Below, one piece after another: positions 1 through 64,000 of a stretch of 64,000 bases of DNA (positions are counted from its first letter, which is position 1; the number at the start of each line of letters is the position of its first letter). The translations under genes were made by a program, and so were the position numbers. This stretch comes from Escherichia phage UE-S5b: sequence record PP301341.1, one strand, 5' to 3'. The notes beneath the pieces were generated by a model that was not told the DNA's origin, searched no databases, and was given only the letters and a program-made list of their open reading frames with translations.

Positions 1-259
1 TATCCTTACAGAATTCTTCAATACTTTTCTTACGCAGAGTCTCAGTCATAGCTGTCTCCTCTGCCAGTTTATTAACAAAGGTATGCATTTCTAATTTAGT
101 ACGGATGGCTTGTTTCTCTGCCATAGTACTTACATATGAATTAAGCATACCTACTGCTTTAGTTGCTGTACCGAATGTATCTGCAACAGTAGTAGCAGCT
201 GAGTTAACAGTACCAAGTAAAGTTCCTGCGGTCATACGTACAGTAGCTTGAGTAGTCAT
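1..259 (-). CDS. hypothetical protein, partial (ORF runs off the window start)
   Basis: Minus-strand ATG at 259-257 preceded by GGAG about 9 nt upstream; open to position 1 with no stop (MTTQATVRMTAGTLLG...). Not in the ORF track because it is truncated by the window edge. Confidence 0.4.
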   Translation of the reverse strand, partial: MTTQATVRMTAGTLLGTVNSAATTVADTFGTATKAVGMLNSYVSTMAEKQAIRTKLEMHTFVNKLAEETAMTETLRKKSIEEFCKD

Positions 260-647
260 GATGATAGCTCCAATAGTTGATGATAGGACGACATGTCCAT
301 AACATGCGGAGCATGTGTAACGTGTAAGGTGGGGTAGGGTAGTGGCTACACCGTCAACATACCGGGGGGGNTNGTTGAGTGTAAGGGTGTAGCCCCAGCC
401 ACAACACTGCTGCTGTATATAGCTATCACAATTTTGACATGCAAAAATATTATAGGCACTATCTCTATAAGCAGATAACTTTGAGGTACTAACATGAAAG
501 ATGGTTGGGGTAATTACAATCCTACAGACCCTTAGAACTGGCTTCACTTTATTGCCTGTGCCTTCGCTATAGGATTCATAGGTATTGTACTCTTGTCACC
601 GGTTCTGCCTTATTTATAAATATTATGAGAAGGTATATATCTACCCT

Positions 648-920
648 CTATTTAGTTCTATATAACATCTTCTCTGCTCTATGCCCATTAACTGCTAAGA
701 AGTAGCATGGGCCAGATACATCGGATACCCTATCCCATGGTTCTAGTTTTATGAAGTTAACTATCATATTTCTAAGTAAGCACTCGCCTCTTAACCAGTG
801 ATAGTCTATATCGGAGTGAACATATACAGGTACATTGGGAATATTGTTACATATCCAATTCCATAGTATACCCTCTCCTACATGTAACCTTCCCATATCT
901 GATAGGAAATATAATCTCAT
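648..920 (-). CDS. hypothetical small protein, possible weak member of the paralog family
   Basis: 90-aa ORF packed head-to-tail with neighbouring minus-strand ORFs; N-terminus MRLYFLSDMG resembles MRIYMRVHD of 2454..2744. Confidence 0.4.
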   Translation of the reverse strand: MRLYFLSDMGRLHVGEGILWNWICNNIPNVPVYVHSDIDYHWLRGECLLRNMIVNFIKLEPWDRVSDVSGPCYFLAVNGHRAEKMLYRTK

Positions 921-921
921 G

Positions 922-1251
922 CTAATCCTTATAAGCAGTTAAATAGGAGGAAGGAATCTGGGAGAGGATGTGGTCATAGTAATAGCAATATGCTTCACTA
1001 TTGGCAGAGTTTATAGGCATACCTATGTAGTCAAACGCCCACAAACAGAAATGGTTGAGTTCGTGGATGAGTGTATGTAAAGGTTCCCTAAAGATACCAA
1101 TCAATACTCGATTGCCAGAATAAGAAGTATACCCCTTACAACCATCCAAGTCTGGCTCATGCCCTTTAAGTTTCTTATACTTTTTAATGAAGGTATCCTG
1201 GTCGAATACTACTTCTAACTGTACCGGGTAGGGTGATGTGTTTAGTTTCAT
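922..1251 (-). CDS. small HExxH-motif protein, putative zinc metallopeptidase-like
   Basis: 109-aa ORF containing LIHELNHFCLWAF (HExxH); stop/start abutting neighbours. Confidence 0.5.
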   Translation of the reverse strand: MKLNTSPYPVQLEVVFDQDTFIKKYKKLKGHEPDLDGCKGYTSYSGNRVLIGIFREPLHTLIHELNHFCLWAFDYIGMPINSANSEAYCYYYDHILSQIPSSYLTAYKD

Positions 1252-1571
1252 TAGAGACTCTCGTCGCTAGATAAATATGAGGTAGAAGGATAGAGGGTAA
1301 TAAGTCTACCAGTAAGGGTAGTTACTACCATAGGTTCACTCTCTGACAATATGTACACACTGGTGTGTTCCGGTATTTCTACGGAATCTACTATCTTAAT
1401 GAATTGGATAGGTTGCCCCAACATTAAGCAAGTACCTATGAACACATCTGCATCTTCACTTGGCTCATACAGGATGGTGGTAACTCTCCCCTTACCTGCC
1501 AGGATATTATCCAATGTATATGGAGACAAATAGCAAGTAGTAGCAAAGCTACTAAGGCAATACAGATGCAT
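1251..1571 (-). CDS. hypothetical protein
   Basis: 106-aa ORF, start codon overlaps the upstream stop (coupled arrangement). Confidence 0.4.
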   Translation of the reverse strand: MHLYCLSSFATTCYLSPYTLDNILAGKGRVTTILYEPSEDADVFIGTCLMLGQPIQFIKIVDSVEIPEHTSVYILSESEPMVVTTLTGRLITLYPSTSYLSSDESL

Positions 1572-1574
1572 ATC

Positions 1575-1952
1575 TTACTTCCTTATATAGTAGTAACAGT
1601 ATTCATCATTTACATACCGACTATCCCATTGGTAGTCATTAGATACCAACATATATGGGATAGGGTCACCTGCACTGTAGTTGGTATAGACAGAGGGTGG
1701 AATAATACATACAACCTTACGATCATTACCTGCTAAGAATAGTTGTCCCCTTACTTCATGGTAGTCCTCTAAGGTAGGAACCAGGATTACTTGCTGGGGG
1801 TTGCTGTTCATTACTTCTTCTAAAGAGAAGTCAGTTGTATACATAGATTCCCTTTCAGCAAAACTGGGGATGGTCATTATGAATTTCATGATTAATTTTC
1901 CTTCCTTTAGGAATAGGTCTGAAGTAAATGGAAAGTGTTTTATTAAAGACAT
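1575..1952 (-). CDS. hypothetical protein, paralog family member (start probably at an internal Met)
   Basis: Contains QQVILVPTLEDYHEVRGQLFLAGN, shared with 1855..2253 and 2454..2744; the track ORF overlaps the upstream gene by ~100 nt, so the true start is likely Met22 or Met26. Confidence 0.45.
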   Translation of the reverse strand: MSLIKHFPFTSDLFLKEGKLIMKFIMTIPSFAERESMYTTDFSLEEVMNSNPQQVILVPTLEDYHEVRGQLFLAGNDRKVVCIIPPSVYTNYSAGDPIPYMLVSNDYQWDSRYVNDEYCYYYIRK

Positions 1953-2253
1953 TATGGTCAGCTATCAATTCCCAACCAGGTATTTTATAGAACCTAACAC
2001 CAGGGAAAATCATACTAAAGTCGCTGTAAAAGGAGAGGTCATACACCTTTGGTTCAGTGAGTATCTTAGTATTGAGTTGCAGGTTGGATAGGAAAAGAGA
2101 ACCAATAACCTCGTGTGACTCTTCACAGTCAGGTAAGAATACTGTTTGCCATGGGGTAATGAACTTACTTACTACTTCTGGTTCCCCAAGGTAATAAGGT
2201 TCTTGATTACGAAGTATCCCAGTAATATCAATATCAAAAGCGTAGATGCTCAT
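1855..2253 (-). CDS. hypothetical protein, paralog family member
   Basis: 132-aa ORF with WQTVFLPDCEESHEVIGSLFLSN motif. Confidence 0.5.
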   Translation of the reverse strand: MSIYAFDIDITGILRNQEPYYLGEPEVVSKFITPWQTVFLPDCEESHEVIGSLFLSNLQLNTKILTEPKVYDLSFYSDFSMIFPGVRFYKIPGWELIADHNVFNKTLSIYFRPIPKGRKINHEIHNDHPQFC

Positions 2254-2453
2254 ATTTGCATACCTCCTGAAAAAGAAATGGGGTAGAGCCTCTCGACTCT
2301 ACCCCTTACCGTTTTCAATCACGGGTCAGTTCATCACCCTAGATACATGTGTATCGTTAGCCTACTAGGTAGGAAAGGAGCCGGGTAACCCTGACTGTAG
2401 AAGTTATTAACTCTTTACGAGTACCGCCACTGTCTACTAGGCGGCATGACTAA

Positions 2454-2744
2454 TCACATCGTCACCATCATCCGAACACTATCTTTGCTTCGCCTGACGG
2501 AGACACTATGAGGTAATTTTGTGAAGAACACAAGAGCTGAAAGTCTCTTTTCTAAAGAGTAAGTTTCTCTTGGTTCTAAGATCTTAATGCCTGGACGATT
2601 CTCTAACAGCATCATCCCAGCTAATTCATGGTAGGAATCTTCATCATGTGTAATGATAATATCATCTGAAAGAATACCAGCCTTGGTATGGTCTAGTTCT
2701 TTGTATTCATCTTTGGAGTCGTGGACTCTCATATAGATTCTCAA
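2454..2744 (-). CDS. hypothetical protein, paralog family member
   Basis: 96-aa ORF with IIITHDEDSYHELAGMMLLEN motif; first gene of the minus-strand block, divergent from the late module. Confidence 0.5.
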   Translation of the reverse strand: MRIYMRVHDSKDEYKELDHTKAGILSDDIIITHDEDSYHELAGMMLLENRPGIKILEPRETYSLEKRLSALVFFTKLPHSVSVRRSKDSVRMMVTM

Positions 2745-2915
2745 ATGTTACTCCTTTTAGGAATAGGGTCATCGGAACATTACATACTATTTAGTATCAT
2801 GAACTTTTTCTATATCATGACTAAAGTGTAACTGTATGGTATGGTTTCTTCAAGGGGTAACTCACCCCAAGAAAAGAATCTTCTTTAATAGACATAACTT
2901 TGTAGCGAGATAAGT

Positions 2916-3605
2916 ATGAGTGAACTAACTAAGCAGCAGATTGTTAATGCCCTACCTGCTAACTTCAAGAACAGTGTAACCCAGGAGTTGGTGGACACGA
3001 TCAACAACATTACCCAAGACCAACTGGTTGCTGAGTCCTTCCGTGAAAACTTTATCTCCTACTCTGGTGTAATGAAGGAAGGTAAGTTTAAGACACAGGA
3101 TTACATGAATGCAGTTCAGTATGTGACTTACAAACATATGGGCTATTCAAATAAGGAAGCCTACTTCAAAACATTCCCTAACCGACAGGCAGAACTTGTA
3201 GCACGAGGAACCAGTGAGAAAGATATCAGTGCTTATGTATCTGCTTACCATAGGGGTAAATTGGTTAACCTCATCATGGAACAAAGTTTGGTTCCAGTGT
3301 GGATTGTGAACCAGGACAATTATCAAAAGGCTATCAACGTTCAGGTTGAACTAATGACCACAGCAGCAAGTGAGAAAGTAAGATGTGATGCAGCTAACTC
3401 TATCCTTACTCACTTGGCTAAACCGAAAGACCAGGTAACGAANATCAATCTGGACTTNAGAGAGAACTCCGGNTTAACTGACCTCAAGGCAACACTTGCT
3501 GCATTGGCTGAACAGCAGATTAATGCAATCAATAGTGGAGTACCTACTAAAGAGGTTGCTGGTTCTAAACTAGTACGTGCAGATGAGGACATTACAGATG
3601 TCTGA
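2916..3605 (+). CDS. putative terminase small subunit / DNA-packaging accessory protein
   Basis: 229-aa ORF immediately upstream of, and coupled to, the terminase large subunit (ATGTCTGA overlap). Assignment is by position only. Confidence 0.45.
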   Translation: MSELTKQQIVNALPANFKNSVTQELVDTINNITQDQLVAESFRENFISYSGVMKEGKFKTQDYMNAVQYVTYKHMGYSNKEAYFKTFPNRQAELVARGTSEKDISAYVSAYHRGKLVNLIMEQSLVPVWIVNQDNYQKAINVQVELMTTAASEKVRCDAANSILTHLAKPKDQVTXINLDXRENSXLTDLKATLAALAEQQINAINSGVPTKEVAGSKLVRADEDITDV

Positions 3606-5187
3606 GTTAATTAAACAGGAACTGGATGAATGGCTGGACCAGGTGGACTACTCCCACCTTAATTCATCTAACTATGTTCCTAGTCAGTTTGCTCTTACCT
3701 TTGCCAACTTTATTAAGTTGGTTAATGGCAAAGAAGGTGAATCCAACAAAACACCTCCAGTTCACTTGAAGATGTTGGATAAGATGATTAGCCCGAACCA
3801 GTATGTAGTTAACCTGTGTTTCCGTGGTGCAGGTAAAACTGCTGTGTTCATGGAGTACTTTACTTTGTTCCTGGCAGTGTTTGGTCATTTACCAAGCCTG
3901 GGTAAGGTAGAAGGAATGATTTACGTATCTGACTCAATGGATAACGGTGCTAAGTCTGCACGTAAGAACATTGAGTTCCGTTACAAGAATAGTGAGTTCC
4001 TTCAGCAATGGATACCTGAGGCTACATTTACAGATAACCTTCTGGAGTTCCGTAATGTAGAAGGACATCGACTTGGTGTTAAGTTGTTTGGTGCTAAGAC
4101 AGGTCTTCGTGGTACGAAGATATATGGTAAACGTCCAACACTCTGTGTACTGGATGACTTGATTAGTGATGGTGATGCTAACTCCAAGACAAGCATGGAA
4201 GCTATTAAGGATACCGTCTATAAAGGTGTGAACCATGCTCTTGACCCAACCCGTCGTAAAGTAATTTTCAATGGTACTCCCTTTAATAAGGAAGACATTA
4301 TCATTGAAGCAGTTGAGTCTGGTGCATGGGATGTCAACGTATGGCCTGTATGCGAGAAGTTCCCCTGTAGCAGGGAAGAATTTCAGGGTGCATGGGATGA
4401 CCGTTTCTCTTATGACTATATCAAAGCCCAATACGATATGGCAGTTAAGACGGGTAAGCTGGCAGGCTTCTATCAGGAACTTATGCTTCGTATTAGTTCT
4501 GAAGATGAGAGACTGGTTCAGGATAGTGAAATTAGGTGGTATAGCAGACAACAACTATTAAGGATGAAGTCCTGCTACAACTATTACATTACAACTGACT
4601 TTGCTACTTCGGAGAAACAGACCAGTGACTACAGTGTCATTTCAGTTTGGGCTTATAGTTCTAATGGAGATTGGTTCTGGGTTGATGGTGTGGCTAATCG
4701 TCAGCTTATGGATAAAAACTTTGATGACTTATTCCGTCTGGTTCAGGAATACCAACCACAAAATGTTGGGGTCGAAACCACAGGTCAACAAGGTGGATTC
4801 ATCTCACTCCTTCAAAAAGAAATGATTAACCGTAATGTCTTCTTTAACTTTGCATCCTCTGAAGGTGGTAAGCCAGGCATACGTCCTGTAACCTCTAAGC
4901 TGTCACGCTTTAACCTGGTAGTTCCATGGTTCAAAGCTGGTAAGATGTACTTCCCGGAAGAGTTGAGAGATTCAACTATTATGGGTTTGTTCATGGGCCA
5001 GATTAAATTAGCTACCATTAATGGAATCAAAGGTAAGGATGACTGTATTGATACTATCTCTATGCTGGGTTATCTCAATCCCTGGAAACCACAGGCAGGT
5101 ATGACTATGGTGGATAACAAGGGTGACCCGATGTGGGACGATGAAGAAGAAGATAGTGTTAACCCCCTACGTTCATATATTGTGTGA
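3598..5187 (+). CDS. terminase large subunit
   Basis: About 530 aa; P-loop-like FRGAGKTAV near the N-terminus, acidic LCVLDDLISDGD segment, C-terminal nuclease-like region. Start taken as ATG 3598 (track begins at a GTG at 3577). Confidence 0.7.
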   Translation: MSELIKQELDEWLDQVDYSHLNSSNYVPSQFALTFANFIKLVNGKEGESNKTPPVHLKMLDKMISPNQYVVNLCFRGAGKTAVFMEYFTLFLAVFGHLPSLGKVEGMIYVSDSMDNGAKSARKNIEFRYKNSEFLQQWIPEATFTDNLLEFRNVEGHRLGVKLFGAKTGLRGTKIYGKRPTLCVLDDLISDGDANSKTSMEAIKDTVYKGVNHALDPTRRKVIFNGTPFNKEDIIIEAVESGAWDVNVWPVCEKFPCSREEFQGAWDDRFSYDYIKAQYDMAVKTGKLAGFYQELMLRISSEDERLVQDSEIRWYSRQQLLRMKSCYNYYITTDFATSEKQTSDYSVISVWAYSSNGDWFWVDGVANRQLMDKNFDDLFRLVQEYQPQNVGVETTGQQGGFISLLQKEMINRNVFFNFASSEGGKPGIRPVTSKLSRFNLVVPWFKAGKMYFPEELRDSTIMGLFMGQIKLATINGIKGKDDCIDTISMLGYLNPWKPQAGMTMVDNKGDPMWDDEEEDSVNPLRSYIV

Positions 5188-5193
5188 GGAACC

Positions 5194-5904
5194 ATGCAAA
5201 AATTATCGGAAGTATACCGTGGCTTGGCACTAAGTACCTTGAAGGGTACTGGTGCAGTCACGGATGACAGATTGGGTATTGAGCCTGATAGTAAGCCTGA
5301 GATACTGGCAGCTATTAATGAAGGATTGGTTCGACTGCATAGTCGTTTCCCTCTCAGAACTAATAGTTGTATTGTGGAGATGAAAGAAGGGCGTACCGAT
5401 TATCCTCTTCAATCCAGATATGCTTACTCCAGATTTACTAAGCCCACTCTTGAGGTTCAGTATCCATACATCATGGATGGGTTCATGAAACCTTTCCAGG
5501 ATGATGTTATTAAAATCTTAAATGTATTTGATAACTCAGGGAACCGACGTAGACTGAACGATGATTCGGACCCTCGTGCTATCTTCACTCCACGGCCTGA
5601 TACTATTCAGTGTATGCGTCCTCGACACTTTGAGGCACTTAACGTAATGTATCAAGCCAAGCACCCAGTGCTTACGGGTGATGAAGAACAGGAAGTTGAT
5701 TTAGCTGATACGCTAATGACGGCACTTCATAACTGGGTGGGTTATCGTTACCACACCGGTTTGAATACTCCGGAAGCTAACGCTAAAGCAGCAGAGCATC
5801 TGCAAACATATGAAAGCATCTGTGGTGAGGTTGTTGATTACGACCTGGCTAATGGAAGTATTTCAATTACCGAAACTAAATTTGAACAACGAGGATGGCG
5901 ATGA
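5194..5904 (+). CDS. virion structural protein (tail/adaptor-associated, unknown function)
   Basis: 236-aa ORF between terminase and tailspike, overlapping the next gene start. Confidence 0.5.
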   Translation: MQKLSEVYRGLALSTLKGTGAVTDDRLGIEPDSKPEILAAINEGLVRLHSRFPLRTNSCIVEMKEGRTDYPLQSRYAYSRFTKPTLEVQYPYIMDGFMKPFQDDVIKILNVFDNSGNRRRLNDDSDPRAIFTPRPDTIQCMRPRHFEALNVMYQAKHPVLTGDEEQEVDLADTLMTALHNWVGYRYHTGLNTPEANAKAAEHLQTYESICGEVVDYDLANGSISITETKFEQRGWR

Positions 5905-8900
5905 ACGCACATACCCCCTTTGATGCAAATCAGGATTGGACCAATCCATATTGTCATAACAGTTCCAATGACCAAATGGTGGATGCACTGCTTGGTAATG
6001 CTTACCATGTGGTTCGTACTGTGTACTGCAACCTGGGTAATCTTAAACTCCTGTATGATTTCCTGAACCAGTATGGGATGGTCATCGGTGTAAACTCTGA
6101 AGAGGAATTGAAGGCATTATCCACGCAGGTTAAATATTCCCGTATCTACGGTTTCTCCCGTGCAGGTGACCGGCAGGTAACTGATTACTTGTACGTAGAA
6201 GGTGATCGTACTGGCATCATCCCAGATGACTCAGAAGCAACTGGTTCGTGGATTACTGTTGCTACTTCTGGTTCCAATGGTGGTGGTACTTCTTCCAGTG
6301 AAGGTGCTTATATTCCTTGGGTATACAGCAATGGTTCTGCTACTGGTGGGGAAACCACAATCAACGTACCAGATGGTACGGTGGGTGTACCTTTCATTAT
6401 TGTTAATGGCGACATGCAGTATGTAGGTCGTGGATTTGAGTTCAACGTAGACAGCCTGTCCGTAACTCTGGCNCAACCTTTAGAGGAAGGNGATGAAGTA
6501 GTATTCCTTCTGACTGGTGTTCCTGCTGTACCGGATAATCCTAACATTAATGACTGGATTCAGATCAATTGGTTGTACAACAATGGTGCTGCTGTAGGGG
6601 GTGAGCAGGTTATTGCTATTCCGTATACCTTCCAGTCTATTCCGGCTGTGTATAAGAATGGTCTTCGTTTGTATAAAGGATTAACTACTGAGTCTTATAC
6701 TGCTGACCCAGATAACCAACGTATTTTTCTTACCGAACCACTGACAACCAATGATCGTTTGATAGTACAGATTGGTGGTGAAGCACGAGTATTGGAAGCA
6801 ACAGATCGTACTCTACAGGAAGTGGCTCGTGCGGCTAATGTAAAAGATTCTGAGGTTATTCTCAGTACTAATACAGTACAATCCTTAAATAACAAAAAAG
6901 TTATTTATAATCCCGATAATCAGCAGATTTACGTTATTCCAGAATTACCAACTAATGTGTATATATCCAGCGTAGTTGGTAATATCCTTACATATACTCC
7001 AGGTAACATTCAGGTTGAGTTACTAACCAAAAAAGAAACTGACCAAAATACCCTATGGCGTAATCAGGGAGATGTCCGTGGTTGGGGTGTTAAAGGGGAC
7101 GCTGTGCATGATGATACAGTAGCATTAACGAACGTATTAAACGACACACCAGTTGGACAAAAGATTAATGGCAATGGGAAGACATATAAGGTCACATCCT
7201 TGCCTGATATTAGTCGATTCGTCAACACTCGTTTTGTTTATGAGCGTATTCCTGGTCAGCCGCTTTATTATGCCTCTGAAGAATTTGTTCAGGGCGAGCT
7301 TTTCAAAATAACGGACACCCCTTATTACAATGCGTGGCCACAGGATAAAGCGTTCGTTTACGATGATGTTATTTACTGCCCGTTCATGGCTAGTGATAGA
7401 CATGGGGTCAGCAGGCTGCATGTATCCTGGGTTCGTTCAGGGGATGACGGACAGACCTGGACAACGCCGGAATGGTTAACCGACCTACATCCTGATTACC
7501 CGACAGTTAACTACCACTGTATGAGTATGGGGGTGATGCGTAATCGTCTCTTTGCGATGATTGAGACACGTACTTTAGCATCTAACGCACTGGTGACCTG
7601 TGAGATATGGGACCGTCCTATGTCCCGTAATTACCATCCGACAGGTGGTATCACAAAAGCCGCTAATCAGCCTGTGGCTGTAATTACTATTCCTGACCAT
7701 GGATTGTTTGCCGGAGATTTTGTTAACTTCTCGAACTCTGGGGTGACTGGTGTTTCGGGGAATATGACTGTAACTTCAGTTATTGACCGCAACACATTTA
7801 CTGTCACCACGCCAAATCAACAGGAATCTGACCAAAATAACTCTACCAAAGTCTGGCATATGGGGACATCGTTCCACCAGTCACCTTGGCGTAAAACCAA
7901 CCTTGGACTGATTCCCATGGTTACCGAGGTTCACAGTTTTACCGCCATCAATAATGATTCATTTATGATGGGATATCACCAGGGTGATGCTGCTCCACGT
8001 GAAGTTGGTATGCTGTATTTCCCGGATGCATTTAACAATCCTGGGCATTATATAAAACGACGTATCCCTGCTGAATATGAGCCAGATGCGGCAGAACCCT
8101 GTGTTAAATATTTTGACGGTGTTCTTTATGTTGTAACCCGTGGAACTCGGTCGGATCGTCTGGGTAGTTCACTACATCGTAGTAACGATTTGGGTATATC
8201 CTGGCAATCATTGAGGTTCCCGAATAATGTCCACCACTCCACCCTGCCATTCGCTAAGGTAGGAAACGAACTCATTCTTTTTGGAACAGAACGTGCGGAC
8301 AACGAGTGGGAAGCAAACGCACCCGACCAGCGATATTTCAGTTCTTACCCGCGAACGTTTTACACACGAGTGAACTTAGACACCTGGAATCTGGATAATA
8401 CTCAGTGGGTGAATATCACTGACCAGATATATCAGGGTGGCATTGTCAACTCTGGCGTTGGTGTTGGCTCAGTGGTTGTTAAGGATAGTTATATCTATTA
8501 CATGTTCGGTGGGGAAGACCATCTGAACCCCTGGACATATGGAGATAACTCATCGAAAGACCCATTCAAATCAGATGGTCATCCATCAGATTTGTATTGC
8601 TACAAAATGAAGATTGGTTCAGACAATCGTGTTTCCAGGGATTTCAGATATGGTGCTGTACCTGACAGAGCTGTCCCCGTGTTTTTTGATACAAATGGGA
8701 TTCGCACTGTTCCTGCTCCAATGGAATTTACAGGAGATTTGGGTTTAGGTCATGTGACCCTTAGAGCCAGCACCAGTAGTAACATTCGCTCTGAAGTTTT
8801 AATGGAAGGTGAGTATGGGTTTATCGGGAAATCTGTACCGACTAATAACCCAGCAGGGCAGCGCATCATATTTTGCGGGGGAGACGGAACCAGTTCTTCT

Positions 8901-9548
8901 ACTGGTGCACAGATTACGCTTTACGGTGCGAGCAACACAGCTTCTCGCAGGATAGTTTACAACGGAAATGAACATCTGTTTCAGGGTGCTGATGTTAAGC
9001 CTTATAACGATAACGTCATTGCGCTTGGTGGACCAAGTAACCGTTTCACCACTGCATACCTCGGAAGTAACCCTATTGTTACTTCTAACGGGGAGAAGAA
9101 AACAGAGCCGGTAGTTTTTGATGATGCTTTCCTGGATGCCTGGGGTGACGTTCACTACATCATGTACCAGTGGTTAGATGCTGTTCAACTGAAAGGCAAT
9201 GATGCTCGTATTCACTTCGGGGTTATTGCTCAACAAATTCGTGATGTATTCATTGCACATGGTCTGATGGATGAAAACAGTACGAATTGTCGTTATGCTG
9301 TTCTGTGCTATGACAAGTATCCACGGATGACCGATACGGTATTTTCACACAATGAAATCGTTGAACACACTGACGAGGAGGGTAATGTCACTACTACGGA
9401 AGAACCTGTATACACCGAGGTGGTTATTCATGAAGAGGGTGAGGAGTGGGGTGTTCGGCCTGACGGAATTTTCTTTGCTGAAGCCGCTTATCAGAGAAGA
9501 AAACTGGAAAGAATCGAAGCCAGACTTTCTGCTCTTGAACAGAAGTAA
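5895..9548 (+). CDS. tailspike / tail fibre with C-terminal intramolecular chaperone (peptidase S74-like) domain
   Basis: 1217 aa; WRNQGDVRGWGVKGDAVHDDT (pectate-lyase-3-like start of a beta-helix); C-terminus PVVFDDAFLDAWGDVHYIMYQWLD...HFGVIAQQIRDVF matches the self-cleaving chaperone module of endosialidase-type tailspikes. Confidence 0.75.
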   Translation: MAMNAHTPFDANQDWTNPYCHNSSNDQMVDALLGNAYHVVRTVYCNLGNLKLLYDFLNQYGMVIGVNSEEELKALSTQVKYSRIYGFSRAGDRQVTDYLYVEGDRTGIIPDDSEATGSWITVATSGSNGGGTSSSEGAYIPWVYSNGSATGGETTINVPDGTVGVPFIIVNGDMQYVGRGFEFNVDSLSVTLXQPLEEXDEVVFLLTGVPAVPDNPNINDWIQINWLYNNGAAVGGEQVIAIPYTFQSIPAVYKNGLRLYKGLTTESYTADPDNQRIFLTEPLTTNDRLIVQIGGEARVLEATDRTLQEVARAANVKDSEVILSTNTVQSLNNKKVIYNPDNQQIYVIPELPTNVYISSVVGNILTYTPGNIQVELLTKKETDQNTLWRNQGDVRGWGVKGDAVHDDTVALTNVLNDTPVGQKINGNGKTYKVTSLPDISRFVNTRFVYERIPGQPLYYASEEFVQGELFKITDTPYYNAWPQDKAFVYDDVIYCPFMASDRHGVSRLHVSWVRSGDDGQTWTTPEWLTDLHPDYPTVNYHCMSMGVMRNRLFAMIETRTLASNALVTCEIWDRPMSRNYHPTGGITKAANQPVAVITIPDHGLFAGDFVNFSNSGVTGVSGNMTVTSVIDRNTFTVTTPNQQESDQNNSTKVWHMGTSFHQSPWRKTNLGLIPMVTEVHSFTAINNDSFMMGYHQGDAAPREVGMLYFPDAFNNPGHYIKRRIPAEYEPDAAEPCVKYFDGVLYVVTRGTRSDRLGSSLHRSNDLGISWQSLRFPNNVHHSTLPFAKVGNELILFGTERADNEWEANAPDQRYFSSYPRTFYTRVNLDTWNLDNTQWVNITDQIYQGGIVNSGVGVGSVVVKDSYIYYMFGGEDHLNPWTYGDNSSKDPFKSDGHPSDLYCYKMKIGSDNRVSRDFRYGAVPDRAVPVFFDTNGIRTVPAPMEFTGDLGLGHVTLRASTSSNIRSEVLMEGEYGFIGKSVPTNNPAGQRIIFCGGDGTSSSTGAQITLYGASNTASRRIVYNGNEHLFQGADVKPYNDNVIALGGPSNRFTTAYLGSNPIVTSNGEKKTEPVVFDDAFLDAWGDVHYIMYQWLDAVQLKGNDARIHFGVIAQQIRDVFIAHGLMDENSTNCRYAVLCYDKYPRMTDTVFSHNEIVEHTDEEGNVTTTEEPVYTEVVIHEEGEEWGVRPDGIFFAEAAYQRRKLERIEARLSALEQK

Positions 9549-9732
9549 TAAACAAAACCATTTTGCCATTAAGTTGGTGGAGGGGTGGATACGGTATTAG
9601 TTATGAGAAATCTCCCGTACTTAAGTGTGCATTTCTTCGTCGGCAATTGGAAAAATTTAAATAATCTTCCAATGTGTACATAAGGATATATTCGGCAAGG
9701 ACGCCATTAACCAGAAAAACAAAGAGGTTCTT

Positions 9733-12087
9733 ATGAACGAAATGTTCTCACAAGGTGGTAAAGGCTCCACTGGTATTCTTACCAACAAACAAGCCATTGC
9801 CCGTAAGTTTGGTGTTAAGCAGAATGAGGTTGTTTACTTTGCTGTAGGTGTAGACTTAGGGGAATACAAGGTCATTTATGATAAGACTACCCAGCGAGCT
9901 TACTCATTACCTGCAGACCTTGGTTCAGGGGTTACTGCTGTAAGCCTTAATACTGCCGGTGTGTTAGTTCACTCTACTGGTAATGTTGACCTGGGTGCAC
10001 TAGCTGTTTCACGAGGAGAGTTTATAACAGTCCCTGGGTCCTTCTCTTTGGGTTATGAGATTAAAGTAAAGAATGAATGTCTTGAATACCAGGGTGGGTT
10101 GTATCGATGGGATGGCGCACTGCCAAAGGTTGTAGATGCTGGGTCTGTTCCTGATATTGGTACAGGAAAGTGGCTGAGCGTCGGTGATGCAGCCCTGCGC
10201 AGCCAGATTTCAGACCCGGATGGTGCGTCCAGTTACCCTGAATTGCAGATGGCAAGATGGCGTGATGAGGGTGATGTTCGAGGCTGGGGTGCTAAAGGGG
10301 ATGGTGTAACAGATAGTACGGAGAATATAGCTGCTTCACTAAATTCTCAAAAAGCTGTCGTAGCATCAGACGGTGTATTCTCTAGTTCTGGTATTAATAG
10401 TAATTACTGTAACTTAGACGGTAGAGGCAGTGGTGTACTAAGTCACCGTTCAAGTACAGGTAACTACTTAGTATTTAACAATCTACGCTCAGGTCGCTTA
10501 AGTAATATTACGGTAGAAAGTAATAAGGCGACCGATACCACTCAAGGGCAGCAGGTATCTCTTGCTGGTGGCAGTGATGTTACTATAAGTGATGTTAATT
10601 TCTCAAACGTTAAGGGCGCTGGTTTCAGTTTAATCACATACCCTAATGATGCACCCTCTGATGGGCTTATGATTAAAGGCATTCGAGGTAGCTACTCCGG
10701 CTATGCTACTAATAAGGCGGCTGGATGCATACTTGCTGATTCCTCGGTTAACTCCCTCATAAATAACGTCATTGCTAAGAACTACCCTCAGTTCGGGGCT
10801 GTAGAACTGAAAGGTACAGCCAGTTATAACATAGTCAGCAATGTTATAGGGGCAGACTGCCAGCATGTAACTTACAACGGTACAAAAGGGTCAATAGCTC
10901 CCTCTAACAACCTTATCAATGGGGTAGTGGCTAATAATCCTAAATATGCAGCGGTTGTTGCAGGCAAAGGTAGTACCAACTTAATCTCAGATGTGCTTGT
11001 AGATTTCTCAATCTCTGACGCTAGTCAGGCTCACGGTGTTACAGTAGAAGGCTCTGATAACGTAATAAGCAATGTGCTTATGTCAGGATGTGATGGTACT
11101 AACTCTTTAGGGCAAGCTCAAACTGCTACAATTGCGCGCTTTATAGATACAGCTAATAACAACTATGCGTCTGTATTTCCTAGCTACAGTGCTACAGGTG
11201 TTATTACTTTCGAATCAGGTTCTACCCGTAACTTCGTAGAGGTAAAGCATCCGGGAAGGAGAAACGACCTTCTCAGTGCTACTGGTACTATTGAAGGTGC
11301 AGTTACTATTGACGGCACTAGTAATAGCAACGTAGTGCACGCACCTGCCTTAGGACAGTACATAGGTAGTATGTCAGGTCGGTTCGAATGGCGGATTAAG
11401 TCCATGTCACTTCCGTCAGGCGTTCTTACCTCGGCTGATAAATACAGAATGCTTGGGGATGGTGCTGTGTCATTAGCTGTAGGCGGGGGTACTTCTTCTC
11501 AAGTTCGCCTATTTACTTCTGATGGTACTTCTCGGACAGTATCACTCACCAACGGTAACGTGCGTCTTCCTACCAGTAGCACAGGTTATTTGCAGTTAGG
11601 TTCTGATGCAATGACCCCAGATAGTACTAATACATACGCATTAGGTTCCGCAAGTAGAGCATGGTCTGGCGGTTTTACTCAATCAGCATTCACTGTTGTC
11701 TCAGATGCTAGGGATAAAACAGAGCCTCTTAATATCTCAGATGCTTTACTGGATGCTTGGTCTGAAGTTGACTTTGTGCAGTTTCAGTACTTGGACAGGA
11801 TTGAGGAGAAGGGTGCAGACTCAGCCAGATGGCACTTTGGTATCATCGCTCAGCGAGCTAAGGAGGCTTTCGAACGTCACGGCATAGATGCACATCGCTA
11901 TGGCTTCCTGTGCTTCGACAGTTGGGATGATGTATACGAGGAAGATGCCAATGGCTCTCGTAAACTGATTACACCAGCAGGTTCCCGCTACGGTATTCGT
12001 TACGAGGAAGTACTGATATTAGAGGCTGCGTTGATGCGGCGTACTATTAAGCGTATGCAGGAAGCATTAGCTGTTATGTCTAAGTGA
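9733..12087 (+). CDS. second tailspike, putative polysaccharide depolymerase (parallel beta-helix) with C-terminal S74-like chaperone domain
   Basis: 784 aa; RWRDEGDVRGWGAKGDGVTDST motif; repetitive beta-helix-like segments (NITVESN.., VTISDVNFSNVKG..); C-terminus SDARDKTEPLNISDALLDAWSEVDFVQFQYLD...HFGIIAQRAKEAF. AAAGAGG RBS before the ATG. Confidence 0.8.
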   Translation: MNEMFSQGGKGSTGILTNKQAIARKFGVKQNEVVYFAVGVDLGEYKVIYDKTTQRAYSLPADLGSGVTAVSLNTAGVLVHSTGNVDLGALAVSRGEFITVPGSFSLGYEIKVKNECLEYQGGLYRWDGALPKVVDAGSVPDIGTGKWLSVGDAALRSQISDPDGASSYPELQMARWRDEGDVRGWGAKGDGVTDSTENIAASLNSQKAVVASDGVFSSSGINSNYCNLDGRGSGVLSHRSSTGNYLVFNNLRSGRLSNITVESNKATDTTQGQQVSLAGGSDVTISDVNFSNVKGAGFSLITYPNDAPSDGLMIKGIRGSYSGYATNKAAGCILADSSVNSLINNVIAKNYPQFGAVELKGTASYNIVSNVIGADCQHVTYNGTKGSIAPSNNLINGVVANNPKYAAVVAGKGSTNLISDVLVDFSISDASQAHGVTVEGSDNVISNVLMSGCDGTNSLGQAQTATIARFIDTANNNYASVFPSYSATGVITFESGSTRNFVEVKHPGRRNDLLSATGTIEGAVTIDGTSNSNVVHAPALGQYIGSMSGRFEWRIKSMSLPSGVLTSADKYRMLGDGAVSLAVGGGTSSQVRLFTSDGTSRTVSLTNGNVRLPTSSTGYLQLGSDAMTPDSTNTYALGSASRAWSGGFTQSAFTVVSDARDKTEPLNISDALLDAWSEVDFVQFQYLDRIEEKGADSARWHFGIIAQRAKEAFERHGIDAHRYGFLCFDSWDDVYEEDANGSRKLITPAGSRYGIRYEEVLILEAALMRRTIKRMQEALAVMSK

Positions 12088-12169
12088 GTAATACTGGTAC
12101 GGTTAGATCAGTAGAGTTGGTTAACAGTAGCCTACGTACTACCAGGCTATTACTTATCTAGGTATAAAA

Positions 12170-12194
12170 CCCCGCTCAGGCGGGGTTTGTTTTT
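12170..12194. terminator. bidirectional rho-independent terminator
   Basis: AAAA-CCCCGC-tcag-GCGGGG-TTTGTTTTT between convergent genes 9733..12087 (+) and 12213..12840 (-). Confidence 0.6.
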
Positions 12195-12212
12195 ATCTAT
12201 TAATAATATTTC

Positions 12213-12840
12213 TTATATAGAGTTTACTGTTTGCATTGCCCTAATTGATACTGCTGTTAGGGTAATTACTTGTCCTGAGATATTAAACATACCTAACTGA
12301 ATACCGTCTACCATGAAAGGGTCAGTTGAACCAAGTGTGTAAGTAGCCAGTACGTTATCTCTGTTAGCAATGTCTGTACCCTGTACTTTAACACTAGCAT
12401 CTGAACCTACTATCGTAATTCCATTGGTTCGTCTTGTTTGTGTTCTCCATTCCCTTGCTGTACCTGCACCACCTGCAATAATTCCTGATATACGAACACT
12501 GAACATTACCTGGGTATTCCTGGTTCTAATGGGGAACTTAAGATTTCCTTCTTCAATTGTTAGTGCTGCTGTACCTCCAGGTGATTTAGTTATCCCTGGT
12601 AATGAAAAGTAATTGAACCAGGATTGGTCATTTACTGCCTGGCTCCCGGTCCATGTATACAAGTCCAGAAGNAATGTGTCTTCTAACTCTGTTGGTGGGA
12701 AAGGTAGTAGTTCTGGGGGGATCTCTGAGATGTTATTAGCAGAAACTATTCGTTCCCCATAACTTCCCACGACCAACAATCCCCCCTTCATTTTGCACAC
12801 AACATCCNTACCACTTTGGAAAATATCTTTAATAGACATA
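12213..12840 (-). CDS. hypothetical protein on the opposite strand inside the late module
   Basis: About 209 aa from ATG 12840 (MSIKDIF...) with GAGGT RBS; beta-rich, Gly/Thr-rich; contains two N codons. Confidence 0.5.
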
Positions 12841-12858
12841 GTTACCTCGCAGTTGATA

Positions 12859-12875
12859 CCAGACACTATGTCTGG
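12859..12875. promoter_or_regulatory. perfect palindrome CCAGAC-actat-GTCTGG in a divergent intergenic region (candidate operator)
   Basis: 17-bp inverted repeat read directly, between the minus-strand gene start and the lysis cassette. Confidence 0.3.
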
Positions 12876-12963
12876 ATGTATCCCATCATACTAAGTATTA
12901 TCTAAGAGTCATCTTATGATACGACCCTATTGGGGTTCTTAACTTTACAACTACGGTAATATT

Positions 12964-13293
12964 ATGAATGAATCGGGCGAACTGCTTCTAGTCAGACTGG
13001 AGGAACGATTGAAGACTCTGTTTGAGAATCAGACGAGAGACAGACAGGACCGTGAGAAACTGGAGGAAACTCTGGGAGAATTACGGGATTCAATCAATGA
13101 CATAGGCAATAGACTAAAAAATGTGGAGGATAGCTTAGCTAAGAATGAACCTACTATTGAAGAGTTCATCACCATTAAGCATAAAGTTGTTGGTGCTGGA
13201 ATTTTTGGTAAGTGGGTATGGGCTGGAGCAGGTGCAATTATTGGTGTATTGGCTGCTGCAAGACGGGAGATATTCGCATGGTTCGCAGGCTAA
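12964..13293 (+). CDS. putative lysis-associated membrane protein (N-terminal coiled coil, C-terminal transmembrane segment)
   Basis: 109 aa; charged heptad-like N-terminus, then VVGAGIFGKWVWAGAGAIIGVLAAA hydrophobic stretch; first gene of the lysis cluster. Confidence 0.45.
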   Translation: MNESGELLLVRLEERLKTLFENQTRDRQDREKLEETLGELRDSINDIGNRLKNVEDSLAKNEPTIEEFITIKHKVVGAGIFGKWVWAGAGAIIGVLAAARREIFAWFAG

Positions 13294-13538
13294 AAAGAAA
13301 AGTAGAGTTAGTACCTAACTGGAAAAGNTGNTGGAANTGGGCATCCATTCANATTAGTACNNTTGGTTTANTTCTATTNTCNGCTNTAGATATNATCCAA
13401 CCAATGGTGACAGGATTACCTCGTCACATCTTGGAAGATATTCCCCATGGTTCCAATATTGCAATCGCACTGTTTGCCTTAAACATCATAGGCAGATTAA
13501 TACGATTCCGACCAAAGGAAGATTCACATGAAAGCTAA
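13278..13538 (+). CDS. putative holin (small membrane protein; sequence heavily N-masked)
   Basis: About 86 aa from ATG 13278 (MVRRLKRK...); hydrophobic segments; directly upstream of and overlapping the endolysin start; many N bases at 13328-13394. Confidence 0.4.
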   Translation: MVRRLKRKVELVPNWKXXWXWASIXISXXGLXLXXAXDXIQPMVTGLPRHILEDIPHGSNIAIALFALNIIGRLIRFRPKEDSHES

Positions 13539-14163
13539 ACAGAAACTTGCTGCAAAAGGTGGTGCAGTGGGAGGGGTTATCGCTGCTATTCTGGGGGCAG
13601 TGTTCTATATGGAAGGAGGTTATGTAAACAATCCTCGTGACCCAGGTGGGGAAACTAATCATGGTATTACCCAATCAGTAGCTAAGACTCATAAAGAAGT
13701 TCTGGCTACTGAGTANGGTTGGGATGGTTCTATGAAGGGTTTATCTAAAGAGATGGCTGCTGAGATATACATTGATGACTATGTACTTAAACCTAACTTC
13801 GTAGCCTTCGCTGATATATCTCCTGCTGTAACGCATAAGCTAGTAGATGCTGGTGTTAATACTGGTGTAACCCGTCCTGCTAAGTGGTTGCAGATGTCTC
13901 TTAATGAAATGTCACGTAATGGCAAAGACTACCCTAAAATACAGGTTGATGGTAAAGTCGGTACAAGTACTGTTAATGCATATAAAGCATTACAGAAAAA
14001 ACGGGGCAAAGTTGCAGCATGTCAGGTAATGATTAAGCTGCTTGATGCTAAACAACTGAACCACTATACCTCATTAAACATGCCAGACTTTACGTATGGT
14101 TGGGTAGCTAACCGAATAGGCAATGTGCCACTGGAGGCATGTAATGAAGATGCTAATCTCTAA
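13528..14163 (+). CDS. endolysin, GH108-type N-acetylmuramidase with an N-terminal SAR-like segment
   Basis: 211 aa; EGGYVNNPRDPGGETNHGIT is the hallmark N-terminal GH108 motif; preceded by a Gly/Ala-rich weakly hydrophobic stretch (GGAVGGVIAAILGAVFY) typical of signal-arrest-release domains. Confidence 0.8.
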   Translation: MKAKQKLAAKGGAVGGVIAAILGAVFYMEGGYVNNPRDPGGETNHGITQSVAKTHKEVLATEXGWDGSMKGLSKEMAAEIYIDDYVLKPNFVAFADISPAVTHKLVDAGVNTGVTRPAKWLQMSLNEMSRNGKDYPKIQVDGKVGTSTVNAYKALQKKRGKVAACQVMIKLLDAKQLNHYTSLNMPDFTYGWVANRIGNVPLEACNEDANL

Positions 14164-14650
14164 AGGTTGGCCTTATCTTCTGGTGGTGGTCCTTGGGGCC
14201 ACCATTTACTTTTGGGGCAATTCCAATGGGCAGTCTACTGTTCAAAAGAAATGGGATGCCCAAAAGGTCGAAGACCAAAAGGCAACGCAAAAATTACAGG
14301 ACAAATACAATGCTCTCCAAAGAAACCATAGTTATGAAGTCGGGTTACTCACTTCCCGGTTGCAGACGGCTGAGAGTAATTACGCAAGCGAGCTTGCTCG
14401 CGTTAGCAGTGATTACGACAGCCGGATGCAACAGTCTGAAAGACGAGCATCGGTATATAAACGTCAAGCCGAAGCCGGAACCCTTGAGTGCAGAAGTCTT
14501 GCAAGCCATGCAGCCAGACTCGACAATAGTCTTGAAGAAGGCAGACGTTTGGTTGAAGAACTCCGGGCAACTGTTAGACTCCGTGACAGCCAACTAATTG
14601 AGTTGGGTAAACAGATTCAGGCTGACCGTAAACTTTTTGAACAGGAATAA
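14144..14650 (+). CDS. i-spanin (Rz-like)
   Basis: N-terminal TM ([16 protein letters not shown]), then a charged coiled-coil-like periplasmic domain; overlaps the endolysin stop. Confidence 0.6.
14334..14597 (+). CDS. o-spanin (Rz1-like lipoprotein) embedded in the i-spanin gene in another frame
   Basis: Alternate-frame ORF fully inside the i-spanin; lipobox-like LAVITTAGC with Cys after a hydrophobic signal; Pro-rich mature part. Confidence 0.55.
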   Translation: MKSGYSLPGCRRLRVITQASLLALAVITTAGCNSLKDEHRYINVKPKPEPLSAEVLQAMQPDSTIVLKKADVWLKNSGQLLDSVTAN

Positions 14651-14652
14651 CT

Positions 14653-16923
14653 ATGGAACACCAAGACACTTTTAAGCCTTTACCAGACCCGGCTCAATCA
14701 GAGAAGTTAACGGACTGGAAGAAGGAACCAAGTATCCAATTACTGAAGGGTGATTTGGAATCTGCTAAACCTGCTCACGATGCAATCATGGCACAGATTC
14801 GTGAGTGGAATGATTTAATGGAAGTAAAGGGTAAGGCTAAACCCCCAAAGGTTAAGGGACGCTCGCAAGTCCAGCCTAGACTGGTTCGCCGTCAGGCAGA
14901 GTGGCGTTATGCTCCATTGTCTGAACCATTCCTCTCGTCTAACAAACTATTTAAGGTAACTCCGGTTACTTTTGAAGATGAGTTAGCTGCACGCCAGAAT
15001 GAGCTAGTTCTTAACTACCAATTCCGTACTCAGCTTAATAAAGTAAAACTGGTAGATGATTACGTGCATAGTGTCGTAGATGACGGTACTGGTATTGCTC
15101 GTATCGGTTGGGAACGTAAGACTATTAAGATTAAAACAGAAACTCCAGTCTTCCAGTTGTATCCAATTGAGAACCAGGAACAAGCAGATGTTCTCCAACA
15201 GGCTTTGCAGCTTCAGGCAGAGAATCCCCGTGAGTATGACGAAACAATGCCAGAAGATATCAAAGAAGCTGTTAACTACTTCAATGAAACTGGAGAAGCT
15301 ACTTATGCAATTCAGACAGGGGTCACTGAAGTAGAAGTAGAAAAAGCACTGGTTAACAGACCTACCGTTGAAATGCTTAATCCTAATAACGTAGTTATTG
15401 ACCCGAGCTGCAATGGTGATTTGGATAAGGCTCTGTATGCAGTCATTTCCTTTGAGACTTGCAAAGCAGACCTTATGAAAAACAAAGACCGTTATCACAA
15501 CCTAGATAAAATTGACTGGGAGAGTTCCAGCCCCATTACTGACCCAGACCATGAAAGTAAAACCCCTAGCGATTTCCAGTTTAAGGATGCACTTCGTAAG
15601 AAGGTAGTTGCTTATGAGTACTGGGGATTCTACGACATCAATGATGATGGTTCACTGGAACCAATTGTTGCTACCTGGATTGGTTCTACTCTTATTCGTA
15701 TGGAGAAGAACCCATTCCCAGATGGTAAGTTACCATTGGTAGTTGTTCCTTATATGCCTCGTAAACGTGAACTCTATGGTGAAGCTGATGCTGAATTGCT
15801 AGGAGATAACCAAGCAATTCTTGGTGCAACCATGCGTGGGATGATTGACCTGTTGGGCCGAAGTGCAAATGGTCAACGTGGTTATCCTAAAGGGATGTTA
15901 GATACCCTGAACCGTCGTCGATACGATGATGGACAAGACTACGAATATAACCCAATGCAGGGCAATCCTAGTCAGGCCATTATGGAACACAAGTTCCCTG
16001 AGTTACCCCAGTCGGCAATAGTAATGACTCAGATGCAAAACCAGGAAGCAGAAGCACTAACGGGTGTTAAAGCATTCTCGGGTGGTGTAACTGGTGAAGC
16101 TTACGGAGATGTAGCTGCTGGTATTCGTGGTGTACTAGATGCAGCATCCAAACGTGAGATGGCAATCCTTCGTCGATTAGCTAAGGGTATGGCAGACATT
16201 GGTACTAAGATTTGTGCAATGAATGCTGTGTTCTTATCTGAGAAAGAAGTAGTACGTATTACTAACGAGCAGTACGTAGAGATTAACCGTGAAGACCTTA
16301 AAGGTAACTTCGACATTGAGGTTGATATTAACACTGCTGAAATTGATAACCAGAAGTCCCAGGATTTGGGCTTCATGGTTCAAACACTAGGCAACACAGT
16401 TGACCAGTCTATTACGTTATCTCTTGTAGCTAAGATTGCAGAACTTAAACGTATGCCAGACCTTGCTCATGAGTTACGTACATGGCAACCACAACCAGAC
16501 CCTATGGAAGAACAGCTTAAGCAATTGGCAATTCAGAAAGCACAGCTTGAGAACGAAGAGCTGCAAAGTAAGATTGCACTCAATATGGCTAAGGCTAAAG
16601 AGGCTGCTTCTAGTGGTGACCTTAAAGATCTGGATTATCTGGAACAGGAATCTGGTACTAAACATGCTCGTGACATGGAAAAACAAAAAGCACAATCTCA
16701 AGGAAACCAGAACCTTCAGATAACTAAGGCGTTGACAACACCTACTAAAGAAGGTGAAACTACCCCCAACATATCTGCTGCTGTTGGATATAACGCTTTG
16801 ACTAATGGGAACTCTATACCAGAACGTGACTTAGCTGCACAACAAGACCCAGCTTATTCACTTAGTTCCCAATTCTATGACCCTAGCCAAGACCCAGCAT
16901 CGGCTCTTGGCATGAACTTGTAA
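14653..16923 (+). CDS. portal protein
   Basis: 756 aa, immediately after the lysis cassette and before scaffold and capsid genes; size and position fit a podovirus portal. Confidence 0.65.
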
Positions 16924-16936
16924 GGCAGACCTTCAC

Positions 16937-17281
16937 ATGAGTAAAGAATCAACAATCGCAGGACTGGAACATCGACTGGAAGCTGCTAAAGGTGCAGTTG
17001 CACACGCAGAAGATGTACGTAAACTTTTGGAGTATCCACTGTTCCGTAAAGTAATTCTTCGTCAGTTCTGTGTGGAAGATTGTGCACGTTACGTGCAGGA
17101 GTCTGGTGACCCACTGCTTGAACCTAATAACCGTGCAGATGCATTGAACATGGCTCAAGCTGCTGGTCACTTACGTCGTTGGCTCGACCTCGCCATTCGT
17201 ATGGGNGAAAANGAAGCTGACGTTATTCTNCAGGTAGAAGAAGAACTCGANGCAGTTCGTGCTGAACCTGAAGANGAATAA
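16937..17281 (+). CDS. hypothetical protein (head-assembly region)
   Basis: 114-aa ORF between portal and scaffold; N bases in the 3' end. Confidence 0.45.
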   Translation: MSKESTIAGLEHRLEAAKGAVAHAEDVRKLLEYPLFRKVILRQFCVEDCARYVQESGDPLLEPNNRADALNMAQAAGHLRRWLDLAIRMXEXEADVIXQVEEELXAVRAEPEXE

Positions 17282-17300
17282 TTAACCGGAGATATTTCCT

Positions 17301-18521
17301 ATGACTACGGAAGCTGCAACCACAGCTTCCGACATTCTCGCAATGTCGGATGATGAGATTCTGAATATGGAAGCCCCAGCAGTTATCGCTGAGGAAGATA
17401 CTTCCACTCAGAACAACCCAGAAACCAACGGCGTACAGACTCCTGATGAAGAAGTTGACACCTCTGCTGTTGAAGACCTACCAACCGAAGAAACCTCCCC
17501 TGAAACCGAACCAGTTGAAGAAGATGNAGCAAATTCTTTAACTTCTGATAAAGTTGATGATAAAGTTGTTGACACAGAAGTTGATAGTAACGGTAAGCCG
17601 ATTACTAAAGCTGAACCTTCTACTNCTGAACCNGGCCAGGAACAGAAAGAAGAAGGCAAACAGTCTGAAGGTCTGCCTGCTGACTTCAACTATAAGGAAG
17701 GTTACGAGAAGTTGATGGCTCCTTTTAAAGCTAACGGCAAAATGATTACTCCCCGTTCACCGGAGGAGGCCATTAGCCTGATGCAGATGGGTGCTAACTA
17801 TACTCGNAANATGCAAGAACTNCAGCCNTACCGTAAGGTAATGCTGATGTTACAGAACAACGGTTTAATGGATGAGGACAAACTCTCTTTCCTGATTGAC
17901 CTGGATAAGAAGAATCCTGAGGCCATTAAGAAGTTGCTCAAAGACTCTGGTACAGACCCTCTGGACTTTAACCCAGATGAGGAAATTAACTACCAGGGTG
18001 GCAATCACCGTGTTACCGACACCGAAGCAGATTTTGCAACCGAAATTGACGACTTAAAGTCTACTCAAGAAGGACAAGCTACATTAGGTGTTATTGGCTC
18101 GACATGGGATGCTGCCAGTAAAGATGCTCTTTATCAGAATCGTGGCTTACTCCATACGATTCACGAACAGCGTGAGAATGGTATTTATGACACCATTGCT
18201 AACGAAGTGAATCGTCTTCAGATGTTAGGTCAGATTCCGGTAGGTACTCCGTTCATTCAGGCTTATAACTACGTTGGCAACCTCCTTGCACAACAGGGAG
18301 CATTTAACCAAGTAGCTAAGCCTGAGCCGGTACAAGCAGTTAAACCAGCGGTTCAGCCGGTAGTGCGTGTAGCACAACCTAAGCAGACTCTGGCTAACAA
18401 CGAGCAAGCTAAAGCAGCTTCCCTTAATCGGGCTGCTACACGCAAAGCAACACCTATTGTAAACCCACTCGCCATGAGTGATGAAGATTTCGCTAAACTC
18501 CCAGTACCGGGTAGTCTTTAA
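17301..18521 (+). CDS. putative scaffolding protein
   Basis: 406 aa, strongly acidic low-complexity N-terminal third, directly upstream of the capsid gene. Confidence 0.55.
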   Translation: MTTEAATTASDILAMSDDEILNMEAPAVIAEEDTSTQNNPETNGVQTPDEEVDTSAVEDLPTEETSPETEPVEEDXANSLTSDKVDDKVVDTEVDSNGKPITKAEPSTXEXGQEQKEEGKQSEGLPADFNYKEGYEKLMAPFKANGKMITPRSPEEAISLMQMGANYTXXMQEXQXYRKVMLMLQNNGLMDEDKLSFLIDLDKKNPEAIKKLLKDSGTDPLDFNPDEEINYQGGNHRVTDTEADFATEIDDLKSTQEGQATLGVIGSTWDAASKDALYQNRGLLHTIHEQRENGIYDTIANEVNRLQMLGQIPVGTPFIQAYNYVGNLLAQQGAFNQVAKPEPVQAVKPAVQPVVRVAQPKQTLANNEQAKAASLNRAATRKATPIVNPLAMSDEDFAKLPVPGSL

Positions 18522-18537
18522 ACAGGAATAATACGAT

Positions 18538-19740
18538 ATGTTAAACTATAACGCTCCAATTGACGGTCAGAAATCTAGCATTGATGGTGCTGGTTCCGAT
18601 CAGATGAATACCTTTTACTGGCTGAAGAAAGCTATTATTCAGTCTCGTAAAGACCAGTACTTCATGCCACTGGCTAACACCATTAACATGCCTAAGAACT
18701 ATGGTAAGACTGTTAAGGTGTATGAGTACGTTCCACTGCTCGACGATAAGAACATTAACGACCAGGGCATTGATGCTAATGGTGCTACCATCGTTAATGG
18801 TAACCTGTATGGTTCTTCTAAAGACGTAGGTAACATCACTTCCAAACTGCCTCTGCTGACAGAGAATGGTGGTCGTGTTAACCGTGTAGGCTTTACCCGT
18901 CTGTCTCGTGAAGGCTCCATCCATAAGTTCGGTTTCTTCTACGAATTTACCCAAGAGTCCCTGGACTTTGATTCTGATGATCAACTGAAAGAACACCTGT
19001 CTCGCGAACTGATGAACGGTGCTGTACAGTTGACTGAAGCTGTTCTCCAGAAAGACCTGCTTGCTGCTGCTGGTACTGTATTGTATGCAGGTGCTGCTAC
19101 TTCTGATGCTACCATCACCGGTGAAGGTTCTACTCCGTCTGTAGTTTCTTATAAGAACCTGATGCGTCTTGACCAGATTCTTACTGAGAACCGTACCCCG
19201 ACTCAGACTACTATTATCACTGGTTCTAAACTGACTGATACCAAAGTACTTGGTGGTACTCGTGTAATGTACGTTGGTTCTGAATTGGTTCCAGAACTGA
19301 AAGCGATGAAAGATCTGTTCGGTAACAAAGCATTCATCGAAATTCAGCACTATGCTGATGCCGGTACTCTGATGAATGGTGAAGTTGGTTGTATCGACAA
19401 GTTCCGTATTATCCAGGTTCCTGAGATGCTGCATTGGGCAGGTGCTGGTGCTCAGGCTACTTCTAACCCAGGCTATCGTTCTACTATGGTTGGTGGTCAG
19501 GAACACTACGACGTATTCCCGATGCTGGTAGTTGGTGATGACTCCTTCTCTACCATTGGCTTCCAGACTGATGGTAAGTCTGTTAAGTTCTCCATCATGA
19601 CTAAGATGCCTGGTAAAGAAACTGCTGACCGTAATGACCCGTATGGTGAAACTGGCTTCAGTTCTATCAAGTGGTACTACGGTATCCTGGTTAAACGCCC
19701 AGAACGTCTGGCTATGATTAAGACTGTTGCTCCTCTGTAA
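18538..19740 (+). CDS. major capsid protein
   Basis: 400 aa after the scaffold gene; strongly biased codon usage (CTG, GGT, CGT, AAC) typical of a highly expressed gene; followed by a hairpin. Confidence 0.7.
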
Positions 19741-19758
19741 TAGTCCGAAATAAAACAA

Positions 19759-19780
19759 GGGGGACTAATGTCCCCCTCTT
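19759..19780 (+). terminator. hairpin after the capsid gene (putative terminator or attenuator)
   Basis: GGGGGAC-taat-GTCCCCC followed by TCTTAATAAAA; the T-tract is weak. Confidence 0.4.
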
Positions 19781-19807
19781 AATAAAACTGAATGAACCAC
19801 AGGAAAT

Positions 19808-20449
19808 ATGAACATGAGCATTAACGATAAACCGACCACTGACGTAGAAGTGAACGTACAGGGCAACGAAGATACCGTTAACGATATTGCAATGCCTAGC
19901 GAACTTGAAGTTCTTAAGCAACGTGCAACGTTGATGAATATCAAGTTCTCTAACAACATTTCCGTTGAAAAGCTTCGTGAGAAGATTGAAGCTGCACAAG
20001 TAAAAGATGAACCAGTATTAGAAGAAGCTGCCGTTAATCCGCTGGGTGAAAAACAGGAAGCTGGTGTTAAGAAGATGACTCTTGGTCAAAAGATTCGTGC
20101 AGAACAGACTCGACTGATTCGTGTACGTATCCAGAACCTTGACCCTAAGAAGAAAGACCTGCCAGGTGAGATTATCACCGTAGCTAACGAATATATGGGT
20201 ACTGTGCGTAAGTTTGTTCCATTCGGTGAAGTAACCGACAATGGTTATCACATTCCGTATTGTATCTANGAGTTCCTTAAAGAGCGTAAGTTCATCAACA
20301 TTACGACCCGTAAAGGTAAGAATGGCTTACCGGATATTCGTGCAACTGAAGCACGAGAGTTCTCCATTGAGGTACTGCCTCCGTTGACTGAAGCTGAATT
20401 AGCTCAACTAGCTCAGGCACAGATTGCTGCTGGTAGCCTGAACGATTAA
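19808..20449 (+). CDS. virion-associated protein (possible decoration / head protein)
   Basis: 213-aa ORF downstream of the capsid gene; one N codon. Confidence 0.5.
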   Translation: MNMSINDKPTTDVEVNVQGNEDTVNDIAMPSELEVLKQRATLMNIKFSNNISVEKLREKIEAAQVKDEPVLEEAAVNPLGEKQEAGVKKMTLGQKIRAEQTRLIRVRIQNLDPKKKDLPGEIITVANEYMGTVRKFVPFGEVTDNGYHIPYCIXEFLKERKFINITTRKGKNGLPDIRATEAREFSIEVLPPLTEAELAQLAQAQIAAGSLND

Positions 20450-20474
20450 CGTATAAGCTACAGTTCAACACGGC

Positions 20475-20512
20475 TCACTGGGGTAACTCCGTGGGCCGTT
20501 TCTTTTTGAACC
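20475..20512 (+). terminator. putative rho-independent terminator
   Basis: GGCTCAC...GTGGGCC stem (one G-U pair) followed by GTTTCTTTTTG. Confidence 0.45.
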
Positions 20513-20519
20513 AAGAGGA

Positions 20520-21362
20520 ATGATTATGTCTTGTTCTGCTGAGGTAGAAGCTAACCGACTCCTAGAAGAGTTAACTAAGGGTGATGACTTTACCCTTCCT
20601 GATGTTGATATGACTGGCCCCGAATGGGATATCCCTGGTGGGGATGCTTCCCCAATCTTTGGTGCTATTGATAAAATATCCAATGAATCACTCACTACCC
20701 GTGAAGTTGGTGGTAGTGGTACGTTTGATGCATTAATGGAATCTGCACACAATCATCTGAAAGCTGAGTTTAAAGCTAACCGTATTACCGGTGGTGAATA
20801 TACCAAAGCATACATTGCTATGATGGAATCTTGCATGAGCAATGCTGTTCAGTTCTTACTTGGTCGTGACCAGGCATACTGGGCTGCTGCTATGGCACAG
20901 ATTCAGGCAGTTACTGCTCGTGTTCAACTGGCAACGTCTAAAGCACAGTTTGTGCTGGCTAAGATTCAGGCACTGTCTGCTAAGAGTGAGTATGCTCTTA
21001 CTAAGATGAAGATTGCTACTGAGTCTGAAACATACTGTGCTGCATTGTTTAATGTTAGTCAGATGTTACCTCAACAGCTTAAATTGCTTACTGAGCAGAC
21101 TGAAGCACAACGTGCACAGACACTTGATACCCGTAGTGATGGAGCTACTGTTACTGGTTCTGTAGGTAAACAGAAAGAGTTGTACTCACAACAGATTACT
21201 TCTTATCAACGTGATGCAGAGGTTAAAGCATCTAAGCTGTTTACTGATGCATGGATTACTCAGAAGACTATTGATGAAGGCTTGAATCCACCAAATGGTT
21301 TCACTAACGCAAGTATTGACACCATTCTGACCAAGCTGAAGTCTAACAACGGGCTGAACTAA
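20520..21362 (+). CDS. internal virion protein (unknown function)
   Basis: 280-aa ORF, Ala/Gln-rich helical repeats, GGAA RBS. Confidence 0.5.
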
Positions 21363-21363
21363 T

Positions 21364-24018
21364 ATGGGCTTATTCAGTGGGAAGACCAAAGTATACGTAG
21401 CATCCTCTGTCTATAACATGGCAGGGGATATACATAAACGCCCTAACTATATGAAGACTGTAGTTATAGGTAATATTGTTTCCAATACAGGATTCACTAT
21501 GGCAGATACTATCTCTGATAGTTATCTGAATGGGCCAGGTATTCGTATGCGACTGTTCTCCAGCTGGAGTAAGAACCACTATGATTCAGTAGTTGGTATG
21601 GCTGGTTCTTCATTGGGTGTATTGGCTAAGATTGACCCTACCGTTATAGAGGGTCAAATTACACCCCCTGCTGGTGAATCAGTCTATGTTCAGGCAGCAG
21701 AGATTGGCTTTGCTGACTTTGAGCAATGGTGTGACCAGTATCTTTATGAGAATGCTCCAAGTCGAATCATGGAACGATTCGACATAGATATTGATGAAGA
21801 TACTAATGAAATCACTATGACCTCCTTAGATGGGGGCTCTACTATTACATTCACACCTACTAACTTTGAACCAGGTGCTTTATATCTCTATGCTGATTAC
21901 TCATTCTATAAGNCCCCTTCTACTAATCCTCCGGTAGTAGGACCGACTACTGTCTATGATGATGAGGATGACTTACCTTCCACTTTGTTATGGACTACCG
22001 TCTCAAGTGATACGACGGCTAACACAACCAATCTTACTAAGACTATACATACTCATTCTGTTTACTCTGATGGCAGACCGGATGAAGACAGTACTGTCAC
22101 AGAACCAAGTGTGGATAACTGGAACTCTTACGTTAAAGTTTATCGTAGAGGATTCACTGAGAAACCTGATGATGTGACTGTAGTTGTATCTGACAGGGTA
22201 ATGACTCATACAAAATTTGGTGAGATTCAATCCAGTACTTCTGTAACTACTAATGTGGTTGATATAGGTGGAGGTGTTACTCGTACAGATACAATCACTA
22301 CAACCACAGAGACACTGGTTCGTAAGTACTCATCCCAGACTACCCGTACTGATACCGAGATGACTGCTGTTAGTACACCTAAAATGCTTATTTATAAGCA
22401 GAACTCCGGTAACGTTGCACTGGATTCTTTGTTCGAGACTGAAGCTACTGATAACCGATTCTACCCATTCATTCCAATCAGAAATGATAAGCAATGGGTA
22501 GAGAATGACCCAATCTACCCACACTGTAAGAAAGCCCTTTATAAAGCTACTGGTGGAAAAATTGATAAAGTAGTCACAGAGCTTAAGAAGAATGATGACA
22601 TAGGTGATATTCAGTACATCTATGGTTCATTTGGTGTATCCCTTAATACCCCCGAGGATAGTGCTAAGGAATACATCTATCGTTTCTTTCAGATGGCTAC
22701 TGAAGCATTCCCACCTGACCCAACCTACCCAACACTGGAAGCAGTGATTGCAGGCTATCAGGCAGCAAATGATGCAGTTGACGCATATGTGGAATGGTGG
22801 AACAGGACTGAAGGGCATATTATTGGAACACCTCCACCACTGCCAGAATACCCAGTTATACCTAAGCGAGAGTTTAGGGTGCATAGTAATAAGCAGTACA
22901 AGTACGACATGACTATTGGCTGGAACTATGTATCTGAAACTACCCATTCAGGTCAAGCATGGTCTGGTGCTAAGCAGGGGCAACTTCGAGCCAGGTATGC
23001 AGGAGATATAACCCTTACTCGTAAGAACATAAGGACAGCTTCCAACTCCGGTTCTGCTAAGAAACTTGAGGTAACATACACATTCTATTCAATGCAGGAA
23101 TACGAGTTGCTTTGGCAGGATGGTAATAATACCTATCGTAAACTTAGAGTACTGGGTCTAAATCACAACAACAGGGTATATAAAAATAAGTCAGTGCACA
23201 TTGATGTTGCCGAAGCAATGGGTGATGCAGAGGAGAGTGGATTCATTATTCCACTGCACACCAATATCTACCGTTCAATGCCACTGGTTCGTAGCACTCA
23301 GTTATCCACTGCCTGCTCCTACTTAGTGATGAACTCATATAAGAAGGTTAAGCAGAAGTGGTATCAGACTGGGGCATTTAAAATTGTTGTTGTAGTGGTA
23401 GCTGTAGTTGTCTCTGTATTTACAGCAGGTGCTGGTGGTGCAGGTATACTTGGGGCATACGGTGCAGTCGGTGCATCACTTGGTTTTGTTGGATTAGCTG
23501 CTGTAATAGTTGGTGCTGTAGCAAACGCCATAGCTGCAATGATTCTGGTATCCATTATTACTAAAGTATCTACTTCACTGTTCGGTGATAAGCTAGGTTT
23601 TATCATTGCTGCTATTGCCTCAATGGTAGCCATGAACGTTGGTACTGCTTTGTCTACTGGTACATCCTTATCCTCTTTAGCTGGTGAAATGATGAATGCT
23701 CAAAACATCATGCAACTTACCAGTTCAGTGGGTAATGGCATTAGTCAGTATATTAATGCATCCACGGCTGCTACTATTCAGAAAGCAGAGAGTGTAATGC
23801 AGCAGTACAATACTGATATGATGGCAATCAATAAGCAGTATGAAGAGATGTTCGGTACTGCTGGACAGGGTGTGATTGACCCCATGCAATTCGTGTCAAT
23901 GGAGTCGTTGGATTCATTCTTGTCACGTACTCTCATGACTGGTTCAGATATAGCTGACTTGTCTTTAGACATGGTTGGCAACTACTCTGATATGACTCTT
24001 AATACTGACCTTGTTTAA
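21364..24018 (+). CDS. large internal virion protein with a C-terminal cluster of transmembrane-like helices (candidate ejection-channel protein)
   Basis: 884 aa; residues ~680-760 strongly hydrophobic (FKIVVVVVAVVVSVFTAGAGGAGILGAYGAVGASLGFVGLAAVIVGAV...). Confidence 0.55.
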   Translation: MGLFSGKTKVYVASSVYNMAGDIHKRPNYMKTVVIGNIVSNTGFTMADTISDSYLNGPGIRMRLFSSWSKNHYDSVVGMAGSSLGVLAKIDPTVIEGQITPPAGESVYVQAAEIGFADFEQWCDQYLYENAPSRIMERFDIDIDEDTNEITMTSLDGGSTITFTPTNFEPGALYLYADYSFYKXPSTNPPVVGPTTVYDDEDDLPSTLLWTTVSSDTTANTTNLTKTIHTHSVYSDGRPDEDSTVTEPSVDNWNSYVKVYRRGFTEKPDDVTVVVSDRVMTHTKFGEIQSSTSVTTNVVDIGGGVTRTDTITTTTETLVRKYSSQTTRTDTEMTAVSTPKMLIYKQNSGNVALDSLFETEATDNRFYPFIPIRNDKQWVENDPIYPHCKKALYKATGGKIDKVVTELKKNDDIGDIQYIYGSFGVSLNTPEDSAKEYIYRFFQMATEAFPPDPTYPTLEAVIAGYQAANDAVDAYVEWWNRTEGHIIGTPPPLPEYPVIPKREFRVHSNKQYKYDMTIGWNYVSETTHSGQAWSGAKQGQLRARYAGDITLTRKNIRTASNSGSAKKLEVTYTFYSMQEYELLWQDGNNTYRKLRVLGLNHNNRVYKNKSVHIDVAEAMGDAEESGFIIPLHTNIYRSMPLVRSTQLSTACSYLVMNSYKKVKQKWYQTGAFKIVVVVVAVVVSVFTAGAGGAGILGAYGAVGASLGFVGLAAVIVGAVANAIAAMILVSIITKVSTSLFGDKLGFIIAAIASMVAMNVGTALSTGTSLSSLAGEMMNAQNIMQLTSSVGNGISQYINASTAATIQKAESVMQQYNTDMMAINKQYEEMFGTAGQGVIDPMQFVSMESLDSFLSRTLMTGSDIADLSLDMVGNYSDMTLNTDLV

Positions 24019-24475
24019 CAGGAGAATCCCCATGGATTTGTCATTCTTAACAGGCAACCCAACTCCACAGCCAGCTGCTATGTCTTGGATGTCTAATAAC
24101 AATCAGAACTTTAATACCCCGGCTATGAACTATAACCCAGGTGCAACTATTGGTATGGGGGCAAATACAGGAGTAGCCTCCCCTACTTCTTTCCTGTCTG
24201 GTTCAGCTGATCAGTTGGGATTGAATGTACCTACCTTCCAATTAGGACTGGGTGCACTTGGTTCATTAGCTAATATCTACAGTGGTTTCCAGGCTAATAA
24301 GTTAGCCAAAGACCAGTTGAACTTTACTAAGAGTGTTACTAACACTAACCTGAATAACCAGATTAAGTCTTATAACACTGCACTGGAAGATCGTGCTCGT
24401 AGCCGTGCTACAGCAGAGAACCGTGACCAGTCTACTGCTGATGCTTATATTGCAGCTAATAAATTAACCCGTTAA
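24011..24475 (+). CDS. virion protein (unknown function)
   Basis: 154-aa ORF overlapping the upstream stop. Confidence 0.45.
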   Translation: MFNRRIPMDLSFLTGNPTPQPAAMSWMSNNNQNFNTPAMNYNPGATIGMGANTGVASPTSFLSGSADQLGLNVPTFQLGLGALGSLANIYSGFQANKLAKDQLNFTKSVTNTNLNNQIKSYNTALEDRARSRATAENRDQSTADAYIAANKLTR

Positions 24476-24487
24476 TAGGAAACCATC

Positions 24488-26452
24488 ATGGCTCAAATTA
24501 CATGGCGTAATGTTGATGCACCTAACTTCTCTGGAGTAGGTGACAGCATTCGCACATTTGGTAGCATGATAGGTAACGCCACCTCCGGCTTAAGTGATGC
24601 ACTGGGTAATTTCCAGAACGCTGCCAAGCAGGAGGCTGGCAATGCCGTCATGATGAATGCTATGCAGTATCAAGATCCTACTGAGTACCGTAATGCTTTG
24701 GCATCAGGTGCACTGTTTCAGGGGGTTGACCCTTCATTGGTAAACCAGCGTACTCTCCAGAATCTGGATGAGCGAGCAGGTACACTGCTGACTCAACAAG
24801 GACAGCAGGGAACCAATGACTACATTGCATATCGCTTTGGTCGCTTAAAGGATATTAACTCAGCACTAGATAATGCTTCTCCGGCTATTCGTTTATTGTC
24901 TGAGGCTTATCAGTCTGGTGACCAGAATCGTATTAATACTGCATTGGGTCAGACTCGTGAGGCATTATCTACGCTCCCAGCTGACCAACAGTTAGAATTG
25001 TTAGGTAGTTTACAAGGACAGGGTAGTGCTGCTATTAATCAGGCGAGCAATCGTTTTGATTTGGGTGTTGCTCAACGTAATGATGCCGATAGTCAGGCAG
25101 CTATGGGTGTAATGGCACAGATTACCCGTGGTGCTGAGAACCCTAATGATGCCCGTCTGTTGGCAGAAGCATACAGTAAGAACCTGTCTCCAGTTGCACA
25201 GGCACGCTTGCAGGGATTACTGGCTAATGCTTACCCGGGTGTTTACGGTAATGGTGTAGGTGCTACGTCTGCTCCTGGTACTGCTGGTACTCGTCAGGGT
25301 TCACCTTACGATGTTACTTATCAGTTTGCTGGTACATCTACTCCTATTACTCAAATGAGTATTGGTGATGTAATTAAACACCAGGATGGTATGAAATCGA
25401 ACCAGGGTGCTTCCCCTGTTGGTGCATTCCAGATTAACCAAGCTACCTTGAAAGACTTTGCCCCCAAAGTTCTTGGTTCAGATTGGCAGAACCAACCTCT
25501 TTCCCCTGAGAACCAGGAGAAGATTGGTAAGGCTATTTTTGAGGCTCGTAAGAATGGTAACCTTAAAGATACCTGGGCTGCTCTTCCTAACTCTACCCCA
25601 GGTGCTTATAAGGATATGACTTGGGAACAGATTAAACCTGTTATTGCCCAAGCTGAAGTAGGGGCTGACCCATTCGCTCTGATTCAGAATAATCAAGGAA
25701 ATCAGGCAGTATCCACTCTGGCTCAGGGTATGATTGGTACTCGTTCTATGCAGGATAATACCGGTAGTCTTAATACTGACTTCCTTGGTACTGTCACTGA
25801 TAATACTCCAGTAGGTGAAATTGCTAACCGTCTATTAGATGGTGACTTTAAAGGTGCTGACCGTAACTGGGTACTGAACCGACTAACTGATATTTCTCAA
25901 CGTGGAAATATGTCACCAGCTATGGCTGCTGCTGTTATGCAGCGTGCACAGACTGGTGTACCGGAAGGTTACATTAGCCGTGCTATTGATGCAGTTAACC
26001 CATTCATTACCAACGAAGCCGGTAATGGTATGCGTCTTAATGACCGTTTGGTAGATCAGTTAATTGAGGGTGTACAACGTGGTGAACCACTGGAAGGCAG
26101 TGTGCGTAATCTTGGACGTGCTCAAGCTATGCAGAACATTCAGGCAGCACAGACTGCTTATGATGCTGCTGTAGCTGCACTGACAAATACTCAGAACAAG
26201 ATTAACACCGGACAAACAGGACTTACTGCATTGTTACCTGCACGTCAGGAAGCTGTTACTAAAGCTGCTGCAATGCTTCAAGCTGCACAAGCCCAAGTGC
26301 AAGCAGACCCAGCTAACCTGGCTCCAAGAGGTTTTCGGTCACAGGNTAGTGTGGACAGAGCACGAGCCAAGGAAGATGAAGAACGTGCTGCACGTTANCT
26401 ACGTCAGGCACANGGTTTGCCTGAGTATATGCAACCNAGACAAAATCGGTAA
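24488..26452 (+). CDS. internal virion protein, possibly with a muralytic-like domain
   Basis: 654 aa; low-complexity Q/A/N-rich N-terminal half; central segment ...GASPVGAFQINQATL... loosely resembles GxxQ motifs of transglycosylase-like folds (weak). Confidence 0.5.
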   Translation: MAQITWRNVDAPNFSGVGDSIRTFGSMIGNATSGLSDALGNFQNAAKQEAGNAVMMNAMQYQDPTEYRNALASGALFQGVDPSLVNQRTLQNLDERAGTLLTQQGQQGTNDYIAYRFGRLKDINSALDNASPAIRLLSEAYQSGDQNRINTALGQTREALSTLPADQQLELLGSLQGQGSAAINQASNRFDLGVAQRNDADSQAAMGVMAQITRGAENPNDARLLAEAYSKNLSPVAQARLQGLLANAYPGVYGNGVGATSAPGTAGTRQGSPYDVTYQFAGTSTPITQMSIGDVIKHQDGMKSNQGASPVGAFQINQATLKDFAPKVLGSDWQNQPLSPENQEKIGKAIFEARKNGNLKDTWAALPNSTPGAYKDMTWEQIKPVIAQAEVGADPFALIQNNQGNQAVSTLAQGMIGTRSMQDNTGSLNTDFLGTVTDNTPVGEIANRLLDGDFKGADRNWVLNRLTDISQRGNMSPAMAAAVMQRAQTGVPEGYISRAIDAVNPFITNEAGNGMRLNDRLVDQLIEGVQRGEPLEGSVRNLGRAQAMQNIQAAQTAYDAAVAALTNTQNKINTGQTGLTALLPARQEAVTKAAAMLQAAQAQVQADPANLAPRGFRSQXSVDRARAKEDEERAARXLRQAXGLPEYMQXRQNR

Positions 26453-26457
26453 TACTA

Positions 26458-26482
26458 ANAAAAGCCCTTCGGGGCTTTTTTC
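26458..26482 (+). terminator. rho-independent terminator
   Basis: AAAAGCCC-ttcg-GGGCTTTTTTC immediately after the stop of 24488..26452. Confidence 0.6.
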
Positions 26483-26528
26483 TTACACAGGCTTACTGTA
26501 GAGTAAGCTTCCTATATACGATATAAGT

Positions 26529-29500
26529 TTGAACAGGAAACATGCTATGTCAACATTTGACCGTCTGGCAGGTTTCGCAGACAGCATCACTAATGCTAAG
26601 CAAGTCGATGTCTCTACTGCAACCTCTCAGAAGCAAGCTGCACAAGGGCAAAGCCCTTCCCAATTAACCCCAGAGAATGCTTACAATCTCCAAACTGGTC
26701 GTGTAGGTAATCTTGGAATCGGTGCATTCGAACCAGGTTCACTTCAGGCAGATTTCACGCAAGCCTCCCCATTAGAAATTCTTAATAAATACGGTAATGA
26801 GCAAGGTCTACAGATTCTTAATAGCCGGGCTAATGCTGCTGATGCTGTACGTCAGGACTTATCTAAACAACGTACTAACGCAGAAGCATTTGGTGATACT
26901 CTTTCTGGTGTTGGTCTTGGTGTTGCTAATACCCTTGGGGGCATTGCTGCTCTTGGCACAGGTCTGGTCAATGATAATGCCGGGGCATCCATTGCTTCCG
27001 GTATGGATTGGCTGAATGAAGGGGTACACAATCTACAGTCTGATGCTCTGAATGCTACCCGTAAGGTTGTTCAGAATCAGAACCAGATTTCTGCACAAAA
27101 GAACCAGAAACTCTACGAAGAAGACATTAAAAATGGAGAGAGCAGTTTGGTTGCCTCTCTGTCTCGTATTGGTCGTGATGCTTTTGATTCTGTTGCTAAT
27201 ACGCTTGATAATGGTATGGCTGCTACTGATGGGCTGAGTGAAGGTGTTGGTTCTCTCTTTACCGGTGGTCCATTAATTCGTGGTGTATCTGCACTCGGTA
27301 AAGTAATGGTAGGTGGTGATAAAGCTGTTAAGGGTATTACCTTAGCTGCTGAGTTAGGTTCACGTCCTGCACAGGTTGCATTGTCTGCTGGTCGTGTTGC
27401 TGCACCTGCTATTGCAATTGGTGGTATGGAAGCTGGTGGTGCATACCAACAGACTGCTTCCGAAATCATGAAGATGTCCCATCAAGAATTGGCAAGTAAG
27501 TCTCCTGTTTATCAACAGCATATCGCTGATGGTTTATCTCCTGATGAAGCACGTCGCCAAACTGCATCTGAAACGGGTATCATTGCTGCTGGCTTAACTG
27601 CTCCGGTTGCTGCTGCTACTGGTCCTCTGGTATCCAAATTTGAACTTAACCCACTTAAGGTAGGTTCGCTGGCTGGTGCTGGTTCTAACATGCTACGTGA
27701 AACAGTAGAAGAAGGTATTCAGTCTGGTACAAGTCAGTTTGCACAGAACAAGGCAATTCAGGGTAATGTAGATGCTAAGCGTGATTTGCTTAAAGGTGTC
27801 GGTGAGCAAGCAGGTCTTGGTGCACTCTACGGCTTCGGTAGTGCTGGTGTTGCTCAGGCTCCAGGTACAACTGTTAAAGCTGTTGGTGCTTCTGCTGGGC
27901 CTGCTTTACGTACTACTCTGGCTGGTGCTTCTCTGGTTGGTAGTGCATTAGCAAAAGCTGCCTCTCCTATTACTAACATCCTGGTTCAGCGTGGCGAAGA
28001 AGTTGCTAAGCGTAATGAACAAGCTTCCCCTGTATCTGATGCTACGGTTAATGCTGCTGCACAAGAAGCTACTGCTCAAGCAGAACAAGCACAAGCAACT
28101 GTACAAGAAGCAGTAGATGCAATGGATATTTCTCCTGAAGAGAAAGCTGCTGCTACTCAGTATGCTGCTGACTTAACTCAGGCAATGAAATTTGACCCAG
28201 TAGAACTGGAACAAGCTAACCCAGCAATCCGTGAAGCTGTTTCTGGTTCCACTAACCGTGTTGAAGCTATTCAGAAGATGGCTGACCTGGTTAATACTGC
28301 CGAAGACCCTAACGTTCAAATGGAAGCTGCAATCCAGATGTATGACAACATCATGTCTATGGATAGCTTCATTAACCGTGATCCTGGTGCTTTAGCTAAT
28401 CTGGAACAGGGTTCTCCTGCTGCTAATATTGTTGACCAGTTCTCCGGCCTGATGGCTAACGTTCAGAATACACCAAAGGTACTTCGTGCATTCCGTGCCA
28501 TCCATTCTATGATTCAGGAACAGGCTGAAGCAGGTAAACTGAAAGCTACCGAAGAAGCTAACCAAGCCCAAGCAAACAACATTGCTATGGCTGCTGATAT
28601 GTCTCCAGAAGTACTGGATGCAGACTCAGTGAACATGGTTCTGAAACATGCAAGTGAAGGTAAGATTACACTGGGGAATCGTCAGCGTGCTGCCCTGCAA
28701 TCTGCTGCTGCTCTATTGCAAGGAGCACGAGAATTTGACGCTAAAGCAGAAGAACTAGGCTTACGTCCTCAAGACATTGTTAGTAAACAGATTAAAACCG
28801 ACGAGTCTCGTTCTAATGAAGGTCAGTACTCTGCGTTGCAACATGCTAAACGCATTCGTTCTGCGTACAACTCTGGTAACTTCGATTTGGCTTCCGCTTA
28901 CCTCGACGACTTTATGAAGTTCGCCCAGCACATGCAGAATAAGGTCGGAGCGTTGAATGAGCATCTGATTTCTGGGAATGCGGATAAGAATAAGTCTGTC
29001 CATTATCAGGCTCTTACTCCCTCCCGTGAATGGGTACGTAGTCGTACTGGTCTTGGTGTCAATCCGTATGATACCAAGTCGGTTAAGTTTGCCCAGCAAG
29101 TAGGACTGGAGGCCAAAACCGTAGCTGATATTGCTAACGCACTTGCTACGGCTTACCCGGAGCTTAATGTTTCTCATGTGAAGGTTACTCCATTAGATTC
29201 ACGTCTGGACAAGCCTGCTGCCCAGGTAGTTAAAGAGTTCCGTCAAGGTGGTCTTGATGCCACTCAGTCTCAACAGACCAATGAACCAGTGAATCAGGTT
29301 GATGAAACTCCTGCACCAGCGCAAGAGACTACTACTACTGTACAGCCTAAAGCTAAACCAGTGGTAGAAAATAAGACTGTTCCTGTTAAAGAGGCTAGTT
29401 CAAAAGCAGAAGAAGTCTCTACTACTAAGTCTGAAACAGTAGATGCTACCCTCACCAATGAGGATACCACTCAAAAAGTAGCTGAAACTAAAACGGAAAT

Positions 29501-32500
29501 GGAAACAGTTTTCCCTGTCTATAACAATGACAAGACACCGAACCAGTTCCTGAAATCATTTACCCTGCCGGAAGAACCTAAGTCTCGCACCATTGGTTCT
29601 GAATCCCCTTTGACTGATATTAAGCAAGCACTGTCTTCTACTGCACGCTTTGAAGCATTCACTCAAAAAGAAAATAACGCTCTCACAAGTGATGTGATTA
29701 AGCGTTATCAGGACTTAATGGGCTTTGGTGAAACTCTGAAGACTACTCTGTCTGATCGTCTGGCTAAGTTTCTTGCTAATAAGAACGTTGGTAAACGCTT
29801 TGCAGAAGGCACAGAGGCTAACCGTTGGGTAGGTGGTAAGTTACTTAATATCGTAGAGAAAGACGGAGACACCTTTAAGTTCAATGACCAGTTGTTAGAG
29901 ACTGCTGTACTTGCTGGTCTGCAATGGCGACTGACTGCTACACAGAATGCTGCTGTTAAAGACATGAAAGATGTAGCTGCTATTACTGGAGTAGAAGCAT
30001 CCTTGTTACCTGAAGGTATCCTGGCTGAATTTGAGAATGCTCAGACTCTGGTTGAAGCTACTAACTCACTGGCTCAAAAGATTGAATCTTACTGGGGATT
30101 GAATCGTAATCCTAATGCACCACTGGGTTATACCAAAGGTATTCCAATGGCAATGGCTACAGAGATTCTGTCTTCTCTCATTGAGATGGGTGAAGTTAAA
30201 GAGTCTATGCTTGATGTGTCTGAGATTGACCCAGACTCTAATAAGACCGTCGGTCTGTATACCATTGAGAAGCTGGATGATAACGATGCCATTAACAAGT
30301 TCCCTACTGCTATCGAGGAAGCTGTTCTCGTAGAACCAGAAGAGAAAATGTACTTTGGTGATGATATTCCTTCCGTGGCTCAAACTCAGTTACGTAACCC
30401 TGCTGTTAAGAATACCCCAGAGCAGAAAGCTGCTCTTAAAGCAGAACAGGCTACCGAGTTCCGTGTACACATGCCGATGGTTAACTTCTATGAAGCATTA
30501 GGTCGTGACAACATTCTGGAACTGATGGGTGCTGGTACTCTTAATCCTGAACTGCTGAACGTGAACACTGCTAAGTCACTGGAGGGTAAAAACCTGTCAG
30601 TGTCTATGGCATATGATTCCCTGTTCGGTGTAATCAACCAGTTACAGGAACAGGAGAATGGTCTGGATACGCCTATTCACTATGGTTACAACATGACCCG
30701 TGTAGGTCGTATGCAGATGTTAGGTAAGAACAACCCACAGTCCAGCAAGCTGGTTCGTGAAGCAATTCTGCCAACCTTCTCTACTATCGACTTAAGTAAT
30801 GAAAACAGTCAGACGTTCTCTGATTTCCAGTTAGGTCTGTCTCAGGCATTAGGTATCAAGGTTCATAATATGTCCCGTGAAGCTATGTCTGAAAAACTGA
30901 CCAAAGCTCTGGAAGGTAATTTGAAACCTGCTGTTGATATGATGGTTGAGTTTGATAAGTCCGGGCACTTACCAGCCGATGCAGTAGATATTCTTAAGAC
31001 ATCTCTGGGTGGTGATAAATCATTCGTAGCTCTTATGGCTCTTATGGAGTATGCCCGTTACCTGAACAGTGATGACCGTGCCAACTTTAATACCCCACTG
31101 TACGTTGAAGCCGATGGTGTAACCAACGGACCAATCAACGCAATGGTATTAATGACTGGTGGTAAGTTCACTTCAGACTGGATTAAGAATACTGCTAAAG
31201 GTGGTCTGTTCTTCGGTAAAGCTGGTAAGACTATGAATGAACATCGTTCACAGGATGACAGTGTTGACCTGTATGAAGCATCTACCAATGGTCTGCAACA
31301 AGCACTTAATGAGTTACGTACTACTTACCGTAACAACGTTCCGGTTATGAACCAAATGAATCATCTTCAGAAGTTAATGGACCTGTTTATTAAAGACTTT
31401 AACCTGAATGAAGACGGTACTCTGGACCTGAAACGTGGTATCGCTAAAAACCCACTGACCATTACCATCTATGGTTCAGGTGCTCGTGGTATTGCTGGCA
31501 AGATGGTTAGTGCAATTACTGACACCATCTATGAACGATTCAGTGATGTTCTGCAAGCTCGTGCTGCTGACCCTAGTATTTCCCCAGCTATGGCAATGTT
31601 TGGTAAGGAGGCTGCGTCTGAGGCTGATGCTCAGGCTATGCTGGATACTTTCCTTACTTCTATGGAAGCACTGACTGGTAATGTTCCAGTTATGCGTAAA
31701 GGTGAATTGTCTATTCAACAGGTAGAAGGTGCTCTGACTGGTAAGTTAGACCCTCAGAAGTTTACCGTATCGGGTAATGCCCTGAAGAACTTACAAGAGA
31801 ACATGCTTCACCTGTTCGTTGAACCAATGCGTACTGGTATCCGGAATACTGTTGGGGAAGGTCTGATGCATTCTACTGAGAACTTGCAGAAGGCTACCCA
31901 GATTCAGTCTTTGGTTCTACAAGACATGTTCCAACAAGCAGTACAGGCTAAGCTGGCAGAAAAAGAAAAAGACCCAACCTGGAAGAAGGGTGATTTCTTA
32001 ACACAGAAAGAACTGAATGAAATTCAGGAATCATTGTCTCCACTGGCTCCAATGATTGAGACTGGTTCACAGACTTTCTATATTGCTGGTAGTGAGAATA
32101 CTGATGTTGCTAACCAGGTACTGGCTACCAACTTAGATGACCGTATGCGTGTGCCAATGAGCATCTATGCTCCTTCTCAGGCAGGCGTTGCAGGTATTCC
32201 ATTTATGACCATTGGCACTGGTGATGGCATGATGATGCAGACCCTTTCTACTATGAAAGGTGCTCCGAAGAATACCCTGAAAATCTTTGATGGTATGAAC
32301 ATTGGTATCAACAACATCACTGATGCAAGTCGTAAAGCTAACGAGGCTGTATACACTTCCTGGCAGGGTAACCCTATCAAGAATGTTTATGAGTCTTTTA
32401 CTAAGTTCATGAAGAACGTAGACTTCAGCAAACTATCTGATGAAACCAAACAGGCTATCGCTAAATCTGCTCTGGAATATGACCAGCGTGAAGGTGCTAC

Positions 32501-35500
32501 CGATGACCTGTTACGTGTTGGTGCTGAACAGATTGAACGTAACCTGCGTAATATTGCTCTGGGTGTAGATATTCGTCACAAAGTAATGAACCAGGTACAG
32601 ACTACTGTTGACCAGATGGCTGCTGTTGGTGCTCCTTATGTGAACAACGGTAAAATCTCTCTGGAAGGTCTGACCGTAGACCAACAAGTAGCTAAGCTAA
32701 ATGAACTGTTCGATGCTGAATTAAACAAACGTCGTGATGCAGTACGTGCTGCTAAAGTAGAACCAGTGAAAGAAGTGCCAGCAATGGAACAGGTTGGTCG
32801 TGTACTGAAGTCTGGTGTACGCCTACTGTCTAATACTGCTATCTCTAAGCTGGCTAAAGAGATGTCTCCGGAACAGCAAGCAGTACTGAAAGAAGTACAG
32901 AAATCCCTTGCTGCTAAAGACTATAAGGTTGTTTACGGTACACCTTCCCAACTGGATGCTTATGCTATTGAGAAGAATATTACTCGCCCAGCACCAGAAG
33001 ATATTGAAGCTGCTGAAGCTGGTAATGCGTATGGTTGGACTAACTTTGAAGATAAGACCATCTACTTAGTTACCCCTTCCTTAGAGACTCTGGTTCATGA
33101 ATTGGTGCATGCTTCTACTTTTGAATCTGTACTGGCTCACTATGAGGGTACTCCTAATGAAGCGGTCCAGAACATTGAAGACCTGATGAACCAGTTCCGT
33201 GCTCTGGATGTTAAGGATGAATCCCCGGCAGTTCGGGAAGCATATGCAGATGCTCTTAATACTATTAACGGTCATTTATCTAATGGCTTTATTGAGCCAG
33301 CAATGGCTAAAGCTGCTGCACTGAATGAGTACATGGCATGGGGTTTAACCAACCGTGAACTGATTAGTAAGCAGAAGAAAACCACTGCACTTAAGACTAT
33401 GGTTCAGGCTGTATATGAAGCAATTAAACGTCTGGTATTCGGGCGTAAGAAAGCACCAGCTAATGCAGATGATATGTTCTCTGGCTTACTGTTTAACTCG
33501 TCCGTAGTTATGCGTGGGCAAGCTCCTACTGCTGCTGTAGCCAAAGATACTACTCTGTTCCATAACAAAACGTATGGTGACAATACTCGTCTGGAAGAGC
33601 TAGGGAAAACCTTCGATAAACTGATTACTGACTACATTGGTTCTGAACCAGTACAGCAAGTAATTCGTAAAGGTAAGTTCTCTGATGCAGTGGTTAATGC
33701 GACTAAAGTAACTCGTGATGTTCAGGCTCATGGCTTCACTATGAATATGCAGGAACAACGTCTCTTTACTAACATTGTTGCTGCTCTGGCTACTGAGGCT
33801 GCTATTAATCCTGCTGCTCTGGCTCGTGCGCAGGAATACTACACACATGTTACTAAGAACCTGACCGTTGAGTCATTCATGNCTGACCCAGATAGTACTA
33901 ACCCTGCTGACCGTTACTATGCACAGCAGAAGTTCGATACCATCATGGGTGCTAACAACATTGAGTTTGATTCACAAGGTCGTTCCTCCTTACTGCCTAC
34001 CTTTATTGGTCTGGCGATGGTAAGTGAAGAGGTACGTAAAGTGCTGGCTGATATTCCAGTTATGAAAGTAGACAAGAAATCTGGCAATACCGCTGATGCA
34101 ATGCTGACTAACATCGGTACTGCTGCAATGGCTAGTCTGAATGCTCGTGTAGCAGGAGATACTAAAGCTACCAACGTACAGGAAGGTATGGATGCACTGG
34201 CTCAGACAATCATGCAGACCAGTCTTAATGCACAATCCTTCTATGATTCCGTTGCTACTCCTACGGGTAATGCTATTGATCGTGCTAACCAGTATCTGGT
34301 GGACTCTATTGATGTACTGTCTACCCGTGCTTTAGAAGGTGCTCGTGAAGTTGCAGCTAATACCAAGAACCCGTTGGTTAAAGGTGCTGCCCATGCTGCA
34401 CAATTAATAGCTGCTATTGCTACAGAGAAGAATGGTGCAATCGTAGCCGAAGGTGTTATGGCTGCAATGAACCAGGGTAAGGTATGGCAACCTTTCCATG
34501 ACCTGGTTAATGACTTAACTGGTCGTACTAAGAGCAATGCTTCTGTATATGATTTGATTAAAGCAGTGCGTGCACAGGTACAGGCTGACCGTCAACAGTT
34601 CCGTGAACATCTGCCCACCACTATTGCATCTAAGTTCAGCCGTAAGCTTACTAATGATGAGTGGAAAGCAATGCATACCGGTATGGGTAAAACCGACTTA
34701 GCTGTTCTGCGTGACACTATGTCTCTGGGTGAAATTCGTGACTTGCTGACTGACCAAAAGATTGTTGACCGTGAAGTGAATAAGCTGGAAGCAGATTTGC
34801 AGAAACAAGCAGGACGTAACTGGCCTTTGATTAGCCGTAAATCTAAGCAACTGGCTCAGTACATGATTAATGGCACAGTTGGTAATAACTTGCTGCGTAA
34901 TGCTACTGCAATCTCTCGTATGCTGGGTGAACGACAGGCTGCACGTTCTACTGTAGACGTAGCTCAACTGGATAAACTGATTACTCTGTATGCACTGGAA
35001 GCAATGAGTAAGACTGACCGTGAGATGTTATCTTCACTGGCTCAATCAGAGATTGAAGGCATGGACTTCGCTACTTCTTATCTGGTTGGTCAGCGTAAAG
35101 ATGAAATGGCTAAAGCCAAATCTGATACTCGTGCAACTCTGAACCAGTACAAAGGGTATATTCCTGGTGAGACTAAACAGGGTGTTAACTTGATTGTTGC
35201 TGAAGATAGTCAGTTTGCTGATTTGATTGAGAAGTCCTATGTACGTCTGGGTACTTATCAGGGTAGCTCTGCTAATCGTGGTCCAGCACGTAGCTACTAC
35301 TTTGCACCGGTACAGGCACAGGCTCCATTCTCGCAAGGTATCTTACAGAACGTTCGCAATACTGCTGGTGGTGTAGACCTTGGTACAGGCTTTACGATGG
35401 GTACAATGGTAGCTGGTCGTATCACTGACAAGCCTTCTGTAGACCGTATCACTAAAGCACTGGCTCGCGGTGAACGTGGTAATGAACCACTGCTGCCTGT

Positions 35501-36899
35501 ATATGATGATAAAGGCAATGTGGTTGCTTATGAGCAATCTATTGACCCTAACATGCTGAAGCACATTGAGGGTGAGAACCATCTCGCTCGTGCAATCGGT
35601 GTATGGCGTGGTCGTCAGGTAGAGGAAGCTAAGGCTCAGCGTTTCAACGATATGCTGATTGAGAACCTGCATAGCATGTATAAAAACGACATTAAAATGT
35701 CTGCCTCTAACAAGTCACAGTACGTTAACCTTCTTGGTTCTAAACTGGACCCAGTAACTGCTGATGCCCTTAAGCTGATGAACAGTGAAACTCGTCAGAA
35801 AGCAGAAAGTCTGTTTGGTCCTGGTGAGTTGTGGGTACGTCGTGACATGCTGAATGATGCACTGGGCTATCGTGCAGCTTCCGTAGGTGATGCCTGGTCT
35901 GGCAATTCTCGTTGGTCACCAGAAACACTGGATACCTTCAAGAAAGCTATGTTGGGTGTATTCGGCAACCGTGCTTATAAGTATGTAATGGGTGGTGAGA
36001 ACCTGGTTCAAAACTTAGTTAAAGAAGCCAAAACTCTGATTGTAGTTAAGTCAGTAGTTGTTCCTGCTGTTAACTTCCTGGCTAACCTTTACCAGATGGT
36101 TGGTCGTGGTGTACCTGTTAAGAACATTGCTAAGAGCATTCCACAGAAGACTGCTGAGATTAACCAGTACCTGAAATCTCGTCTGCGTCAGGTAGATGCA
36201 GAAGCAGANTTACGTGCAGCTACTAACCCGAACCAGATTCGTAAGCTTAAGGCTGAAATTCAGTCCATCACTGATAGTCATAAGCGTATGAGTATCTGGC
36301 CTCTGTTAGAAGCTGGTGAGTTTTCTTCAATTGCAGATGCTGGTATTGGACGAGATGACATCCTGATTACTGAAGGTAAACTTCACGAATACATGGATAA
36401 ACTGGCTGATAAGTTACCTAAGTCTGTACGTAATGCTGGACGTTATGCCCTTATCACCAAGGATACTGCTTTATTCCAGGGTATCCAGAAGACGGTTGAG
36501 TACTCTGACTTTATTGCTAAAGCAATCATCTATGATGATTTGACTCAGCGTAAAGGTAAGACTCGTGAAGAAGCACTTGGACGTGTAACGGAAGAGTTCA
36601 TTAACTATGACCGTCTGCCTGGTCGCTTCCGTGGGTATATGGAAAGTGTTGGTCTTATGTGGTTCTATAACTTTAAGATTCGTTCTGCAAAAATTGCAGT
36701 ATCCATGATTCGTAACAACCCGGTACACGCAGCTATGGCTATGTTGGCTCCAACTCCTACCATGTTTGGTAATGTTGGTTTACCTATTCAGGACAACATC
36801 TTCAGTATTGCTGCACAAGGCAATCTCGGTTACTCCTGGGGCTTCGGTCAGGGACTTCGTGCCCATAACCTTAACCCTTGGCTCAATCTAGCTAACTAA
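26529..36899 (+). CDS. giant virion-encapsidated RNA polymerase (N4 vRNAP-like)
   Basis: Single 3456-aa ORF; central region has a T7-class motif B with exact spacing R-x3-K-x7-YG (RGIAKNPLTITIYGSG, ~nt 31430) and a downstream motif-C-like KIFDGMNIG; lies at the end of the structural module as in N4-like phages. Confidence 0.85.
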   Translation: MNRKHAMSTFDRLAGFADSITNAKQVDVSTATSQKQAAQGQSPSQLTPENAYNLQTGRVGNLGIGAFEPGSLQADFTQASPLEILNKYGNEQGLQILNSRANAADAVRQDLSKQRTNAEAFGDTLSGVGLGVANTLGGIAALGTGLVNDNAGASIASGMDWLNEGVHNLQSDALNATRKVVQNQNQISAQKNQKLYEEDIKNGESSLVASLSRIGRDAFDSVANTLDNGMAATDGLSEGVGSLFTGGPLIRGVSALGKVMVGGDKAVKGITLAAELGSRPAQVALSAGRVAAPAIAIGGMEAGGAYQQTASEIMKMSHQELASKSPVYQQHIADGLSPDEARRQTASETGIIAAGLTAPVAAATGPLVSKFELNPLKVGSLAGAGSNMLRETVEEGIQSGTSQFAQNKAIQGNVDAKRDLLKGVGEQAGLGALYGFGSAGVAQAPGTTVKAVGASAGPALRTTLAGASLVGSALAKAASPITNILVQRGEEVAKRNEQASPVSDATVNAAAQEATAQAEQAQATVQEAVDAMDISPEEKAAATQYAADLTQAMKFDPVELEQANPAIREAVSGSTNRVEAIQKMADLVNTAEDPNVQMEAAIQMYDNIMSMDSFINRDPGALANLEQGSPAANIVDQFSGLMANVQNTPKVLRAFRAIHSMIQEQAEAGKLKATEEANQAQANNIAMAADMSPEVLDADSVNMVLKHASEGKITLGNRQRAALQSAAALLQGAREFDAKAEELGLRPQDIVSKQIKTDESRSNEGQYSALQHAKRIRSAYNSGNFDLASAYLDDFMKFAQHMQNKVGALNEHLISGNADKNKSVHYQALTPSREWVRSRTGLGVNPYDTKSVKFAQQVGLEAKTVADIANALATAYPELNVSHVKVTPLDSRLDKPAAQVVKEFRQGGLDATQSQQTNEPVNQVDETPAPAQETTTTVQPKAKPVVENKTVPVKEASSKAEEVSTTKSETVDATLTNEDTTQKVAETKTEMETVFPVYNNDKTPNQFLKSFTLPEEPKSRTIGSESPLTDIKQALSSTARFEAFTQKENNALTSDVIKRYQDLMGFGETLKTTLSDRLAKFLANKNVGKRFAEGTEANRWVGGKLLNIVEKDGDTFKFNDQLLETAVLAGLQWRLTATQNAAVKDMKDVAAITGVEASLLPEGILAEFENAQTLVEATNSLAQKIESYWGLNRNPNAPLGYTKGIPMAMATEILSSLIEMGEVKESMLDVSEIDPDSNKTVGLYTIEKLDDNDAINKFPTAIEEAVLVEPEEKMYFGDDIPSVAQTQLRNPAVKNTPEQKAALKAEQATEFRVHMPMVNFYEALGRDNILELMGAGTLNPELLNVNTAKSLEGKNLSVSMAYDSLFGVINQLQEQENGLDTPIHYGYNMTRVGRMQMLGKNNPQSSKLVREAILPTFSTIDLSNENSQTFSDFQLGLSQALGIKVHNMSREAMSEKLTKALEGNLKPAVDMMVEFDKSGHLPADAVDILKTSLGGDKSFVALMALMEYARYLNSDDRANFNTPLYVEADGVTNGPINAMVLMTGGKFTSDWIKNTAKGGLFFGKAGKTMNEHRSQDDSVDLYEASTNGLQQALNELRTTYRNNVPVMNQMNHLQKLMDLFIKDFNLNEDGTLDLKRGIAKNPLTITIYGSGARGIAGKMVSAITDTIYERFSDVLQARAADPSISPAMAMFGKEAASEADAQAMLDTFLTSMEALTGNVPVMRKGELSIQQVEGALTGKLDPQKFTVSGNALKNLQENMLHLFVEPMRTGIRNTVGEGLMHSTENLQKATQIQSLVLQDMFQQAVQAKLAEKEKDPTWKKGDFLTQKELNEIQESLSPLAPMIETGSQTFYIAGSENTDVANQVLATNLDDRMRVPMSIYAPSQAGVAGIPFMTIGTGDGMMMQTLSTMKGAPKNTLKIFDGMNIGINNITDASRKANEAVYTSWQGNPIKNVYESFTKFMKNVDFSKLSDETKQAIAKSALEYDQREGATDDLLRVGAEQIERNLRNIALGVDIRHKVMNQVQTTVDQMAAVGAPYVNNGKISLEGLTVDQQVAKLNELFDAELNKRRDAVRAAKVEPVKEVPAMEQVGRVLKSGVRLLSNTAISKLAKEMSPEQQAVLKEVQKSLAAKDYKVVYGTPSQLDAYAIEKNITRPAPEDIEAAEAGNAYGWTNFEDKTIYLVTPSLETLVHELVHASTFESVLAHYEGTPNEAVQNIEDLMNQFRALDVKDESPAVREAYADALNTINGHLSNGFIEPAMAKAAALNEYMAWGLTNRELISKQKKTTALKTMVQAVYEAIKRLVFGRKKAPANADDMFSGLLFNSSVVMRGQAPTAAVAKDTTLFHNKTYGDNTRLEELGKTFDKLITDYIGSEPVQQVIRKGKFSDAVVNATKVTRDVQAHGFTMNMQEQRLFTNIVAALATEAAINPAALARAQEYYTHVTKNLTVESFMXDPDSTNPADRYYAQQKFDTIMGANNIEFDSQGRSSLLPTFIGLAMVSEEVRKVLADIPVMKVDKKSGNTADAMLTNIGTAAMASLNARVAGDTKATNVQEGMDALAQTIMQTSLNAQSFYDSVATPTGNAIDRANQYLVDSIDVLSTRALEGAREVAANTKNPLVKGAAHAAQLIAAIATEKNGAIVAEGVMAAMNQGKVWQPFHDLVNDLTGRTKSNASVYDLIKAVRAQVQADRQQFREHLPTTIASKFSRKLTNDEWKAMHTGMGKTDLAVLRDTMSLGEIRDLLTDQKIVDREVNKLEADLQKQAGRNWPLISRKSKQLAQYMINGTVGNNLLRNATAISRMLGERQAARSTVDVAQLDKLITLYALEAMSKTDREMLSSLAQSEIEGMDFATSYLVGQRKDEMAKAKSDTRATLNQYKGYIPGETKQGVNLIVAEDSQFADLIEKSYVRLGTYQGSSANRGPARSYYFAPVQAQAPFSQGILQNVRNTAGGVDLGTGFTMGTMVAGRITDKPSVDRITKALARGERGNEPLLPVYDDKGNVVAYEQSIDPNMLKHIEGENHLARAIGVWRGRQVEEAKAQRFNDMLIENLHSMYKNDIKMSASNKSQYVNLLGSKLDPVTADALKLMNSETRQKAESLFGPGELWVRRDMLNDALGYRAASVGDAWSGNSRWSPETLDTFKKAMLGVFGNRAYKYVMGGENLVQNLVKEAKTLIVVKSVVVPAVNFLANLYQMVGRGVPVKNIAKSIPQKTAEINQYLKSRLRQVDAEAXLRAATNPNQIRKLKAEIQSITDSHKRMSIWPLLEAGEFSSIADAGIGRDDILITEGKLHEYMDKLADKLPKSVRNAGRYALITKDTALFQGIQKTVEYSDFIAKAIIYDDLTQRKGKTREEALGRVTEEFINYDRLPGRFRGYMESVGLMWFYNFKIRSAKIAVSMIRNNPVHAAMAMLAPTPTMFGNVGLPIQDNIFSIAAQGNLGYSWGFGQGLRAHNLNPWLNLAN

Positions 36900-36905
36900 A
36901 TGAAA

Positions 36906-36930
36906 AAGCCCCTCATTAGAGGGGCTTTAA
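36906..36930. terminator. bidirectional rho-independent terminator
   Basis: AAAAGCCCCTC-atta-GAGGGGCTTTAATTTTT between convergent vRNAP (+) and 36937..37437 (-). Confidence 0.6.
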
Positions 36931-36936
36931 TTTTTA

Positions 36937-37437
36937 CTAAACTAACACCCAGTCTTCAGCTAATATATCTGATTGGGATGGGACCCAAGGCATAAACTGG
37001 TCATCAACAGTTTTGATTCCTAACCATGGACGAGGTTTCAATTCATCAGCAAGTCCTGGACGCTCTAAGCTACTGCTATTCCATTCTTGAGCAGCAACGT
37101 ACTCAATGTACATTCCTTTACCATTCCAGCCTTTACGGGCTAGTTTGAAGCCGGATTTGAGAAGCTCTACTGCATGACCAAAGGTGCAACCTTTTTCTAC
37201 GTCATGGTACGCAGTTTCAAATGCAGATTTAGGTGACCAGCTAATATAGCCACGGAACTGAGGATGGTTAGACTTAGAGTCTGGGTACTCTACTAAGTAA
37301 CCTTCTTCTAATGGGTCTTCATTAGCAGGTACATCCCAGCCACGAAGTTTGCAGTATGTTTCTTTGTTCATTCGGAAACCATTTACACACTTGGTTCCGA
37401 TATAATTGGTAAAATGGACTTTAATTTCTTCTGACAT
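36937..37437 (-). CDS. DUF2829-like protein, candidate Tad2-type anti-defence signal sponge, with an unknown N-terminal domain
   Basis: About 166 aa from ATG 37437 (GAGGT RBS); C-terminal half AVELLKSGFKLARKGWNGKGMYIEYV...PWVPSQSDILAEDWVLV matches the K-G-W-N-G-K-G ... LAEDW pattern I recall for DUF2829. Confidence 0.5.
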   Translation of the reverse strand: MSEEIKVHFTNYIGTKCVNGFRMNKETYCKLRGWDVPANEDPLEEGYLVEYPDSKSNHPQFRGYISWSPKSAFETAYHDVEKGCTFGHAVELLKSGFKLARKGWNGKGMYIEYVAAQEWNSSSLERPGLADELKPRPWLGIKTVDDQFMPWVPSQSDILAEDWVLV

Positions 37438-37450
37438 AACTACCTCAAAT

Positions 37451-37480
37451 GAGAAAGCCCTCACTAGGAGGGCTTGTTTT
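37451..37480 (-). terminator. hairpin between minus-strand genes (putative terminator / attenuator)
   Basis: AGCCCTC-acta-GAGGGCT; on the minus strand it is followed by TTTCTCATTT. Confidence 0.35.
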
Positions 37481-37555
37481 GTTTTGGCTTCATGAGCCTT
37501 ACCACATGTCGGGTAGTTCAGTACCTTTCGGTAAAAACTACCTTACACTTTTGAA

Positions 37556-37936
37556 TCAGATTGTACAACCACCACCATCACAGGTGTTGTTTTCTGCAAA
37601 GGAAGCCAGAGCTTTAGCAGTCTCTTCTTTCTCATGCAGTGCCTGACGTAGCAGGTAACCTTCTAATTCCCAAATCTTATTGAATGCATTTTCATATGCA
37701 TACTGACGGCCTTTTTGCTCATCATAGATAGCTGGGTCAACACAGGCAGATACACCTTCAACTTTGAAGCCATTTTCCAAGATGATAATGCAATAGGTTA
37801 TNAGACCCAGGTTAGCCAAATCATCTGCCGGGAGTGCAGATGGATCAACAAATGCAGACTTCACTGCATCAGCTCCATTAAAATAGTAGACGCTCTTAAT
37901 CTTAGCTTCGATTGCTTCTTTACTTACTGTTGCCAT
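37556..37936 (-). CDS. conserved phage protein, N4 gp49 / Sf6 gp66-family-like
   Basis: About 126 aa from MATVSKE; segment ...ENGFKVEGVSACVDPAIYDEQKGRQYAYENAFNKIWELEGY... resembles this family as recalled, and the gene sits next to the vRNAP terminus. Confidence 0.5.
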   Translation of the reverse strand: MATVSKEAIEAKIKSVYYFNGADAVKSAFVDPSALPADDLANLGXITYCIIILENGFKVEGVSACVDPAIYDEQKGRQYAYENAFNKIWELEGYLLRQALHEKEETAKALASFAENNTCDGGGCTI

Positions 37937-38105
37937 TATTAGCCTCATAGAGTGGTTTGAGTTTGTACTTAAACATGACTGCGTTGTTATAGGCTACGCT
38001 ACCTGCAAACACCAAAGACTTGCGTCCTCGATTATCCGTTACCTCATAGGCATACGGGGTTGAGATTAGGTCAATCATATTGATTATCCAATTATTAATA
38101 CTCAA
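37920..38105 (-). CDS. hypothetical small protein
   Basis: 61-aa ORF continuing the minus-strand operon. Confidence 0.3.
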   Translation of the reverse strand: MSINNWIINMIDLISTPYAYEVTDNRGRKSLVFAGSVAYNNAVMFKYKLKPLYEANNGNSK

Positions 38106-38386
38106 ATAAAAAAGTCCCCCAGAGTGACGGCTCCAGGGGACTTAGTACTATTTACCCATAGCTGGGAGGCTTTTGGTTCTTACCACGAAGACAGTCCACG
38201 CTGACNAGNCTTGGGATTGATAGTCCCGTTCCTGTGGTAATTACTCAGGCTAGGATTTAAGGAGTTCCTATTCTCCAGCGAAATTCCCGTCGANGGGAAT
38301 AACAATACAATAGCAGNCACTGGACTGTCTTACCAGTGTTGTCTTTAGAGTGCNATGCAATCAGGACTATGTTACTGCTGAATGGG

Positions 38387-38460
38387 TGTCCACTACTGGA
38401 TTTGAACCAGTGACTTTCCGATTATTAGTCGGTTGCTTTCCCCGTCTAAGCTAAGTGGAC
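38387..38460 (-). tRNA. tRNA (anticodon loop CUAAUAA; anticodon reads AAU, unusual, assignment uncertain)
   Basis: Reverse complement folds as a cloverleaf: perfect 7-bp acceptor stem GTCCACT/AGTGGAC, D-stem GCTT/AAGC, T-arm ACTGG-TTCAAAT-CCAGT; 74 nt. Confidence 0.6.
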
Positions 38461-38466
38461 TTATTA

Positions 38467-38542
38467 TGGTTACCCAGGCAGGATTCGAACCTGCGTCCTA
38501 GTTGGTTTACTAGTGGGGCTTTACCACTAAGCCTACTGGGTA
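38467..38542 (-). tRNA. tRNA with encoded CCA (anticodon unresolved; anticodon arm has a 6- or 8-nt loop, possible indel)
   Basis: Perfect 7-bp acceptor stem TACCCAG/CTGGGTA, D-arm GGCT-TAGTGGTAA-AGCC, T-arm GCAGG-TTCGAAT-CCTGC, 3' ACCA. Confidence 0.6.
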
Positions 38543-38842
38543 TTAATAGGGGAGTCATGCCAGGCTTTAACTGGCTCCTTCTTCGCAATCCTTACATACC
38601 CCTACATAATTATTGCGTTAAGCTTTTTTGTTTAAGTTTAAGTGAAGGCGTTCTTGCTGACTCATAATAGAGTGGGCGTTTGACGAATGACTAGTTCGTT
38701 ACTACCCGTTTGCCATAAGTACCTGGCGACTTTGGTTTGAGGTGGGAGTCCGAGTCCTGTACAGCCTTACCGTTCACACATTGGCAGCGTATCTAGAGTT
38801 GCACTTCCGGCAACTGGATTTAACTGTTACACCTCAAATAGG

Positions 38843-38954
38843 CAGTGGGGGATGGAATCGAACCATCAGTATTAAGTCTTATTCGTGCACCAAGCACGCT
38901 AGTAGATTACTCTACCGGAGGGAATCGAACCCTATCTACTTCACCAGACCCACC
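38843..38954 (-). ncRNA. long tRNA-like element (~112 nt) containing two T-arm-like motifs
   Basis: T-arm GATGG-TTCGATT-CCATC with a 3' acceptor strand CCCCACT; the only complementary 5' strand (GGTGGGT, 6 of 7 pairs) lies ~105 nt upstream; a second TTCGATT motif sits inside. Confidence 0.3.
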
Positions 38955-39039
38955 ATAATTCTTCCAATTTAGAGTAGCATTGTCACGGTGGGTGCTTTAA
39001 ATGCCGGGAAACATTTAAATATACAATGCTACTTTGAAT

Positions 39040-39163
39040 TGGTTATCAGTGAAGGATTCGAACCTCCGGTTGGAGTCTATAGCTTACCGCAGCAGCCCTC
39101 CAATCTAGCGGTGTCACACTTAGTCCAAACTTGAACATGTCAAGCCATCTCGTGCAACTGATA
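39040..39163 (-). ncRNA. long tRNA-like element (~121 nt) with perfect acceptor stem and encoded CCA
   Basis: T-arm GGAGG-TTCGAAT-CCTTC + ACTGATA-A-CCA; the perfectly complementary 5' strand TATCAGT is 114 nt upstream; internal 6-bp stem TTGGAG/CTCCAA. Confidence 0.35.
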
Positions 39164-39165
39164 AT

Positions 39166-39231
39166 TGGTTCCGGCGTCTGGACTCGAACCAGAACACTCA
39201 TGCCGTGCACGACACTAGTACCTACACCGGA
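39166..39231 (-). ncRNA. short tRNA-like element (~63 nt + CCA)
   Basis: Acceptor stem TCCGGTG/CGCCGGA (one G-U), T-arm TCTGG-TTCGAGT-CCAGA, encoded CCA, but only ~31 nt between acceptor and T-arm, too few for standard D and anticodon arms. Confidence 0.35.
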
Positions 39232-39298
39232 ATTAATTGCCAGGGATTCCACCTGGCTCCATCTGTTTTTATAGTCACTCAGATATCGTCTGGACTGT

Positions 39299-39376
39299 AG
39301 GCATGGGTGGGAATCGAACCCACAAACCATTCAGCACTGTAGCCTCACGCTCTACCTATTTGAGCTATCACATACC
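39299..39376 (-). tRNA. tRNA-like gene with canonical D-arm and T-arm but unresolved anticodon arm
   Basis: D-arm GCTC-AAATAGGTA-GAGC, T-arm GTGGG-TTCGATT-CCCAC, acceptor GGTATGT/CCATGCC (6 of 7 pairs); no clean 5-bp anticodon stem found. Confidence 0.4.
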
Positions 39377-39639
39377 ATTGATTAACTCCCCGTTTCTAAT
39401 ACATGGACGGGGACACTCCACGGTCGTTTGATAATCAGGACGACTCACTCCTGACTGACGCTTGGCTTATTAGGCTGCCATCAGAACAACATCATCGTTT
39501 GCATTTATGTTATTGGTTCGTTTCTAAAAAACCGCATAATCGCTTACGAAAACTATCAAAGAGTACACTAGCTCTGGGCCACGCTTGTGGANATCGGCCT
39601 ACCTTCCACAGCTAATCAACTAATGCACTCACTGATAGC

Positions 39640-39880
39640 CCATAATAGGGGGGAGGGGACGAATCCTCCCTTTATACCCTATATTGCATGTAAGATCTAA
39701 CAGTTCGATGTTGTAGGTAGCTAGGCTATCCGACATTTAACCCAGCCCATATAGGGGCTTATGTGATTAGAATGCTCAACATTGAGCGGTTAGTTTGATA
39801 AGGGATCTGAAGCCTTATCCTAAAGATACTAACCTTTGGGATATAGCCTAAGATTCAGAAATGGCCCCTATAGGAAGAGG
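39640..39880. repeat. three copies of a GC-flanked TATAGG motif (AGCCCATA(A)TAGGGG / GGCCCCTATAGGAAGAGG) in a non-coding region
   Basis: Seen at ~39641-39660, ~39742-39757 and ~39863-39878, spaced ~100-120 bp, all in the same orientation; CCCTATAGGG core is palindromic. Confidence 0.4.
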
Positions 39881-40050
39881 CCATTGATTAACCCGAATGT
39901 TGCTTTACATTTTCTGTGATAACCGATTCTTAAAATAGTCTGTCTGACGGATGGGGGGCCACCCCTAGCGTCAGTGCCATACGGCAAAGATTAAGTTAAG
40001 AAAGGTTATGATAGGAGTTCCTATCTCAAAGGATTCTAACAGAACCCTTC

Positions 40051-40227
40051 ACGATATTAACTACTCTTTTTTAATGCCTTTACTTCACCATCTTTATACC
40101 AAGCATATGGTATTAAGATTTTGCAACCTTCTGAATCAATGTGGAATGCTTTGTTCCCTTCAACAGGTTCTCCACCCACGAAAGAACTAACCTTTCCATT
40201 GAGCCAGTGAATAGTAAATTTGTTCAT
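40051..40227 (-). CDS. hypothetical small protein (58 aa)
   Basis: Hand-translated minus-strand ORF MNKFTIHWLNGKVSSFVGGEPVEGNKAFHIDSEGCKILIPYAWYKDGEVKALKKSS; below the 60-aa track cutoff. Confidence 0.25.
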
Positions 40228-40458
40228 GTTAACCNNGTTTGAACCAATCCCCTTCNGAGAGTATTAAAGGGGACTGGTTCGGTTGTTGTTATTCTGGCGG
40301 CTTGTCACCACCGTGTTTACCACTGCATTTCCACAGGATAATGACAGTGATGATAAAAGCTATGTATGGAGCCGACACGTCTATAATCCTGACCAGTAGT
40401 AGCATCAGGACTATAAACACTACCACACCTAGCAGCAGCTTCTGAGCCACCTACCAGA

Positions 40459-40902
40459 TTAACTACGTTTAAGGCCAGCGAACAGTGAAGGTTTCGCAGC
40501 AGGTTTCTCTGCTGGTTCTTCAGCCTTAACCTCTTCCTGCACAACTTCTTCTTGTGCTTCTGGTTCAGTTACTGCTTCTTCTTCAGGTTCCGGCGTAGAA
40601 CTCTCGTTCGGACCACCAGTAGAGGTCTGGATTTCTTCTCCCTTTACCNCTTCAACCACTTCTTCTGGTTCCGGTTCTACCGGACGGTGTTTAGCTTCCT
40701 GAGGGTTCTTACGAGAACGACGTGTCTTCTTCTCTACCAAGGGCGGAGTATCATCGTTATGACTTACCTCTTCGTTAATACCAACGGAGGCTGTACCATC
40801 TGCATTGATGACAATACTAATGTCTCCAGCAAGATTGATTTGATCATCGACATAAGCCTGTACAGCAGCTTCTACTTCGGACTGGTTCAAAATGATTTGC
40901 AT
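40459..40902 (-). CDS. acidic Pro/Glu-rich protein (unknown function)
   Basis: 147-aa ORF, folded N-terminal ~50 aa then a low-complexity PEPEEE-rich tail; abuts the resolvase gene. Confidence 0.45.
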   Translation of the reverse strand: MQIILNQSEVEAAVQAYVDDQINLAGDISIVINADGTASVGINEEVSHNDDTPPLVEKKTRRSRKNPQEAKHRPVEPEPEEVVEXVKGEEIQTSTGGPNESSTPEPEEEAVTEPEAQEEVVQEEVKAEEPAEKPAAKPSLFAGLKRS

Positions 40903-40903
40903 A

Positions 40904-41458
40904 TTACGCCTTTATTAAATTAAGAAGGTTTTGGAAAGCTGGGAGATTTACACCAGCGTGGATTGCACCGATTGCATCTGCTAAGTGCTCATTCTTATTC
41001 AGAAGTTTACCTTTTTTATCTGTGAGCCAGTTGGCTTCTGGATAGATAGCATGGGCAGCACGAATCATCGTGTCTTTGGATGCAGTTTTATCACCGACCA
41101 GTGCAAGTTTATTTTCAATTGGGGATACTTCAAAGATTGGACAACCCAATGCACGAAATGCACCAATTAATCCTACGCATACGCCATAGGATTTCATACC
41201 GTTAGCAGACTGAGAGCCTACTGGTACTTCTACGAATACTGCTTTAGCAGACCGTAACCATTCTTCACAACCAAGAAACAAATCGTGAGCGGCTTGTATA
41301 TCTTTGGAGTTGGTTCGAACTTGTTTGTTGTGGTCAACTTCAGTTTGAACCAGTTTAAGTTCGACCTGCTCGAAGACGCCGGACTCAATGTCCAGCATCC
41401 CACGAGCTAAACCCCAATTGCGGAGACTAATGTCTGCACCAACAATTGGGATTTTCAT
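40904..41458 (-). CDS. RuvC-like Holliday junction resolvase
   Basis: 184 aa; MKIPIVGADISL (first-strand Asp), VFVEVPVGS (Glu), C-terminal HLADAIGAIHAG (Asp) fit the RuvC-fold catalytic layout. Confidence 0.55.
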   Translation of the reverse strand: MKIPIVGADISLRNWGLARGMLDIESGVFEQVELKLVQTEVDHNKQVRTNSKDIQAAHDLFLGCEEWLRSAKAVFVEVPVGSQSANGMKSYGVCVGLIGAFRALGCPIFEVSPIENKLALVGDKTASKDTMIRAAHAIYPEANWLTDKKGKLLNKNEHLADAIGAIHAGVNLPAFQNLLNLIKA

Positions 41459-42255
41459 TAACGTTTACCGAACAGTGATTTACCACCAGCAGGAGCAGTA
41501 CCCGTGCCAGCACTTGGTTTAGGAGGCAAGCCACCTTTGCCATTACCACCAGCAGAACCCTTGGTCTTATCACGGGTTTTACCCTTGTTCTTTTCTAACC
41601 ATGCTGCATAAAATACAGCCAGTTCTGGGGTCAGTTCTTTCTCAGCCTTCTCTGCTTCCTGAGCCTCGACGACTGTGACCAGCAGTTCCGGGTGAAACAC
41701 TTTCTGAATCTCGTTTACTTCACGGGTTTCACCGGAATCAACGTAACCGTTGTCACCCTTAACCTGCTTAGATTCCAGAACCTTTTCCAGGGCGAAGGTA
41801 ACAGTCTGACCAACCAGGTCTACTGGAACCATGACAGATTTATTAACTTCTGCTTTAGCATCGAAGTCATAGACTTTAACAATCTTCTCTTCGAAGTCAG
41901 CTTCAGGCAGTTCCGTACCGGTAGCCATCAGCATCATGTCGTTAATGACGGTGTATCCCGGCAGGAAGTATTCTTTACCGTTCTTCTCGTAAGTAGGCTT
42001 ATTGCCTTTAGAATTACCAGAAGTGAAGTACACCTGTGAACGGAACTCGCCAGCATCATTACCATCAGAACCTTTCAGGTTTTCAATGATTAACTGCATC
42101 CAGTCTGCACCAGAGTCAGCTTTACCTACGTAAGCTACTTTTACAGTACCGGTGTAGATATCTGACTCCTTTGCACCGAAGCCACCACCACCAAGGGAGT
42201 CTTTTACAGCTTCAACGTTTTTGGTTTTTTCTTTCAAGTTACTGAACAGTGACAT
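41458..42255 (-). CDS. putative single-stranded DNA-binding protein (N4 SSB-like by size and position)
   Basis: 265-aa ORF with a Gly/Pro-rich flexible C-terminal tail ending ...SLFGKR; sits between resolvase and Sak4-like ATPase genes. Confidence 0.45.
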   Translation of the reverse strand: MSLFSNLKEKTKNVEAVKDSLGGGGFGAKESDIYTGTVKVAYVGKADSGADWMQLIIENLKGSDGNDAGEFRSQVYFTSGNSKGNKPTYEKNGKEYFLPGYTVINDMMLMATGTELPEADFEEKIVKVYDFDAKAEVNKSVMVPVDLVGQTVTFALEKVLESKQVKGDNGYVDSGETREVNEIQKVFHPELLVTVVEAQEAEKAEKELTPELAVFYAAWLEKNKGKTRDKTKGSAGGNGKGGLPPKPSAGTGTAPAGGKSLFGKR

Positions 42256-42295
42256 AATATTTTTCCTAATAAGTGATTAACAACCAGGCAAACGC

Positions 42296-43048
42296 TTAAG
42301 CGTAGTATTCAGCCAGATGGTCTAAGAGTTTCTGGGCATCATTATCAATGTAAGTCTCAGACTTATCGAACATACCCATTGGGGAACGTAGACGTTTACC
42401 AACAGACTTCTTGGTTGGGCGAGTCTGGAATACGTGCTTATAACCTAAGTCACGTTCTTCTTCGGTAATTTCAAGCATCTTGTTGCCATACTTCTCCAGC
42501 TCTTTAATGTCTACACGCTCTGCGTAAACCACTGTAGAGAAGTAAGCCTCAAGACCATTGTTCTTCAGAGAACCTTTCACTGGGATGAATGTTTTAATCA
42601 CACCAGCAGCTTCGTCGAGTTCATCTTTGGCATGGGCAGTAATAATTACTGGCTTACCAAATTTAACAACTTTCTGTTGCAGCAGTATTTTAAAGAACTG
42701 TGCAAAATCTCCCCATGCCTTCTGAGTATTAGCAGATGGCAGTACATACTGAGATTCCAGCATATCCATCATGAAGGTAGCAGAGTCGATAATGATTCCA
42801 TCAACATCGTCTGCCATTTCACCACCTGGGGATGCAACATCAAATGCTTCCCAAATCTGATATGGGTCTTCAATGTTGTAGGTATTGAATTTGTTACGGA
42901 AGGGTAGACGTTTGCCCGCTTCAGTATTCAGATATAGCCAGCGTTCCTGGTTCCTGATGTTACGCAGTGATGCTGATTTACCACTCGCTGAGAATCCTGC
43001 AATCAGGATTAGCTGAGTGTTCATATCATTGGAGATTTCTTCGGACAT
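42296..43048 (-). CDS. RecA-like minimal ATPase (Sak4-like recombination protein)
   Basis: 250 aa; Walker A GFSASGKS, Walker-B-like IIIDSATFM; small RecA-core size; adjacent to SSB. Confidence 0.55.
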   Translation of the reverse strand: MSEEISNDMNTQLILIAGFSASGKSASLRNIRNQERWLYLNTEAGKRLPFRNKFNTYNIEDPYQIWEAFDVASPGGEMADDVDGIIIDSATFMMDMLESQYVLPSANTQKAWGDFAQFFKILLQQKVVKFGKPVIITAHAKDELDEAAGVIKTFIPVKGSLKNNGLEAYFSTVVYAERVDIKELEKYGNKMLEITEEERDLGYKHVFQTRPTKKSVGKRLRSPMGMFDKSETYIDNDAQKLLDHLAEYYA

Positions 43049-43104
43049 TATTTTTCCTCGTTTAATTTAGGAGTCCTTCAAACCAAAGAAAGACTCCTGT
43101 TTAC

Positions 43105-45258
43105 TTATTTGCCAGCGTAGCGTTTAGCCACGGTGACCATTACGGTTGCATTCAATTCATCATCTGGTAATGGATTAGCCAGTTTCTTATTGAATGTGTG
43201 GACGGCTTGCTGTACTTGAGCAAAGTCCCAACCACTGTCAACCAATGCCAGTGCGTACTTAATCATTTGATTATTACGATTACCGGAGGCAATACGACTA
43301 GCGAACCAACGCTCCAGATTATCCAACGACTGTACTTCCTTCATCTGGTTCTGGAACTGCTCGTTCTTACTAGTACGAGGAATAAAGTCACGCACATCTA
43401 ACAGATTCGCATCAAGATTGTAATGATAGGAACCAGTCTCACAGGACATCCACTTCTTGGCTCGTTGGTTAGCAGACTCATCTGTTTCAAATGGTAGCCA
43501 AGCCATAACGTTATTCATGAACTCTTTGTATTCCTCAGTGTCGAGGTGTAACTCATAGTTCATTGGAATAATCAGACGGAAGCGGTTCTCTTCATCAGTA
43601 TGACGCTTGGTGGTATAGGTCATGAACTTATATTCCTTCATTAGTTCATGGCACGTATGCAGGGGTACTCCACCATCACAGTCAATAACAATCATGTTAA
43701 ATCCTGGGATAACATTTTCTTCAGAACGATGCCCATTCTTCATGTGATGGTTTACCCAGTGCATACCGGGAGCTTGGGTTAATACATGCAACTGGTCGAA
43801 CGGTACACGTTCACCAATGTAGTCATAAGCAAAGCTATCACTATACGCCACAATCATCTCATTGATGTCTGTCTCTTTAAGAGTTTCACCACGGAAGAAC
43901 TCAATACCTTCATTGAAGGTCTTCTTAATGATGATGTGCTGCTTGTAACCCCATGCTGTAGCAAGAGTCATCATCTCATTACGAGCTGCATTACCACTCT
44001 TATAGAATGGTAAAGACTCCACCAAATCAGCATGGGTTACTTCTTTACCTACAGAAGCAATGTACTTAGCCAGCTTCACATAAGCCTTCTCACGATTGAG
44101 GATTGTCTGAAATGCTGCTCCAGATTCTTCTACAAGCAGAATTGCTTGTTTAAGGTGGGTCATCTCAATGAATGAACTTTGGTCAACAAACGCCAGTGCA
44201 CCTGCCAGCTTAAGTGCTTTGAAATAACGGTGAGAAATTTCAGCTTTACGAATATCTTCATGGTCAGCCATAGCTTCTGCTTGCTTCTCACAATCAATTT
44301 TGTAAGCAATCAGAGCAATACCCACGGCATCTTCTACAACCATCTTAAAACCAAACAGGTTTGGGTCAGCCAGACTATGGAAATGGTTAGCCCACTTATC
44401 AAGAGTCTGTACGTTATCTTGTTTAATCAGGTTACGGTAGATTTCTTCCGGGGTTAGTGTTGCATGTGCTCTCTTGTCTAAGTGACCAGTAGCAAACAGA
44501 CAGCGACGTGCATACCCTATATCGAGAAAGCCATAGAACTGGTCTTCAGTCTGACCACCATCCAGCAGCTTACTCGGAGTACCGAACAGCAGCAGGTTAG
44601 TTGGAGTTTTTCCATCCAATTCTTCACCACGAACGCTTTCAGCAGTATTCTTGGTTAGCTTCTGTTTTACTTTTCCCTGGTCATATAACTCCAGGAATAG
44701 GGTTAGTACATCCATGTTAGCCAACAGGTTCGAACCAATTTCATCAATCTGAAGATTGATTGAACCACACCCAGCCATTAACAGCTTATGCCGTAGCTGT
44801 TTAACTGCTGGTGGAGTACCAGAGTCAAACGTAAACGGATATGCCCCGGCACGTTTATACTCTGCTTCAACTTTATCAAACTCTTCCTGCTGGTCAGTAC
44901 CCTGACGAGCAGAACGTTCGTTAGCAATCTTCCATAGACGATCATTTGCAATGACGGGCATGGTGTCTTCCATAAAGCGTTTACGGAAGCCAGACATGAA
45001 CCCGTCTTCAATGATATTTACTGAGTGACCTTTACCGAAACCAGATGTAGCCAACGCTATAGCGTAGATGTTTACCGGCAGGTCACCACGGTCTTTAGTT
45101 ACAATGGTTGCACCCATGCAGGATGCCATTTTAGCCAAGAAGTAGGCTACTTCGACACGGAAGAATCCCCGGTCATTATTCTGGGTTTTATTGCAGAGCA
45201 CATCTACGATTTCTTCAATCGCCTGATGATGCACTACTCCGGTAAGGTCAATACTCAT
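43105..45258 (-). CDS. putative DNA primase (primase-polymerase-like) / replication initiation protein
   Basis: About 717 aa from MSIDLTGVV (ATGA overlap with the upstream gene); MIVIDCDGG resembles an AEP DxD motif; position between nuclease and Sak4/SSB genes. Confidence 0.5.
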   Translation of the reverse strand: MSIDLTGVVHHQAIEEIVDVLCNKTQNNDRGFFRVEVAYFLAKMASCMGATIVTKDRGDLPVNIYAIALATSGFGKGHSVNIIEDGFMSGFRKRFMEDTMPVIANDRLWKIANERSARQGTDQQEEFDKVEAEYKRAGAYPFTFDSGTPPAVKQLRHKLLMAGCGSINLQIDEIGSNLLANMDVLTLFLELYDQGKVKQKLTKNTAESVRGEELDGKTPTNLLLFGTPSKLLDGGQTEDQFYGFLDIGYARRCLFATGHLDKRAHATLTPEEIYRNLIKQDNVQTLDKWANHFHSLADPNLFGFKMVVEDAVGIALIAYKIDCEKQAEAMADHEDIRKAEISHRYFKALKLAGALAFVDQSSFIEMTHLKQAILLVEESGAAFQTILNREKAYVKLAKYIASVGKEVTHADLVESLPFYKSGNAARNEMMTLATAWGYKQHIIIKKTFNEGIEFFRGETLKETDINEMIVAYSDSFAYDYIGERVPFDQLHVLTQAPGMHWVNHHMKNGHRSEENVIPGFNMIVIDCDGGVPLHTCHELMKEYKFMTYTTKRHTDEENRFRLIIPMNYELHLDTEEYKEFMNNVMAWLPFETDESANQRAKKWMSCETGSYHYNLDANLLDVRDFIPRTSKNEQFQNQMKEVQSLDNLERWFASRIASGNRNNQMIKYALALVDSGWDFAQVQQAVHTFNKKLANPLPDDELNATVMVTVAKRYAGK

Positions 45259-46384
45259 GATGGAAAATATCTCTCTCTTTGTTTGCAAATGGATGCGACA
45301 GGGCAGTATAAACAACGCTTAACCTGCCCCTCCACGACCTTGATAGCACCCTTGCCACCTTTTTCAGCCATGAAGATACGAGCAGATGCCATATCGTCAA
45401 AGTTTTTGGTACTTCTGGCTCCAGGCATATCTACCTTAGAAGCATCAGAGAAGTATTTGAACTGTGGCTCTGTTCGCCACAACTCCTCGTCAGTACATTC
45501 AGGAATTTCCTCTTCAGGAGCATCCCAGTACTTTTCGATGAGATGTATCTTCTCTTCTACCCAACGTTCAGTCTTATCGACAGATAACAACGGAATATCC
45601 TTATGCATAATACGATTAGCAGGATAGTTCGGATTGCTATTAGCCATGTGTTTCATGAAGTCAGTGAAGATGTAGTTAATACGGATTACATCCTCGGTAA
45701 TGATGTCGTTGTGAATCCAACGGTACAAGCTACCTTGCATCTTGTGTTCATCATCACGGGAACCAGCAACCCAGGAATAGGTTGAGGTAGACTTAAAGTC
45801 TTGCAATAGACCTTCTGTTACGATGTCGAACTTACCCCCGATAGTCCAACCCTTAACTACCCTGGTTCCACGTTGTTCAATGTAGATTGGGATAAGGTCA
45901 GGGTTAGCATCAAAGTCTGCTTTGGTTGGGTTAATGACTACTGCATCAATTACTCGCTGAGGGTAACCCAACTTCTTCAATGCAGTCTTATGTCCTAGCT
46001 TCCAGGCTTTCTCGATAGAATCATGCAAGCCAGTACCCATTGATGTGGAGACNTAGCATCAAAGTCTGCTTTGGTTGGGTTAATGACTACTGCATCAATT
46101 ACTCGCTGAGGGTAACCCAACTTCTTCAATGCAGTCTTATGTCCTAGCTTCCAGGCTTTCTCGATAGAATCATGCAAGCCAGTACCCATTGATGTGGAGA
46201 CGAAATCCATAACATCAATAGACTGGTCACTAAGGTCTACACGATGTTTCATGACGATTTGCTTAAGTGGCTTAAGCAATGTAGTTACAGACAGATACTT
46301 GGGATTGTCTACATAATCATACTCGTCATGTAATAGCCATACAGCCAGGGCCAGCGAGACATCATGGTTGTTGGTTATCTTCAT
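45255..46384 (-). CDS. PD-(D/E)xK-like nuclease with C-terminal Cys cluster; reading frame split by a 149-bp tandem duplication (probable assembly artefact)
   Basis: Track ORFs 45255..46040 and 45995..46384 repeat the same peptide (GTGLHDSIEKAWKLGHKTALKKLGYPQRVIDAVVINPTKADFDA); removing one repeat copy restores a single ~330-aa ORF ending ...RCLYCPVASICKQRERYFPS. Confidence 0.45.
45905..46201. repeat. exact tandem duplication, 2 x 148 bp separated by a single N
   Basis: 45905-46052 is repeated at 46054-46201 with N at 46053; period 149 bp, not a multiple of 3. Confidence 0.85.
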
Positions 46385-47114
46385 CAGTAAGTAATCCTGT
46401 ATCTATGCACCTGGTTCCAACGAATACTCTCTACCTCATCGAAGCTATAGCTGACTATGTTATCTAGTTCACCTTTGTACGCTACCTCAATGAACTGAAA
46501 GTTCACTGTTAGATAAGGCTTTCCATTCCCCGGGTAATGCCAGCATCTCCCAGTAGCAGTGATATCTGTGGCAGGTAATTCATCTACTAACTTCTCTTTA
46601 GTAAGAATACGATTAGCGTAATGAACCAATTTCTCACAGTCATAAACTGAAGTGTTTCCAGGTTTACCATTACCCATACGGGCAGCAGCATTTCGCCATA
46701 GAGCTTTAAAGGCACAACCTTCATCGAAGGTCATGCCCAGTGCTTGGATAATATCCTCACACTCTGCTNTGTTAGATAAGGCTTTCCATTCCCCGGGTAA
46801 TGCCAGCATCTCCCAGTAGCAGTGATATCTGTGGCAGGTAATTCATCTACTAACTTCTCTTTAGTAAGAATACGATTAGCGTAATGAACCAATTTCTCAC
46901 AGTCATAAACTGAAGTGTTTCCAGGTTTACCATTACCCATACGGGCAGCAGCATTTCGCCATAGAGCTTTAAAGGCACAACCTTCATCGAAGGTCATGCC
47001 NAGTGCTTGGATAATATCCTCACACTCTGCTTGGTATGGCTCTTGCTCTTTCCGTTGGGGATTCTTAATTGTAACTACATAGTAGTTATTAAGACCACCG
47101 GAGAGCTTAGTCAT
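46384..47114 (-). CDS. hypothetical protein; reading frame split by a ~261-bp tandem duplication (probable assembly artefact)
   Basis: Track ORFs 46384..46809 and 46731..47114 share an identical 70-aa segment (QAECEDIIQA...GNGKPYLT); collapsing the repeat gives one ~160-aa ORF. Confidence 0.4.
46508..47031. repeat. exact tandem duplication, 2 x ~261 bp with an N at the junction
   Basis: 46508-46768 is repeated at 46771-47031; N at 46769 and a further N at 47001. Confidence 0.85.
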
Positions 47115-47419
47115 TATTCCCCCTTGGGAATCATGTTTGCCTGGAACTCTGGTTCAGACATCAGGCCCAGGTTGTTAATAGATAGATAAACAATATCTTT
47201 CAAATCAACTGAGGTATCGAAACGCTGATCCAGACTAATCTTCAGTGAGTGATTGGCACGAGCCAAATCTTTATAGGTCACATGAGGTTCGTCAGTGAGC
47301 AGCATTGTGTTCATGGTAAGCAGGGAGCCATCATCAGCTTTAGGAAGCTGGAAGATTACCTGTGCTGCCACCATCCAATGATACTTTTTGACTACAGTTT
47401 CTTTAGTACTTTTGGTCAT
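47114..47419 (-). CDS. hypothetical protein
   Basis: 101-aa ORF directly downstream of, and overlapping the stop of, the DNA polymerase gene. Confidence 0.45.
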   Translation of the reverse strand: MTKSTKETVVKKYHWMVAAQVIFQLPKADDGSLLTMNTMLLTDEPHVTYKDLARANHSLKISLDQRFDTSVDLKDIVYLSINNLGLMSEPEFQANMIPKGE

Positions 47420-49995
47420 GCGAATGCCTTTTGAATTATTTGATGAACTTCTTCTGGGGTAGCGTGATTTGGAATTTCAATCTCGTTAGCCCACGTTGGG
47501 TAAAACAAGGATAGTTCCCCACCCAAACCAACTTCTGGATGAGCAATATCAGGATGATCCTGCCAGTTAACGGCTTCAACCAAGTGCTTGTTCGTATACT
47601 GCAAGGTGTCCATGTTATCGCGAATCATGAAGTATTGGGCATCATGAATGTGAATACAAGGGCGTATATCTAACCTGAACTCACTGGTTCTGACTTTACG
47701 CATAAACTCTGAGCCAGCACGGTTATTCAGTAGACACCAGCTTTGACCTAATGCGTTACCAGCAGTTCTGCCTTCTGCTTCTGCTTCATATGGAGTCTTA
47801 CATGTCCCACGTAATACCTGAGCCAGTAAAGGAGTACGCACTCTCAAACCAAATGCAGCAGTTACATAACCAGTCTTAGCAGCTTCATCTAGCTTAGCCT
47901 GAACCCACATATCACTAACTACATAGAGATCGTGATAACGTTTCTCTGTAGTCTTAGCCTTCTCTTCGGAGAAGCCACAGTTTTTCATTAAGCCCATATA
48001 AGTACCACCATAGGTAAGTAAGAAGGTTGGAGCCTTCGAGTCACTACGCAATGATTTGTACTTATGCTGAATGGAGTTAATGGATTCTACTGTGTCTTCA
48101 ATGTCTGGCATCTGCTCACCAAAATAAGCATATGCGCGAAGACTATGACCGTCATAACCATCGGTATATACCTTAAGCTTCTGTGGGTCTTTAGTCGTCA
48201 GTGCAGAGATTCTGTCTTCCAGCGAGGCGAAATCCAAGCCGCAAAATATCCAGCCTGGAGGAGCTTCGAAGCATTTCTTAATCTTCTTGGCATATTTAGA
48301 GCCGGATGGANTTGTTTGTAGATTTGGCTCTGAAGCCGATAACCTACCGGAGACTGTGCCTCCCAGATTGAGGTTACCGAACAGGTAGTGCCAGCCATCT
48401 GGTCCCGGTTGGGCATTCCTGAAAGCTGGTATAAAGCTAGTGATAATCTTATCCACGAGCTTATAGTCGATAAGTGCATTGAGCAGTTCCTTAACATCTT
48501 CACTCTGCGTATGTGTACGCAGTGCTTTAATAGTGTCACCGTCAGTAGCAGGTTGCTTGCTCTTAGTAAGACCAAGAACCGGTAAGCCGATATAATCAAA
48601 TAACAACTTCTGTAGTTGTGGACCAGAGTTAGGATTAAACTCGATGTCACAATCAGCCAGTGTTACCTGTTTCTTTTTCAACTTAGCATTCTTATCGTCT
48701 ACCCATTCCTGACGAAGCATCAGGGTAAAGTTCTTCATGAGGTTAGACTCACGAATAGTTTTCAGAGCCTGGTTCCTGTCAGTTTCCATTTCTTCAGCTA
48801 CTTGGTTAACGGTTTCCATATTCATGGGCATACCGGTTAACTGCATCTGAATAATGTCTTCACAGGCTGGTTTAAAGATGTTGTTGTAAACATCTAGTTG
48901 GTCATCGGCAATGAGAGTATCCCAGTGCTTCTCATAAGTGTACCAAGTACACAATCCATCAATGAGGTTGTAGCGTAGCAATTGCTCATTGGGTATAAGA
49001 CGTATGTCTTTAATATCATCCTGAGCATAGTTACCAGCATATTCCTGAGCCTGGTCTTTCAGACTAAGGTGATTACCAGCACAACTGTTAGTAGCCAAGT
49101 AGGTAATTAACTTAGTACAGTCCCAATTGCGTAGCATGATCTCCATGCCGTGCAGTAAGCCTTCCGTATCAATCAGGTTATCCATGAACAGCTGATAGAT
49201 AAGTATGTACACGTCATAGCTAATGTTGTGATACATCTGCCGTTGGGTGTACTTAATGAAGAACTCACGCAGAAGGTTTCGAACAATATCATTACGGTTG
49301 ATACGCCCGTATGGTGCTTCTGTAGCCCCAGGAATTGGCTCGTAGTCCACATTAAAGGCTATGCCTTGTGTCTTACTCCAACAGAATGTAATTGTTCCTA
49401 TACCAGCGTTATAATGCTTTAAACCGAATGCTTCGATGTCTATAGCCAAAGGCTTATTCATCTCAAGCAACTGGTCTAACCAGGCTTTAATCTTCTCAGG
49501 AGTATCTGGATAGGCTTCAAACTCAATGATTCCCTGACCTGGTTCAGCATACTGCCCACGTATATGGTTGAGTAATGCATCCATACCCTGAGCAATCTTG
49601 GATTTCACTACAGGTGGGTCATAAAATACCTGCCTGTAGCTAGGCGTATAGATAACCTTCTGCTTACCCCATACTGAGTCACAAACATAGCCGAGGTTAG
49701 CCTCTGCTTTAGCTTCCTTAGTCAGTATTTTAAAGTAGTCAGAATCGGTACAGATAATGTATTGAGTTTCCGCATCATCCAGTACTTGTTGCAGTTCCTG
49801 CTGTATGAACTCCTTAATCTCCCTTGCAGGAGTCTTCTTCTTGCCTGGAGCAGAATGAAGTTCAATGAAGATGAAGTCTTCCATGCTTAGGTCATAAGGC
49901 AGCAGGTAGGTTTTAATCATCTCCTCCCTTCGGATTTGATGACCGAGGATAGCAATAGGATACTTACCAGTATCCTGAGAGGTGATGTAACGCAT
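47416..49995 (-). CDS. family A DNA polymerase with 3'-5' exonuclease domain
   Basis: 859 aa; exo-I-like LAIDIEAFG; motif A GLDFASLEDRI; motif B RSDSKAPTFLLTYGGTYMG (K...YG); motif C CIHIHDAQYF. Confidence 0.8.
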   Translation of the reverse strand: MRYITSQDTGKYPIAILGHQIRREEMIKTYLLPYDLSMEDFIFIELHSAPGKKKTPAREIKEFIQQELQQVLDDAETQYIICTDSDYFKILTKEAKAEANLGYVCDSVWGKQKVIYTPSYRQVFYDPPVVKSKIAQGMDALLNHIRGQYAEPGQGIIEFEAYPDTPEKIKAWLDQLLEMNKPLAIDIEAFGLKHYNAGIGTITFCWSKTQGIAFNVDYEPIPGATEAPYGRINRNDIVRNLLREFFIKYTQRQMYHNISYDVYILIYQLFMDNLIDTEGLLHGMEIMLRNWDCTKLITYLATNSCAGNHLSLKDQAQEYAGNYAQDDIKDIRLIPNEQLLRYNLIDGLCTWYTYEKHWDTLIADDQLDVYNNIFKPACEDIIQMQLTGMPMNMETVNQVAEEMETDRNQALKTIRESNLMKNFTLMLRQEWVDDKNAKLKKKQVTLADCDIEFNPNSGPQLQKLLFDYIGLPVLGLTKSKQPATDGDTIKALRTHTQSEDVKELLNALIDYKLVDKIITSFIPAFRNAQPGPDGWHYLFGNLNLGGTVSGRLSASEPNLQTXPSGSKYAKKIKKCFEAPPGWIFCGLDFASLEDRISALTTKDPQKLKVYTDGYDGHSLRAYAYFGEQMPDIEDTVESINSIQHKYKSLRSDSKAPTFLLTYGGTYMGLMKNCGFSEEKAKTTEKRYHDLYVVSDMWVQAKLDEAAKTGYVTAAFGLRVRTPLLAQVLRGTCKTPYEAEAEGRTAGNALGQSWCLLNNRAGSEFMRKVRTSEFRLDIRPCIHIHDAQYFMIRDNMDTLQYTNKHLVEAVNWQDHPDIAHPEVGLGGELSLFYPTWANEIEIPNHATPEEVHQIIQKAFA

Positions 49996-50004
49996 AGCTT
50001 TACC

Positions 50005-50535
50005 TTAGAAAATCAGATGGGAAGCTGCATAGTACTCAATAGAAGGCAGAATCTTCTCATACTGCTTAATTGCCATAGCATCACCAGCAAGTGTCCAGGC
50101 TGCTTCACGAATACGTGGCAGTTCCTTGTACTTACCAGTCTGGTCTTGGGCTACCAGACACTCAGGTAAAGCATCACGTACATCCTGATAGGACATACAA
50201 CCACGAACCAGACGATATACAGTCTGGTTCACAAGGTGTACTTCCATAATCAAACGACTGGAGGCTTTCAGATACTTGTCCATTGCAGGCCATAGTTCTG
50301 GATTAAGAGTTAGCCGCTCACCGTAGGTGGGAGGTCTGGTAGCATTAGAACGCTGATAGAACTCTCCCTGGTGAAGGAATCCAGCCGATACATCTACACC
50401 GTTAATACGGTCATTCTTATCAATAATACTGTTTAACACACCATCAAGACGAACCAGTTCTGCTAAGAACAGGTGTTTGACTATCTCGCTGCTATTGGCA
50501 ACCTGACCAATAGTCGCTGAACCAATCTGAGGCAT
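50005..50535 (-). CDS. hypothetical protein (replication module)
   Basis: 176-aa ORF between helicase and polymerase genes. Confidence 0.45.
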   Translation of the reverse strand: MPQIGSATIGQVANSSEIVKHLFLAELVRLDGVLNSIIDKNDRINGVDVSAGFLHQGEFYQRSNATRPPTYGERLTLNPELWPAMDKYLKASSRLIMEVHLVNQTVYRLVRGCMSYQDVRDALPECLVAQDQTGKYKELPRIREAAWTLAGDAMAIKQYEKILPSIEYYAASHLIF

Positions 50536-50545
50536 ATATCCTCCC

Positions 50546-51856
50546 TTAGAAAGTTAGACCACCATACTTACTGGCAAGATTGCCATAGAACACTACACGC
50601 TTACGAGCGCGAGACACAGCGACGTAAAGCAGACGGGCAACCATATCTGGTTGGCGACAGCTTGAGAGGTCATTTGCATCAATGAAGATTGTGTCGTAAG
50701 TAGAGCCTTGTGATTTATGGACAGTACATGCATGAGTAGCACGCAGGTCTGGAATGGTTTCTTTAAGACGGAAGTAAGGTTCCCAGTTCTTCTCCTTACC
50801 TAACCACTTAACCAAACGGTTGAAGTAGTCTGGGTCAGTAGGTACTGGAACTTCACTTACAATGCCACCATAGCCTAGGTCAAGAGTACTATCACGAACT
50901 TCCAGTTCCAGGTCACCTGTAACCTTAATCATGCGAGTACTACTATCCTGGTCAATGAGTTTTACGTCCTGTTCAATAGATAAACGATTATCCACACCCA
51001 AGCGAACAGCAGAGTTAGAAACTAACTGTTCACCGATGGAGTATTCACCCACATAACCGTTAGCTTCACGAATGTAGTTATTGTAATTAATAACCTGGTC
51101 ATTTGTGTAAGCAACAATACGGCTGTTGGTAGGTTGAGTGAAGTGACTGAGAACCAATTTCTCCATCTCTTCCTCCTGTACCCAGTCAATGATACCTGGG
51201 ATACATTTAATTGGCAGGAAGCCTGTCTTACCTTCCACCGTATCACGCAATTGCTGGTGCAATACTTTAAGTTCCGGTGCATCAGTACGCATCTGTTCAG
51301 TCAGATAGTGTGTTGGGATATTACCTGCGTATACCGGAGACTTATTCTCTTTAACAGGCAAAAGCTGAGAAGCATCACCTACAAATACCAGTTTGCACTG
51401 GTGAGTACCTTCACGAGCATACTTAAGTAACTGACGGTCAATCATGGATGCTTCGTCTACGAAGATGATTTTGTTCTTCTTAATATTGAATGATTTAGAC
51501 GGCACTACGTTAGCCTCACCAGTCTTAAAATCATTCTTAACAATCAGACCCTGGAAGGAGTGATAGGTAGATGTTGGACGTCCTGTAGCTTGAGCCAGTA
51601 CTTCAGCAGCTTTGTTCGTGGTCGCAGTCATGACAACTTCGTTATACAGAGGCTTGGTTCCCATAAGGGAGCAAGTTTCCATATATGCAGGCATAGTGTC
51701 ATCAATGAGGTGCGACATCAGGAATGTCTTACCAGTACCACCTGGGCCTGAAATTCCAAATTCGGTAGCATTAGGGTCGAGCAGGAAGTCGAAGAACTCC
51801 TTCGCAACCGCTTCTTGCCCCTTGTTCAGTGGGGCTTTGGTAGGTTTGGAAAACAT
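50546..51856 (-). CDS. SF1 DNA helicase (Dda/RecD-like)
   Basis: 436 aa; Walker A GPGGTGKTF, Walker B IIFVDEASMI, motif VI-like CTVHKSQGSTYD. Confidence 0.8.
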   Translation of the reverse strand: MFSKPTKAPLNKGQEAVAKEFFDFLLDPNATEFGISGPGGTGKTFLMSHLIDDTMPAYMETCSLMGTKPLYNEVVMTATTNKAAEVLAQATGRPTSTYHSFQGLIVKNDFKTGEANVVPSKSFNIKKNKIIFVDEASMIDRQLLKYAREGTHQCKLVFVGDASQLLPVKENKSPVYAGNIPTHYLTEQMRTDAPELKVLHQQLRDTVEGKTGFLPIKCIPGIIDWVQEEEMEKLVLSHFTQPTNSRIVAYTNDQVINYNNYIREANGYVGEYSIGEQLVSNSAVRLGVDNRLSIEQDVKLIDQDSSTRMIKVTGDLELEVRDSTLDLGYGGIVSEVPVPTDPDYFNRLVKWLGKEKNWEPYFRLKETIPDLRATHACTVHKSQGSTYDTIFIDANDLSSCRQPDMVARLLYVAVSRARKRVVFYGNLASKYGGLTF

Positions 51857-51860
51857 TAAA

Positions 51861-51891
51861 ATCTCCAGTAAAAAACCCTCCGTAGAGGGTT
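51861..51891 (-). terminator. putative rho-independent terminator / attenuator upstream of the helicase gene
   Basis: Minus-strand AACCCTC-tacg-GAGGGTT followed by TTTTACTGG; overlaps the stop codon of 51890..52357. Confidence 0.45.
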
Positions 51892-52357
51892 AGATGTAAG
51901 GGGTTAAATCCGGGGGAGTGTAGTCTTTCCCCTTCATGACTTTCTTATTCTCATTGAAGACAGGTTCCCCATCTTCAAACTTAGAATAGTTAGAGCGATT
52001 GACTTCATTCAATGCTCCAGGGACATTCATCCCAAGGAAAGTACCGACGCCGGTTGCTGTAACAATCTGGTCAGCAAGACTATCAAGGATAGCTAAACGA
52101 TGGCTGTTCGGTGCATATACCTCTTTGTCATCTTTTTTCATTAAATCAGACAATTCGGTTAATGCTGCAATGGCATTGTGAAGAATATCGTAAGCATCTT
52201 CTGAGTTAGCGTATAACTCGTCTAGCATCTCTACTACTTCTTCCAGATGACAACCAATCTGGGTACTAATATTCTTACTCGTCGGATTTGGTACTGCTTT
52301 CCGGAACCAGGCTTCCGTATTTGCCAGCGTACAAACGGATGAACTTGTCATGCTCAC
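51890..52357 (-). CDS. putative nucleotide pyrophosphohydrolase-like protein (MazG-like; weak)
   Basis: 155 aa; acidic helical segment HLEEVVEMLDELYANSEDAYD is compatible with an all-alpha NTP-pyrophosphatase fold. Start uncertain (overlaps upstream ORF). Confidence 0.35.
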   Translation of the reverse strand: MSMTSSSVCTLANTEAWFRKAVPNPTSKNISTQIGCHLEEVVEMLDELYANSEDAYDILHNAIAALTELSDLMKKDDKEVYAPNSHRLAILDSLADQIVTATGVGTFLGMNVPGALNEVNRSNYSKFEDGEPVFNENKKVMKGKDYTPPDLTPYI

Positions 52358-52670
52358 TCTCTTGGTTAAGGTGGCGATTATTATATGCCTCCAGAATTAA
52401 GTCTCTTACGTATGAGCGAATCTCATAAGCAGGACCAACTTGTTCTGATAGCCAATCAGCCACATGGGTTGGTAAAGGACGTAATACGTTTTCCATGAAT
52501 GTCCGACGTGTGTCGGCTGGTTCAATGTTTAAAGAACGCAATCGCAAAGTAACCGTAGTGGGGTGAACCCCCAACGTCTTAGCGATAGTTGCGAGGGATA
52601 GCCCAACAGCATTCATACGAATGATGTCTTCATCAGTTGCTTTGCGATTACTTCTGAATACTTTACTCAT
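52275..52670 (-). CDS. putative helix-turn-helix DNA-binding protein
   Basis: About 132 aa from MSKVFRS; segment GLSLATIAKTLGVHPTTV resembles an HTH motif. Confidence 0.4.
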   Translation of the reverse strand: MSKVFRSNRKATDEDIIRMNAVGLSLATIAKTLGVHPTTVTLRLRSLNIEPADTRRTFMENVLRPLPTHVADWLSEQVGPAYEIRSYVRDLILEAYNNRHLNQESEHDKFIRLYAGKYGSLVPESSTKSDE

Positions 52671-52732
52671 AGTACAATTCCTCTTCAAATTTACCCTCAC
52701 TTTATTACAAGTGAGGGCATTTGAACAGGCTA

Positions 52733-54793
52733 TTACTTAACTGCTTTAACCAGCTTGGTAGCTAATTTAGCTTCTTCTTCAGTCAGACCCATTGCAGTGA
52801 ATGACTTCTTAGCATGACGTTTATAGTCTTGCAGAGCATGGCCTTTCTGATAGTCAGAATATGACGTATCGTTCAGGATGCTACGCAGATTATCAACGTG
52901 TTTACCAGAAGGAGCTACTTTAGAAGCAGCAGCAGAACGTGTAGGTTTAACTGTCTTATCCTGCTTAACAGCTTTAGGTTTACCAATAGGCTTAATTGTA
53001 TAGGTAGCACGTACATCAGCAATCTTAGCTACCACGTCACTACCTACATCAAATGCAGCCCAAGGCTTACGAGCTTTGGAACGCAGTTCTACCAGAAGGT
53101 CAGCAGCAGCTAACTTATCTTCTGGTGTTGTTGCATTAAGGAACTCTTTAACCAGTTCCTGGATTTGTTCTTTCACAGTAGGAGCCTTCTTAATAACGGG
53201 TTTAAGGTCAGTAGCCTTCACTGGTTCAGCAGCTACAGCTTCATTCAGTGACTCTTCCATGTCCAGTGCTTCTTTGCTAGCAACTGTACGGAATTGTTCT
53301 ACAGAACCAGATGTGAGATTGGTGTATTTGAGGTTAGTACCACGATGTCCACCAACCATAATAAGTGTGGTAGGTGAACTATGGTTCCCAACGATGGCAT
53401 CATTAAGTAGTTTCTTACCTACTTCAGTTTTAGACAAATAGATACCACTGTTAACGTTATTACGTTCCTCTTCCGGCAGTTCAGCAATAATGTGATACGC
53501 AGATACACGCATCTTATTAGTGCTGTACTGAGGAACAGCAAATACATCTTCTGGTGCTACTTTACCAAGGATAGTTACGTTACCACCGAAGCTACGAATA
53601 TAGCTCATGGATGCTACATGCAGACCGTTAGAACAGTCCTGACGACGGTCAGGATCTACCAGGTCTTCCCGTACCTGCACTTTACAGCCTACCCACTGTT
53701 TGATGTTACCTGAGTGACAGTCAACGAATACACGTTTACCATCTTCTTTCCCTTTATACTGAAGGCGTTTAAGGAACAGGATTGAACCATCATCAGCGAT
53801 AGGCAATTCAGCAGTTTCCATGAACTTCATCAGGTCTTCTACTGAGTGCAGACGGTCTTTAATAACCGGAGCCAGACGCTCAAGGAACTTAGTGAAGCCC
53901 TTGTAGTCTTTCAACTTGGCAGACTGACGTAAGTGACGTTGCAGGTTCTCAACTCCAGGGATAACCCCATCGTTGGTAACAGCAACAACCACTTCATCTT
54001 CCTTCACATCAGTGTGAAAGTTAGCGTTATCAGTACTAATAGCACCTAATGCAGCTAATTTCTCGGATGCAGCAGCCAGCTTATCCTGGTTCGTAGTTTT
54101 AGCTACTTCAATGTAAGGTGGTGGGGTATGTTTACGGCTGGTAAATACAATATGTACACCTTTGATATGCTTGGCTTGTTTAGCAAACTCACCCATTTCA
54201 TCATCGGATACTGCACGAACTGCAACAGGCCATTCCTGTCTGAGCATGGTGTTGGTTTGTTCATACCCCCAACCCATTACGTCGTTAATAAAACGAACCA
54301 GTGCAGGATAGTTATGGTCCTTATCCCAGCCAGTAATCCACATCAGATTGTCACGTCTGTCGTAGCAACCATCTGATACTGTTACTTCTGGTTCATTAGC
54401 TTGTACAGCCAGGAATGTATCCATAGCTTTAGATACTAATGTCTTGGTGGGATTGCCTAGCTTAATATCAGAAACGGCTTGGGTAGGTTGAACATCTGTA
54501 CCATCCTGGAAGAACTCTTTGAGTTTAGCTTTAGCTACCTTGAAGAAACGGACGAATCCATTAGTGTTCTTCTCTGCTTCCAGATACTCATTACGCAGTG
54601 ATACTTCTGGTGCAATGTTTACTTCTATCAGGTCTTTGGTAATTCCCAAGCCTTTGGTTTGTGCTTCAGATACGATACGAGCAACCCGTGGGTCGCTCTG
54701 TGGATATACAATTGTGGAGCCATCAGGCTTCCACAATGTTAAGTTTCGACTGTCAACTGCCAGTGCGATGATAGAAATCAGTTCGATTTTCAT
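52733..54793 (-). CDS. rIIB-like protein (by position next to the rIIA-like gene)
   Basis: 686-aa ORF immediately downstream of the GHKL-ATPase rIIA-like gene. No motif evidence. Confidence 0.4.
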   Translation of the reverse strand: MKIELISIIALAVDSRNLTLWKPDGSTIVYPQSDPRVARIVSEAQTKGLGITKDLIEVNIAPEVSLRNEYLEAEKNTNGFVRFFKVAKAKLKEFFQDGTDVQPTQAVSDIKLGNPTKTLVSKAMDTFLAVQANEPEVTVSDGCYDRRDNLMWITGWDKDHNYPALVRFINDVMGWGYEQTNTMLRQEWPVAVRAVSDDEMGEFAKQAKHIKGVHIVFTSRKHTPPPYIEVAKTTNQDKLAAASEKLAALGAISTDNANFHTDVKEDEVVVAVTNDGVIPGVENLQRHLRQSAKLKDYKGFTKFLERLAPVIKDRLHSVEDLMKFMETAELPIADDGSILFLKRLQYKGKEDGKRVFVDCHSGNIKQWVGCKVQVREDLVDPDRRQDCSNGLHVASMSYIRSFGGNVTILGKVAPEDVFAVPQYSTNKMRVSAYHIIAELPEEERNNVNSGIYLSKTEVGKKLLNDAIVGNHSSPTTLIMVGGHRGTNLKYTNLTSGSVEQFRTVASKEALDMEESLNEAVAAEPVKATDLKPVIKKAPTVKEQIQELVKEFLNATTPEDKLAAADLLVELRSKARKPWAAFDVGSDVVAKIADVRATYTIKPIGKPKAVKQDKTVKPTRSAAASKVAPSGKHVDNLRSILNDTSYSDYQKGHALQDYKRHAKKSFTAMGLTEEEAKLATKLVKAVK

Positions 54794-54797
54794 CAGA

Positions 54798-57365
54798 TTA
54801 GTTACCTTTCAGTTTATTTAGACGATTACGGTAGAGGGACTTAAACCCAGGAATATCCTCTGGATTTTTCTTGAGGTGTTTAACTAAACTCCCCAAGTCC
54901 AGACTCTGTAGTATGTCACCAGCACTCCAGCTATAGCTGAATAACCCCTTGTACTGATTAAGTATTTCAAAGTACTTATGATTACGCGGATTAACCATCA
55001 TTGTATATGGCTCTAAGTCATCAACTGACTTAATACAACCCATTTCAACAAGTTTTTCTTTGTTGTTATGTGGTCGATTCCGTAGAAAGTCATATGCCCA
55101 TTCATACTCTGGTTTAAAAATCAGATTCTGTAATGGTTTGAATGTTAGACCAAGAATATCGAGGATTTCCCAGTATTCCCTGTCATCTAATCCTACATAT
55201 TCCAGAATACCAATACGGTGTTCAGTAACATATTTCTTGAAGCCTTTGCTGGTAATAACTGGCATCAGCTCCATAAAACGAACGTCATCAATGTGAATAG
55301 CACCACGTCGTTTAGCTTTGTTAGCTTCAATTTGATTGCGACAGACAACAGTCTCTGCTTTCATCTCGTCAGATAACTCATACCATTTCCACATGGTTCC
55401 AATCCGAGCAGTTACAGGACTACCAGAACTAACCTGATTGGCTAGTACGTAGTACTTAGGCTGTTCCACTTCAACGAAACCGTACTTCTCATGGAAGCTT
55501 GGGTCAGTAAAATCCTTGTCAATGTACGGCTTAGAATCCCAATCCCCACTTTTATTTCGTACAGGAGTAGTACCGAGAACTGCATTCAACGAAATCAGAG
55601 CATTAGTTTTACCCCCTGCTTTGGTTTTATTGGCAGCTATCGTCTTAGCTCGTTTCTCAGCAGCTATCTTAGCTTGTTCTCTGCGGTAGTTAGTTGGTTT
55701 GTCCCACTCATTATATTGAGTGAGGTCAATTACCCGATAACCCATAGCAGTGAACTTAGCTACAGCTTCTTCTGCTGCACCCTTTTTAGGACTAACGACG
55801 TGAACAAAAGCTGTACGCTCCAGGTCACCTCGGTTGTACTCAGGGAAGTATGAGAAAGAGTCTGCACAGTCAGATAAACGTCGAGTAACTACAACGTTCT
55901 TGGTAGTGAATATACCAATACTCTGGTGGGAGTTATGGTACATCTTAAAGTAGTCAGTAAGTTTGCCTTTTATCAGGTCTACAAAGTTACCCTGGTTCAT
56001 TATGTAACCAGACCATTTAATGCCAGTAGCTTTTAAATCAGCAAGCTGAGGTAAGTGCAGATGACGATATACTAATTCCTGGAATGAGGAATATGTATTT
56101 GCTTCACGAGTATCCTTAAGGGCACGCATAGCCTTACCATACAACTTCTTAAGACCTGCATATTCGGGACGAGCTAGTAATGCTTTGTTAGATAAGTTAC
56201 GCCAGTGCTTGATGTGATGCTTACGTTGCTTAGCCCATAAACTAGAGGACATATAACTTTGAACAATTGGGTCTGTAACAGCAAGTAGGAAAGATGGATA
56301 CTCCCAAAAGCGAGTAGAGGATTTAGAGGCGTATTCTTCAACCTGCTTAATAGCTTCAGGAATTTTAGCCCTAATCTCTTTCTCCATACGGTCTACTAAA
56401 TCTACACACAGAGTAGTAATACCATCGTCAGTTAACTTCTGGTTAGACAGTGTTTCTCGACTAGGAGCAATAGCTAGAGTATCAGGTGCAGCCTGAACCA
56501 CCAGATTAGAAGCACCAATGATATTCATAAAGTTGAGGATAAGACCTACAGCCTCTTCACTAGCTGGGCTGGATACAATTGGGTACATTACGTTACCGTA
56601 ACGAACGAATATGTTACTGTTACCCATATAGCCTTGATACCATCTATCAGACATATCGTATGAACCAGGTTCAAATGACATTCCTAGTGTATTCAGTAGA
56701 GTGTAGTCACCTTGCTGAATACTATTACCTTCTTCTGTTTTAACGAGTTTAGGGATACTAAGTTCAGCTTTAATCTCACCGTTAAATACTATTGATGTGA
56801 TGTAATGTACAAAGGTATTTAAATCATGCTTGCCTAACTGGAATTTAACTTCCAGCCCAGATTCCTCAGTAGGAATATTAGTAACAATAGGAACAATGCC
56901 TGGTTTACCGTCATTCTCAATCGCAGCTTTAGCTACGTTATATACCGACATCTTTCCCTGGTTCCATGAAGTAACCTGGAAGCTATCTGTATAAGCGAAC
57001 GGGGATTTACATCCCAGACCAAAACCACCAGTAACACTACTGTTGGCTTTCTTAGTAGATGCACCATAGACACCATAAATGGAACCAATGAGTTCATCGG
57101 GGATGCCATTACCAAAGTCACGGAAGGTAATAAAGTTGTCTGTATCAATAGTGATACGAATAGGGGTATCAGTCTTACCTGCTTCAATATGAGCATCCCA
57201 ACTGTTACAGATAGTCTCACGGACTACTGCCAGAGTAGGATTGTTATATAAGGAAGTACTTAATACATGGAAGAATGCCGGGTCATCAGAGATGCCAAAG
57301 GCAATTGTTTCTTTGCCACCCAGTGTCGCTGAGGTAGCTACTTCATTGGTATCTGCAACTAACAT
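54798..57365 (-). CDS. rIIA-like protein with N-terminal GHKL (Bergerat-fold) ATPase domain
   Basis: 855 aa; N-box VRETICNSWDAH (E..N..DA), G1 box ITFRDFGNGIPDE (DxGxG), G2 box TGGFGLGCKSPF. Confidence 0.55.
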   Translation of the reverse strand: MLVADTNEVATSATLGGKETIAFGISDDPAFFHVLSTSLYNNPTLAVVRETICNSWDAHIEAGKTDTPIRITIDTDNFITFRDFGNGIPDELIGSIYGVYGASTKKANSSVTGGFGLGCKSPFAYTDSFQVTSWNQGKMSVYNVAKAAIENDGKPGIVPIVTNIPTEESGLEVKFQLGKHDLNTFVHYITSIVFNGEIKAELSIPKLVKTEEGNSIQQGDYTLLNTLGMSFEPGSYDMSDRWYQGYMGNSNIFVRYGNVMYPIVSSPASEEAVGLILNFMNIIGASNLVVQAAPDTLAIAPSRETLSNQKLTDDGITTLCVDLVDRMEKEIRAKIPEAIKQVEEYASKSSTRFWEYPSFLLAVTDPIVQSYMSSSLWAKQRKHHIKHWRNLSNKALLARPEYAGLKKLYGKAMRALKDTREANTYSSFQELVYRHLHLPQLADLKATGIKWSGYIMNQGNFVDLIKGKLTDYFKMYHNSHQSIGIFTTKNVVVTRRLSDCADSFSYFPEYNRGDLERTAFVHVVSPKKGAAEEAVAKFTAMGYRVIDLTQYNEWDKPTNYRREQAKIAAEKRAKTIAANKTKAGGKTNALISLNAVLGTTPVRNKSGDWDSKPYIDKDFTDPSFHEKYGFVEVEQPKYYVLANQVSSGSPVTARIGTMWKWYELSDEMKAETVVCRNQIEANKAKRRGAIHIDDVRFMELMPVITSKGFKKYVTEHRIGILEYVGLDDREYWEILDILGLTFKPLQNLIFKPEYEWAYDFLRNRPHNNKEKLVEMGCIKSVDDLEPYTMMVNPRNHKYFEILNQYKGLFSYSWSAGDILQSLDLGSLVKHLKKNPEDIPGFKSLYRNRLNKLKGN

Positions 57366-57408
57366 TTATTTACTCTCCAGATTAAATGTTGCTTCTTGGT
57401 TATGACTA

Positions 57409-57633
57409 TTAAGAATCTAATGCTGATTTACAGGCTTCAAAGATTACTTTACGTAATTCCCGTTCTTTTTCCGGTTCCTCGTGGGGACTGTAACCAAAGG
57501 GACTGTTTTGCATAAAACTAGCCAGAATTAGTAAATCTTCTTCAGATAGACCATCAATAGCGATGGAGTATTGGTTTTTGCTTTTTACTGTAGCGTTAGC
57601 CATTTCGTTTCTCCGCCATTGCTTGTAGTACAA
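57409..57633 (-). CDS. hypothetical small protein
   Basis: 74-aa ORF (likely start at MANATVK) in a run of tightly packed small minus-strand genes. Confidence 0.35.
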   Translation of the reverse strand: MYYKQWRRNEMANATVKSKNQYSIAIDGLSEEDLLILASFMQNSPFGYSPHEEPEKERELRKVIFEACKSALDS

Positions 57634-57958
57634 ATACTACAGCATCTGAAATTTGGTCATCGGTTGGTTCAACTAATTGACCATTCTCATCATACATTTC
57701 TTTCAGAAGTGCATTCAGTTCAGCCATACCAGCCAATACCATTTCCTTACTTGGTTCCAGCCATAACTTACGTTCCTCTGCCAATGCAGCAATGCACATA
57801 CACAGGGACGCAATATTTGCTGGGCAAGCAGCAATATCACCAGTTACCACAATTTCACTAAGTGGAACAGCTTTACCGGTTTTACTATGAATAACTTCAG
57901 GATTAATCATGGATTTGCTCCAGGTTATGAGCAGGAATAGGGAAGCATGGATAGTCAC
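57596..57958 (-). CDS. hypothetical small protein
   Basis: 120-aa ORF (likely start at MINPEVI), overlapping neighbours by a few codons. Confidence 0.4.
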   Translation of the reverse strand: MTIHASLFLLITWSKSMINPEVIHSKTGKAVPLSEIVVTGDIAACPANIASLCMCIAALAEERKLWLEPSKEMVLAGMAELNALLKEMYDENGQLVEPTDDQISDAVVFVLQAMAEKRNG

Positions 57959-58145
57959 CGGTAGGGTCCAGTGTTACTGATACATGCAGTGTATTTGTCA
58001 TTTGGGTTAACATCAGAGCAGCATTGAAATCGTCCTGGATACAGGCATATACAATGTCACCCTTCTCTCCCTCACACATTACAGGTGTGTCTTTGATACG
58101 GTATTTAGCAGGCATATGCCCTCCTAAAAGAGTTAATAGAATCAA
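57903..58145 (-). CDS. hypothetical small protein
   Basis: 80-aa ORF (likely start at MPAKYRI). Confidence 0.35.
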   Translation of the reverse strand: MILLTLLGGHMPAKYRIKDTPVMCEGEKGDIVYACIQDDFNAALMLTQMTNTLHVSVTLDPTGDYPCFPIPAHNLEQIHD

Positions 58146-58174
58146 AAAAAGACCTCCCGGAGGAGGTCTTAGGT

Positions 58175-58414
58175 TTACTTACGACTTCCTTCTACGAAAA
58201 GTCGTATTTGTTTTTTCACTTCTTCTTTCTCACGTATTGCTTCGTAGTCACGAGCAAAGTAGTAAACACACCATAATCCAATTTCACTTACAAAGAACAG
58301 AATACTAGCTCGAATGAACTGCATATCTGTTTCTACTACAAAGGCAACTTTGTATGCGTAGGTAAGTGTTAATAGGGTACTAATTAGCATTGCGTACAGA
58401 GCTAGTTTTTTCAT
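58175..58414 (-). CDS. small membrane protein
   Basis: 79 aa with two hydrophobic segments (LALYAMLISTLLTLTYAY; ILFFVSEIGLWCVYYF); ATGA overlap with the ThyX-like gene. Confidence 0.4.
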   Translation of the reverse strand: MKKLALYAMLISTLLTLTYAYKVAFVVETDMQFIRASILFFVSEIGLWCVYYFARDYEAIREKEEVKKQIRLFVEGSRK

Positions 58415-59355
58415 TCAGTAATAGTCTCACCAGGAATTAACTTACGGAATTGGATAAAGTGAAGCAGGTTACCTGAGTACAGATTCCCTTCTTTATCCAT
58501 GGATGTAACACCTTGTTCCCATGTAACTGGGTTCATGTTATTTACATACTTCTCACCAAGGTTCATAGGTGTAGCCTGATGTTCCGTTGGGGAAGCATGA
58601 ATAGGTTGGTTTTCCACTAACTTAGCGAATAAGCCAAGGTCTTCCTCGATAGTAGATGGTCGTCCTTCGAAGTTGTTATAGGAAGCACGAGCACAGCGTG
58701 CAGCACTTACTTTGAGAAGTAGTCCATGCACTTCTGCATCACTTGGTTCATCGCGTGTAACTCGATTGCGTTTGCAGAAATTGTAAGCCCCAACACGGTC
58801 AATATGAGCAATNTANGGCANATGCCATTGCCCATATGGTAATGCTCTNGGTGTNCTTTCTTCCTGTGCCTTACGCATTGCTTGAGCCAGTTCACGAATC
58901 TCTGGTTGTGCATCTTTGTGGTCACGCAGTCCATAGAAATTAGCCCAGCTGGTTGAAGTTACCACTACACGAATATGCGTGAATGGTTCCAGAATACGGT
59001 TAACAATCTGCTTATGTACTTGCCCACGTCGTAGCTGTTCTGCATACACAGCAGCAGCAGATGCAGCGTTATCCCAGATAAACTTAGCATCCTCAATCTC
59101 CATAGGAGTGAGTTCTTCTTCTGCTTGCATACCTTTCTGGTTCTTGCCCCAGTGACTAGGCATCACTGGTTCATTACGAACTTGTTCGATGAACTTAGCC
59201 GTGGGAATAGCACGACTGCTTGANGCATTACGGTTGAATACACGGTGNGTCATAAACTCACTGTGAATGAATCGGGGATAAACCAATTCAAAGGTAGTAA
59301 TACGAGTTCCTGTTTCTGGGTGAACGGAATCTGCAATGACAGTTGCCTTAATCAT
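58411..59355 (-). CDS. flavin-dependent thymidylate synthase (ThyX-like)
   Basis: 314 aa; xHRVFNRNxSSSRAIP fits the ThyX RHR-x7-S signature if the ambiguous residue is R (N-masked codons). Confidence 0.45.
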   Translation of the reverse strand: MIKATVIADSVHPETGTRITTFELVYPRFIHSEFMXHRVFNRNXSSSRAIPTAKFIEQVRNEPVMPSHWGKNQKGMQAEEELTPMEIEDAKFIWDNAASAAAVYAEQLRRGQVHKQIVNRILEPFTHIRVVVTSTSWANFYGLRDHKDAQPEIRELAQAMRKAQEEXTXRALPYGQWHXXXIAHIDRVGAYNFCKRNRVTRDEPSDAEVHGLLLKVSAARCARASYNNFEGRPSTIEEDLGLFAKLVENQPIHASPTEHQATPMNLGEKYVNNMNPVTWEQGVTSMDKEGNLYSGNLLHFIQFRKLIPGETITE

Positions 59356-59687
59356 TAGAATGACCTTAGATAGTTGGTGATACCACTACGGTTTTCTGTA
59401 ATTTTCTTAACCTGAACATATACCAGCTTAAACTCACTACGGGGTAGTTCTTGTAATACTGCTACACCTTCAGTAAGGGCCACAGAACACGCTACAGCGG
59501 TTTCTTTTTTAAAGGAGTATAAGTCTTCATACATGAGGGCTTCATACTCCCTGCGGAGCATACAGAGAGCATCTCTTGCCTTATCACTTACTTCTTGTGA
59601 ACCAGCAGACATAGCTAAGCTGTATATGATAAAGATTTGTTCAAAAACAAAGTCCAGTAATCGCTTTACGGTTGAGTTCATACTCAT
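59355..59687 (-). CDS. hypothetical protein
   Basis: 110-aa ORF, stop/start abutting the ThyX-like gene. Confidence 0.4.
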   Translation of the reverse strand: MSMNSTVKRLLDFVFEQIFIIYSLAMSAGSQEVSDKARDALCMLRREYEALMYEDLYSFKKETAVACSVALTEGVAVLQELPRSEFKLVYVQVKKITENRSGITNYLRSF

Positions 59688-59750
59688 CCTCTATGCCTTT
59701 ATTATAAAGAACAGGATTTCGCTCCCTTTTCCGTAGGAATGGGATACGCA

Positions 59751-60131
59751 TTAGTATTTACTACCTCTTCTATACCAAGGGTAATGATGGGTAGTGCTCT
59801 TGCCTTTGAATACATCCTTAGTACGAGGATTCTTTTGTATTTGAGCCAGGTAAAGATACGTATCATCCCTACATGGGCTAAGCCAGAACTTATCTATGAT
59901 TCGGTCTACCTTAGATTTCAGATGAGGTTCCGGAGGAATGTATGAAGGAAAAGGTCTGCTAATAGTCCATCCTTTTTGAACAAGAGCCTGCATTGTCGTG
60001 TAAAGATCTAACTCAATTTCATTCTCTACTTGATCATGGATAGTTTTACCTAGAGTAAGCATTGCAGTTTGTTCTAGCTTACTTAAGTCCAGCCCTTGCA
60101 GGATAGACTTACCATTTTGTCTGCTTGACAT
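59751..60131 (-). CDS. hypothetical protein
   Basis: 126-aa ORF. Confidence 0.4.
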   Translation of the reverse strand: MSSRQNGKSILQGLDLSKLEQTAMLTLGKTIHDQVENEIELDLYTTMQALVQKGWTISRPFPSYIPPEPHLKSKVDRIIDKFWLSPCRDDTYLYLAQIQKNPRTKDVFKGKSTTHHYPWYRRGSKY

Positions 60132-60225
60132 AAGAGTACCTGTAAATAAAAAAGCCCACGGGTTAGGTGGGCTTGGGTTAGGAGATGGATAAGCAATGAG
60201 CTGGAAGTAACTTCCACAAGCATCA

Positions 60226-60492
60226 CTATGTAATGATGCTTAGGTTAGTTACTCTGANTTTACTGCCACCATTGGTTTGAACAACAGTTACGTTTGTAAC
60301 TTGGTTCTGACCTTTGTTGGACAGTGACCAAATCAGTGCTACTACCCAGAAGACTAAAGACCAGCCTAATACAATATTAAGCACACCAATGCCCCACTTG
60401 GAGGCATGGCCTCGTGCAAAAGCAATGATAGTAGGGATGAGGTATACAGCTAATACAAACAACATAACAAGGATTGCTGCTAAAGATTCCAT
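60226..60492 (-). CDS. Imm-like superinfection-immunity family membrane protein (candidate)
   Basis: About 88 aa from MESLAAIL (AGGAA RBS); two TM segments and a C-terminal NIVLGWSLVFWVVALIWSL motif resembling the conserved LGW...GW..AL.W signature recalled for this family. Confidence 0.45.
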   Translation of the reverse strand: MESLAAILVMLFVLAVYLIPTIIAFARGHASKWGIGVLNIVLGWSLVFWVVALIWSLSNKGQNQVTNVTVVQTNGGSKXRVTNLSIIT

Positions 60493-60565
60493 GATGGTTC
60501 CTATGTGAGGTTGAGTTAGTTTCTTCACAAATAGCCCAACTATGCTGGGCTATTTAGGCAGCTAC

Positions 60566-60775
60566 TTACTCAGCATCTTTGCTTGCAGGAGCAAGAGCTT
60601 TCTTCAGGTAATTGCGTACTGAACGATAGGTTTCTTTAGTATCCATAGCACTATCATTTACGAAAGTGATACGTGCACAATCAGACAGCGGAATCTGCTC
60701 CACTGCAATTACATTTGCAGCATTAATGGTTACACGTACATCTGAGGTTGCATGAGTTACTTGAAATACTGACAT
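60566..60775 (-). CDS. hypothetical small protein
   Basis: 69-aa ORF; hairpin TAGCCCA-N7-TGGGCTA lies just downstream. Confidence 0.35.
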   Translation of the reverse strand: MSVFQVTHATSDVRVTINAANVIAVEQIPLSDCARITFVNDSAMDTKETYRSVRNYLKKALAPASKDAE

Positions 60776-60805
60776 GTTGTTTCCTTAATTAAGCCGGATA
60801 GCCTT

Positions 60806-61312
60806 TTATTTTGAAGGTCTAGCAGCTACTGGTTTGTTTTCCTGATTCTGATACTTACCATTGTAATTAGCAGGTTCTTGAACCAGATGAAATAATACTT
60901 GAGCTATCCCAGCACCAGCCGGGATATGCAATTTCTTACGACCGTGATAGACCAGTTCGAGGGTAAGATACCCTTTCCATCCTGGTTCTATTACGGTATT
61001 GAACACTGATAATGCACGTCTTGCCCATGTAGACTTATCGTGAACGATTGCTACACAGGACGGGGACATGTTGAACTTCTCAATTGCTGAGGCCAAGGCG
61101 AACTTACCGAGATGGCGTGATACTTGATTTCCATCAACGACTTTCACCATTGGAATCAGCCCAAATAAGCGATAGAAGGTAATATCTTGTTTGATACGAA
61201 TATCATAACCAGCTTCACCTAATCCATAGCTTACACCATGCTCTGATACCTTATGGTCTGGGACATCCAGCAACTGAGATGAACGGTATAGAGAATTACC
61301 ATTAACAACCAT
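60806..61312 (-). CDS. dCTP deaminase / dUTPase-superfamily protein
   Basis: 168 aa; GLGEAGYDIRI and VFNTVIEPGWKGYLTLEL resemble the beta-barrel nucleotide-binding motifs of this superfamily. Confidence 0.55.
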   Translation of the reverse strand: MVVNGNSLYRSSQLLDVPDHKVSEHGVSYGLGEAGYDIRIKQDITFYRLFGLIPMVKVVDGNQVSRHLGKFALASAIEKFNMSPSCVAIVHDKSTWARRALSVFNTVIEPGWKGYLTLELVYHGRKKLHIPAGAGIAQVLFHLVQEPANYNGKYQNQENKPVAARPSK

Positions 61313-62487
61313 TATTTCATTCCTTTAGGGATATGAACTACCTCCCCAAAAGGTACGGTAGCATTGGGATTATTCAGAACACACCAGATGATAGGAATAT
61401 CAAATGGTAATTCTTCCATTGGACGAACATACATATCGGAGAATATGATTGCAGCGGTTGGTTTATTCTTAATAATCCACTCGCGTACTGGTTCCAGGTT
61501 TGTACCACCACGACCGGTAATCTTAATCTCTTCAAAAGTATCTTCTTCAGTGATGTCTATCTCTTCTTGGATAATATCGTCGAAGGTAATTAAGGACATC
61601 TTCTTAGGATTGAACTGGCTCTTAACGTAGGCAACCTCTGAGTTAAAACGCAGAGAGTCAGCACTACTAATAGAACCAGATACATCCTCAAAGTAGGCTA
61701 AGTGTCGTAAGCGTCCTTCATCATCTTCCATGGAAGGTAGATAGATGTCAGTAAAACGACGGTTAGGTCTGGCCCACGTATAATGAGTATCGTCAATGTC
61801 GGTAAAGAAGTTCATGAGGACTTCCTGCCATGGAACCACTGGTTTAAGGAATTGGGTAATAACCTCTTCCATACGACCAGCACCCTTACCGGGCATCTGT
61901 CCACCAGCCATTTTCTGGCTCTGCATTGCTCGTACTACGTTGTTGACGACAGCACCCTGGGACTGCCCCGAAGTGGGGGATTTCATGTCGCCAGCAAGAC
62001 CTGCTCCAGCACCCCCTGACGGCTTCTGCCTTTTCTGAGGGTTCTTCATCAGGTCATCGTAGATGTCTTCTTCGACCCATCCTTTATATTGAGGGTCTTT
62101 GCAAATACCTTTATCAATGCCAGTGAACTTATAACCATCTTCTTCTAACTGAAGGTTAATGAAGTGGTCACACGCCTGGTTCCAGATTTCTGGGTCACGG
62201 CTTCCACGACGGATGCCATGCAGATATGCCACATGCCAAAGTTCATGCATTAACACTGTTTCTCTGGCATCTGGACACATCCAGATAAAGAAATCTGGAT
62301 TGAAGTGAAGTTCTATCCCATCAGTACATGCAGTGGGACAATTCTCACGTTTCCATGAGAACTTAAGACTACATAGTAATGAACCAAAGAACGCAGCACT
62401 GCGTCCGAGAAATGCGTTGGCCTGTATTCTATCGTATTCCCTCATTAACTGTTCATCAGTGAGGTTATGTGGTGGTATGTTATTCAT
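61312..62487 (-). CDS. VWA-domain protein with N-terminal HExxH metallopeptidase-like domain (partner of the MoxR-type ATPase)
   Basis: 391 aa; MHELWHVAYLH (HExxH) in the N-terminal half; MIDAS motif DVSGSIS (DxSxS) in the C-terminal half. Confidence 0.6.
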   Translation of the reverse strand: MNNIPPHNLTDEQLMREYDRIQANAFLGRSAAFFGSLLCSLKFSWKRENCPTACTDGIELHFNPDFFIWMCPDARETVLMHELWHVAYLHGIRRGSRDPEIWNQACDHFINLQLEEDGYKFTGIDKGICKDPQYKGWVEEDIYDDLMKNPQKRQKPSGGAGAGLAGDMKSPTSGQSQGAVVNNVVRAMQSQKMAGGQMPGKGAGRMEEVITQFLKPVVPWQEVLMNFFTDIDDTHYTWARPNRRFTDIYLPSMEDDEGRLRHLAYFEDVSGSISSADSLRFNSEVAYVKSQFNPKKMSLITFDDIIQEEIDITEEDTFEEIKITGRGGTNLEPVREWIIKNKPTAAIIFSDMYVRPMEELPFDIPIIWCVLNNPNATVPFGEVVHIPKGMK

Positions 62488-62963
62488 TAAGATGCTCCAT
62501 GATTTATATGGTAACCCAATAATTTTTCTGCTTCCTTTCTGGCTGTAATGGCCTCTTGTTTACTGTTAAACTTTCCTAAGTAAATTTGTTTACCATTATC
62601 ATTTATATGGGCAGCCCAGATTTTATCTCGGGTGTGCCAGTAAACTCCTGTCACACCTGATGTATTTGTAATTCTCTTGGTTTGATTTTTGCAATTAATC
62701 GAGTTTGTTACTAAACGGAAATTGCTTGGGTAATTATTTAATCTATTATGGTCAATATGGTCTACCTGCATACCGTCAGGAATTGGTCCAATCTCCATTT
62801 CATAAATTATGCGGTGAACTAAATGCATTTTCTTGTTACATTTAACACGCAAATACCCACTGTTATCCAAACAACCGGCAATGGCACCTGCTTTTACGCA
62901 GCCCCTGCTTACTTTCCAGTAGAGGGAACCATTGCTATAAACAAATAGTTCATGCCAATTCAT
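62487..62963 (-). mobile_element. HNH-AP2 homing endonuclease gene inserted between the VWA and ATPase genes
   Basis: 158 aa; HNH core LVHRIIYEMEIGPIPDGMQVDHIDHNRLNN; C-terminal AP2-like GVYWHTRDKIWAAHINDNGKQIYLGKFNSKQEAITARKEA; start and stop abut both neighbours. Confidence 0.7.
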
Positions 62964-62967
62964 TATT

Positions 62968-64000
62968 TTATCCGTGAATGTAACGAGAGATATTAGCAGC
63001 AGCCTTACGCCATTCAGGTGTAGCCTGAAGTTCTGGCAATGCTCTGCCTACTGTACGGAAGTACAGAATCTTATGGGTGAACGTTTTAAAGCGTTCAATG
63101 TACTGAAGAACATCAGAGAAGTTTTCTTCAGTAGTTTTGTTAGCCAGGTGGTTAACAGTAGCCCAACACAGGTTGTTATCTTCCGGTAGTGCACAGCCCA
63201 GAGGGTCTTTGACTACTTTCTCAATCGTAATCATACGATTGTATACCTGAGTGAATTGAACAAACTCTGTAGCCTTACCAGCAGTAACATGTCCTGCGTA
63301 GTAGATAGAATCTTCATCTGGCAGAGCACCTTCAGGACGGTTCTTGAGGTCTTTGTTAACAAAGTCCCAGGTGCGTGGGCAACAGAACGTTTTGTTCTTA
63401 TGGGCTGGGTCGAAGTCATGCAGATAACCTGGGTTAGCATGTAAGAATGCAACCAGACGTTCATCCCATTCTTGTGGAATCATTACATCTTCAACAAAGA
63501 TGTCGAAGTTAAGTTCCATTTCGAAGTGAACCACGCGAGACTGCATTGCAGTGCCCAGTGGGTTAACAATGGCACGGTCAGTAGCTTTGTTACCAGCACA
63601 TATAATCATCACATTAGGATGGAGTTTTTTCTGACCAGTCATACGGTCCAGAATCAGTTTGTATGCAGCAGCTACTACTTCTTTTCTGGCTGAGTTGAAC
63701 TCATCAAGGAACAGGAGCCAACCATTATATCCTTCCGGTATCTCATCCCCCTCAATAGGGAATAAGTCAGCGAATGGGATAAACTCTGCACGGTCACCAT
63801 TACGGAATGGTAGACCAGACAAATCCTCTGGGGCAGAAGTAGACAGACGATGGTCTATCAGTTTCATACCAAATTCTTCTGCAACAGAGCGAATAATTGC
63901 AGATTTACCCATTCCCGGTGATGAAGTCAGGAACGGTACGTTACCTGCTTGCAGGGCACGGATAATAAAGTTACGGGCCTGACGTGTATTACATACGGTC
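62968..64000 (-). CDS. MoxR-like AAA+ ATPase (N-terminus beyond the window end)
   Basis: Walker A ...TSSPGMGKSAII; Walker B WLLFLDEFN; the ORF stays open upstream of the track start at 63912 through to the window end. Confidence 0.65.
   Translation of the reverse strand, partial: TVCNTRQARNFIIRALQAGNVPFLTSSPGMGKSAIIRSVAEEFGMKLIDHRLSTSAPEDLSGLPFRNGDRAEFIPFADLFPIEGDEIPEGYNGWLLFLDEFNSARKEVVAAAYKLILDRMTGQKKLHPNVMIICAGNKATDRAIVNPLGTAMQSRVVHFEMELNFDIFVEDVMIPQEWDERLVAFLHANPGYLHDFDPAHKNKTFCCPRTWDFVNKDLKNRPEGALPDEDSIYYAGHVTAGKATEFVQFTQVYNRMITIEKVVKDPLGCALPEDNNLCWATVNHLANKTTEENFSDVLQYIERFKTFTHKILYFRTVGRALPELQATPEWRKAAANISRYIHG

Follow-up and report, generated by a model that had tools for sequence, protein, structure and literature searches.

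Background

Small, fast-evolving and dispensable genes at phage genome ends are familiar from the host-takeover module of SPO1, the class I genes of T7 and the anti-CRISPR and anti-defence islands. N4-like phages are components of therapy cocktails and serve as models for transcription and genome ejection, and the right-end genes beyond their terminase have no assigned role so far. The closest described counterparts of the locus studied here are gp70 and gp71 of N4 and gp70, gp71, gp71.1 and gp71.2 of G7C. They agree with our locus in position, orientation, core motif and a conserved spacer with a terminator, but N4 has two copies whereas our locus has five copies and a mini-zincin. In our literature search no paper on gp70/gp71 was found, and the paralogy of the two genes is stated in no paper found.

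The genes of our array are like those of the SPO1, T7 and anti-defence clusters in that they are short and closely spaced, vary between close relatives and are often pseudogenised, and they have no homologues outside their phage group. On the other hand, our members descend as paralogs from a single family, no regulator gene accompanies them, and in N4 it is the array end of the genome that enters the cell last.

Location and organization of the locus

The window, i.e. the whole analysed stretch of 64,000 nucleotides, derives from a Gamaleyavirus, a G7C-like N4 relative with 99.9% identity to Escherichia phage UE-S5a. Six genes (A-F) occupy the interval from the small terminase gene (TerS) to the right terminal repeat and run in the same direction as gp1; together they make up the accessory module at the right end of this G7C-like N4 phage. 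All six ORFs were recovered on the minus strand where the sequence-only reading had placed them, and its three paralog motifs and the HExxH motif LIHELNHFCLWAF had been read correctly. The features are listed below by their positions in the window.

2..268, minus strand: N4 gp1 homologue, truncated at the window edge so that the N-terminal part is left; marks the array end and lies inside the terminal repeat in G7C
400..495, minus strand: conserved pre-repeat DNA element of about 100 nt; a partial joint copy, then CTATAATATTTTTGCATGTCAAAATTGTGATAGCT
648..920, minus strand: gene F, 90 aa; motif DIDYHWLRGECLLRN; family member; rare cassette
922..1251, minus strand: gene E, 109 aa; HELNH at residues 63-67 and conserved Glu86; phrog_1365; not a paralog
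928..954, minus strand: joint sequence CCTTCCTCCTATTTAACTGCTTATAAG, a perfect copy; codes for PSSYLTAYK at the 3' end of gene E
1251..1571, minus strand: gene D, 106 aa; G7C gp71.2; motif SEDADVFIGTCLMLGQ; phrog_12099; family member
1575..1889, minus strand: gene C, 104 aa; G7C gp71.1; motif LEDYHEVRGQLFLAGN; phrog_11661; family member
1855..2253, minus strand: gene B, 132 aa; motif CEESHEVIGSLFLSN; phrog_9160; opens the tightly packed B-F run
2254..2453, minus strand: A-B spacer, conserved, structured and non-coding; invariant CCGCC..GGCGG hairpin and intrinsic terminator at 2305-2280
2454..2744, minus strand: gene A, 96 aa; TTG start 6 nt after AAGGAG; motif DEDSYHELAGMMLLEN; phrog_7213
2745..2915, unstranded: divergent A-TerS intergenic region; GGGGT..ACCCC hairpin; conserved even with N4

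Genes A and B are family members and orthologues of gp70 and gp71, respectively, of both N4 and G7C, and the annotation of G7C itself gives A as gp70 and B as gp71. The terminator stands between them. The start of C overlaps the end of B by 35 nt; the start of C at 1952 is an over-extension, and C is 1575-1889. Gene D is the most diverged family member of the window, with AD in place of HE, and it ends, at its 3' side, in a diverged joint copy. Gene F has no PHROG match, and its close orthologues occur in a few relatives only. When compared with G7C, E and F together constitute an insertion of about 800 bp. The counterpart of the pre-repeat element in G7C ends where the right terminal repeat starts.

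Among the non-coding elements, the spacer after A is a candidate 3'UTR or small RNA; Rfam and tRNA scans of positions 1-3200 gave no match, the spacer included. The A-TerS region is presumed to be the promoter region for both directions. A conserved block upstream of A, GTTACACTTTAGTC, has no second occurrence in the window, a sigma-70 promoter scan gave nothing useful, and no consensus for the N4 middle promoters was found in the literature search.

The arrays of N4, G7C, KP8 and the relative L019 occupy the same site from TerS to the right repeat as that of the window, and the position is likewise fixed in Moo19 and in metagenomic relatives.

Genes A, B, C, D and F form one family

It had been claimed that three adjacent ORFs share a clear motif and that two further ORFs show a weaker N-terminal similarity. 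We found that A, B, C, D and F are very diverged paralogs of one phage-specific small-protein family, with the similarity significant beyond the short motif. In Smith-Waterman comparisons against 500 shuffles, the pair B-C reached z=9.2 (0/500), followed by A-F (4.4), C-F (3.7), A-B and A-C (both 3.5) and D-F (3.0). In hhalign comparisons of ortholog profiles the probabilities were 85% for B-C (E-value 6e-6), 77% for C-F and 76% for A-F, with all control families at 3% or below. When leave-one-subfamily-out profiles were run over 1434 ORFs, the omitted member was recovered with E-values of 2.3e-8 (A), 2.2e-8 (B), 1.3e-7 (C), 3.3e-4 (D) and 2.3e-8 (F), and the best non-array ORF in the 64-kb window had an E-value of at least 0.45. 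Because all these tests are significant, the three "clear" and two "weaker" ORFs belong to one family, and the tandem array of diverged paralogs in a phage accessory region is borne out. The part of the claim that needs revision concerns the weaker pair: D and F are indeed members, but the common region is a core of 45-70 residues and not the N-terminus alone.

In this core a hydrophobic strand leads through an acidic turn into a helix that carries an invariant Gly; an Asn/Gly cap follows, and then come a second strand and a Pro. The Gly is found in 99/99 and the Asn/Gly in 98/99 non-redundant members, and both are present in all five paralogs of the window.

The pairwise identities among the paralogs are only 14-25%, which would be compatible with a chance similarity or with ORFs that are not real genes. 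Such an account is extremely improbable, since besides the significant shuffle, profile-profile and leave-one-out tests, the minus-strand frames show dN/dS values of 0.15-0.30, the genes have ribosome-binding sites and are tightly packed, and orthologues exist in more than 50 phage genomes. A nucleotide-level repeat was also rejected as the source of the motif: inspection by eye shows many synonymous differences between the three stretches that encode the motif. At the DNA level A and C are alike only in their upstream ribosome-binding regions (83% over 24 nt).

Gene E stands apart from the family. Its shuffle z-scores against the other ORFs are at most 2.1, hhalign gives at most 1% to every subfamily, and the family HMM does not match it; judged by sequence, E is not a family member.

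The His-Glu pair

A catalytic or metal-binding role had been suggested for the conserved HE of the paralogs, which would make them small enzymes or metal-binding proteins. The pair is present in A, B and C and in about two thirds of the family members, and this is what speaks for the suggestion. Nevertheless, His is found in 66/99 and Glu in 67/99 non-redundant members, among which there is no invariant polar residue, and both positions are substituted in whole subfamilies (Ala-Asp in subfamilies D and f9). N4 gp70 has His-Tyr and N4 gp71 has His-Ala, F retains the His only (Y-H-W), and a second conserved ligand is absent. Since only the Gly and the Asn/Gly are conserved, the signature is structural and not catalytic, and we regard the enzyme reading as very unlikely.

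Gene E encodes a predicted mini-zincin

For E, the HExxH motif noticed in the 109-aa protein holds up: it is conserved and lies on a helix of a predicted zincin-like fold. E matches phrog_1365, a family of phage proteins of unknown function, over residues 1-102 (E-value 1.3e-28). The model has a pLDDT of 91.6 and the topology strand-helix-strand-strand-helix(HExxH)-helix, with H63-E64-L-N-H67 inside helix 57-75. In distant homologues from unrelated phage families (26-31% identity), E64, H67 and E86 are invariant and H63 is kept in 7/8, and two of the 37 close homologues are without H63 or E64. Glu86, invariant down to 26% identity, is located in the following helix (85-96) of the model and is a candidate third metal ligand. 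Foldseek matched E to phage models labelled as metallopeptidases; a DsbD match in the PDB profile search (E-value 1.4) was discarded as chance. E is confidently modelled as a mini-zincin, putatively of the gluzincin type with Glu86 in addition to HExxH, and probably acts as a zinc peptidase on a target of its own. The minimal zincins with which it can be compared are the minigluzincins, SprT-like proteins, the PolyVal metallopeptidase domain and the IrrE/ImmA/CapP family.

One may ask whether E and the paralogs work together as a common system, with E as a protease and the paralogs as, for instance, its substrates, pro-proteins or inhibitors. E sits within the arrays of the window, Bp4, ECBP1, IME11, KP8, L018 and L019, and in the window it is translationally coupled to D and F. 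However, the arrays of N4, G7C, pSb-1 and others have no E, and in Possum (between TerS and TerL), phiEap-2, CRW-SP2 and Axy21 homologues of E stand in other genomic contexts with no family member, so a common system is highly doubtful. E is horizontally mobile, arrived as a cassette and is unrelated to the paralogs.

Distribution and copy number of the family

The family profile matches N4 gp70 (E-value 2.9e-12) and gp71 (4.1e-9), and these two genes are the ancestral pair of the family. The copy number is 2 in N4, 4 in G7C, 5 in the window, in KP8 and in Moo19, 6 in L019 and at least 6 in L018. PHROG places the members in the separate families 7213, 9160, 11661 and 12099, which are linked by 16338. 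Together, these four PHROGs and the unclassified ORFs are one expanding family derived from N4 gp70/gp71.

An exhaustive profile search over 1.84 billion proteins (cluster representatives) returned 14 clusters with E-values of 1e-3 or lower, and the contigs looked up behind them were N4-like; the family is restricted to N4-type enterobacterial phages. Every Enquatrovirinae-type locus examined (L001-L013, N4, KP8, L019) has gene A. The two TerS loci at the greatest distance, L014 and L015, gave no family match, nor was a member detected in Possum, the sole non-Enquatrovirinae Schitoviridae locus examined.

Selection, gene loss and cassette exchange

The paralogs have dN values of 0.11-0.31 and dN/dS values of 0.15-0.30, compared with a dN of 0.009 and a dN/dS of 0.03 for TerS, so that their amino-acid divergence is 12-30 times that of TerS. 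The array genes are real and under purifying but relaxed selection; with dN/dS below 1 there is no positive selection at the whole-gene level. Individual copies are dispensable, because D carries a 148-bp frameshifting duplication in UE-S5a and is split in L006, and L012 lacks B-D and keeps only A and E. The variable copy number, the fast protein evolution and the pseudogenised copies in relatives all agree with the accessory region that had been proposed.

The family grew by tandem duplication, and we suggest that recombination at the conserved joint of about 27 nt (CCTTCCTCCTATTTAACTGCTTATAAG, also given as CCTCCTATTTAACTGCTTATAAG) would add or remove cassettes at the repeat-proximal end. 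Whichever gene comes last would thereby acquire the PSSYLTAYK tail. The joint sequence accounts for the differences between close relatives in the array region.

The same data bear on an alternative in which a core function of the phage, linked to where the genes lie and not directed at the host, is carried out by the whole family or, at the minimum, by A and B, which are kept universally. Candidates are terminal-repeat processing or duplication, packaging initiation, and control of transcription into gp1/gp2 in concatemers. The fixed position between TerS and the right repeat is in its favor, as is the presence of A in every Enquatrovirinae-type locus examined, with L014 and L015 giving no match. 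In addition, three non-coding stretches, namely the TerS-A intergenic region, the A-B spacer and the pre-repeat element, have stayed conserved as far as N4 or nearly so. Against it stand the range from 2 to at least 6 copies, the retention of A and E only in L012, the frameshifted copies in otherwise intact phages, and the divergence relative to TerS. Moreover, since the profile search returned the family in 14 clusters only and no member was detected in Possum, the one such locus examined, phages of the same genome-end biology appear to do without it. We regard a core role as unlikely.

Discussion

Our preferred reading, to which we give a probability of about 0.5, is that the locus is a recombining accessory array of paralogs with a mobile mini-zincin, in which the paralogs are non-enzymatic binders for host modulation or counter-defence. 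The paralogs would be cytoplasmic binding proteins, each probably with a different host (or phage) macromolecule as its target, and the outcome, host modulation or counter-defence, would depend on the strain. Neither a signal peptide nor transmembrane character was noticed in them; their pI ranges from 4.3 to 9.2 and their GRAVY is about 0 or below. A DNA-mimic anti-restriction function of the Ocr/ArdA type was rejected because the uniform strong negative charge is absent over this pI range. The array end of the genome has been described as the last to enter the cell in N4 (PMC4496689). The classical genes for early take-over have a different location, and early host take-over is therefore unlikely.

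Several points weigh against this explanation. Neither homology nor a fold match connects the family with a function: Pfam, NCBIfam and PADLOC scans of the six proteins and 20 family members gave isolated sub-threshold matches and no recurrent family, PADLOC as a library of defence systems had no match to the paralogs, and PDB profile searches by sequence returned nothing for the paralog family. In addition, A, B and the flanking non-coding elements are conserved in nearly every relative, which could mean a core role for these two genes. Literature searches on gp70/gp71, Gamaleyavirus paralogs, Schitoviridae transcriptomes and N4 CRISPRi-ART data returned no functional information. That the paralogs are dispensable accessory proteins for host binding, host interaction or counter-defence is our best guess.

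A more ambitious extension of this reading would regard the array as a modular counter-defence or host-range arsenal specific to N4-type coliphages. An ancestral binding scaffold, gp70/gp71, would have undergone up to six or more duplications and acquired new targets; new cassettes, the mini-protease among them, would be captured next to the terminal repeat at a recombination joint dedicated to this; and the operon would be under the control of the conserved structured RNA that follows A. We put this forward tentatively and consider it rather improbable as a whole; if true, the locus would be a natural shuffling site for host-interaction genes.

Merging the "hypothetical protein" families into one gives a simpler annotation of these phages. 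For deletion screens and screens against defence panels, the array also offers a compact candidate set, each phage contributing two to six or more genes. Should the proteins neutralise host factors, they would represent an inhibitor scaffold of a new type; otherwise they would be an ordinary lineage-specific gene family.

Five paralogs and an unrelated protein in one array

Six minus-strand genes (A to F) lie between the small terminase gene (TerS) and the right terminal repeat. Five of them, A, B, C, D and F, are paralogs of one family. When Smith-Waterman pairwise scores were judged against 500 shuffles, the z values were 9.2 for B-C, 4.4 for A-F, 3.7 for C-F, 3.5 for both A-B and A-C, and 3.0 for D-F, and the scores of E against the other array proteins were at background. 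With orthologue profiles built from the sequences of 13 IMG/VR loci and GenBank records, profile-profile comparison gave 85% for B-C (E 6e-6), 77% for C-F, 76% for A-F, 54% for A-f9 (f9 being a subfamily found in relatives) and about 20% for D-F and D-f9 (E 1e-3), while four control families (E, gp1, f5 and f12) gave at most 3% throughout. Also, phrog_16338 joins A, B and C through PHROG cross-hits.

The family HMM was searched against 1434 ORFs of the comparison loci and the whole 64-kb window, where the five paralogs were its only matches. Outside the seed it matched N4 gp70 (2.9e-12) and gp71 (4.1e-9); Klebsiella phage KP8 and Shigella phage Moo19 have five matching genes each (gp1, 2, 4, 5 and 6 in Moo19), Jgk1 has four or five, the locus L019 six and the locus L018 at least six. 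Profiles that left out one subfamily recovered A at 2.3e-8, B at 2.2e-8, C at 1.3e-7, D at 3.3e-4 and F at 2.3e-8; the best non-array ORF of the window reached only E>=0.45. The sequence-only reading had proposed three tandem paralogs with a common motif and two ORFs of weaker similarity. Shuffles, profile-profile comparison and leave-one-out profiles all bear out the paralogy, and the weaker pair belongs to the family too, making five paralogs rather than three. Relatives add the subfamilies f9, F2 (ILVPDEQTLHEVKG) and F3.

Residue conservation was counted over 99 non-redundant family members. Just one residue is invariant, the Gly in ..HEvrGqlfL.. (99/99); six residues after it is an Asn or Gly (98/99), and seven residues ahead of it an acidic residue (85/99). 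The HE pair had been thought possibly catalytic or metal-binding, an idea we reject because the His is found in 66 and the Glu in 67 of the 99 members, and the position is Ala-Asp in subfamilies D and f9. It is His-Tyr in N4 gp70 and His-Ala in N4 gp71. The pattern reads as a structural signature, not a catalytic one. No signal peptide or membrane segment was obvious on inspection of the paralogs. They are mixed in charge, with pI from 4.3 to 9.2, and therefore are not uniform DNA mimics.

Phage identity and gene layout

Bases 1-3000 of the window are 99.9% identical to Escherichia phage UE-S5a and 85-92% identical to Bp4, G7C, St11Ph5, pSb-1 and other Gamaleyavirus; judged by sequence, the phage belongs to Gamaleyavirus (Schitoviridae, Enquatrovirinae), the G7C-like relatives of coliphage N4. 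The array is divergent from the small terminase gene, which opens the plus-strand run at 2916 and is followed by the large terminase, adaptor and endosialidase tailspike genes. The tailspike ORF (5895-9548, plus strand, 1217 aa) is annotated as endosialidase in UE-S5a, which we take to suggest a K1-capsule-specific phage. Ambiguous bases (N) occur at about 370-380 and 3400-3500, and X residues in the TerS and tailspike translations.

Features of the array and its surroundings
2-268, minus strand: N4 gp1 homologue, starting at 268 and cut by the window edge
~400-495, minus strand: conserved non-coding element of ~100 nt (3170-3258 in locus L017), adjoining the right terminal repeat upstream
648-920, minus strand: gene F
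922-1251, minus strand: gene E
1251-1571, minus strand: gene D
1575-1889, minus strand: gene C, overlapping B by 35 nt
1855-2253, minus strand: gene B
2254-2453, minus strand: conserved non-coding A-B spacer of ~200 nt, after A
2454-2744, minus strand: gene A, TTG start 6 nt after AAGGAG
2745-2915: TerS-A divergent intergenic region, 86% mean column identity in nine phages including N4

The TTG start of A agrees with the choice of gene callers in public data. Genes B to F overlap or are separated by 1-3 nt, which suggests one translationally coupled operon. The gp1 homologue is the RNAPII cofactor gene; its L019 orthologue carries PF26891 (Phage_N4_Gp1), and in G7C it lies inside the terminal repeat. 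A plus-strand CDS annotated over it in the UE-S5a record (6-251) is probably a mis-call.

The annotation of G7C, which includes the genome ends, names A, B, C and D as gp70, gp71, gp71.1 and gp71.2 and has the 1160-bp terminal repeat starting about 60 nt after D. Since the G7C alignment covers only window 3000-1285 and 478-3, E and F together appear as an insertion of ~800 bp directly before the repeat. In the N4 record the extreme right end is occupied by gp70, gp71 and gp72, and the left-end sequence is not repeated beyond them. A ~44-aa ORF (MWYV.VKG...) that follows the array in L004 (2553-2687), L006 and L008 resembles N4 gp72 (MWYITVKGLSEPV...) and is absent from the window.

Non-coding elements and the cassette joint

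The A-B spacer is conserved in G7C-like phages, N4 (gp70-gp71 gap), KP8 and L019. Within it the hairpin CCGCC..GGCGG is invariant, and a strong intrinsic terminator (2305-2280), with compensatory substitutions in its stem, closes the spacer; the RNAfold z of the spacer is -3.2, with double changes in 16 of the 40 RNAalifold pairs. Rfam and tRNA scans gave no match; a structured 3'UTR and a so far unannotated small RNA are both possible readings of the spacer. The TerS-A region contains a hairpin GGGGT-GAGTT-ACCCC between TTCTTTTCTT and TTGAAGAAA, as well as an ACTTTAG block present twice in N4; presumably A and the terminase operon both have their promoters here, that of the operon being a late one.

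At the distal end of the array, a DNA element consisting of CCTCCTATTTAACTGCTTATAAG, ~10 nt and then CTATAATATTTTTGCATGTCAAAATTGTGATAGCT recurs in G7C, Bp4, L012, L018, L020 and the window, and in G7C it ends where the terminal repeat starts. It includes TTAACT-N18-TATAAT, and could serve as a gp1 promoter, as a signal for packaging or end processing, or as no more than a recombination joint. Its first 27 nt encode the C-terminal tail PSSYLTAYK(D) of the last gene of the array, which is D in G7C, E in Bp4 and L012, and F2 in pSb-1 and others. The window has three copies of this joint: D ends in a diverged copy and E in a perfect one (954-928, minus strand), and a partial copy after F runs on into the full element. 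Such copies are the footprint expected if cassettes had been added one by one through recombination at the joint.

Variation and distribution

The order A-B-C-D is stable among relatives, and the part from D to the repeat is variable.

Gene content between D and the terminal repeat
G7C: nothing
Bp4: E
ECBP1: F3-E
pSb-1: f9-F2
IME11: f9-E-f9'
Window: E-F

In L012 the array is reduced to A and E alone. D is split in L006, and in UE-S5a a perfect 148-bp frameshifting tandem duplication (L001 1424-1719 against window 1251-1571) splits it into two annotated ORFs; the duplication may truly inactivate the gene or may have arisen in assembly. Metagenomes hold truncated variants of family genes. From these sequences, individual copies appear dispensable.

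In the minus-strand frames dN/dS is 0.15-0.30, which indicates purifying selection, and therefore the ORFs are real genes. The amino-acid divergence of the paralogs is 12-30 times that of TerS in the same phages (dN 0.11-0.31 vs 0.009); dS too is higher, by a factor of 2-3, suggesting exchange with lineages that are less closely related.

When 1.84 billion representative proteins were searched exhaustively with HMMER, no more than 14 clusters reached E<=1e-3, and the contigs looked up from them were N4-like arrays at the same position. Two orthologues of A (P0006 and P0026) are labelled Enterococcus faecium, the longest carrying contig being 2.76 Mb, and look like contamination or mis-assembly; another, P0033, labelled E. 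coli on a 72.5-kb contig, looks like phage sequence included in a bacterial assembly.

Protein E

By shuffles, profile-profile comparison and family HMM, E has no relation to the paralogs. It matches phrog_1365 (E 1.3e-28), with no match in Pfam or NCBIfam. In its confident AlphaFold2 model (pLDDT 91.6, pTM 0.83), a strand, a helix and two strands precede a long helix with H63-E64-x-x-H67, which is followed by a second helix with E86. Gluzincins have HExxH plus a Glu 19 residues past the second His. In distant homologues of 26-31% identity (Pectobacterium phage Possum, Enterobacter phage phiEap-2, Salmonella phage CRW-SP2 and Achromobacter phage Axy21), E64, H67 and E86 are among the invariant residues and H63 is kept in 7/8; the two cysteines of E are not conserved. 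The HExxH motif noticed earlier is thus confirmed, with E64 and H67 invariant in these homologues and placed on a confidently modelled helix. A fold search of predicted viral structures gave 22 matches at E<=1e-3, mostly unnamed; the named ones, just beyond this set, are PolyVal metallopeptidase, SprT-like, Metalloprotease and IrrE. E is separate from the family and probably an active mini-zincin.

E is absent from N4 and G7C. Its homologues lie in the TerS-TerL gap (Possum), in the DNA polymerase-helicase gap (phiEap-2), after an exonuclease (CRW-SP2), and close to the right end behind the lysin (Axy21). Therefore E is a mobile single gene, not a fixed array partner. The Possum locus (1622-2163) has two small genes, including the E homologue, between the terminase genes, an unusual cargo site.

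Possible function of the array

Sequence-library and PDB searches linked the family to no known activity, and a literature search found no paper on gp70 or gp71. Our main reading, to which we give a probability of about 0.5, is that the paralogs are accessory binders of host (or phage) macromolecules, with targets differing by paralog, and have the evolutionary history described here; the binding function taken alone is more tentative. This reading fits the small size, fast divergence and lack of invariant polar residues of the proteins, and also the facts that copy number varies, that members are often lost and that the family is confined to one phage group. In the main rival reading A and B have a core role linked to the end of the genome. 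It is suggested by the almost universal presence of both genes and by the conserved non-coding elements around them, and we consider it unlikely.

In N4 the left end is reported to be the first to enter the cell (PMC4496689). Action of the right-end array within minutes of the start of infection is therefore unlikely, and the earlier host-takeover reading is weakened accordingly; no temporal class could be assigned from sequence. An anti-defence role is plausible. With its tidy cassette mechanism, the array is a new, unnamed example of a familiar thing, a lineage-specific accessory phage gene family.

What the first reader, a model, noticed from the sequence alone, without database searches (positions are those of the whole stretch)
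5895..12087. Two tailspikes sharing an N-terminal pectate-lyase-like motif and C-terminal self-cleaving chaperone domains
Both large proteins carry DVRGWG(V/A)KGD(A/G)V.D.T near the start of a beta-helix and end with the conserved module (F/L)LDAW..V....(Y/F)Q(W/Y)LD...HFG(V/I)IAQ. The second has SDARDK at the expected Ser-Lys autocleavage position. Dual depolymerase-type spikes imply recognition of two surface polysaccharides.
Basis: partly seen in the sequence, partly recalled or inferred. Interest (0 to 1): 0.5.

Follow-up and report, generated by a model that had tools for sequence, protein, structure and literature searches.

The report
K1 endosialidase plus K5 lyase tailspikes
These two genes encode the two tailspikes of a published G7C-like (N4-like) E. 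coli phage, a K1-capsule endosialidase and a K5-capsule lyase that each end in a self-cleaving folding chaperone, so the finding is real but already known.

Summary
Both motifs occur exactly as described, and only in these two ORFs of the 64-kb window.

The window is 99.9% identical to Escherichia phages UE-M3, UE-M6 and UE-S5a (Gamaleyavirus, Schitoviridae; Virol J 2025). There the genes are annotated endosialidase and K5 lyase, and both proteins were detected in virions.

- **Protein 1** (5901-9548): a G7C gp66-type N-terminal anchor and branching module (69% identity), then a K1F-type endosialidase head and stalk (84%), then its C-terminal chaperone (99%).
- **Protein 2** (9733-12087): a G7C gp63.1-type docking module (61%), then a K5 lyase (92-95%) with its own chaperone.

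Pfam Peptidase_S74 passes threshold in both proteins. The Ser-Lys dyad aligns with endoNF S911/K916: S1064/K1069 in protein 1, S657/K662 in protein 2.

One correction is needed. The shared DVRGWGxKGD motif is the end of a conserved tailspike neck linker at the junction between anchor and head modules. In protein 2 it leads into a beta-helix. In protein 1 it leads into the endosialidase N-terminal extension and a beta-propeller, not a pectate-lyase fold.

Functionally this is the K1-5 dual-capsule strategy carried on a G7C anchor-branched chassis. That combination is uncommon and undiscussed in print, but every component is a well-characterised family. Interest is low.

The parts
5194..5904 (+). 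Upstream virion protein (G7C gp67 / N4 30-kDa virion protein type, annotated 'adaptor protein'). Same position as in G7C.
   Evidence: phrog_2125 E 6.5e-91. Pfam SU10_adaptor 26.7 bits, just under the cut-off of 27. Synteny with G7C gp67. UE-M3 annotation.
5901..9548 (+). Tailspike 1 precursor: gp66-type anchor fused to a K1F-type endosialidase and a C-terminal chaperone. 1215 aa from ATG 5901; the ORF lister starts it at 5895.
5901..7061 (+). N-terminal particle-anchor and branching module (aa 3-389). Includes the T4 gp10-like D2/D3 domains (about aa 140-296, nt 6312-6782) that dock the second spike in G7C.
   Evidence: 69% identity to G7C gp66 aa 1-388. PDB 9d80_D (Moo19 gp82) E 5.5e-150 and 9d83_D (B2 gp49) E 1.2e-135. 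The gp63.1-binding region of gp66 is residues 138-294 (PMC6872550).
7071..7118 (+). Shared motif DVRGWGVKGDAVHDDT at the junction between the gp66-like and K1F-like parts.
   Evidence: Nucleotide identity switches from G7C-like to K1F-like at gene nt ~1140-1200. Alignments.
7092..9083 (+). Endosialidase head and stalk (aa 400-1063): End_N_terminal 400-465, beta-propeller 466-907 with a beta-barrel insert 577-659, and stalk 910-1063.
   Evidence: Pfam E 9.8e-36, 4.4e-205, 4.1e-42 and 3.1e-78. PDB 1v0e/3gvl, E = 0. 83.8% identity to K1F aa 246-910, with H350, E581, R596, R647, R837, S848, Q853 and R897 all conserved.
9084..9548 (+). C-terminal intramolecular chaperone of tailspike 1 (aa 1064-1217, about 17.8 kDa). 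Predicted cleavage T1063|S1064; dyad S1064/K1069.
   Evidence: Pfam Peptidase_S74 36.6 bits. PDB 3gw6 E 3.3e-180. 99.4% identity to the K1F CTD. The K1F record marks the mature peptide as ending at aa 910 and the CTD as starting at S911.
9549..9732 (+). 184-nt spacer. The first 32 nt are the 3' flank of K1F gene 17. The last ~20 nt (AGAAAAACAAAGAGGTT) are the Gamaleyavirus ribosome-binding region. No terminator hairpin.
9733..12087 (+). Tailspike 2 precursor: gp63.1-type docking module fused to a K5 lyase and a C-terminal chaperone (784 aa).
9733..10227 (+). N-terminal docking module (aa 1-~165) of the G7C gp63.1 / CBA120 TSP1 / B2 gp48 type. Includes Pfam Tail_spike_N at aa 91-152.
   Evidence: 61% identity to gp63.1, 80% over aa 1-100. 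PDB 4oj5 E 8.2e-70, 9d84_A E 5.2e-60, 4qnl E 5e-59. Pfam PF18668 E 1.2e-12.
10273..10320 (+). Shared motif DVRGWGAKGDGVTDST. It marks the start of the near-identical Kayfunavirus-type K5-lyase cassette, and the start of similarity to the K1-5 lyase (aa 183).
   Evidence: Sub-threshold PF12708 hit confined to aa 182-208.
10282..11700 (+). K5 (heparosan) lyase body (aa 184-656): single-stranded right-handed beta-helix followed by a triple-stranded C-terminal part.
   Evidence: PDB 2x3h E 2.8e-279, ungapped over 474 aa. PDB 9vvr E = 0. 91.8% identity to K1-5 gp46 and 94.7% to IME177.
11701..12087 (+). C-terminal intramolecular chaperone of tailspike 2 (aa 657-784, about 14.8 kDa). Predicted cleavage V656|S657; dyad S657/K662.
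   Evidence: Pfam Peptidase_S74 52.9 bits. PDB 3gud E 2.5e-22 and 3gw6 E 4.2e-19. 100% identity to the IME177 CTD and 95% to the K1-5 lyase CTD.
12167..12198 (+). Terminator-like GC hairpin plus T run that ends the tailspike transcription unit. Related to the hairpins after gp66 and gp63.1 in G7C.

Best explanation
The region encodes the two-armed receptor-binding complex of a G7C-like (Gamaleyavirus, N4-like) podovirus.

**Tailspike 1.** It is anchored to the tail by its gp66-type N-terminal module. Distally it carries a K1F-type endo-alpha-2,8-sialidase that binds and cuts the K1 polysialic-acid capsule.

**Tailspike 2.** It does not touch the tail. Its gp63.1-type N-terminal module docks on the T4 gp10-like domain of tailspike 1. 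Its body is a KflA-type beta-helical lyase that cuts K5 heparosan by beta-elimination.

**Maturation.** Each precursor ends in an S74 intramolecular chaperone. This drives trimerisation of the preceding triple beta-helix or stalk and then removes itself with a Ser-Lys dyad. The predicted cuts are T1063|S1064 in tailspike 1 and V656|S657 in tailspike 2. Predicted masses are 135 -> 118 + 18 kDa and 83 -> 68 + 15 kDa.

**Origin.** Both enzymatic cassettes were captured from T7-like (Kayfunavirus) K1 and K5 phages. The recombination joints lie in a conserved neck linker (...WR..GDVRGWGxKGD...), which is the 'shared motif'.

**What is shown and what is inferred.** The domain identities, module boundaries, conserved catalytic and cleavage residues, and (from the publication) presence of both proteins in virions are shown. 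The 1:1 branched assembly, the autocleavage, and the K1 and K5 specificity of these particular proteins are inferred by homology.
For: **Identity of the phage**
- 99.9% identity over the whole 6.2 kb to UE-M3, UE-M6 and UE-S5a, annotated endosialidase and K5 lyase.
- Both proteins were detected by LC-MS/MS in purified particles, and plaques have haloes (PMC11927229).

**Enzyme heads**
- Pfam endosialidase domains and S74.
- PDB matches to endoNF, its chaperone domain, KflA and the full-length K5 spike 9vvr.
- All endoNF catalytic, binding and cleavage residues are conserved.
- The S911/K916 dyad and the R897 role come from PMC8326128. The K1F record gives the cleavage point.

**Chassis**
- Synteny matches G7C: gp67, gp66, gp63.1, gp63, holin.
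- Tailspike 1 N-terminal module is 69% identical to gp66; tailspike 2 N-terminal module is 61% identical to gp63.1.
- The homologous modules of phage B2 (gp49/gp48) copurify and were solved as a complex (PDB 9d83/9d84).
- The G7C anchor-branched model is described.

**Cassette capture**
- Identity profiles switch at the motif.
- 32 nt of K1F 3' flank are retained after the tailspike 1 stop codon.
- Sister phages PBM-2 and PBM-3 keep tailspike 1 but carry a different second spike.
Against: - No experiment on these proteins shows cleavage, K1 or K5 specificity, or the tailspike 1-tailspike 2 complex.
- The isolation host is O25:H4 and its capsule type is not stated.
- The endosialidase head is only 84% identical to endoNF, so fine specificity (for example O-acetylated polysialic acid) could differ.
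- Individual KflA catalytic residues could not be checked, because the KflA structure paper is not held.
- The arginine equivalent to endoNF R897 does not align cleanly in tailspike 2: R642 is one position off.
Confidence: 0.9

Rival explanations
1. The two spikes attach independently, or through a separate adapter as in K1-5/SP6 (gp37 plus short N-terminal peptides), rather than tailspike 2 docking on tailspike 1.
For: K1-5 carries the same enzyme pair on an adapter. No direct interaction data exist for this phage.
Against: - Tailspike 2 starts MNEMFSQGGKG..., not the K1-5 heptapeptide MAKLTKP. Tailspike 1 starts MNAHTPFD, not MIQRLGSSLVK.
- Both N-terminal modules are close homologues of the G7C gp66/gp63.1 and B2 gp49/gp48 pairs, which form stable complexes.
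Confidence: 0.05
2. One or both heads have drifted to a different substrate, so the phage does not recognise K1 and K5 capsules as such.
For: - The endosialidase head differs from endoNF at 16% of positions.
- The isolation host O25:H4 is not reported as K1 or K5.
- The UE phages differ in host range despite near-identical spikes.
Against: - Every known endoNF catalytic and sialic-acid-binding residue checked is conserved.
- The lyase is 92-95% identical to lyases of phages K5, K1-5 and K5-type Kayfunaviruses, without gaps.
Confidence: 0.07
3. The shared N-terminal motif marks a common pectate-lyase-3-type beta-helix catalytic fold in both proteins.
For: GAKGDGVTD resembles the first ~30 positions of PF12708, which hits tailspike 2 aa 182-208 at E 8.6e-5.
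Against: - The hit is below Pfam's cut-off (22.9 against 27 bits) and confined to the motif.
- Tailspike 1 gives no PF12708 hit. After the motif it is an endosialidase N-terminal extension plus beta-propeller, matching solved structures 1V0E/3GVL.
Confidence: 0.03

Closest known systems
Escherichia phages UE-M3 / UE-M6 / UE-S5a / UE-S5b (Gamaleyavirus; Virol J 2025, PMC11927229)
   Same: The same sequence (99.9% identity) with the same gene order. Annotated endosialidase and K5 lyase, and both found in virion proteomes.
   Different: Nothing substantive. The paper lists the proteins but, in the passages my keyword searches returned, does not mention the branched architecture, the chaperone domains, the module junctions or K1/K5 specificity; 'G7C', 'depolymerase' and 'K1-5' do not occur in its text.
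Phage K1-5 (Vectrevirus, SP6-like): gp46 K5 lyase plus gp47 K1 endosialidase
   Same: The same pair of capsule depolymerases on one virion, giving dual K1/K5 host range. The lyase is 92% identical from aa 183 on, and both proteins have S74 chaperones.
   Different: - K1-5 mounts both spikes on a separate adapter (gp37) through 7- and 11-residue N-terminal peptides. Here the endosialidase is itself the anchor and the lyase is the side branch.
- Gene order is reversed.
- The chassis is a ~74-kb N4-like phage, not a 44-kb SP6-like phage.
Phage G7C gp66 / gp63.1 anchor-branched complex (also B2 gp49/gp48 and the CBA120 TSP system)
   Same: The same N-terminal anchor, T4 gp10-like branching domains and docking module, and the same synteny.
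   Different: In G7C the distal domains are an uncharacterised gp66 head and an O-antigen deacetylase (SGNH esterase). Neither G7C protein aligns with the C-terminal chaperone segment present here. In this phage both distal domains are capsule depolymerases with chaperones.
K1F gp17 endoNF (PDB 1V0E, 3GVL, 3GW6) and Kayfunavirus/K5A KflA (PDB 2X3H, 9VVR)
   Same: Source families of the two heads, stalks and chaperones: 84% and 99% identity (endoNF head and CTD), 95% and 100% identity (IME177 lyase body and CTD).
   Different: Those proteins carry a T7 gp17-type N-terminal anchor. Here that anchor is replaced by G7C-type modules. Tailspike 1 also lacks the Tail_spike_N-type neck domain that precedes the head in K1F and related spikes.

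Membership tests
Bacteriophage endosialidase (endoNF type) | N-terminal extension, six-bladed beta-propeller with beta-barrel insert, and tailspike stalk domains | tested here: met
   PF12218, PF12217, PF12195 and PF12219 are all far above cut-off. PDB 1v0e/3gvl E = 0 over aa 398-1063.
Bacteriophage endosialidase (endoNF type) | Active-site residues E581, R596, R647 (and H350) and stalk binding site R837/S848/Q853. Residue list is from my own knowledge of Stummeyer 2005 and Schulz 2010. | tested here: met
   All are conserved at tailspike 1 positions 734, 749, 800, 503, 990, 1001 and 1006.
Bacteriophage endosialidase (endoNF type) | Cleavage of alpha-2,8-polysialic acid | not testable with these tools
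   Needs an enzyme assay.
Peptidase S74 / C-terminal intramolecular chaperone domain | Pfam PF13884 above the gathering score, located at the C-terminus after a triple beta-helix or stalk | tested here: met
   Tailspike 1: 36.6 bits. Tailspike 2: 52.9 bits. Cut-off is 22. PDB 3gw6 and 3gud matches.
Peptidase S74 / C-terminal intramolecular chaperone domain | Ser-x4-Lys catalytic dyad aligned with endoNF S911/K916 | tested here: met
   Tailspike 1: S1064/K1069. Tailspike 2: S657/K662. The dyad is defined in PMC8326128.
Peptidase S74 / C-terminal intramolecular chaperone domain | Stalk arginine (endoNF R897) that assists cleavage | tested here: inconclusive
   Conserved in tailspike 1 (R1050). 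In tailspike 2 the nearest Arg (R642) is offset by one position in the pairwise alignment.
Peptidase S74 / C-terminal intramolecular chaperone domain | Actual autoproteolytic release of the domain | not testable with these tools
   The virion proteomics tables of PMC11927229 are not held.
K5 lyase (KflA type) | Sequence and structure identity with the KflA beta-helix and C-terminal triple-stranded domain | tested here: met
   PDB 2x3h E 2.8e-279, ungapped over aa 184-657. PDB 9vvr E = 0. 92% identity to K1-5 gp46 and to the K5 phage lyase Y10025.
K5 lyase (KflA type) | Individual catalytic residues and heparosan beta-elimination activity | not tested
G7C-type anchor-branched receptor-binding complex | First RBP with an N-terminal anchor plus T4 gp10-like D2/D3 domains | tested here: met
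   69% identity to gp66 aa 1-388. Matches to B2 gp49 and Moo19 gp82 structures. Definition.
G7C-type anchor-branched receptor-binding complex | Second RBP with the gp63.1 / TSP1-type N-terminal docking module, encoded immediately downstream | tested here: met
G7C-type anchor-branched receptor-binding complex | Physical 1:1 complex of the two trimers | not testable with these tools
   Inferred from G7C and B2.
K1-5 / SP6 adapter system | Conserved N-terminal hepta- and undecapeptides (MAKLTKP, MIQRLGSSLVK) that bind a gp37 adapter | tested here: not met
   The N-termini are MNEMFSQGGKG and MNAHTPFDANQ. The peptides are defined.
Pectate_lyase_3 / Pect-lyase_RHGA_epim (PF12708) | Pfam match above the gathering score | tested here: not met
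   Tailspike 2: 22.9 bits against 27, motif only. Tailspike 1: no hit at E<=10.

The most novel reading that the evidence does not exclude
This would be the first recognised case of a G7C-type anchor-branched N4-like virion in which both arms are capsule depolymerases for the two host-mimicking E. coli capsules, K1 polysialic acid and K5 heparosan.

It appears to have been assembled recently by capturing cassettes from T7-like Kayfunaviruses. Segments of 98-100% nucleotide identity remain, and 32 nt of K1F 3' flank are retained.

The joints fall in a conserved neck linker (WR..GDVRGWGxKGD). That linker could therefore act as a natural, portable splice point for swapping tailspike heads between unrelated podovirus families, and could be used for engineering.
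Probability: 0.35. Interest if true: 0.35.

Novelty: already known. Interest (0 to 1): 0.2.

Why it matters
K1 and K5 capsules mimic host glycans and are major virulence factors of extraintestinal E. coli. A single phage carrying both depolymerases is therefore useful for therapy and as an enzyme source.

The locus is also a clean natural example of tailspike head-swapping between T7-like and N4-like phages at a defined linker. That is practical guidance for receptor-binding-protein engineering.

None of this changes current understanding. The enzymes, the chaperone mechanism, dual-spike phages and the G7C branching scheme are all established, and this exact sequence is already published and annotated.

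Tried and rejected
- **PF12708 on the motif segments at E<=10.** Only a sub-threshold hit in tailspike 2 and none in tailspike 1, so the pectate-lyase reading was rejected for tailspike 1.
- **NCBIfam.** No hits for either spike.
- **PDB-code literature search** (9D80, 9D83, 9D84, 9VVR). Only irrelevant papers came back. The B2/Moo19 origin of the 9d8x entries was inferred from molecule names and sizes.
- **KflA structure paper (PMC2911314).** Not held, so individual KflA catalytic residues were not checked.
- **Supplementary proteomics tables of the UE-phage paper.** Not held, so absence of chaperone-domain peptides in virions could not be checked.
- **G7C 'repeat_region' features flanking gp63.1.** These turned out to be ordinary GC-hairpin terminators, not recombination repeats. 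Only one copy is present here.
- **Direct and inverted repeat search around tailspike 2.** Only short chance-level matches.
- **Exact shared DNA words between the two genes.** Nothing of 14 nt or more, so there is no evidence of ongoing gene conversion between them.
- **IMG/VR scan for the gp66N::endosialidase junction.** No contig has it.
- **Phage ES17 (heparan-sulfate-binding 'K5-lyase-like' fibre).** It is a Kuravirus with only remote structural similarity, so it is not a close relative.
Full report
**1. The observation**

The region holds two long + strand ORFs, 5895-9548 (1217 aa) and 9733-12087 (784 aa). I call them P1 and P2 below.
- DVRGWG[VA]KGD[AG]V.D.T at nt 7071 and nt 10273.
- [FL]LDAW..V....[YF]Q[WY]LD at nt 9129 and nt 11746.
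- HFG[VI]IAQ at nt 9213 and nt 11833.
- Ser-x4-Lys-TEP at nt 9084 (SNGEKKTEP) and nt 11701 (SDARDKTEP).

BLASTP of one protein against the other gives E 4e-26 over the last ~230 residues and E 1e-7 over the 33-residue N-terminal motif stretch. The similarities are therefore real homology.

One coordinate needs correcting. The first gene most likely starts at ATG 5901. A GAGG lies at 5891-5894, the start overlaps the upstream stop as ATGA, and G7C gp66 and the GenBank CDS both start MNAHTPFD.

**2. Where the window comes from**

The 6.2-kb stretch is 99.9% identical, end to end and at the same coordinates, to Escherichia phages UE-M3, UE-M6 and UE-S5a. These are Schitoviridae, Enquatrovirinae, genus Gamaleyavirus, that is G7C-like N4-like podoviruses. 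The two genes are annotated 'endosialidase' and 'K5 lyase'.

The describing paper (PMC11927229) reports three relevant things:
- Both proteins were detected in purified particles by LC-MS/MS.
- Plaques have haloes.
- The isolation host is a UPEC of serotype O25:H4.

In the passages my keyword searches returned, the paper does not mention capsule specificity, spike architecture or the chaperone domains; 'G7C', 'depolymerase' and 'K1-5' do not occur in its text.

**3. Anatomy of P1**

- *aa 3-389.* 69% identical to G7C gp66 aa 1-388. This stretch also matches the solved N-terminal modules of Moo19 gp82 (PDB 9d80_D, E 5.5e-150) and B2 gp49 (9d83_D, E 1.2e-135). In gp66 this part is the particle anchor plus the T4 gp10-like D2/D3 domains. 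Residues 138-294 are the binding site for the second spike.
- *aa 398-1063.* A K1F-type endosialidase. Pfam finds End_N_terminal (400-465), End_beta_propel (466-907), End_beta_barrel (577-659) and End_tail_spike (910-1063). PDB 1v0e/3gvl match at E = 0. Identity to K1F aa 246-910 is 83.8%. H350, E581, R596, R647, R837, S848, Q853 and R897 are all conserved (the residue list, apart from R897, is from my own knowledge of the endoNF literature).
- *aa 1064-1217.* The intramolecular chaperone. Pfam Peptidase_S74 scores 36.6 bits against a cut-off of 22. PDB 3gw6 matches at E 3.3e-180. Identity to the K1F C-terminal domain is 99.4%.

The K1F GenBank record marks mature gp17* as ending at residue 910 and the chaperone as starting at S911. 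S911/K916 form the catalytic dyad (PMC8326128). This maps to a cut at T1063|S1064 with K1069. The predicted products are about 118 kDa and 18 kDa.

**4. Anatomy of P2**

- *aa 1-~165.* 61% identical to G7C gp63.1, and 80% over the first 100 residues. It matches the N-terminal modules of CBA120 TSP1 (4oj5, E 8.2e-70), B2 gp48 (9d84_A, E 5.2e-60) and gp63.1 itself (4qnl, E 5e-59). It includes Pfam Tail_spike_N at 91-152.
- *aa 184-657.* Matches the KflA crystal structure 2x3h without gaps (E 2.8e-279). aa 102-784 match the full-length spike 9vvr.
- *Identity to other lyases.* 91.8% to K1-5 gp46 over aa 183-656, 94.7% to the Kayfunavirus IME177 spike over aa 168-656, and 100% to IME177 over the chaperone domain.
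- *aa 657-784.* The S74 domain (52.9 bits). S657/K662 align with the endoNF dyad. The predicted products are about 68 kDa and 15 kDa.

From my memory of Thompson et al. 2010, KflA is thought to be matured by an autochaperone like that of endoNF. That paper is not held, so I could not check individual KflA catalytic residues.

**5. What the shared N-terminal motif is**

It is not evidence of a common pectate-lyase fold.
- In P1 it falls in the first positions of Pfam End_N_terminal and is followed by a beta-propeller. PF12708 does not hit it even at E<=10.
- In P2, PF12708 hits only the motif (aa 182-208) and below threshold (22.9 against 27 bits). The body is nonetheless a right-handed beta-helix, as 2X3H shows.

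Alignment shows the motif is the C-terminal end of a conserved neck linker...YYRWDG.LPK.V..GSTP...G.G.WVSVGDA.LRSQ...P.GA..YP.LQ.ARWRD..D.RGW.AKGDG. The comparison set was K1F gp17, the Kayfunavirus K5 spike, and endosialidase spikes from IMG/VR contigs. This linker precedes the head in many tailspikes. P2 keeps the whole linker. P1 keeps only ...LWRNQGDVRGWGVKGDA, fused directly to the gp66-type module.

Sliding nucleotide identity shows the switch points:
- Gene 1 changes from G7C-like to K1F-like at gene nt ~1140-1200.
- Gene 2 becomes 98-100% identical to IME177 from gene nt ~510.

Both switch points sit at the motif. The K1-5 lyase similarity also starts exactly there, at aa 183. The motif therefore marks the anchor/head module junction.

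**6. Evidence for cassette capture**

- The first 32 nt after the P1 stop codon are 100% identical to the 3' flank of K1F gene 17.
- The last ~20 nt of the spacer match the G7C gp66-gp63.1 spacer and ribosome-binding region.
- Sister phages PBM-2 and PBM-3 keep P1 and the first ~100 residues of P2, then carry a different 892-aa second spike that also has an S74 domain.
- No IMG/VR viral contig contains the gp66N::endosialidase junction. In the phage collection only the UE and PBM isolates have it.
- A single terminator-like hairpin follows P2 at 12167-12188. G7C has the related hairpin after both spike genes.

**7. Mechanism**

The gene order is gp67-like, P1, P2, gp63-like, holin, endolysin. 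This is the G7C order gp67, gp66, gp63.1, gp63, holin, endolysin.

Two homologous systems support the assembly model. In G7C, gp63.1 binds the T4 gp10-like region of gp66, which is itself anchored to the particle. In B2, gp48/gp49 copurify and were solved together.

By homology, P1 is the anchored trimer that presents the endosialidase, and P2 is the side branch that presents the K5 lyase. Each trimer is folded by its C-terminal chaperone, which is then cut off.

The outcome is the dual K1/K5 capsule-degrading strategy known from phage K1-5, but with a different attachment logic. K1-5 uses a separate gp37 adapter and short N-terminal peptides, and those peptides are absent here.

The complex, the cleavage and the substrate specificities are inferred. 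Sequence identity, domain content, residue conservation and virion presence are shown.

**8. Verdict**

It is wrong about the pectate-lyase/beta-helix reading for the first protein.

The object is already in GenBank and in print with the same functional labels, and every module belongs to a structurally characterised family. The only mildly new angles are the G7C-type chassis for the K1/K5 pair and the linker as a recurrent splice point. I rate interest at 0.2 and novelty as already known.

Noticed in passing
window 12213-12866 (- strand): A 216-217-aa ORF on the opposite strand sits between the K5-lyase gene and the gp63-like gene. It matches phrog_17779 (unknown function) and has no Pfam or NCBIfam hit. 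It is absent at this position in G7C and PBM-3. It is present in Bp4, nithesis and N4-like Salmonella phages, where it is sometimes annotated 'protease'. Its C-terminal third also occurs in ~155-kb myoviruses. Residues 14-52 weakly resemble the B2 capsid decoration protein gp45 (PDB 9d82_J, E 0.021). UE-M3 annotates it 'tail needle knob'.
   Followed up: partly
window 5891-5904: The first tailspike gene most likely starts at ATG 5901, not 5895. A GAGG lies 6 nt upstream, the ATGA overlaps the stop of the upstream gene, and this agrees with G7C gp66 and the GenBank CDS.
   Followed up: yes
window 9549-9732: The 184-nt spacer between the spike genes is a mosaic. The first 32 nt are 100% identical to the K1F gene 17 3' flank. 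The last ~20 nt match the G7C ribosome-binding region. The middle ~130 nt match only the UE and PBM sister phages.
   Followed up: partly
window 6312-6782 (P1 aa ~140-296): An internal tandem duplication of a ~85-aa domain (IPWVYSNGSATGGETTI... and INWLYNNGAAVGGEQVI...). This corresponds to the T4 gp10-like D2/D3 (XD2/XD3) domains. In G7C only one of the two potential docking sites is reported to be occupied.
   Followed up: partly
L004 (PBM-3) 8839-11517: Sister phage PBM-3 has the same endosialidase anchor spike but a different 892-aa second spike with its own S74 domain. That second spike is annotated 'endo-N-acetylneuraminidase', probably because of the chaperone domain. The true endosialidase is labelled only 'tail spike protein'.
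   Followed up: partly
window 13328-13394 and elsewhere: The window contains 65 N bases. Two fall in P1 (6473, 6491), two in the reverse ORF, and ten are clustered in the holin gene region. They produce X residues in translations but do not affect any conclusion.
   Followed up: no
window 12964-13293: The gp63-like 109-aa ORF (phrog_5211, unknown function) is annotated 'tail needle protein gp26' in UE-M3 and 'tail length tape-measure protein' in PBM-3. Neither label was supported by anything I ran.
   Followed up: no

Follow-up and report, generated by a model that had tools for sequence, protein, structure and literature searches.

Gene content of the locus

The window, by which we mean the whole 64,000-nucleotide stretch analyzed, belongs to Escherichia phage UE-S5b (PP301341.1), a Gamaleyavirus among the G7C/N4-like Schitoviridae coliphages; Escherichia phage UE-M6 is 99.6% identical to it across a 3-kb query. 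The gene of interest (Table 1), hereafter the Tad2 gene, had been placed by the first-pass annotation at coordinates that prove exact for a minus-strand ORF of 166 aa. It opens with ATG, its product begins MSEEIKV, and a GAGG ribosome-binding site is found 4 nt upstream of the start codon. The gene is free of ambiguous bases, and the protein matches PHROG 872 over its full length (E = 1.3e-65). A 175-aa reading initiated at a GTG from position 37464 was considered and rejected, as it is unsupported by homologs and would cross the hairpin in the upstream spacer.

Table 1. Features of the UE-S5b locus (positions in the window)
Feature	Position	Strand	Description	Basis
Virion RNA polymerase (vRNAP) gene	26529..36899	plus	3,456 aa; one hotspot boundary; convergent with the Tad2 gene
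Bidirectional intrinsic terminator	36905..36928	both	10-bp GC-rich stem, between the convergent vRNAP and Tad2 genes
Tad2 gene (CDS)	36937..37437	minus	166 aa plus stop; N-terminal sponge-associated domain and Tad2-like (PF11195) domain	ORF, translation, Pfam
Tad2-like domain	36940..37188	minus	residues 84–166; motifs GWNGK (W104, N105) and W151-x-P-S154-x-S156-D157
Hypervariable insertion of the Tad2 domain	37027..37107	minus	residues 111–137	column entropy
N-terminal domain	37198..37413	minus	residues ~9–80; small β-barrel and two helices; sponge-associated, unnamed
Hairpin	37455..37475	minus	8-bp stem, in the 118-nt spacer that separates the Acb4-like gene from the Tad2 gene	terminator-like scan
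Acb4-family sponge gene (PF13876)	37556..37948	minus	ortholog of N4 gp48	full-profile match, E = 1.3e-25; 47% identity to N4 gp48
61-aa ORF (phrog_34266)	37920..38105	minus	upstream, same transcription direction	annotated CDS in UE-M6 and Mimir124
RuvC-like protein gene	40904..41458	minus	ortholog of Ab09 gp60 (Bes1)	41% identity to Ab09 gp60
DNA primase gene	43105..45315	minus	other hotspot boundary	UE-M6 annotation and published hotspot definition

Strong hairpins had been proposed on both sides of the gene, and both are real. The stem between the vRNAP and Tad2 genes has folding energies of −18.1 / −18.6 kcal/mol (z = −5.0 on each strand against shuffled sequence) and is followed on both strands by a T-rich run with 5 T in 8 bases. 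The second hairpin is 17 nt upstream of the Tad2-gene start codon, within a spacer that is structured as a whole (fold z = −3.75), and is possibly a leaky terminator or an RNA-stabilizing element. An Rfam scan of 36800..40600 returned two tRNAs only, with no structured RNA family at the hairpins.

The next gene upstream encodes a protein of the PF13876 family, with its true start likely at the ATG at 37936. PF13876 is the Acb4 sponge family; an assignment to Acb2 was ruled out, as the literature gives PF13876 as Acb4, and a PDB sequence search with this neighbor matched neither Acb2 nor Acb4.

The C-terminal half is a Tad2-like domain with a conserved pocket

The first-pass annotation had read the C-terminal half of the protein as DUF2829 (Tad2-like) from two motifs, LARKGWNGKGMYIEYV and PWVPSQSDILAEDWVLV. 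Both are found in the translation, and the domain assignment stands on a Pfam match, on solved relatives, and on the pocket residues. Residues 85–166 align with positions 2–73 of the 73-position PF11195 profile (Tad2-like, formerly DUF2829) at 85.9 bits, far above chance and above the gathering cut-off of 25 (E = 2.8e-24), which is the significant HMM match that the annotation had proposed to look for. In the PDB, the top sequence match is ModTad2 (8V3E/9EIB), with 40 of 83 residues identical (E = 1.7e-20); further relatives are SPO1 Tad2 (32 of 80 identical), HgmTad2/AcrIIA7, and SptTad2. ModTad2, which with TmoTad2 and CcaTad2 represents the subclade that inhibits type II Thoeris (His-ADPR), scores 78 bits and SPO1 Tad2 54 bits, and the 48% identity to ModTad2 does not define specificity.

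A Tad2-like fold and ligand pocket, which the annotation had also named as a check, are likewise found. As is characteristic of the fold, the domain begins with a helix and continues into an antiparallel β-sheet whose loops carry helical insertions. To map the pocket, the SPO1 Tad2 residues reported to hold 3'cADPR, directly or via bound waters, were transferred by alignment: W25, N26, I63, T65, D67, H71, W73, S76, T78, and D79 correspond to W104, N105, I141, T143, D145, M149, W151, S154, S156, and D157 of the UE-S5b protein. Nine of these ten contact residues are kept, eight of them identical and T78 represented by S156; H71 is replaced by M149. The gcADPR residues of HgmTad2 (W21, N22, G23, W87, S90, T92, and D93) fall within the same motifs. 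By every feature that can be assessed in silico, the C-terminal half is a member of the Tad2 family.

ModTad2, also called MoTad2, is a single-domain protein of 88 aa from a Myroides odoratus prophage, whereas the UE-S5b protein adds an 83-aa N-terminal domain and has a different insertion sequence. The founding member, SPO1 Tad2 (Gp34.65; PDB 8SME/8SMF), shares the fold and 40% identity with the UE-S5b Tad2 domain, but it has a short insertion, a second pocket occluded by F44, and no N-terminal domain. In HgmTad2/AcrIIA7 (PDB 8KBI–8KBM), the residues of the cGG/cGAMP pocket lie in an insertion that cannot be aligned with that of the UE-S5b protein.

AcrIIA7 is itself a DUF2829 protein and is among the PDB matches (9kzr, 8kbi), and records built with Pharokka name the ortholog of the UE-S5b protein 'anti-CRISPR protein'. 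An AcrIIA7-type anti-CRISPR function is nevertheless extremely improbable, given that the anti-Cas9 activity of AcrIIA7/HgmTad2 is irreproducible in vitro and in vivo while its sponge activity has been shown structurally. The label itself is a database-transfer tag ('phrog:acr') that is carried by the adjacent Acb4 homolog as well. E. coli is not known to carry a type II CRISPR-Cas system.

Ligand prediction and the hypervariable insertion

Members of the Tad2 family have been shown experimentally to act as sponges for signals of Thoeris I, II, and IV, CBASS, and Pycsar, often of several systems per protein. ModTad2/MoTad2 binds His-ADPR, and a second pocket binds cUMP/cCMP; this protein has the same pocket motif as the UE-S5b domain yet is inactive against type I Thoeris. 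Sequence therefore does not reveal which ligand a Tad2 protein takes up. Reasoning from the nearest relatives mildly favors His-ADPR or 3'cADPR as the ligand of the UE-S5b protein.

In HgmTad2 and MoTad2, the second pocket is formed by an insertion after β2 and takes up cyclic dinucleotides or mononucleotides. The corresponding stretch of the UE-S5b family, residues 111–137, has a column entropy of 2.3–2.8 bits, against 0.5–1.3 bits elsewhere. Similarity to individual relatives is mosaic: identities in the N-terminal domain, the Tad2 core, and the insert are 92%, 85%, and 13%, respectively, for one relative (P0022) and 69%, 83%, and 87% for another (P0020). Phage N4 gp49 also diverges from the UE-S5b protein mainly within this stretch. 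The pattern looks like cassette exchange at a specificity-determining site, and the insertion would mark where closely related phages probably swap ligand specificity.

The gene occupies an anti-signaling hotspot of N4-like phages

According to a June 2026 preprint, N4-like phages have an anti-signaling hotspot bounded by the primase and vRNAP genes, with Tad2, Tad3, Acb4, Sequestin, and the RuvC-like protein Bes1 among its contents. UE-S5b has the same layout, with primase, a Sak4-like ATPase, SSB, the Bes1 ortholog, tRNAs, the Acb4-family gene, and the Tad2 gene. The RuvC-like Bes1, whose name stands for 'broad evasion of signaling 1', acts in immune evasion. A 147-aa ORF in the window was also considered as a Bes2 ortholog and discarded, as the similarity is of low complexity only.

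By sequence comparison, the Tad2 gene is the ortholog of gp49 of phage N4 (EF056009), a 160-aa protein with 75% identity, the same two domains, and the same position beside vRNAP; the Tad2 assignment is right but was already to be expected at a locus that has been described. The N4 counterpart of the Acb4-family gene, gp48, encodes a 123-aa PF13876 protein that is 47% identical to the product of the UE-S5b neighbor. N4 differs in that gp48 and gp49 abut, without a spacer or hairpins, and in carrying another Tad2 insertion cassette. N4 gp48 has been studied as Acb4 N4: N4 regains infectivity on cells with Panoptes when gp48 is knocked down, and expressing gp48 alone triggers Panoptes toxicity. 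N4 genes do not appear in the Panoptes paper (PMC12657218), and gp48 is treated in a companion paper; of the N4 pair, the experimental study covers gp48 only, and we found no published test of gp49-type proteins in the searchable literature.

The composition of this region also admits a role in phage DNA metabolism, or another role outside defense, in which similarity to Tad2 would reflect a shared fold only. Some of the neighboring genes encode SSB, a RuvC-like protein, a Sak4-like ATPase, and primase, marking the end of the replication block, and context predictors of the Phynteny type return 'DNA, RNA and nucleotide metabolism'. We regard such a role as very improbable: conservation extends beyond the fold to the pocket residues, the same interval carries demonstrated anti-signaling genes including the RuvC-like Bes1 itself, and phage Ab09 with the corresponding region deleted generally replicated well, with slightly smaller plaques.

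Proposed function

We predict, with a probability of roughly 0.75, that the gene encodes a two-domain counter-defense sponge of the Tad2 family located in an N4-type anti-signaling hotspot. The gene would be the last of the rightward (N4 early/middle-type) block of the phage and, alongside the Acb4 ortholog next to it and the Bes1 ortholog nearby, would form part of the hotspot. The Tad2 domain would most likely form the homotetramer typical of the family, a dimer of V-shaped dimers, whose conserved inter-protomer pocket would take up host signals made by TIR proteins, either 3'cADPR (gcADPR) or His-ADPR. The additional pocket built by the hypervariable insertion possibly holds a cyclic nucleotide. 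With the signal sequestered, effectors of the Thoeris type, and perhaps of the CBASS or Pycsar type, would never be activated.

The first-pass annotation had further held that annotations of N4-like phages usually lack such a function. This is out of date, as orthologs are already labeled (a DUF2829 protein in RefSeq, 'Thoeris anti-defense 2-like protein' in Shigella phage Moonfish, 'anti-CRISPR' in Pharokka-annotated genomes) and the 2026 preprint lists Tad2 in the hotspot. The Tad2 call chiefly corrects annotation: the gene is entered as hypothetical or anti-CRISPR in many N4-like coliphage genomes, some of them from therapy candidates for which uropathogenic E. coli was the isolation host. 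The gene of these phages is most likely a Thoeris/CBASS-type signal sponge beside an Acb4 sponge, an identity that matters when predicting host range and when predicting how sensitive a phage is to systems, Panoptes for example, that use decoys and fire when sponges are present. Beyond this correction, the N-terminal domain family, which is compact, highly conserved, and very abundant, is the more useful output of the analysis.

The N-terminal domain defines a family fused to sponges

The first-pass annotation had called the N-terminal ~85 aa an unrecognized domain. This holds to the extent that sequence searches of Pfam, NCBIfam, and the PDB matched nothing in residues ~9–80, including when a 38-sequence profile was used, but the domain is not an orphan, as it belongs to a large sponge-associated family that is also represented in RyR Tad (see below). 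The N-terminal ~75 aa are predicted with confidence to fold as a small β-barrel. The family motif is YIGTK..A.PM...Y..RGW..P..E...EGYLVEY.D...N....GYISWSPK..FE.AY, and about 10 polar and several aromatic residues vary little or not at all among the aligned members. Conservation of the N-domain exceeds that of the Tad2 core. A short linker of conserved length leads from the N-domain to helix α1 of Tad2.

When 1.84 billion representative proteins were searched with the profile, with clustering at 50% identity, N-domain clusters numbered 2,937 at E ≤ 1e-3 and, at the stricter E ≤ 1e-10, 1,392. The domain is N-terminal, internal, or C-terminal in proteins of 76–354 aa. Among the best 146 of ~2,900 representatives, the fusion partners recognized by Pfam are Sequestin (PF21825; 43 proteins), Tad2 (39), Acb4 (14), and the Acb2/Tad1 hairpin (5); a second tally gives 46 Sequestin and 40 Tad2 fusions. 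With local HMMs, 92 of these 146 contain at least one of Tad2, Sequestin, and Acb4; regions without an assignment include a cluster of 7 segments, one of them from a protein (P0245) positive for Acb2/Tad1. Eleven of the best 146 are essentially stand-alone N-domain proteins. The N-domain family is large and, by the best 146 representatives, found almost only fused to sponges. Three-part proteins combine the N-domain with Sequestin and Acb4 (in either order), with Sequestin and Tad2, or with Acb2/Tad1 and Sequestin. We found neither the two-domain architecture nor the link between the N-domain family as a whole and sponges described in the searchable literature.

Single polypeptides made of recurring anti-signaling modules are likewise known from other anti-defense loci, in Acb4-Tad2 of phage Pm86 and Acb4-Sequestin of Ab09 (gp59). 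In those two fusions both halves are proven sponges, whereas the UE-S5b N-domain is a candidate module only; sponge fusions of the Acb4-Tad2 type with an N-terminal partner are functional. Ab09 gp59 was examined as a possible carrier of the N-domain and rejected, being too short at 147 aa. A Sequestin-type C-terminus gave no match in the PDB.

Relationship to RyR Tad and possible roles of the N-domain

The N-domain aligns with residues 1–69 of RyR Tad (Pectobacterium phage CB1 gp68) with an hhalign probability of 97% (E = 9.8e-11), and a Foldseek search of BFVD with the N-domain found a RyR-domain protein of Yersinia phage TG1 (E = 1e-4). The CB1 record describes gp68 as similar to the RyR-domain protein of Yersinia phage TG1. 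RyR Tad resembles the UE-S5b protein in having the homologous N-domain, a C-terminal sponge for an ADPR signal, and a gene that lies within the hotspot, likewise in an N4-like phage. Unlike the UE-S5b protein, it has a RyR-repeat-like sponge domain in place of Tad2 and a divergent N-domain, which the authors who annotated Tad3 in N4-like hotspots call a fold of unknown function.

In the crystal, the RyR Tad N-domain forms a β1-swapped dimer and contributes to dimerization, and residues 1–86 alone were inactive in an assay against type I Thoeris only. By homology with RyR Tad, the N-domain of the UE-S5b protein would most likely form a β1-swapped dimer that clamps the protomers. It would then serve as a structural dimerization or avidity scaffold stabilizing the oligomers of the attached sponge, without a ligand or target of its own, a role that we consider quite possible, if just short of an even bet. 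Besides the RyR Tad dimer and its lack of anti-Thoeris I activity in isolation, this role is consistent with the short linker of conserved length to Tad2 helix α1 and with the fact that every fusion partner of the N-domain is an obligate oligomer. Nevertheless, Tad2, Acb4, and Sequestin oligomerize without an N-domain, phages maintain stand-alone N-domain genes, which would be odd for a pure scaffold, and the conservation of surface-type polar residues is unusually high. Moreover, six residues that hardly or never vary in the family (W34, P37, E40, E50, N57, and Y77) are missing from the RyR Tad N-domain, so carrying over either its dimer role or its inactivity to the UE-S5b protein is uncertain.

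The polar and aromatic conservation, denser than a 70-aa scaffold requires, would instead suit a module with an anti-defense activity of its own, either a new family of small-molecule sponges or a protein-binding inhibitor in the style of Tad3–Tad8, which would make the protein a dual inhibitor comparable to the Acb4-Tad2 and Acb4-Sequestin fusions. The fusions are consistent with such a module, since the N-domain is joined to five different sponge families like a bead, in any order, recurs in three-part proteins, and takes N-terminal, middle, and C-terminal positions; the same guilt-by-fusion logic also uncovered Sequestin. Stand-alone genes fit as well, among them one in Erwinia phage phiEaP8 that encodes a 78-aa N-domain protein at the identical position beside vRNAP. 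Arguing against an independent activity, the one relative assayed, RyR Tad residues 1–86, was inactive within the limits of the type I Thoeris assay, and the N-domain is structurally unlike any solved sponge; we found no sequence or structural similarity to Tad1, Tad2, Acb2, Acb4, Sequestin, Lockin, or TadIV-1. We therefore treat an independent module as a tentative reading that falls somewhat below even. It concerns the N-domain only and would leave the Tad2 half free to act as a sponge. The choice between a dimerizing scaffold and an independent anti-defense module is roughly balanced. The broader proposal, that the N-domain is a new and very widespread anti-defense module (a sponge family or a binder of a host immune protein), that phages combine it with Tad2, Sequestin, Acb4, Acb2/Tad1, and RyR Tad domains, and that N4 gp49-type proteins are dual inhibitors, is more doubtful still.

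If the N-domain has a ligand or target of its own, it would add a major family to the counter-defense repertoire of phages; if it is a scaffold, it would show a route by which phages arrive at multivalent sponges. The combination of N-domain and Tad2 is also found in a different genomic setting, as in P22-like phages the N-domain-Tad2 gene sits between the lysis and terminase genes.

Domain Combinations of the N-Domain

The N-domain, which in the window is fused to a Tad2-like domain, also occurs alone and in larger fusions. Erwinia phage phiEaP8 encodes a stand-alone N-domain gene of 78 aa (L009:2504-2740) in the same place as the fusion gene of the window, as the final gene before the vRNAP gene and convergent with it. 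Three-module fusions are found in Pseudomonas phage inbricus (CNR35_00038; L008:2492-3190) and in the representative proteins P0174, P0262, and P0245, with the architectures N-domain+Acb4+Sequestin, N-domain+Sequestin+Acb4, N-domain+Sequestin+Tad2, and N-domain+Acb2/Tad1+Sequestin. The metagenomic protein P0236 (354 aa) carries, in a single ORF, an HNH_3 and AP2 homing-endonuclease-like module between the N-domain and Tad2, which suggests that a sponge gene has been invaded by a mobile endonuclease.

In the set of 146 N-domain representatives (the best 146 among ~2,900 clusters), about 40 proteins, including P0156, P0161, P0167, and P0196, have extensions of at least 40 aa adjoining the N-domain that do not match Tad2, Sequestin, Acb4, or Acb2/Tad1. 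Some of these are frameshifted Tad2 remnants, while others consist of unknown segments that recur and may represent additional uncharacterized sponge domains.

Residues 111-137 of the Tad2 domain form a hypervariable, mosaic insertion cassette. Identity within it is 13–17% among close relatives, compared to >85% in the flanks on either side, and distinct cassette types reappear across differing backbones. The equivalent region builds the second ligand pocket of HgmTad2 and MoTad2.

Gene Content of the Hotspot

The vRNAP-side end of the hotspot is a site of gene gain and loss. The relatives 24-32N and Mimir124 contain one to two additional small genes between the Tad2 gene and vRNAP (L001:3979-4362, L002:3442-3672), among them a 76-aa phrog_9565 gene, whereas in the window a terminator directly follows the Tad2 gene and these genes are absent. 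On the other side of the Tad2 gene, a structured spacer of 118 nt with two hairpins separates it from the Acb4-like gene. N4 lacks such a spacer, its gp48 and gp49 genes being directly adjacent. In the window the spacer may act as a leaky terminator, be a site of processing, or provide promoter context. The Acb4-like protein contains an X at residue 49, arising from an ambiguous base (N) at 37802, one of 63 such positions dispersed over the window, some of them in the vRNAP gene.

Features of the hotspot in the window
Feature	Position	Strand	Basis
Interval between the vRNAP and Tad2 genes, with the terminator	36900..36936		
Insertion cassette	37027..37107		
Structured spacer	37438..37555		
Acb4-like gene	37556..37948	-	
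Sparse stretch	~38100..40450		
tRNA-Ile (anticodon AAT), then tRNA-like gene after 7 nt	38385..38542	-	ARAGORN, Rfam
147-aa ORF	40459..40902	-	
RuvC-like gene	40904..41458	-	

The 147-aa ORF adjoins the RuvC-like gene in the Bes2 position, and the sole feature it has in common with Ab09 gp61 is an acidic low-complexity tail. The product of the RuvC-like gene shares 41% identity with Ab09 gp60 (Bes1), a broad signaling-evasion factor.

Approximately 2.3 kb of the hotspot is mostly non-coding; besides tRNAs, it contains just short ORFs that lack support, along with several N bases. The close relative UE-M6 also has an annotated tRNA-Cys near 39296..39375, which ARAGORN does not report in the window. 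The tRNA-like gene has an aberrant anticodon loop and is called "tRNA-???" with a two-base anticodon by ARAGORN; it is annotated as tRNA-OTHER in UE-M6 and scores 42.8 bits against the Rfam tRNA model.
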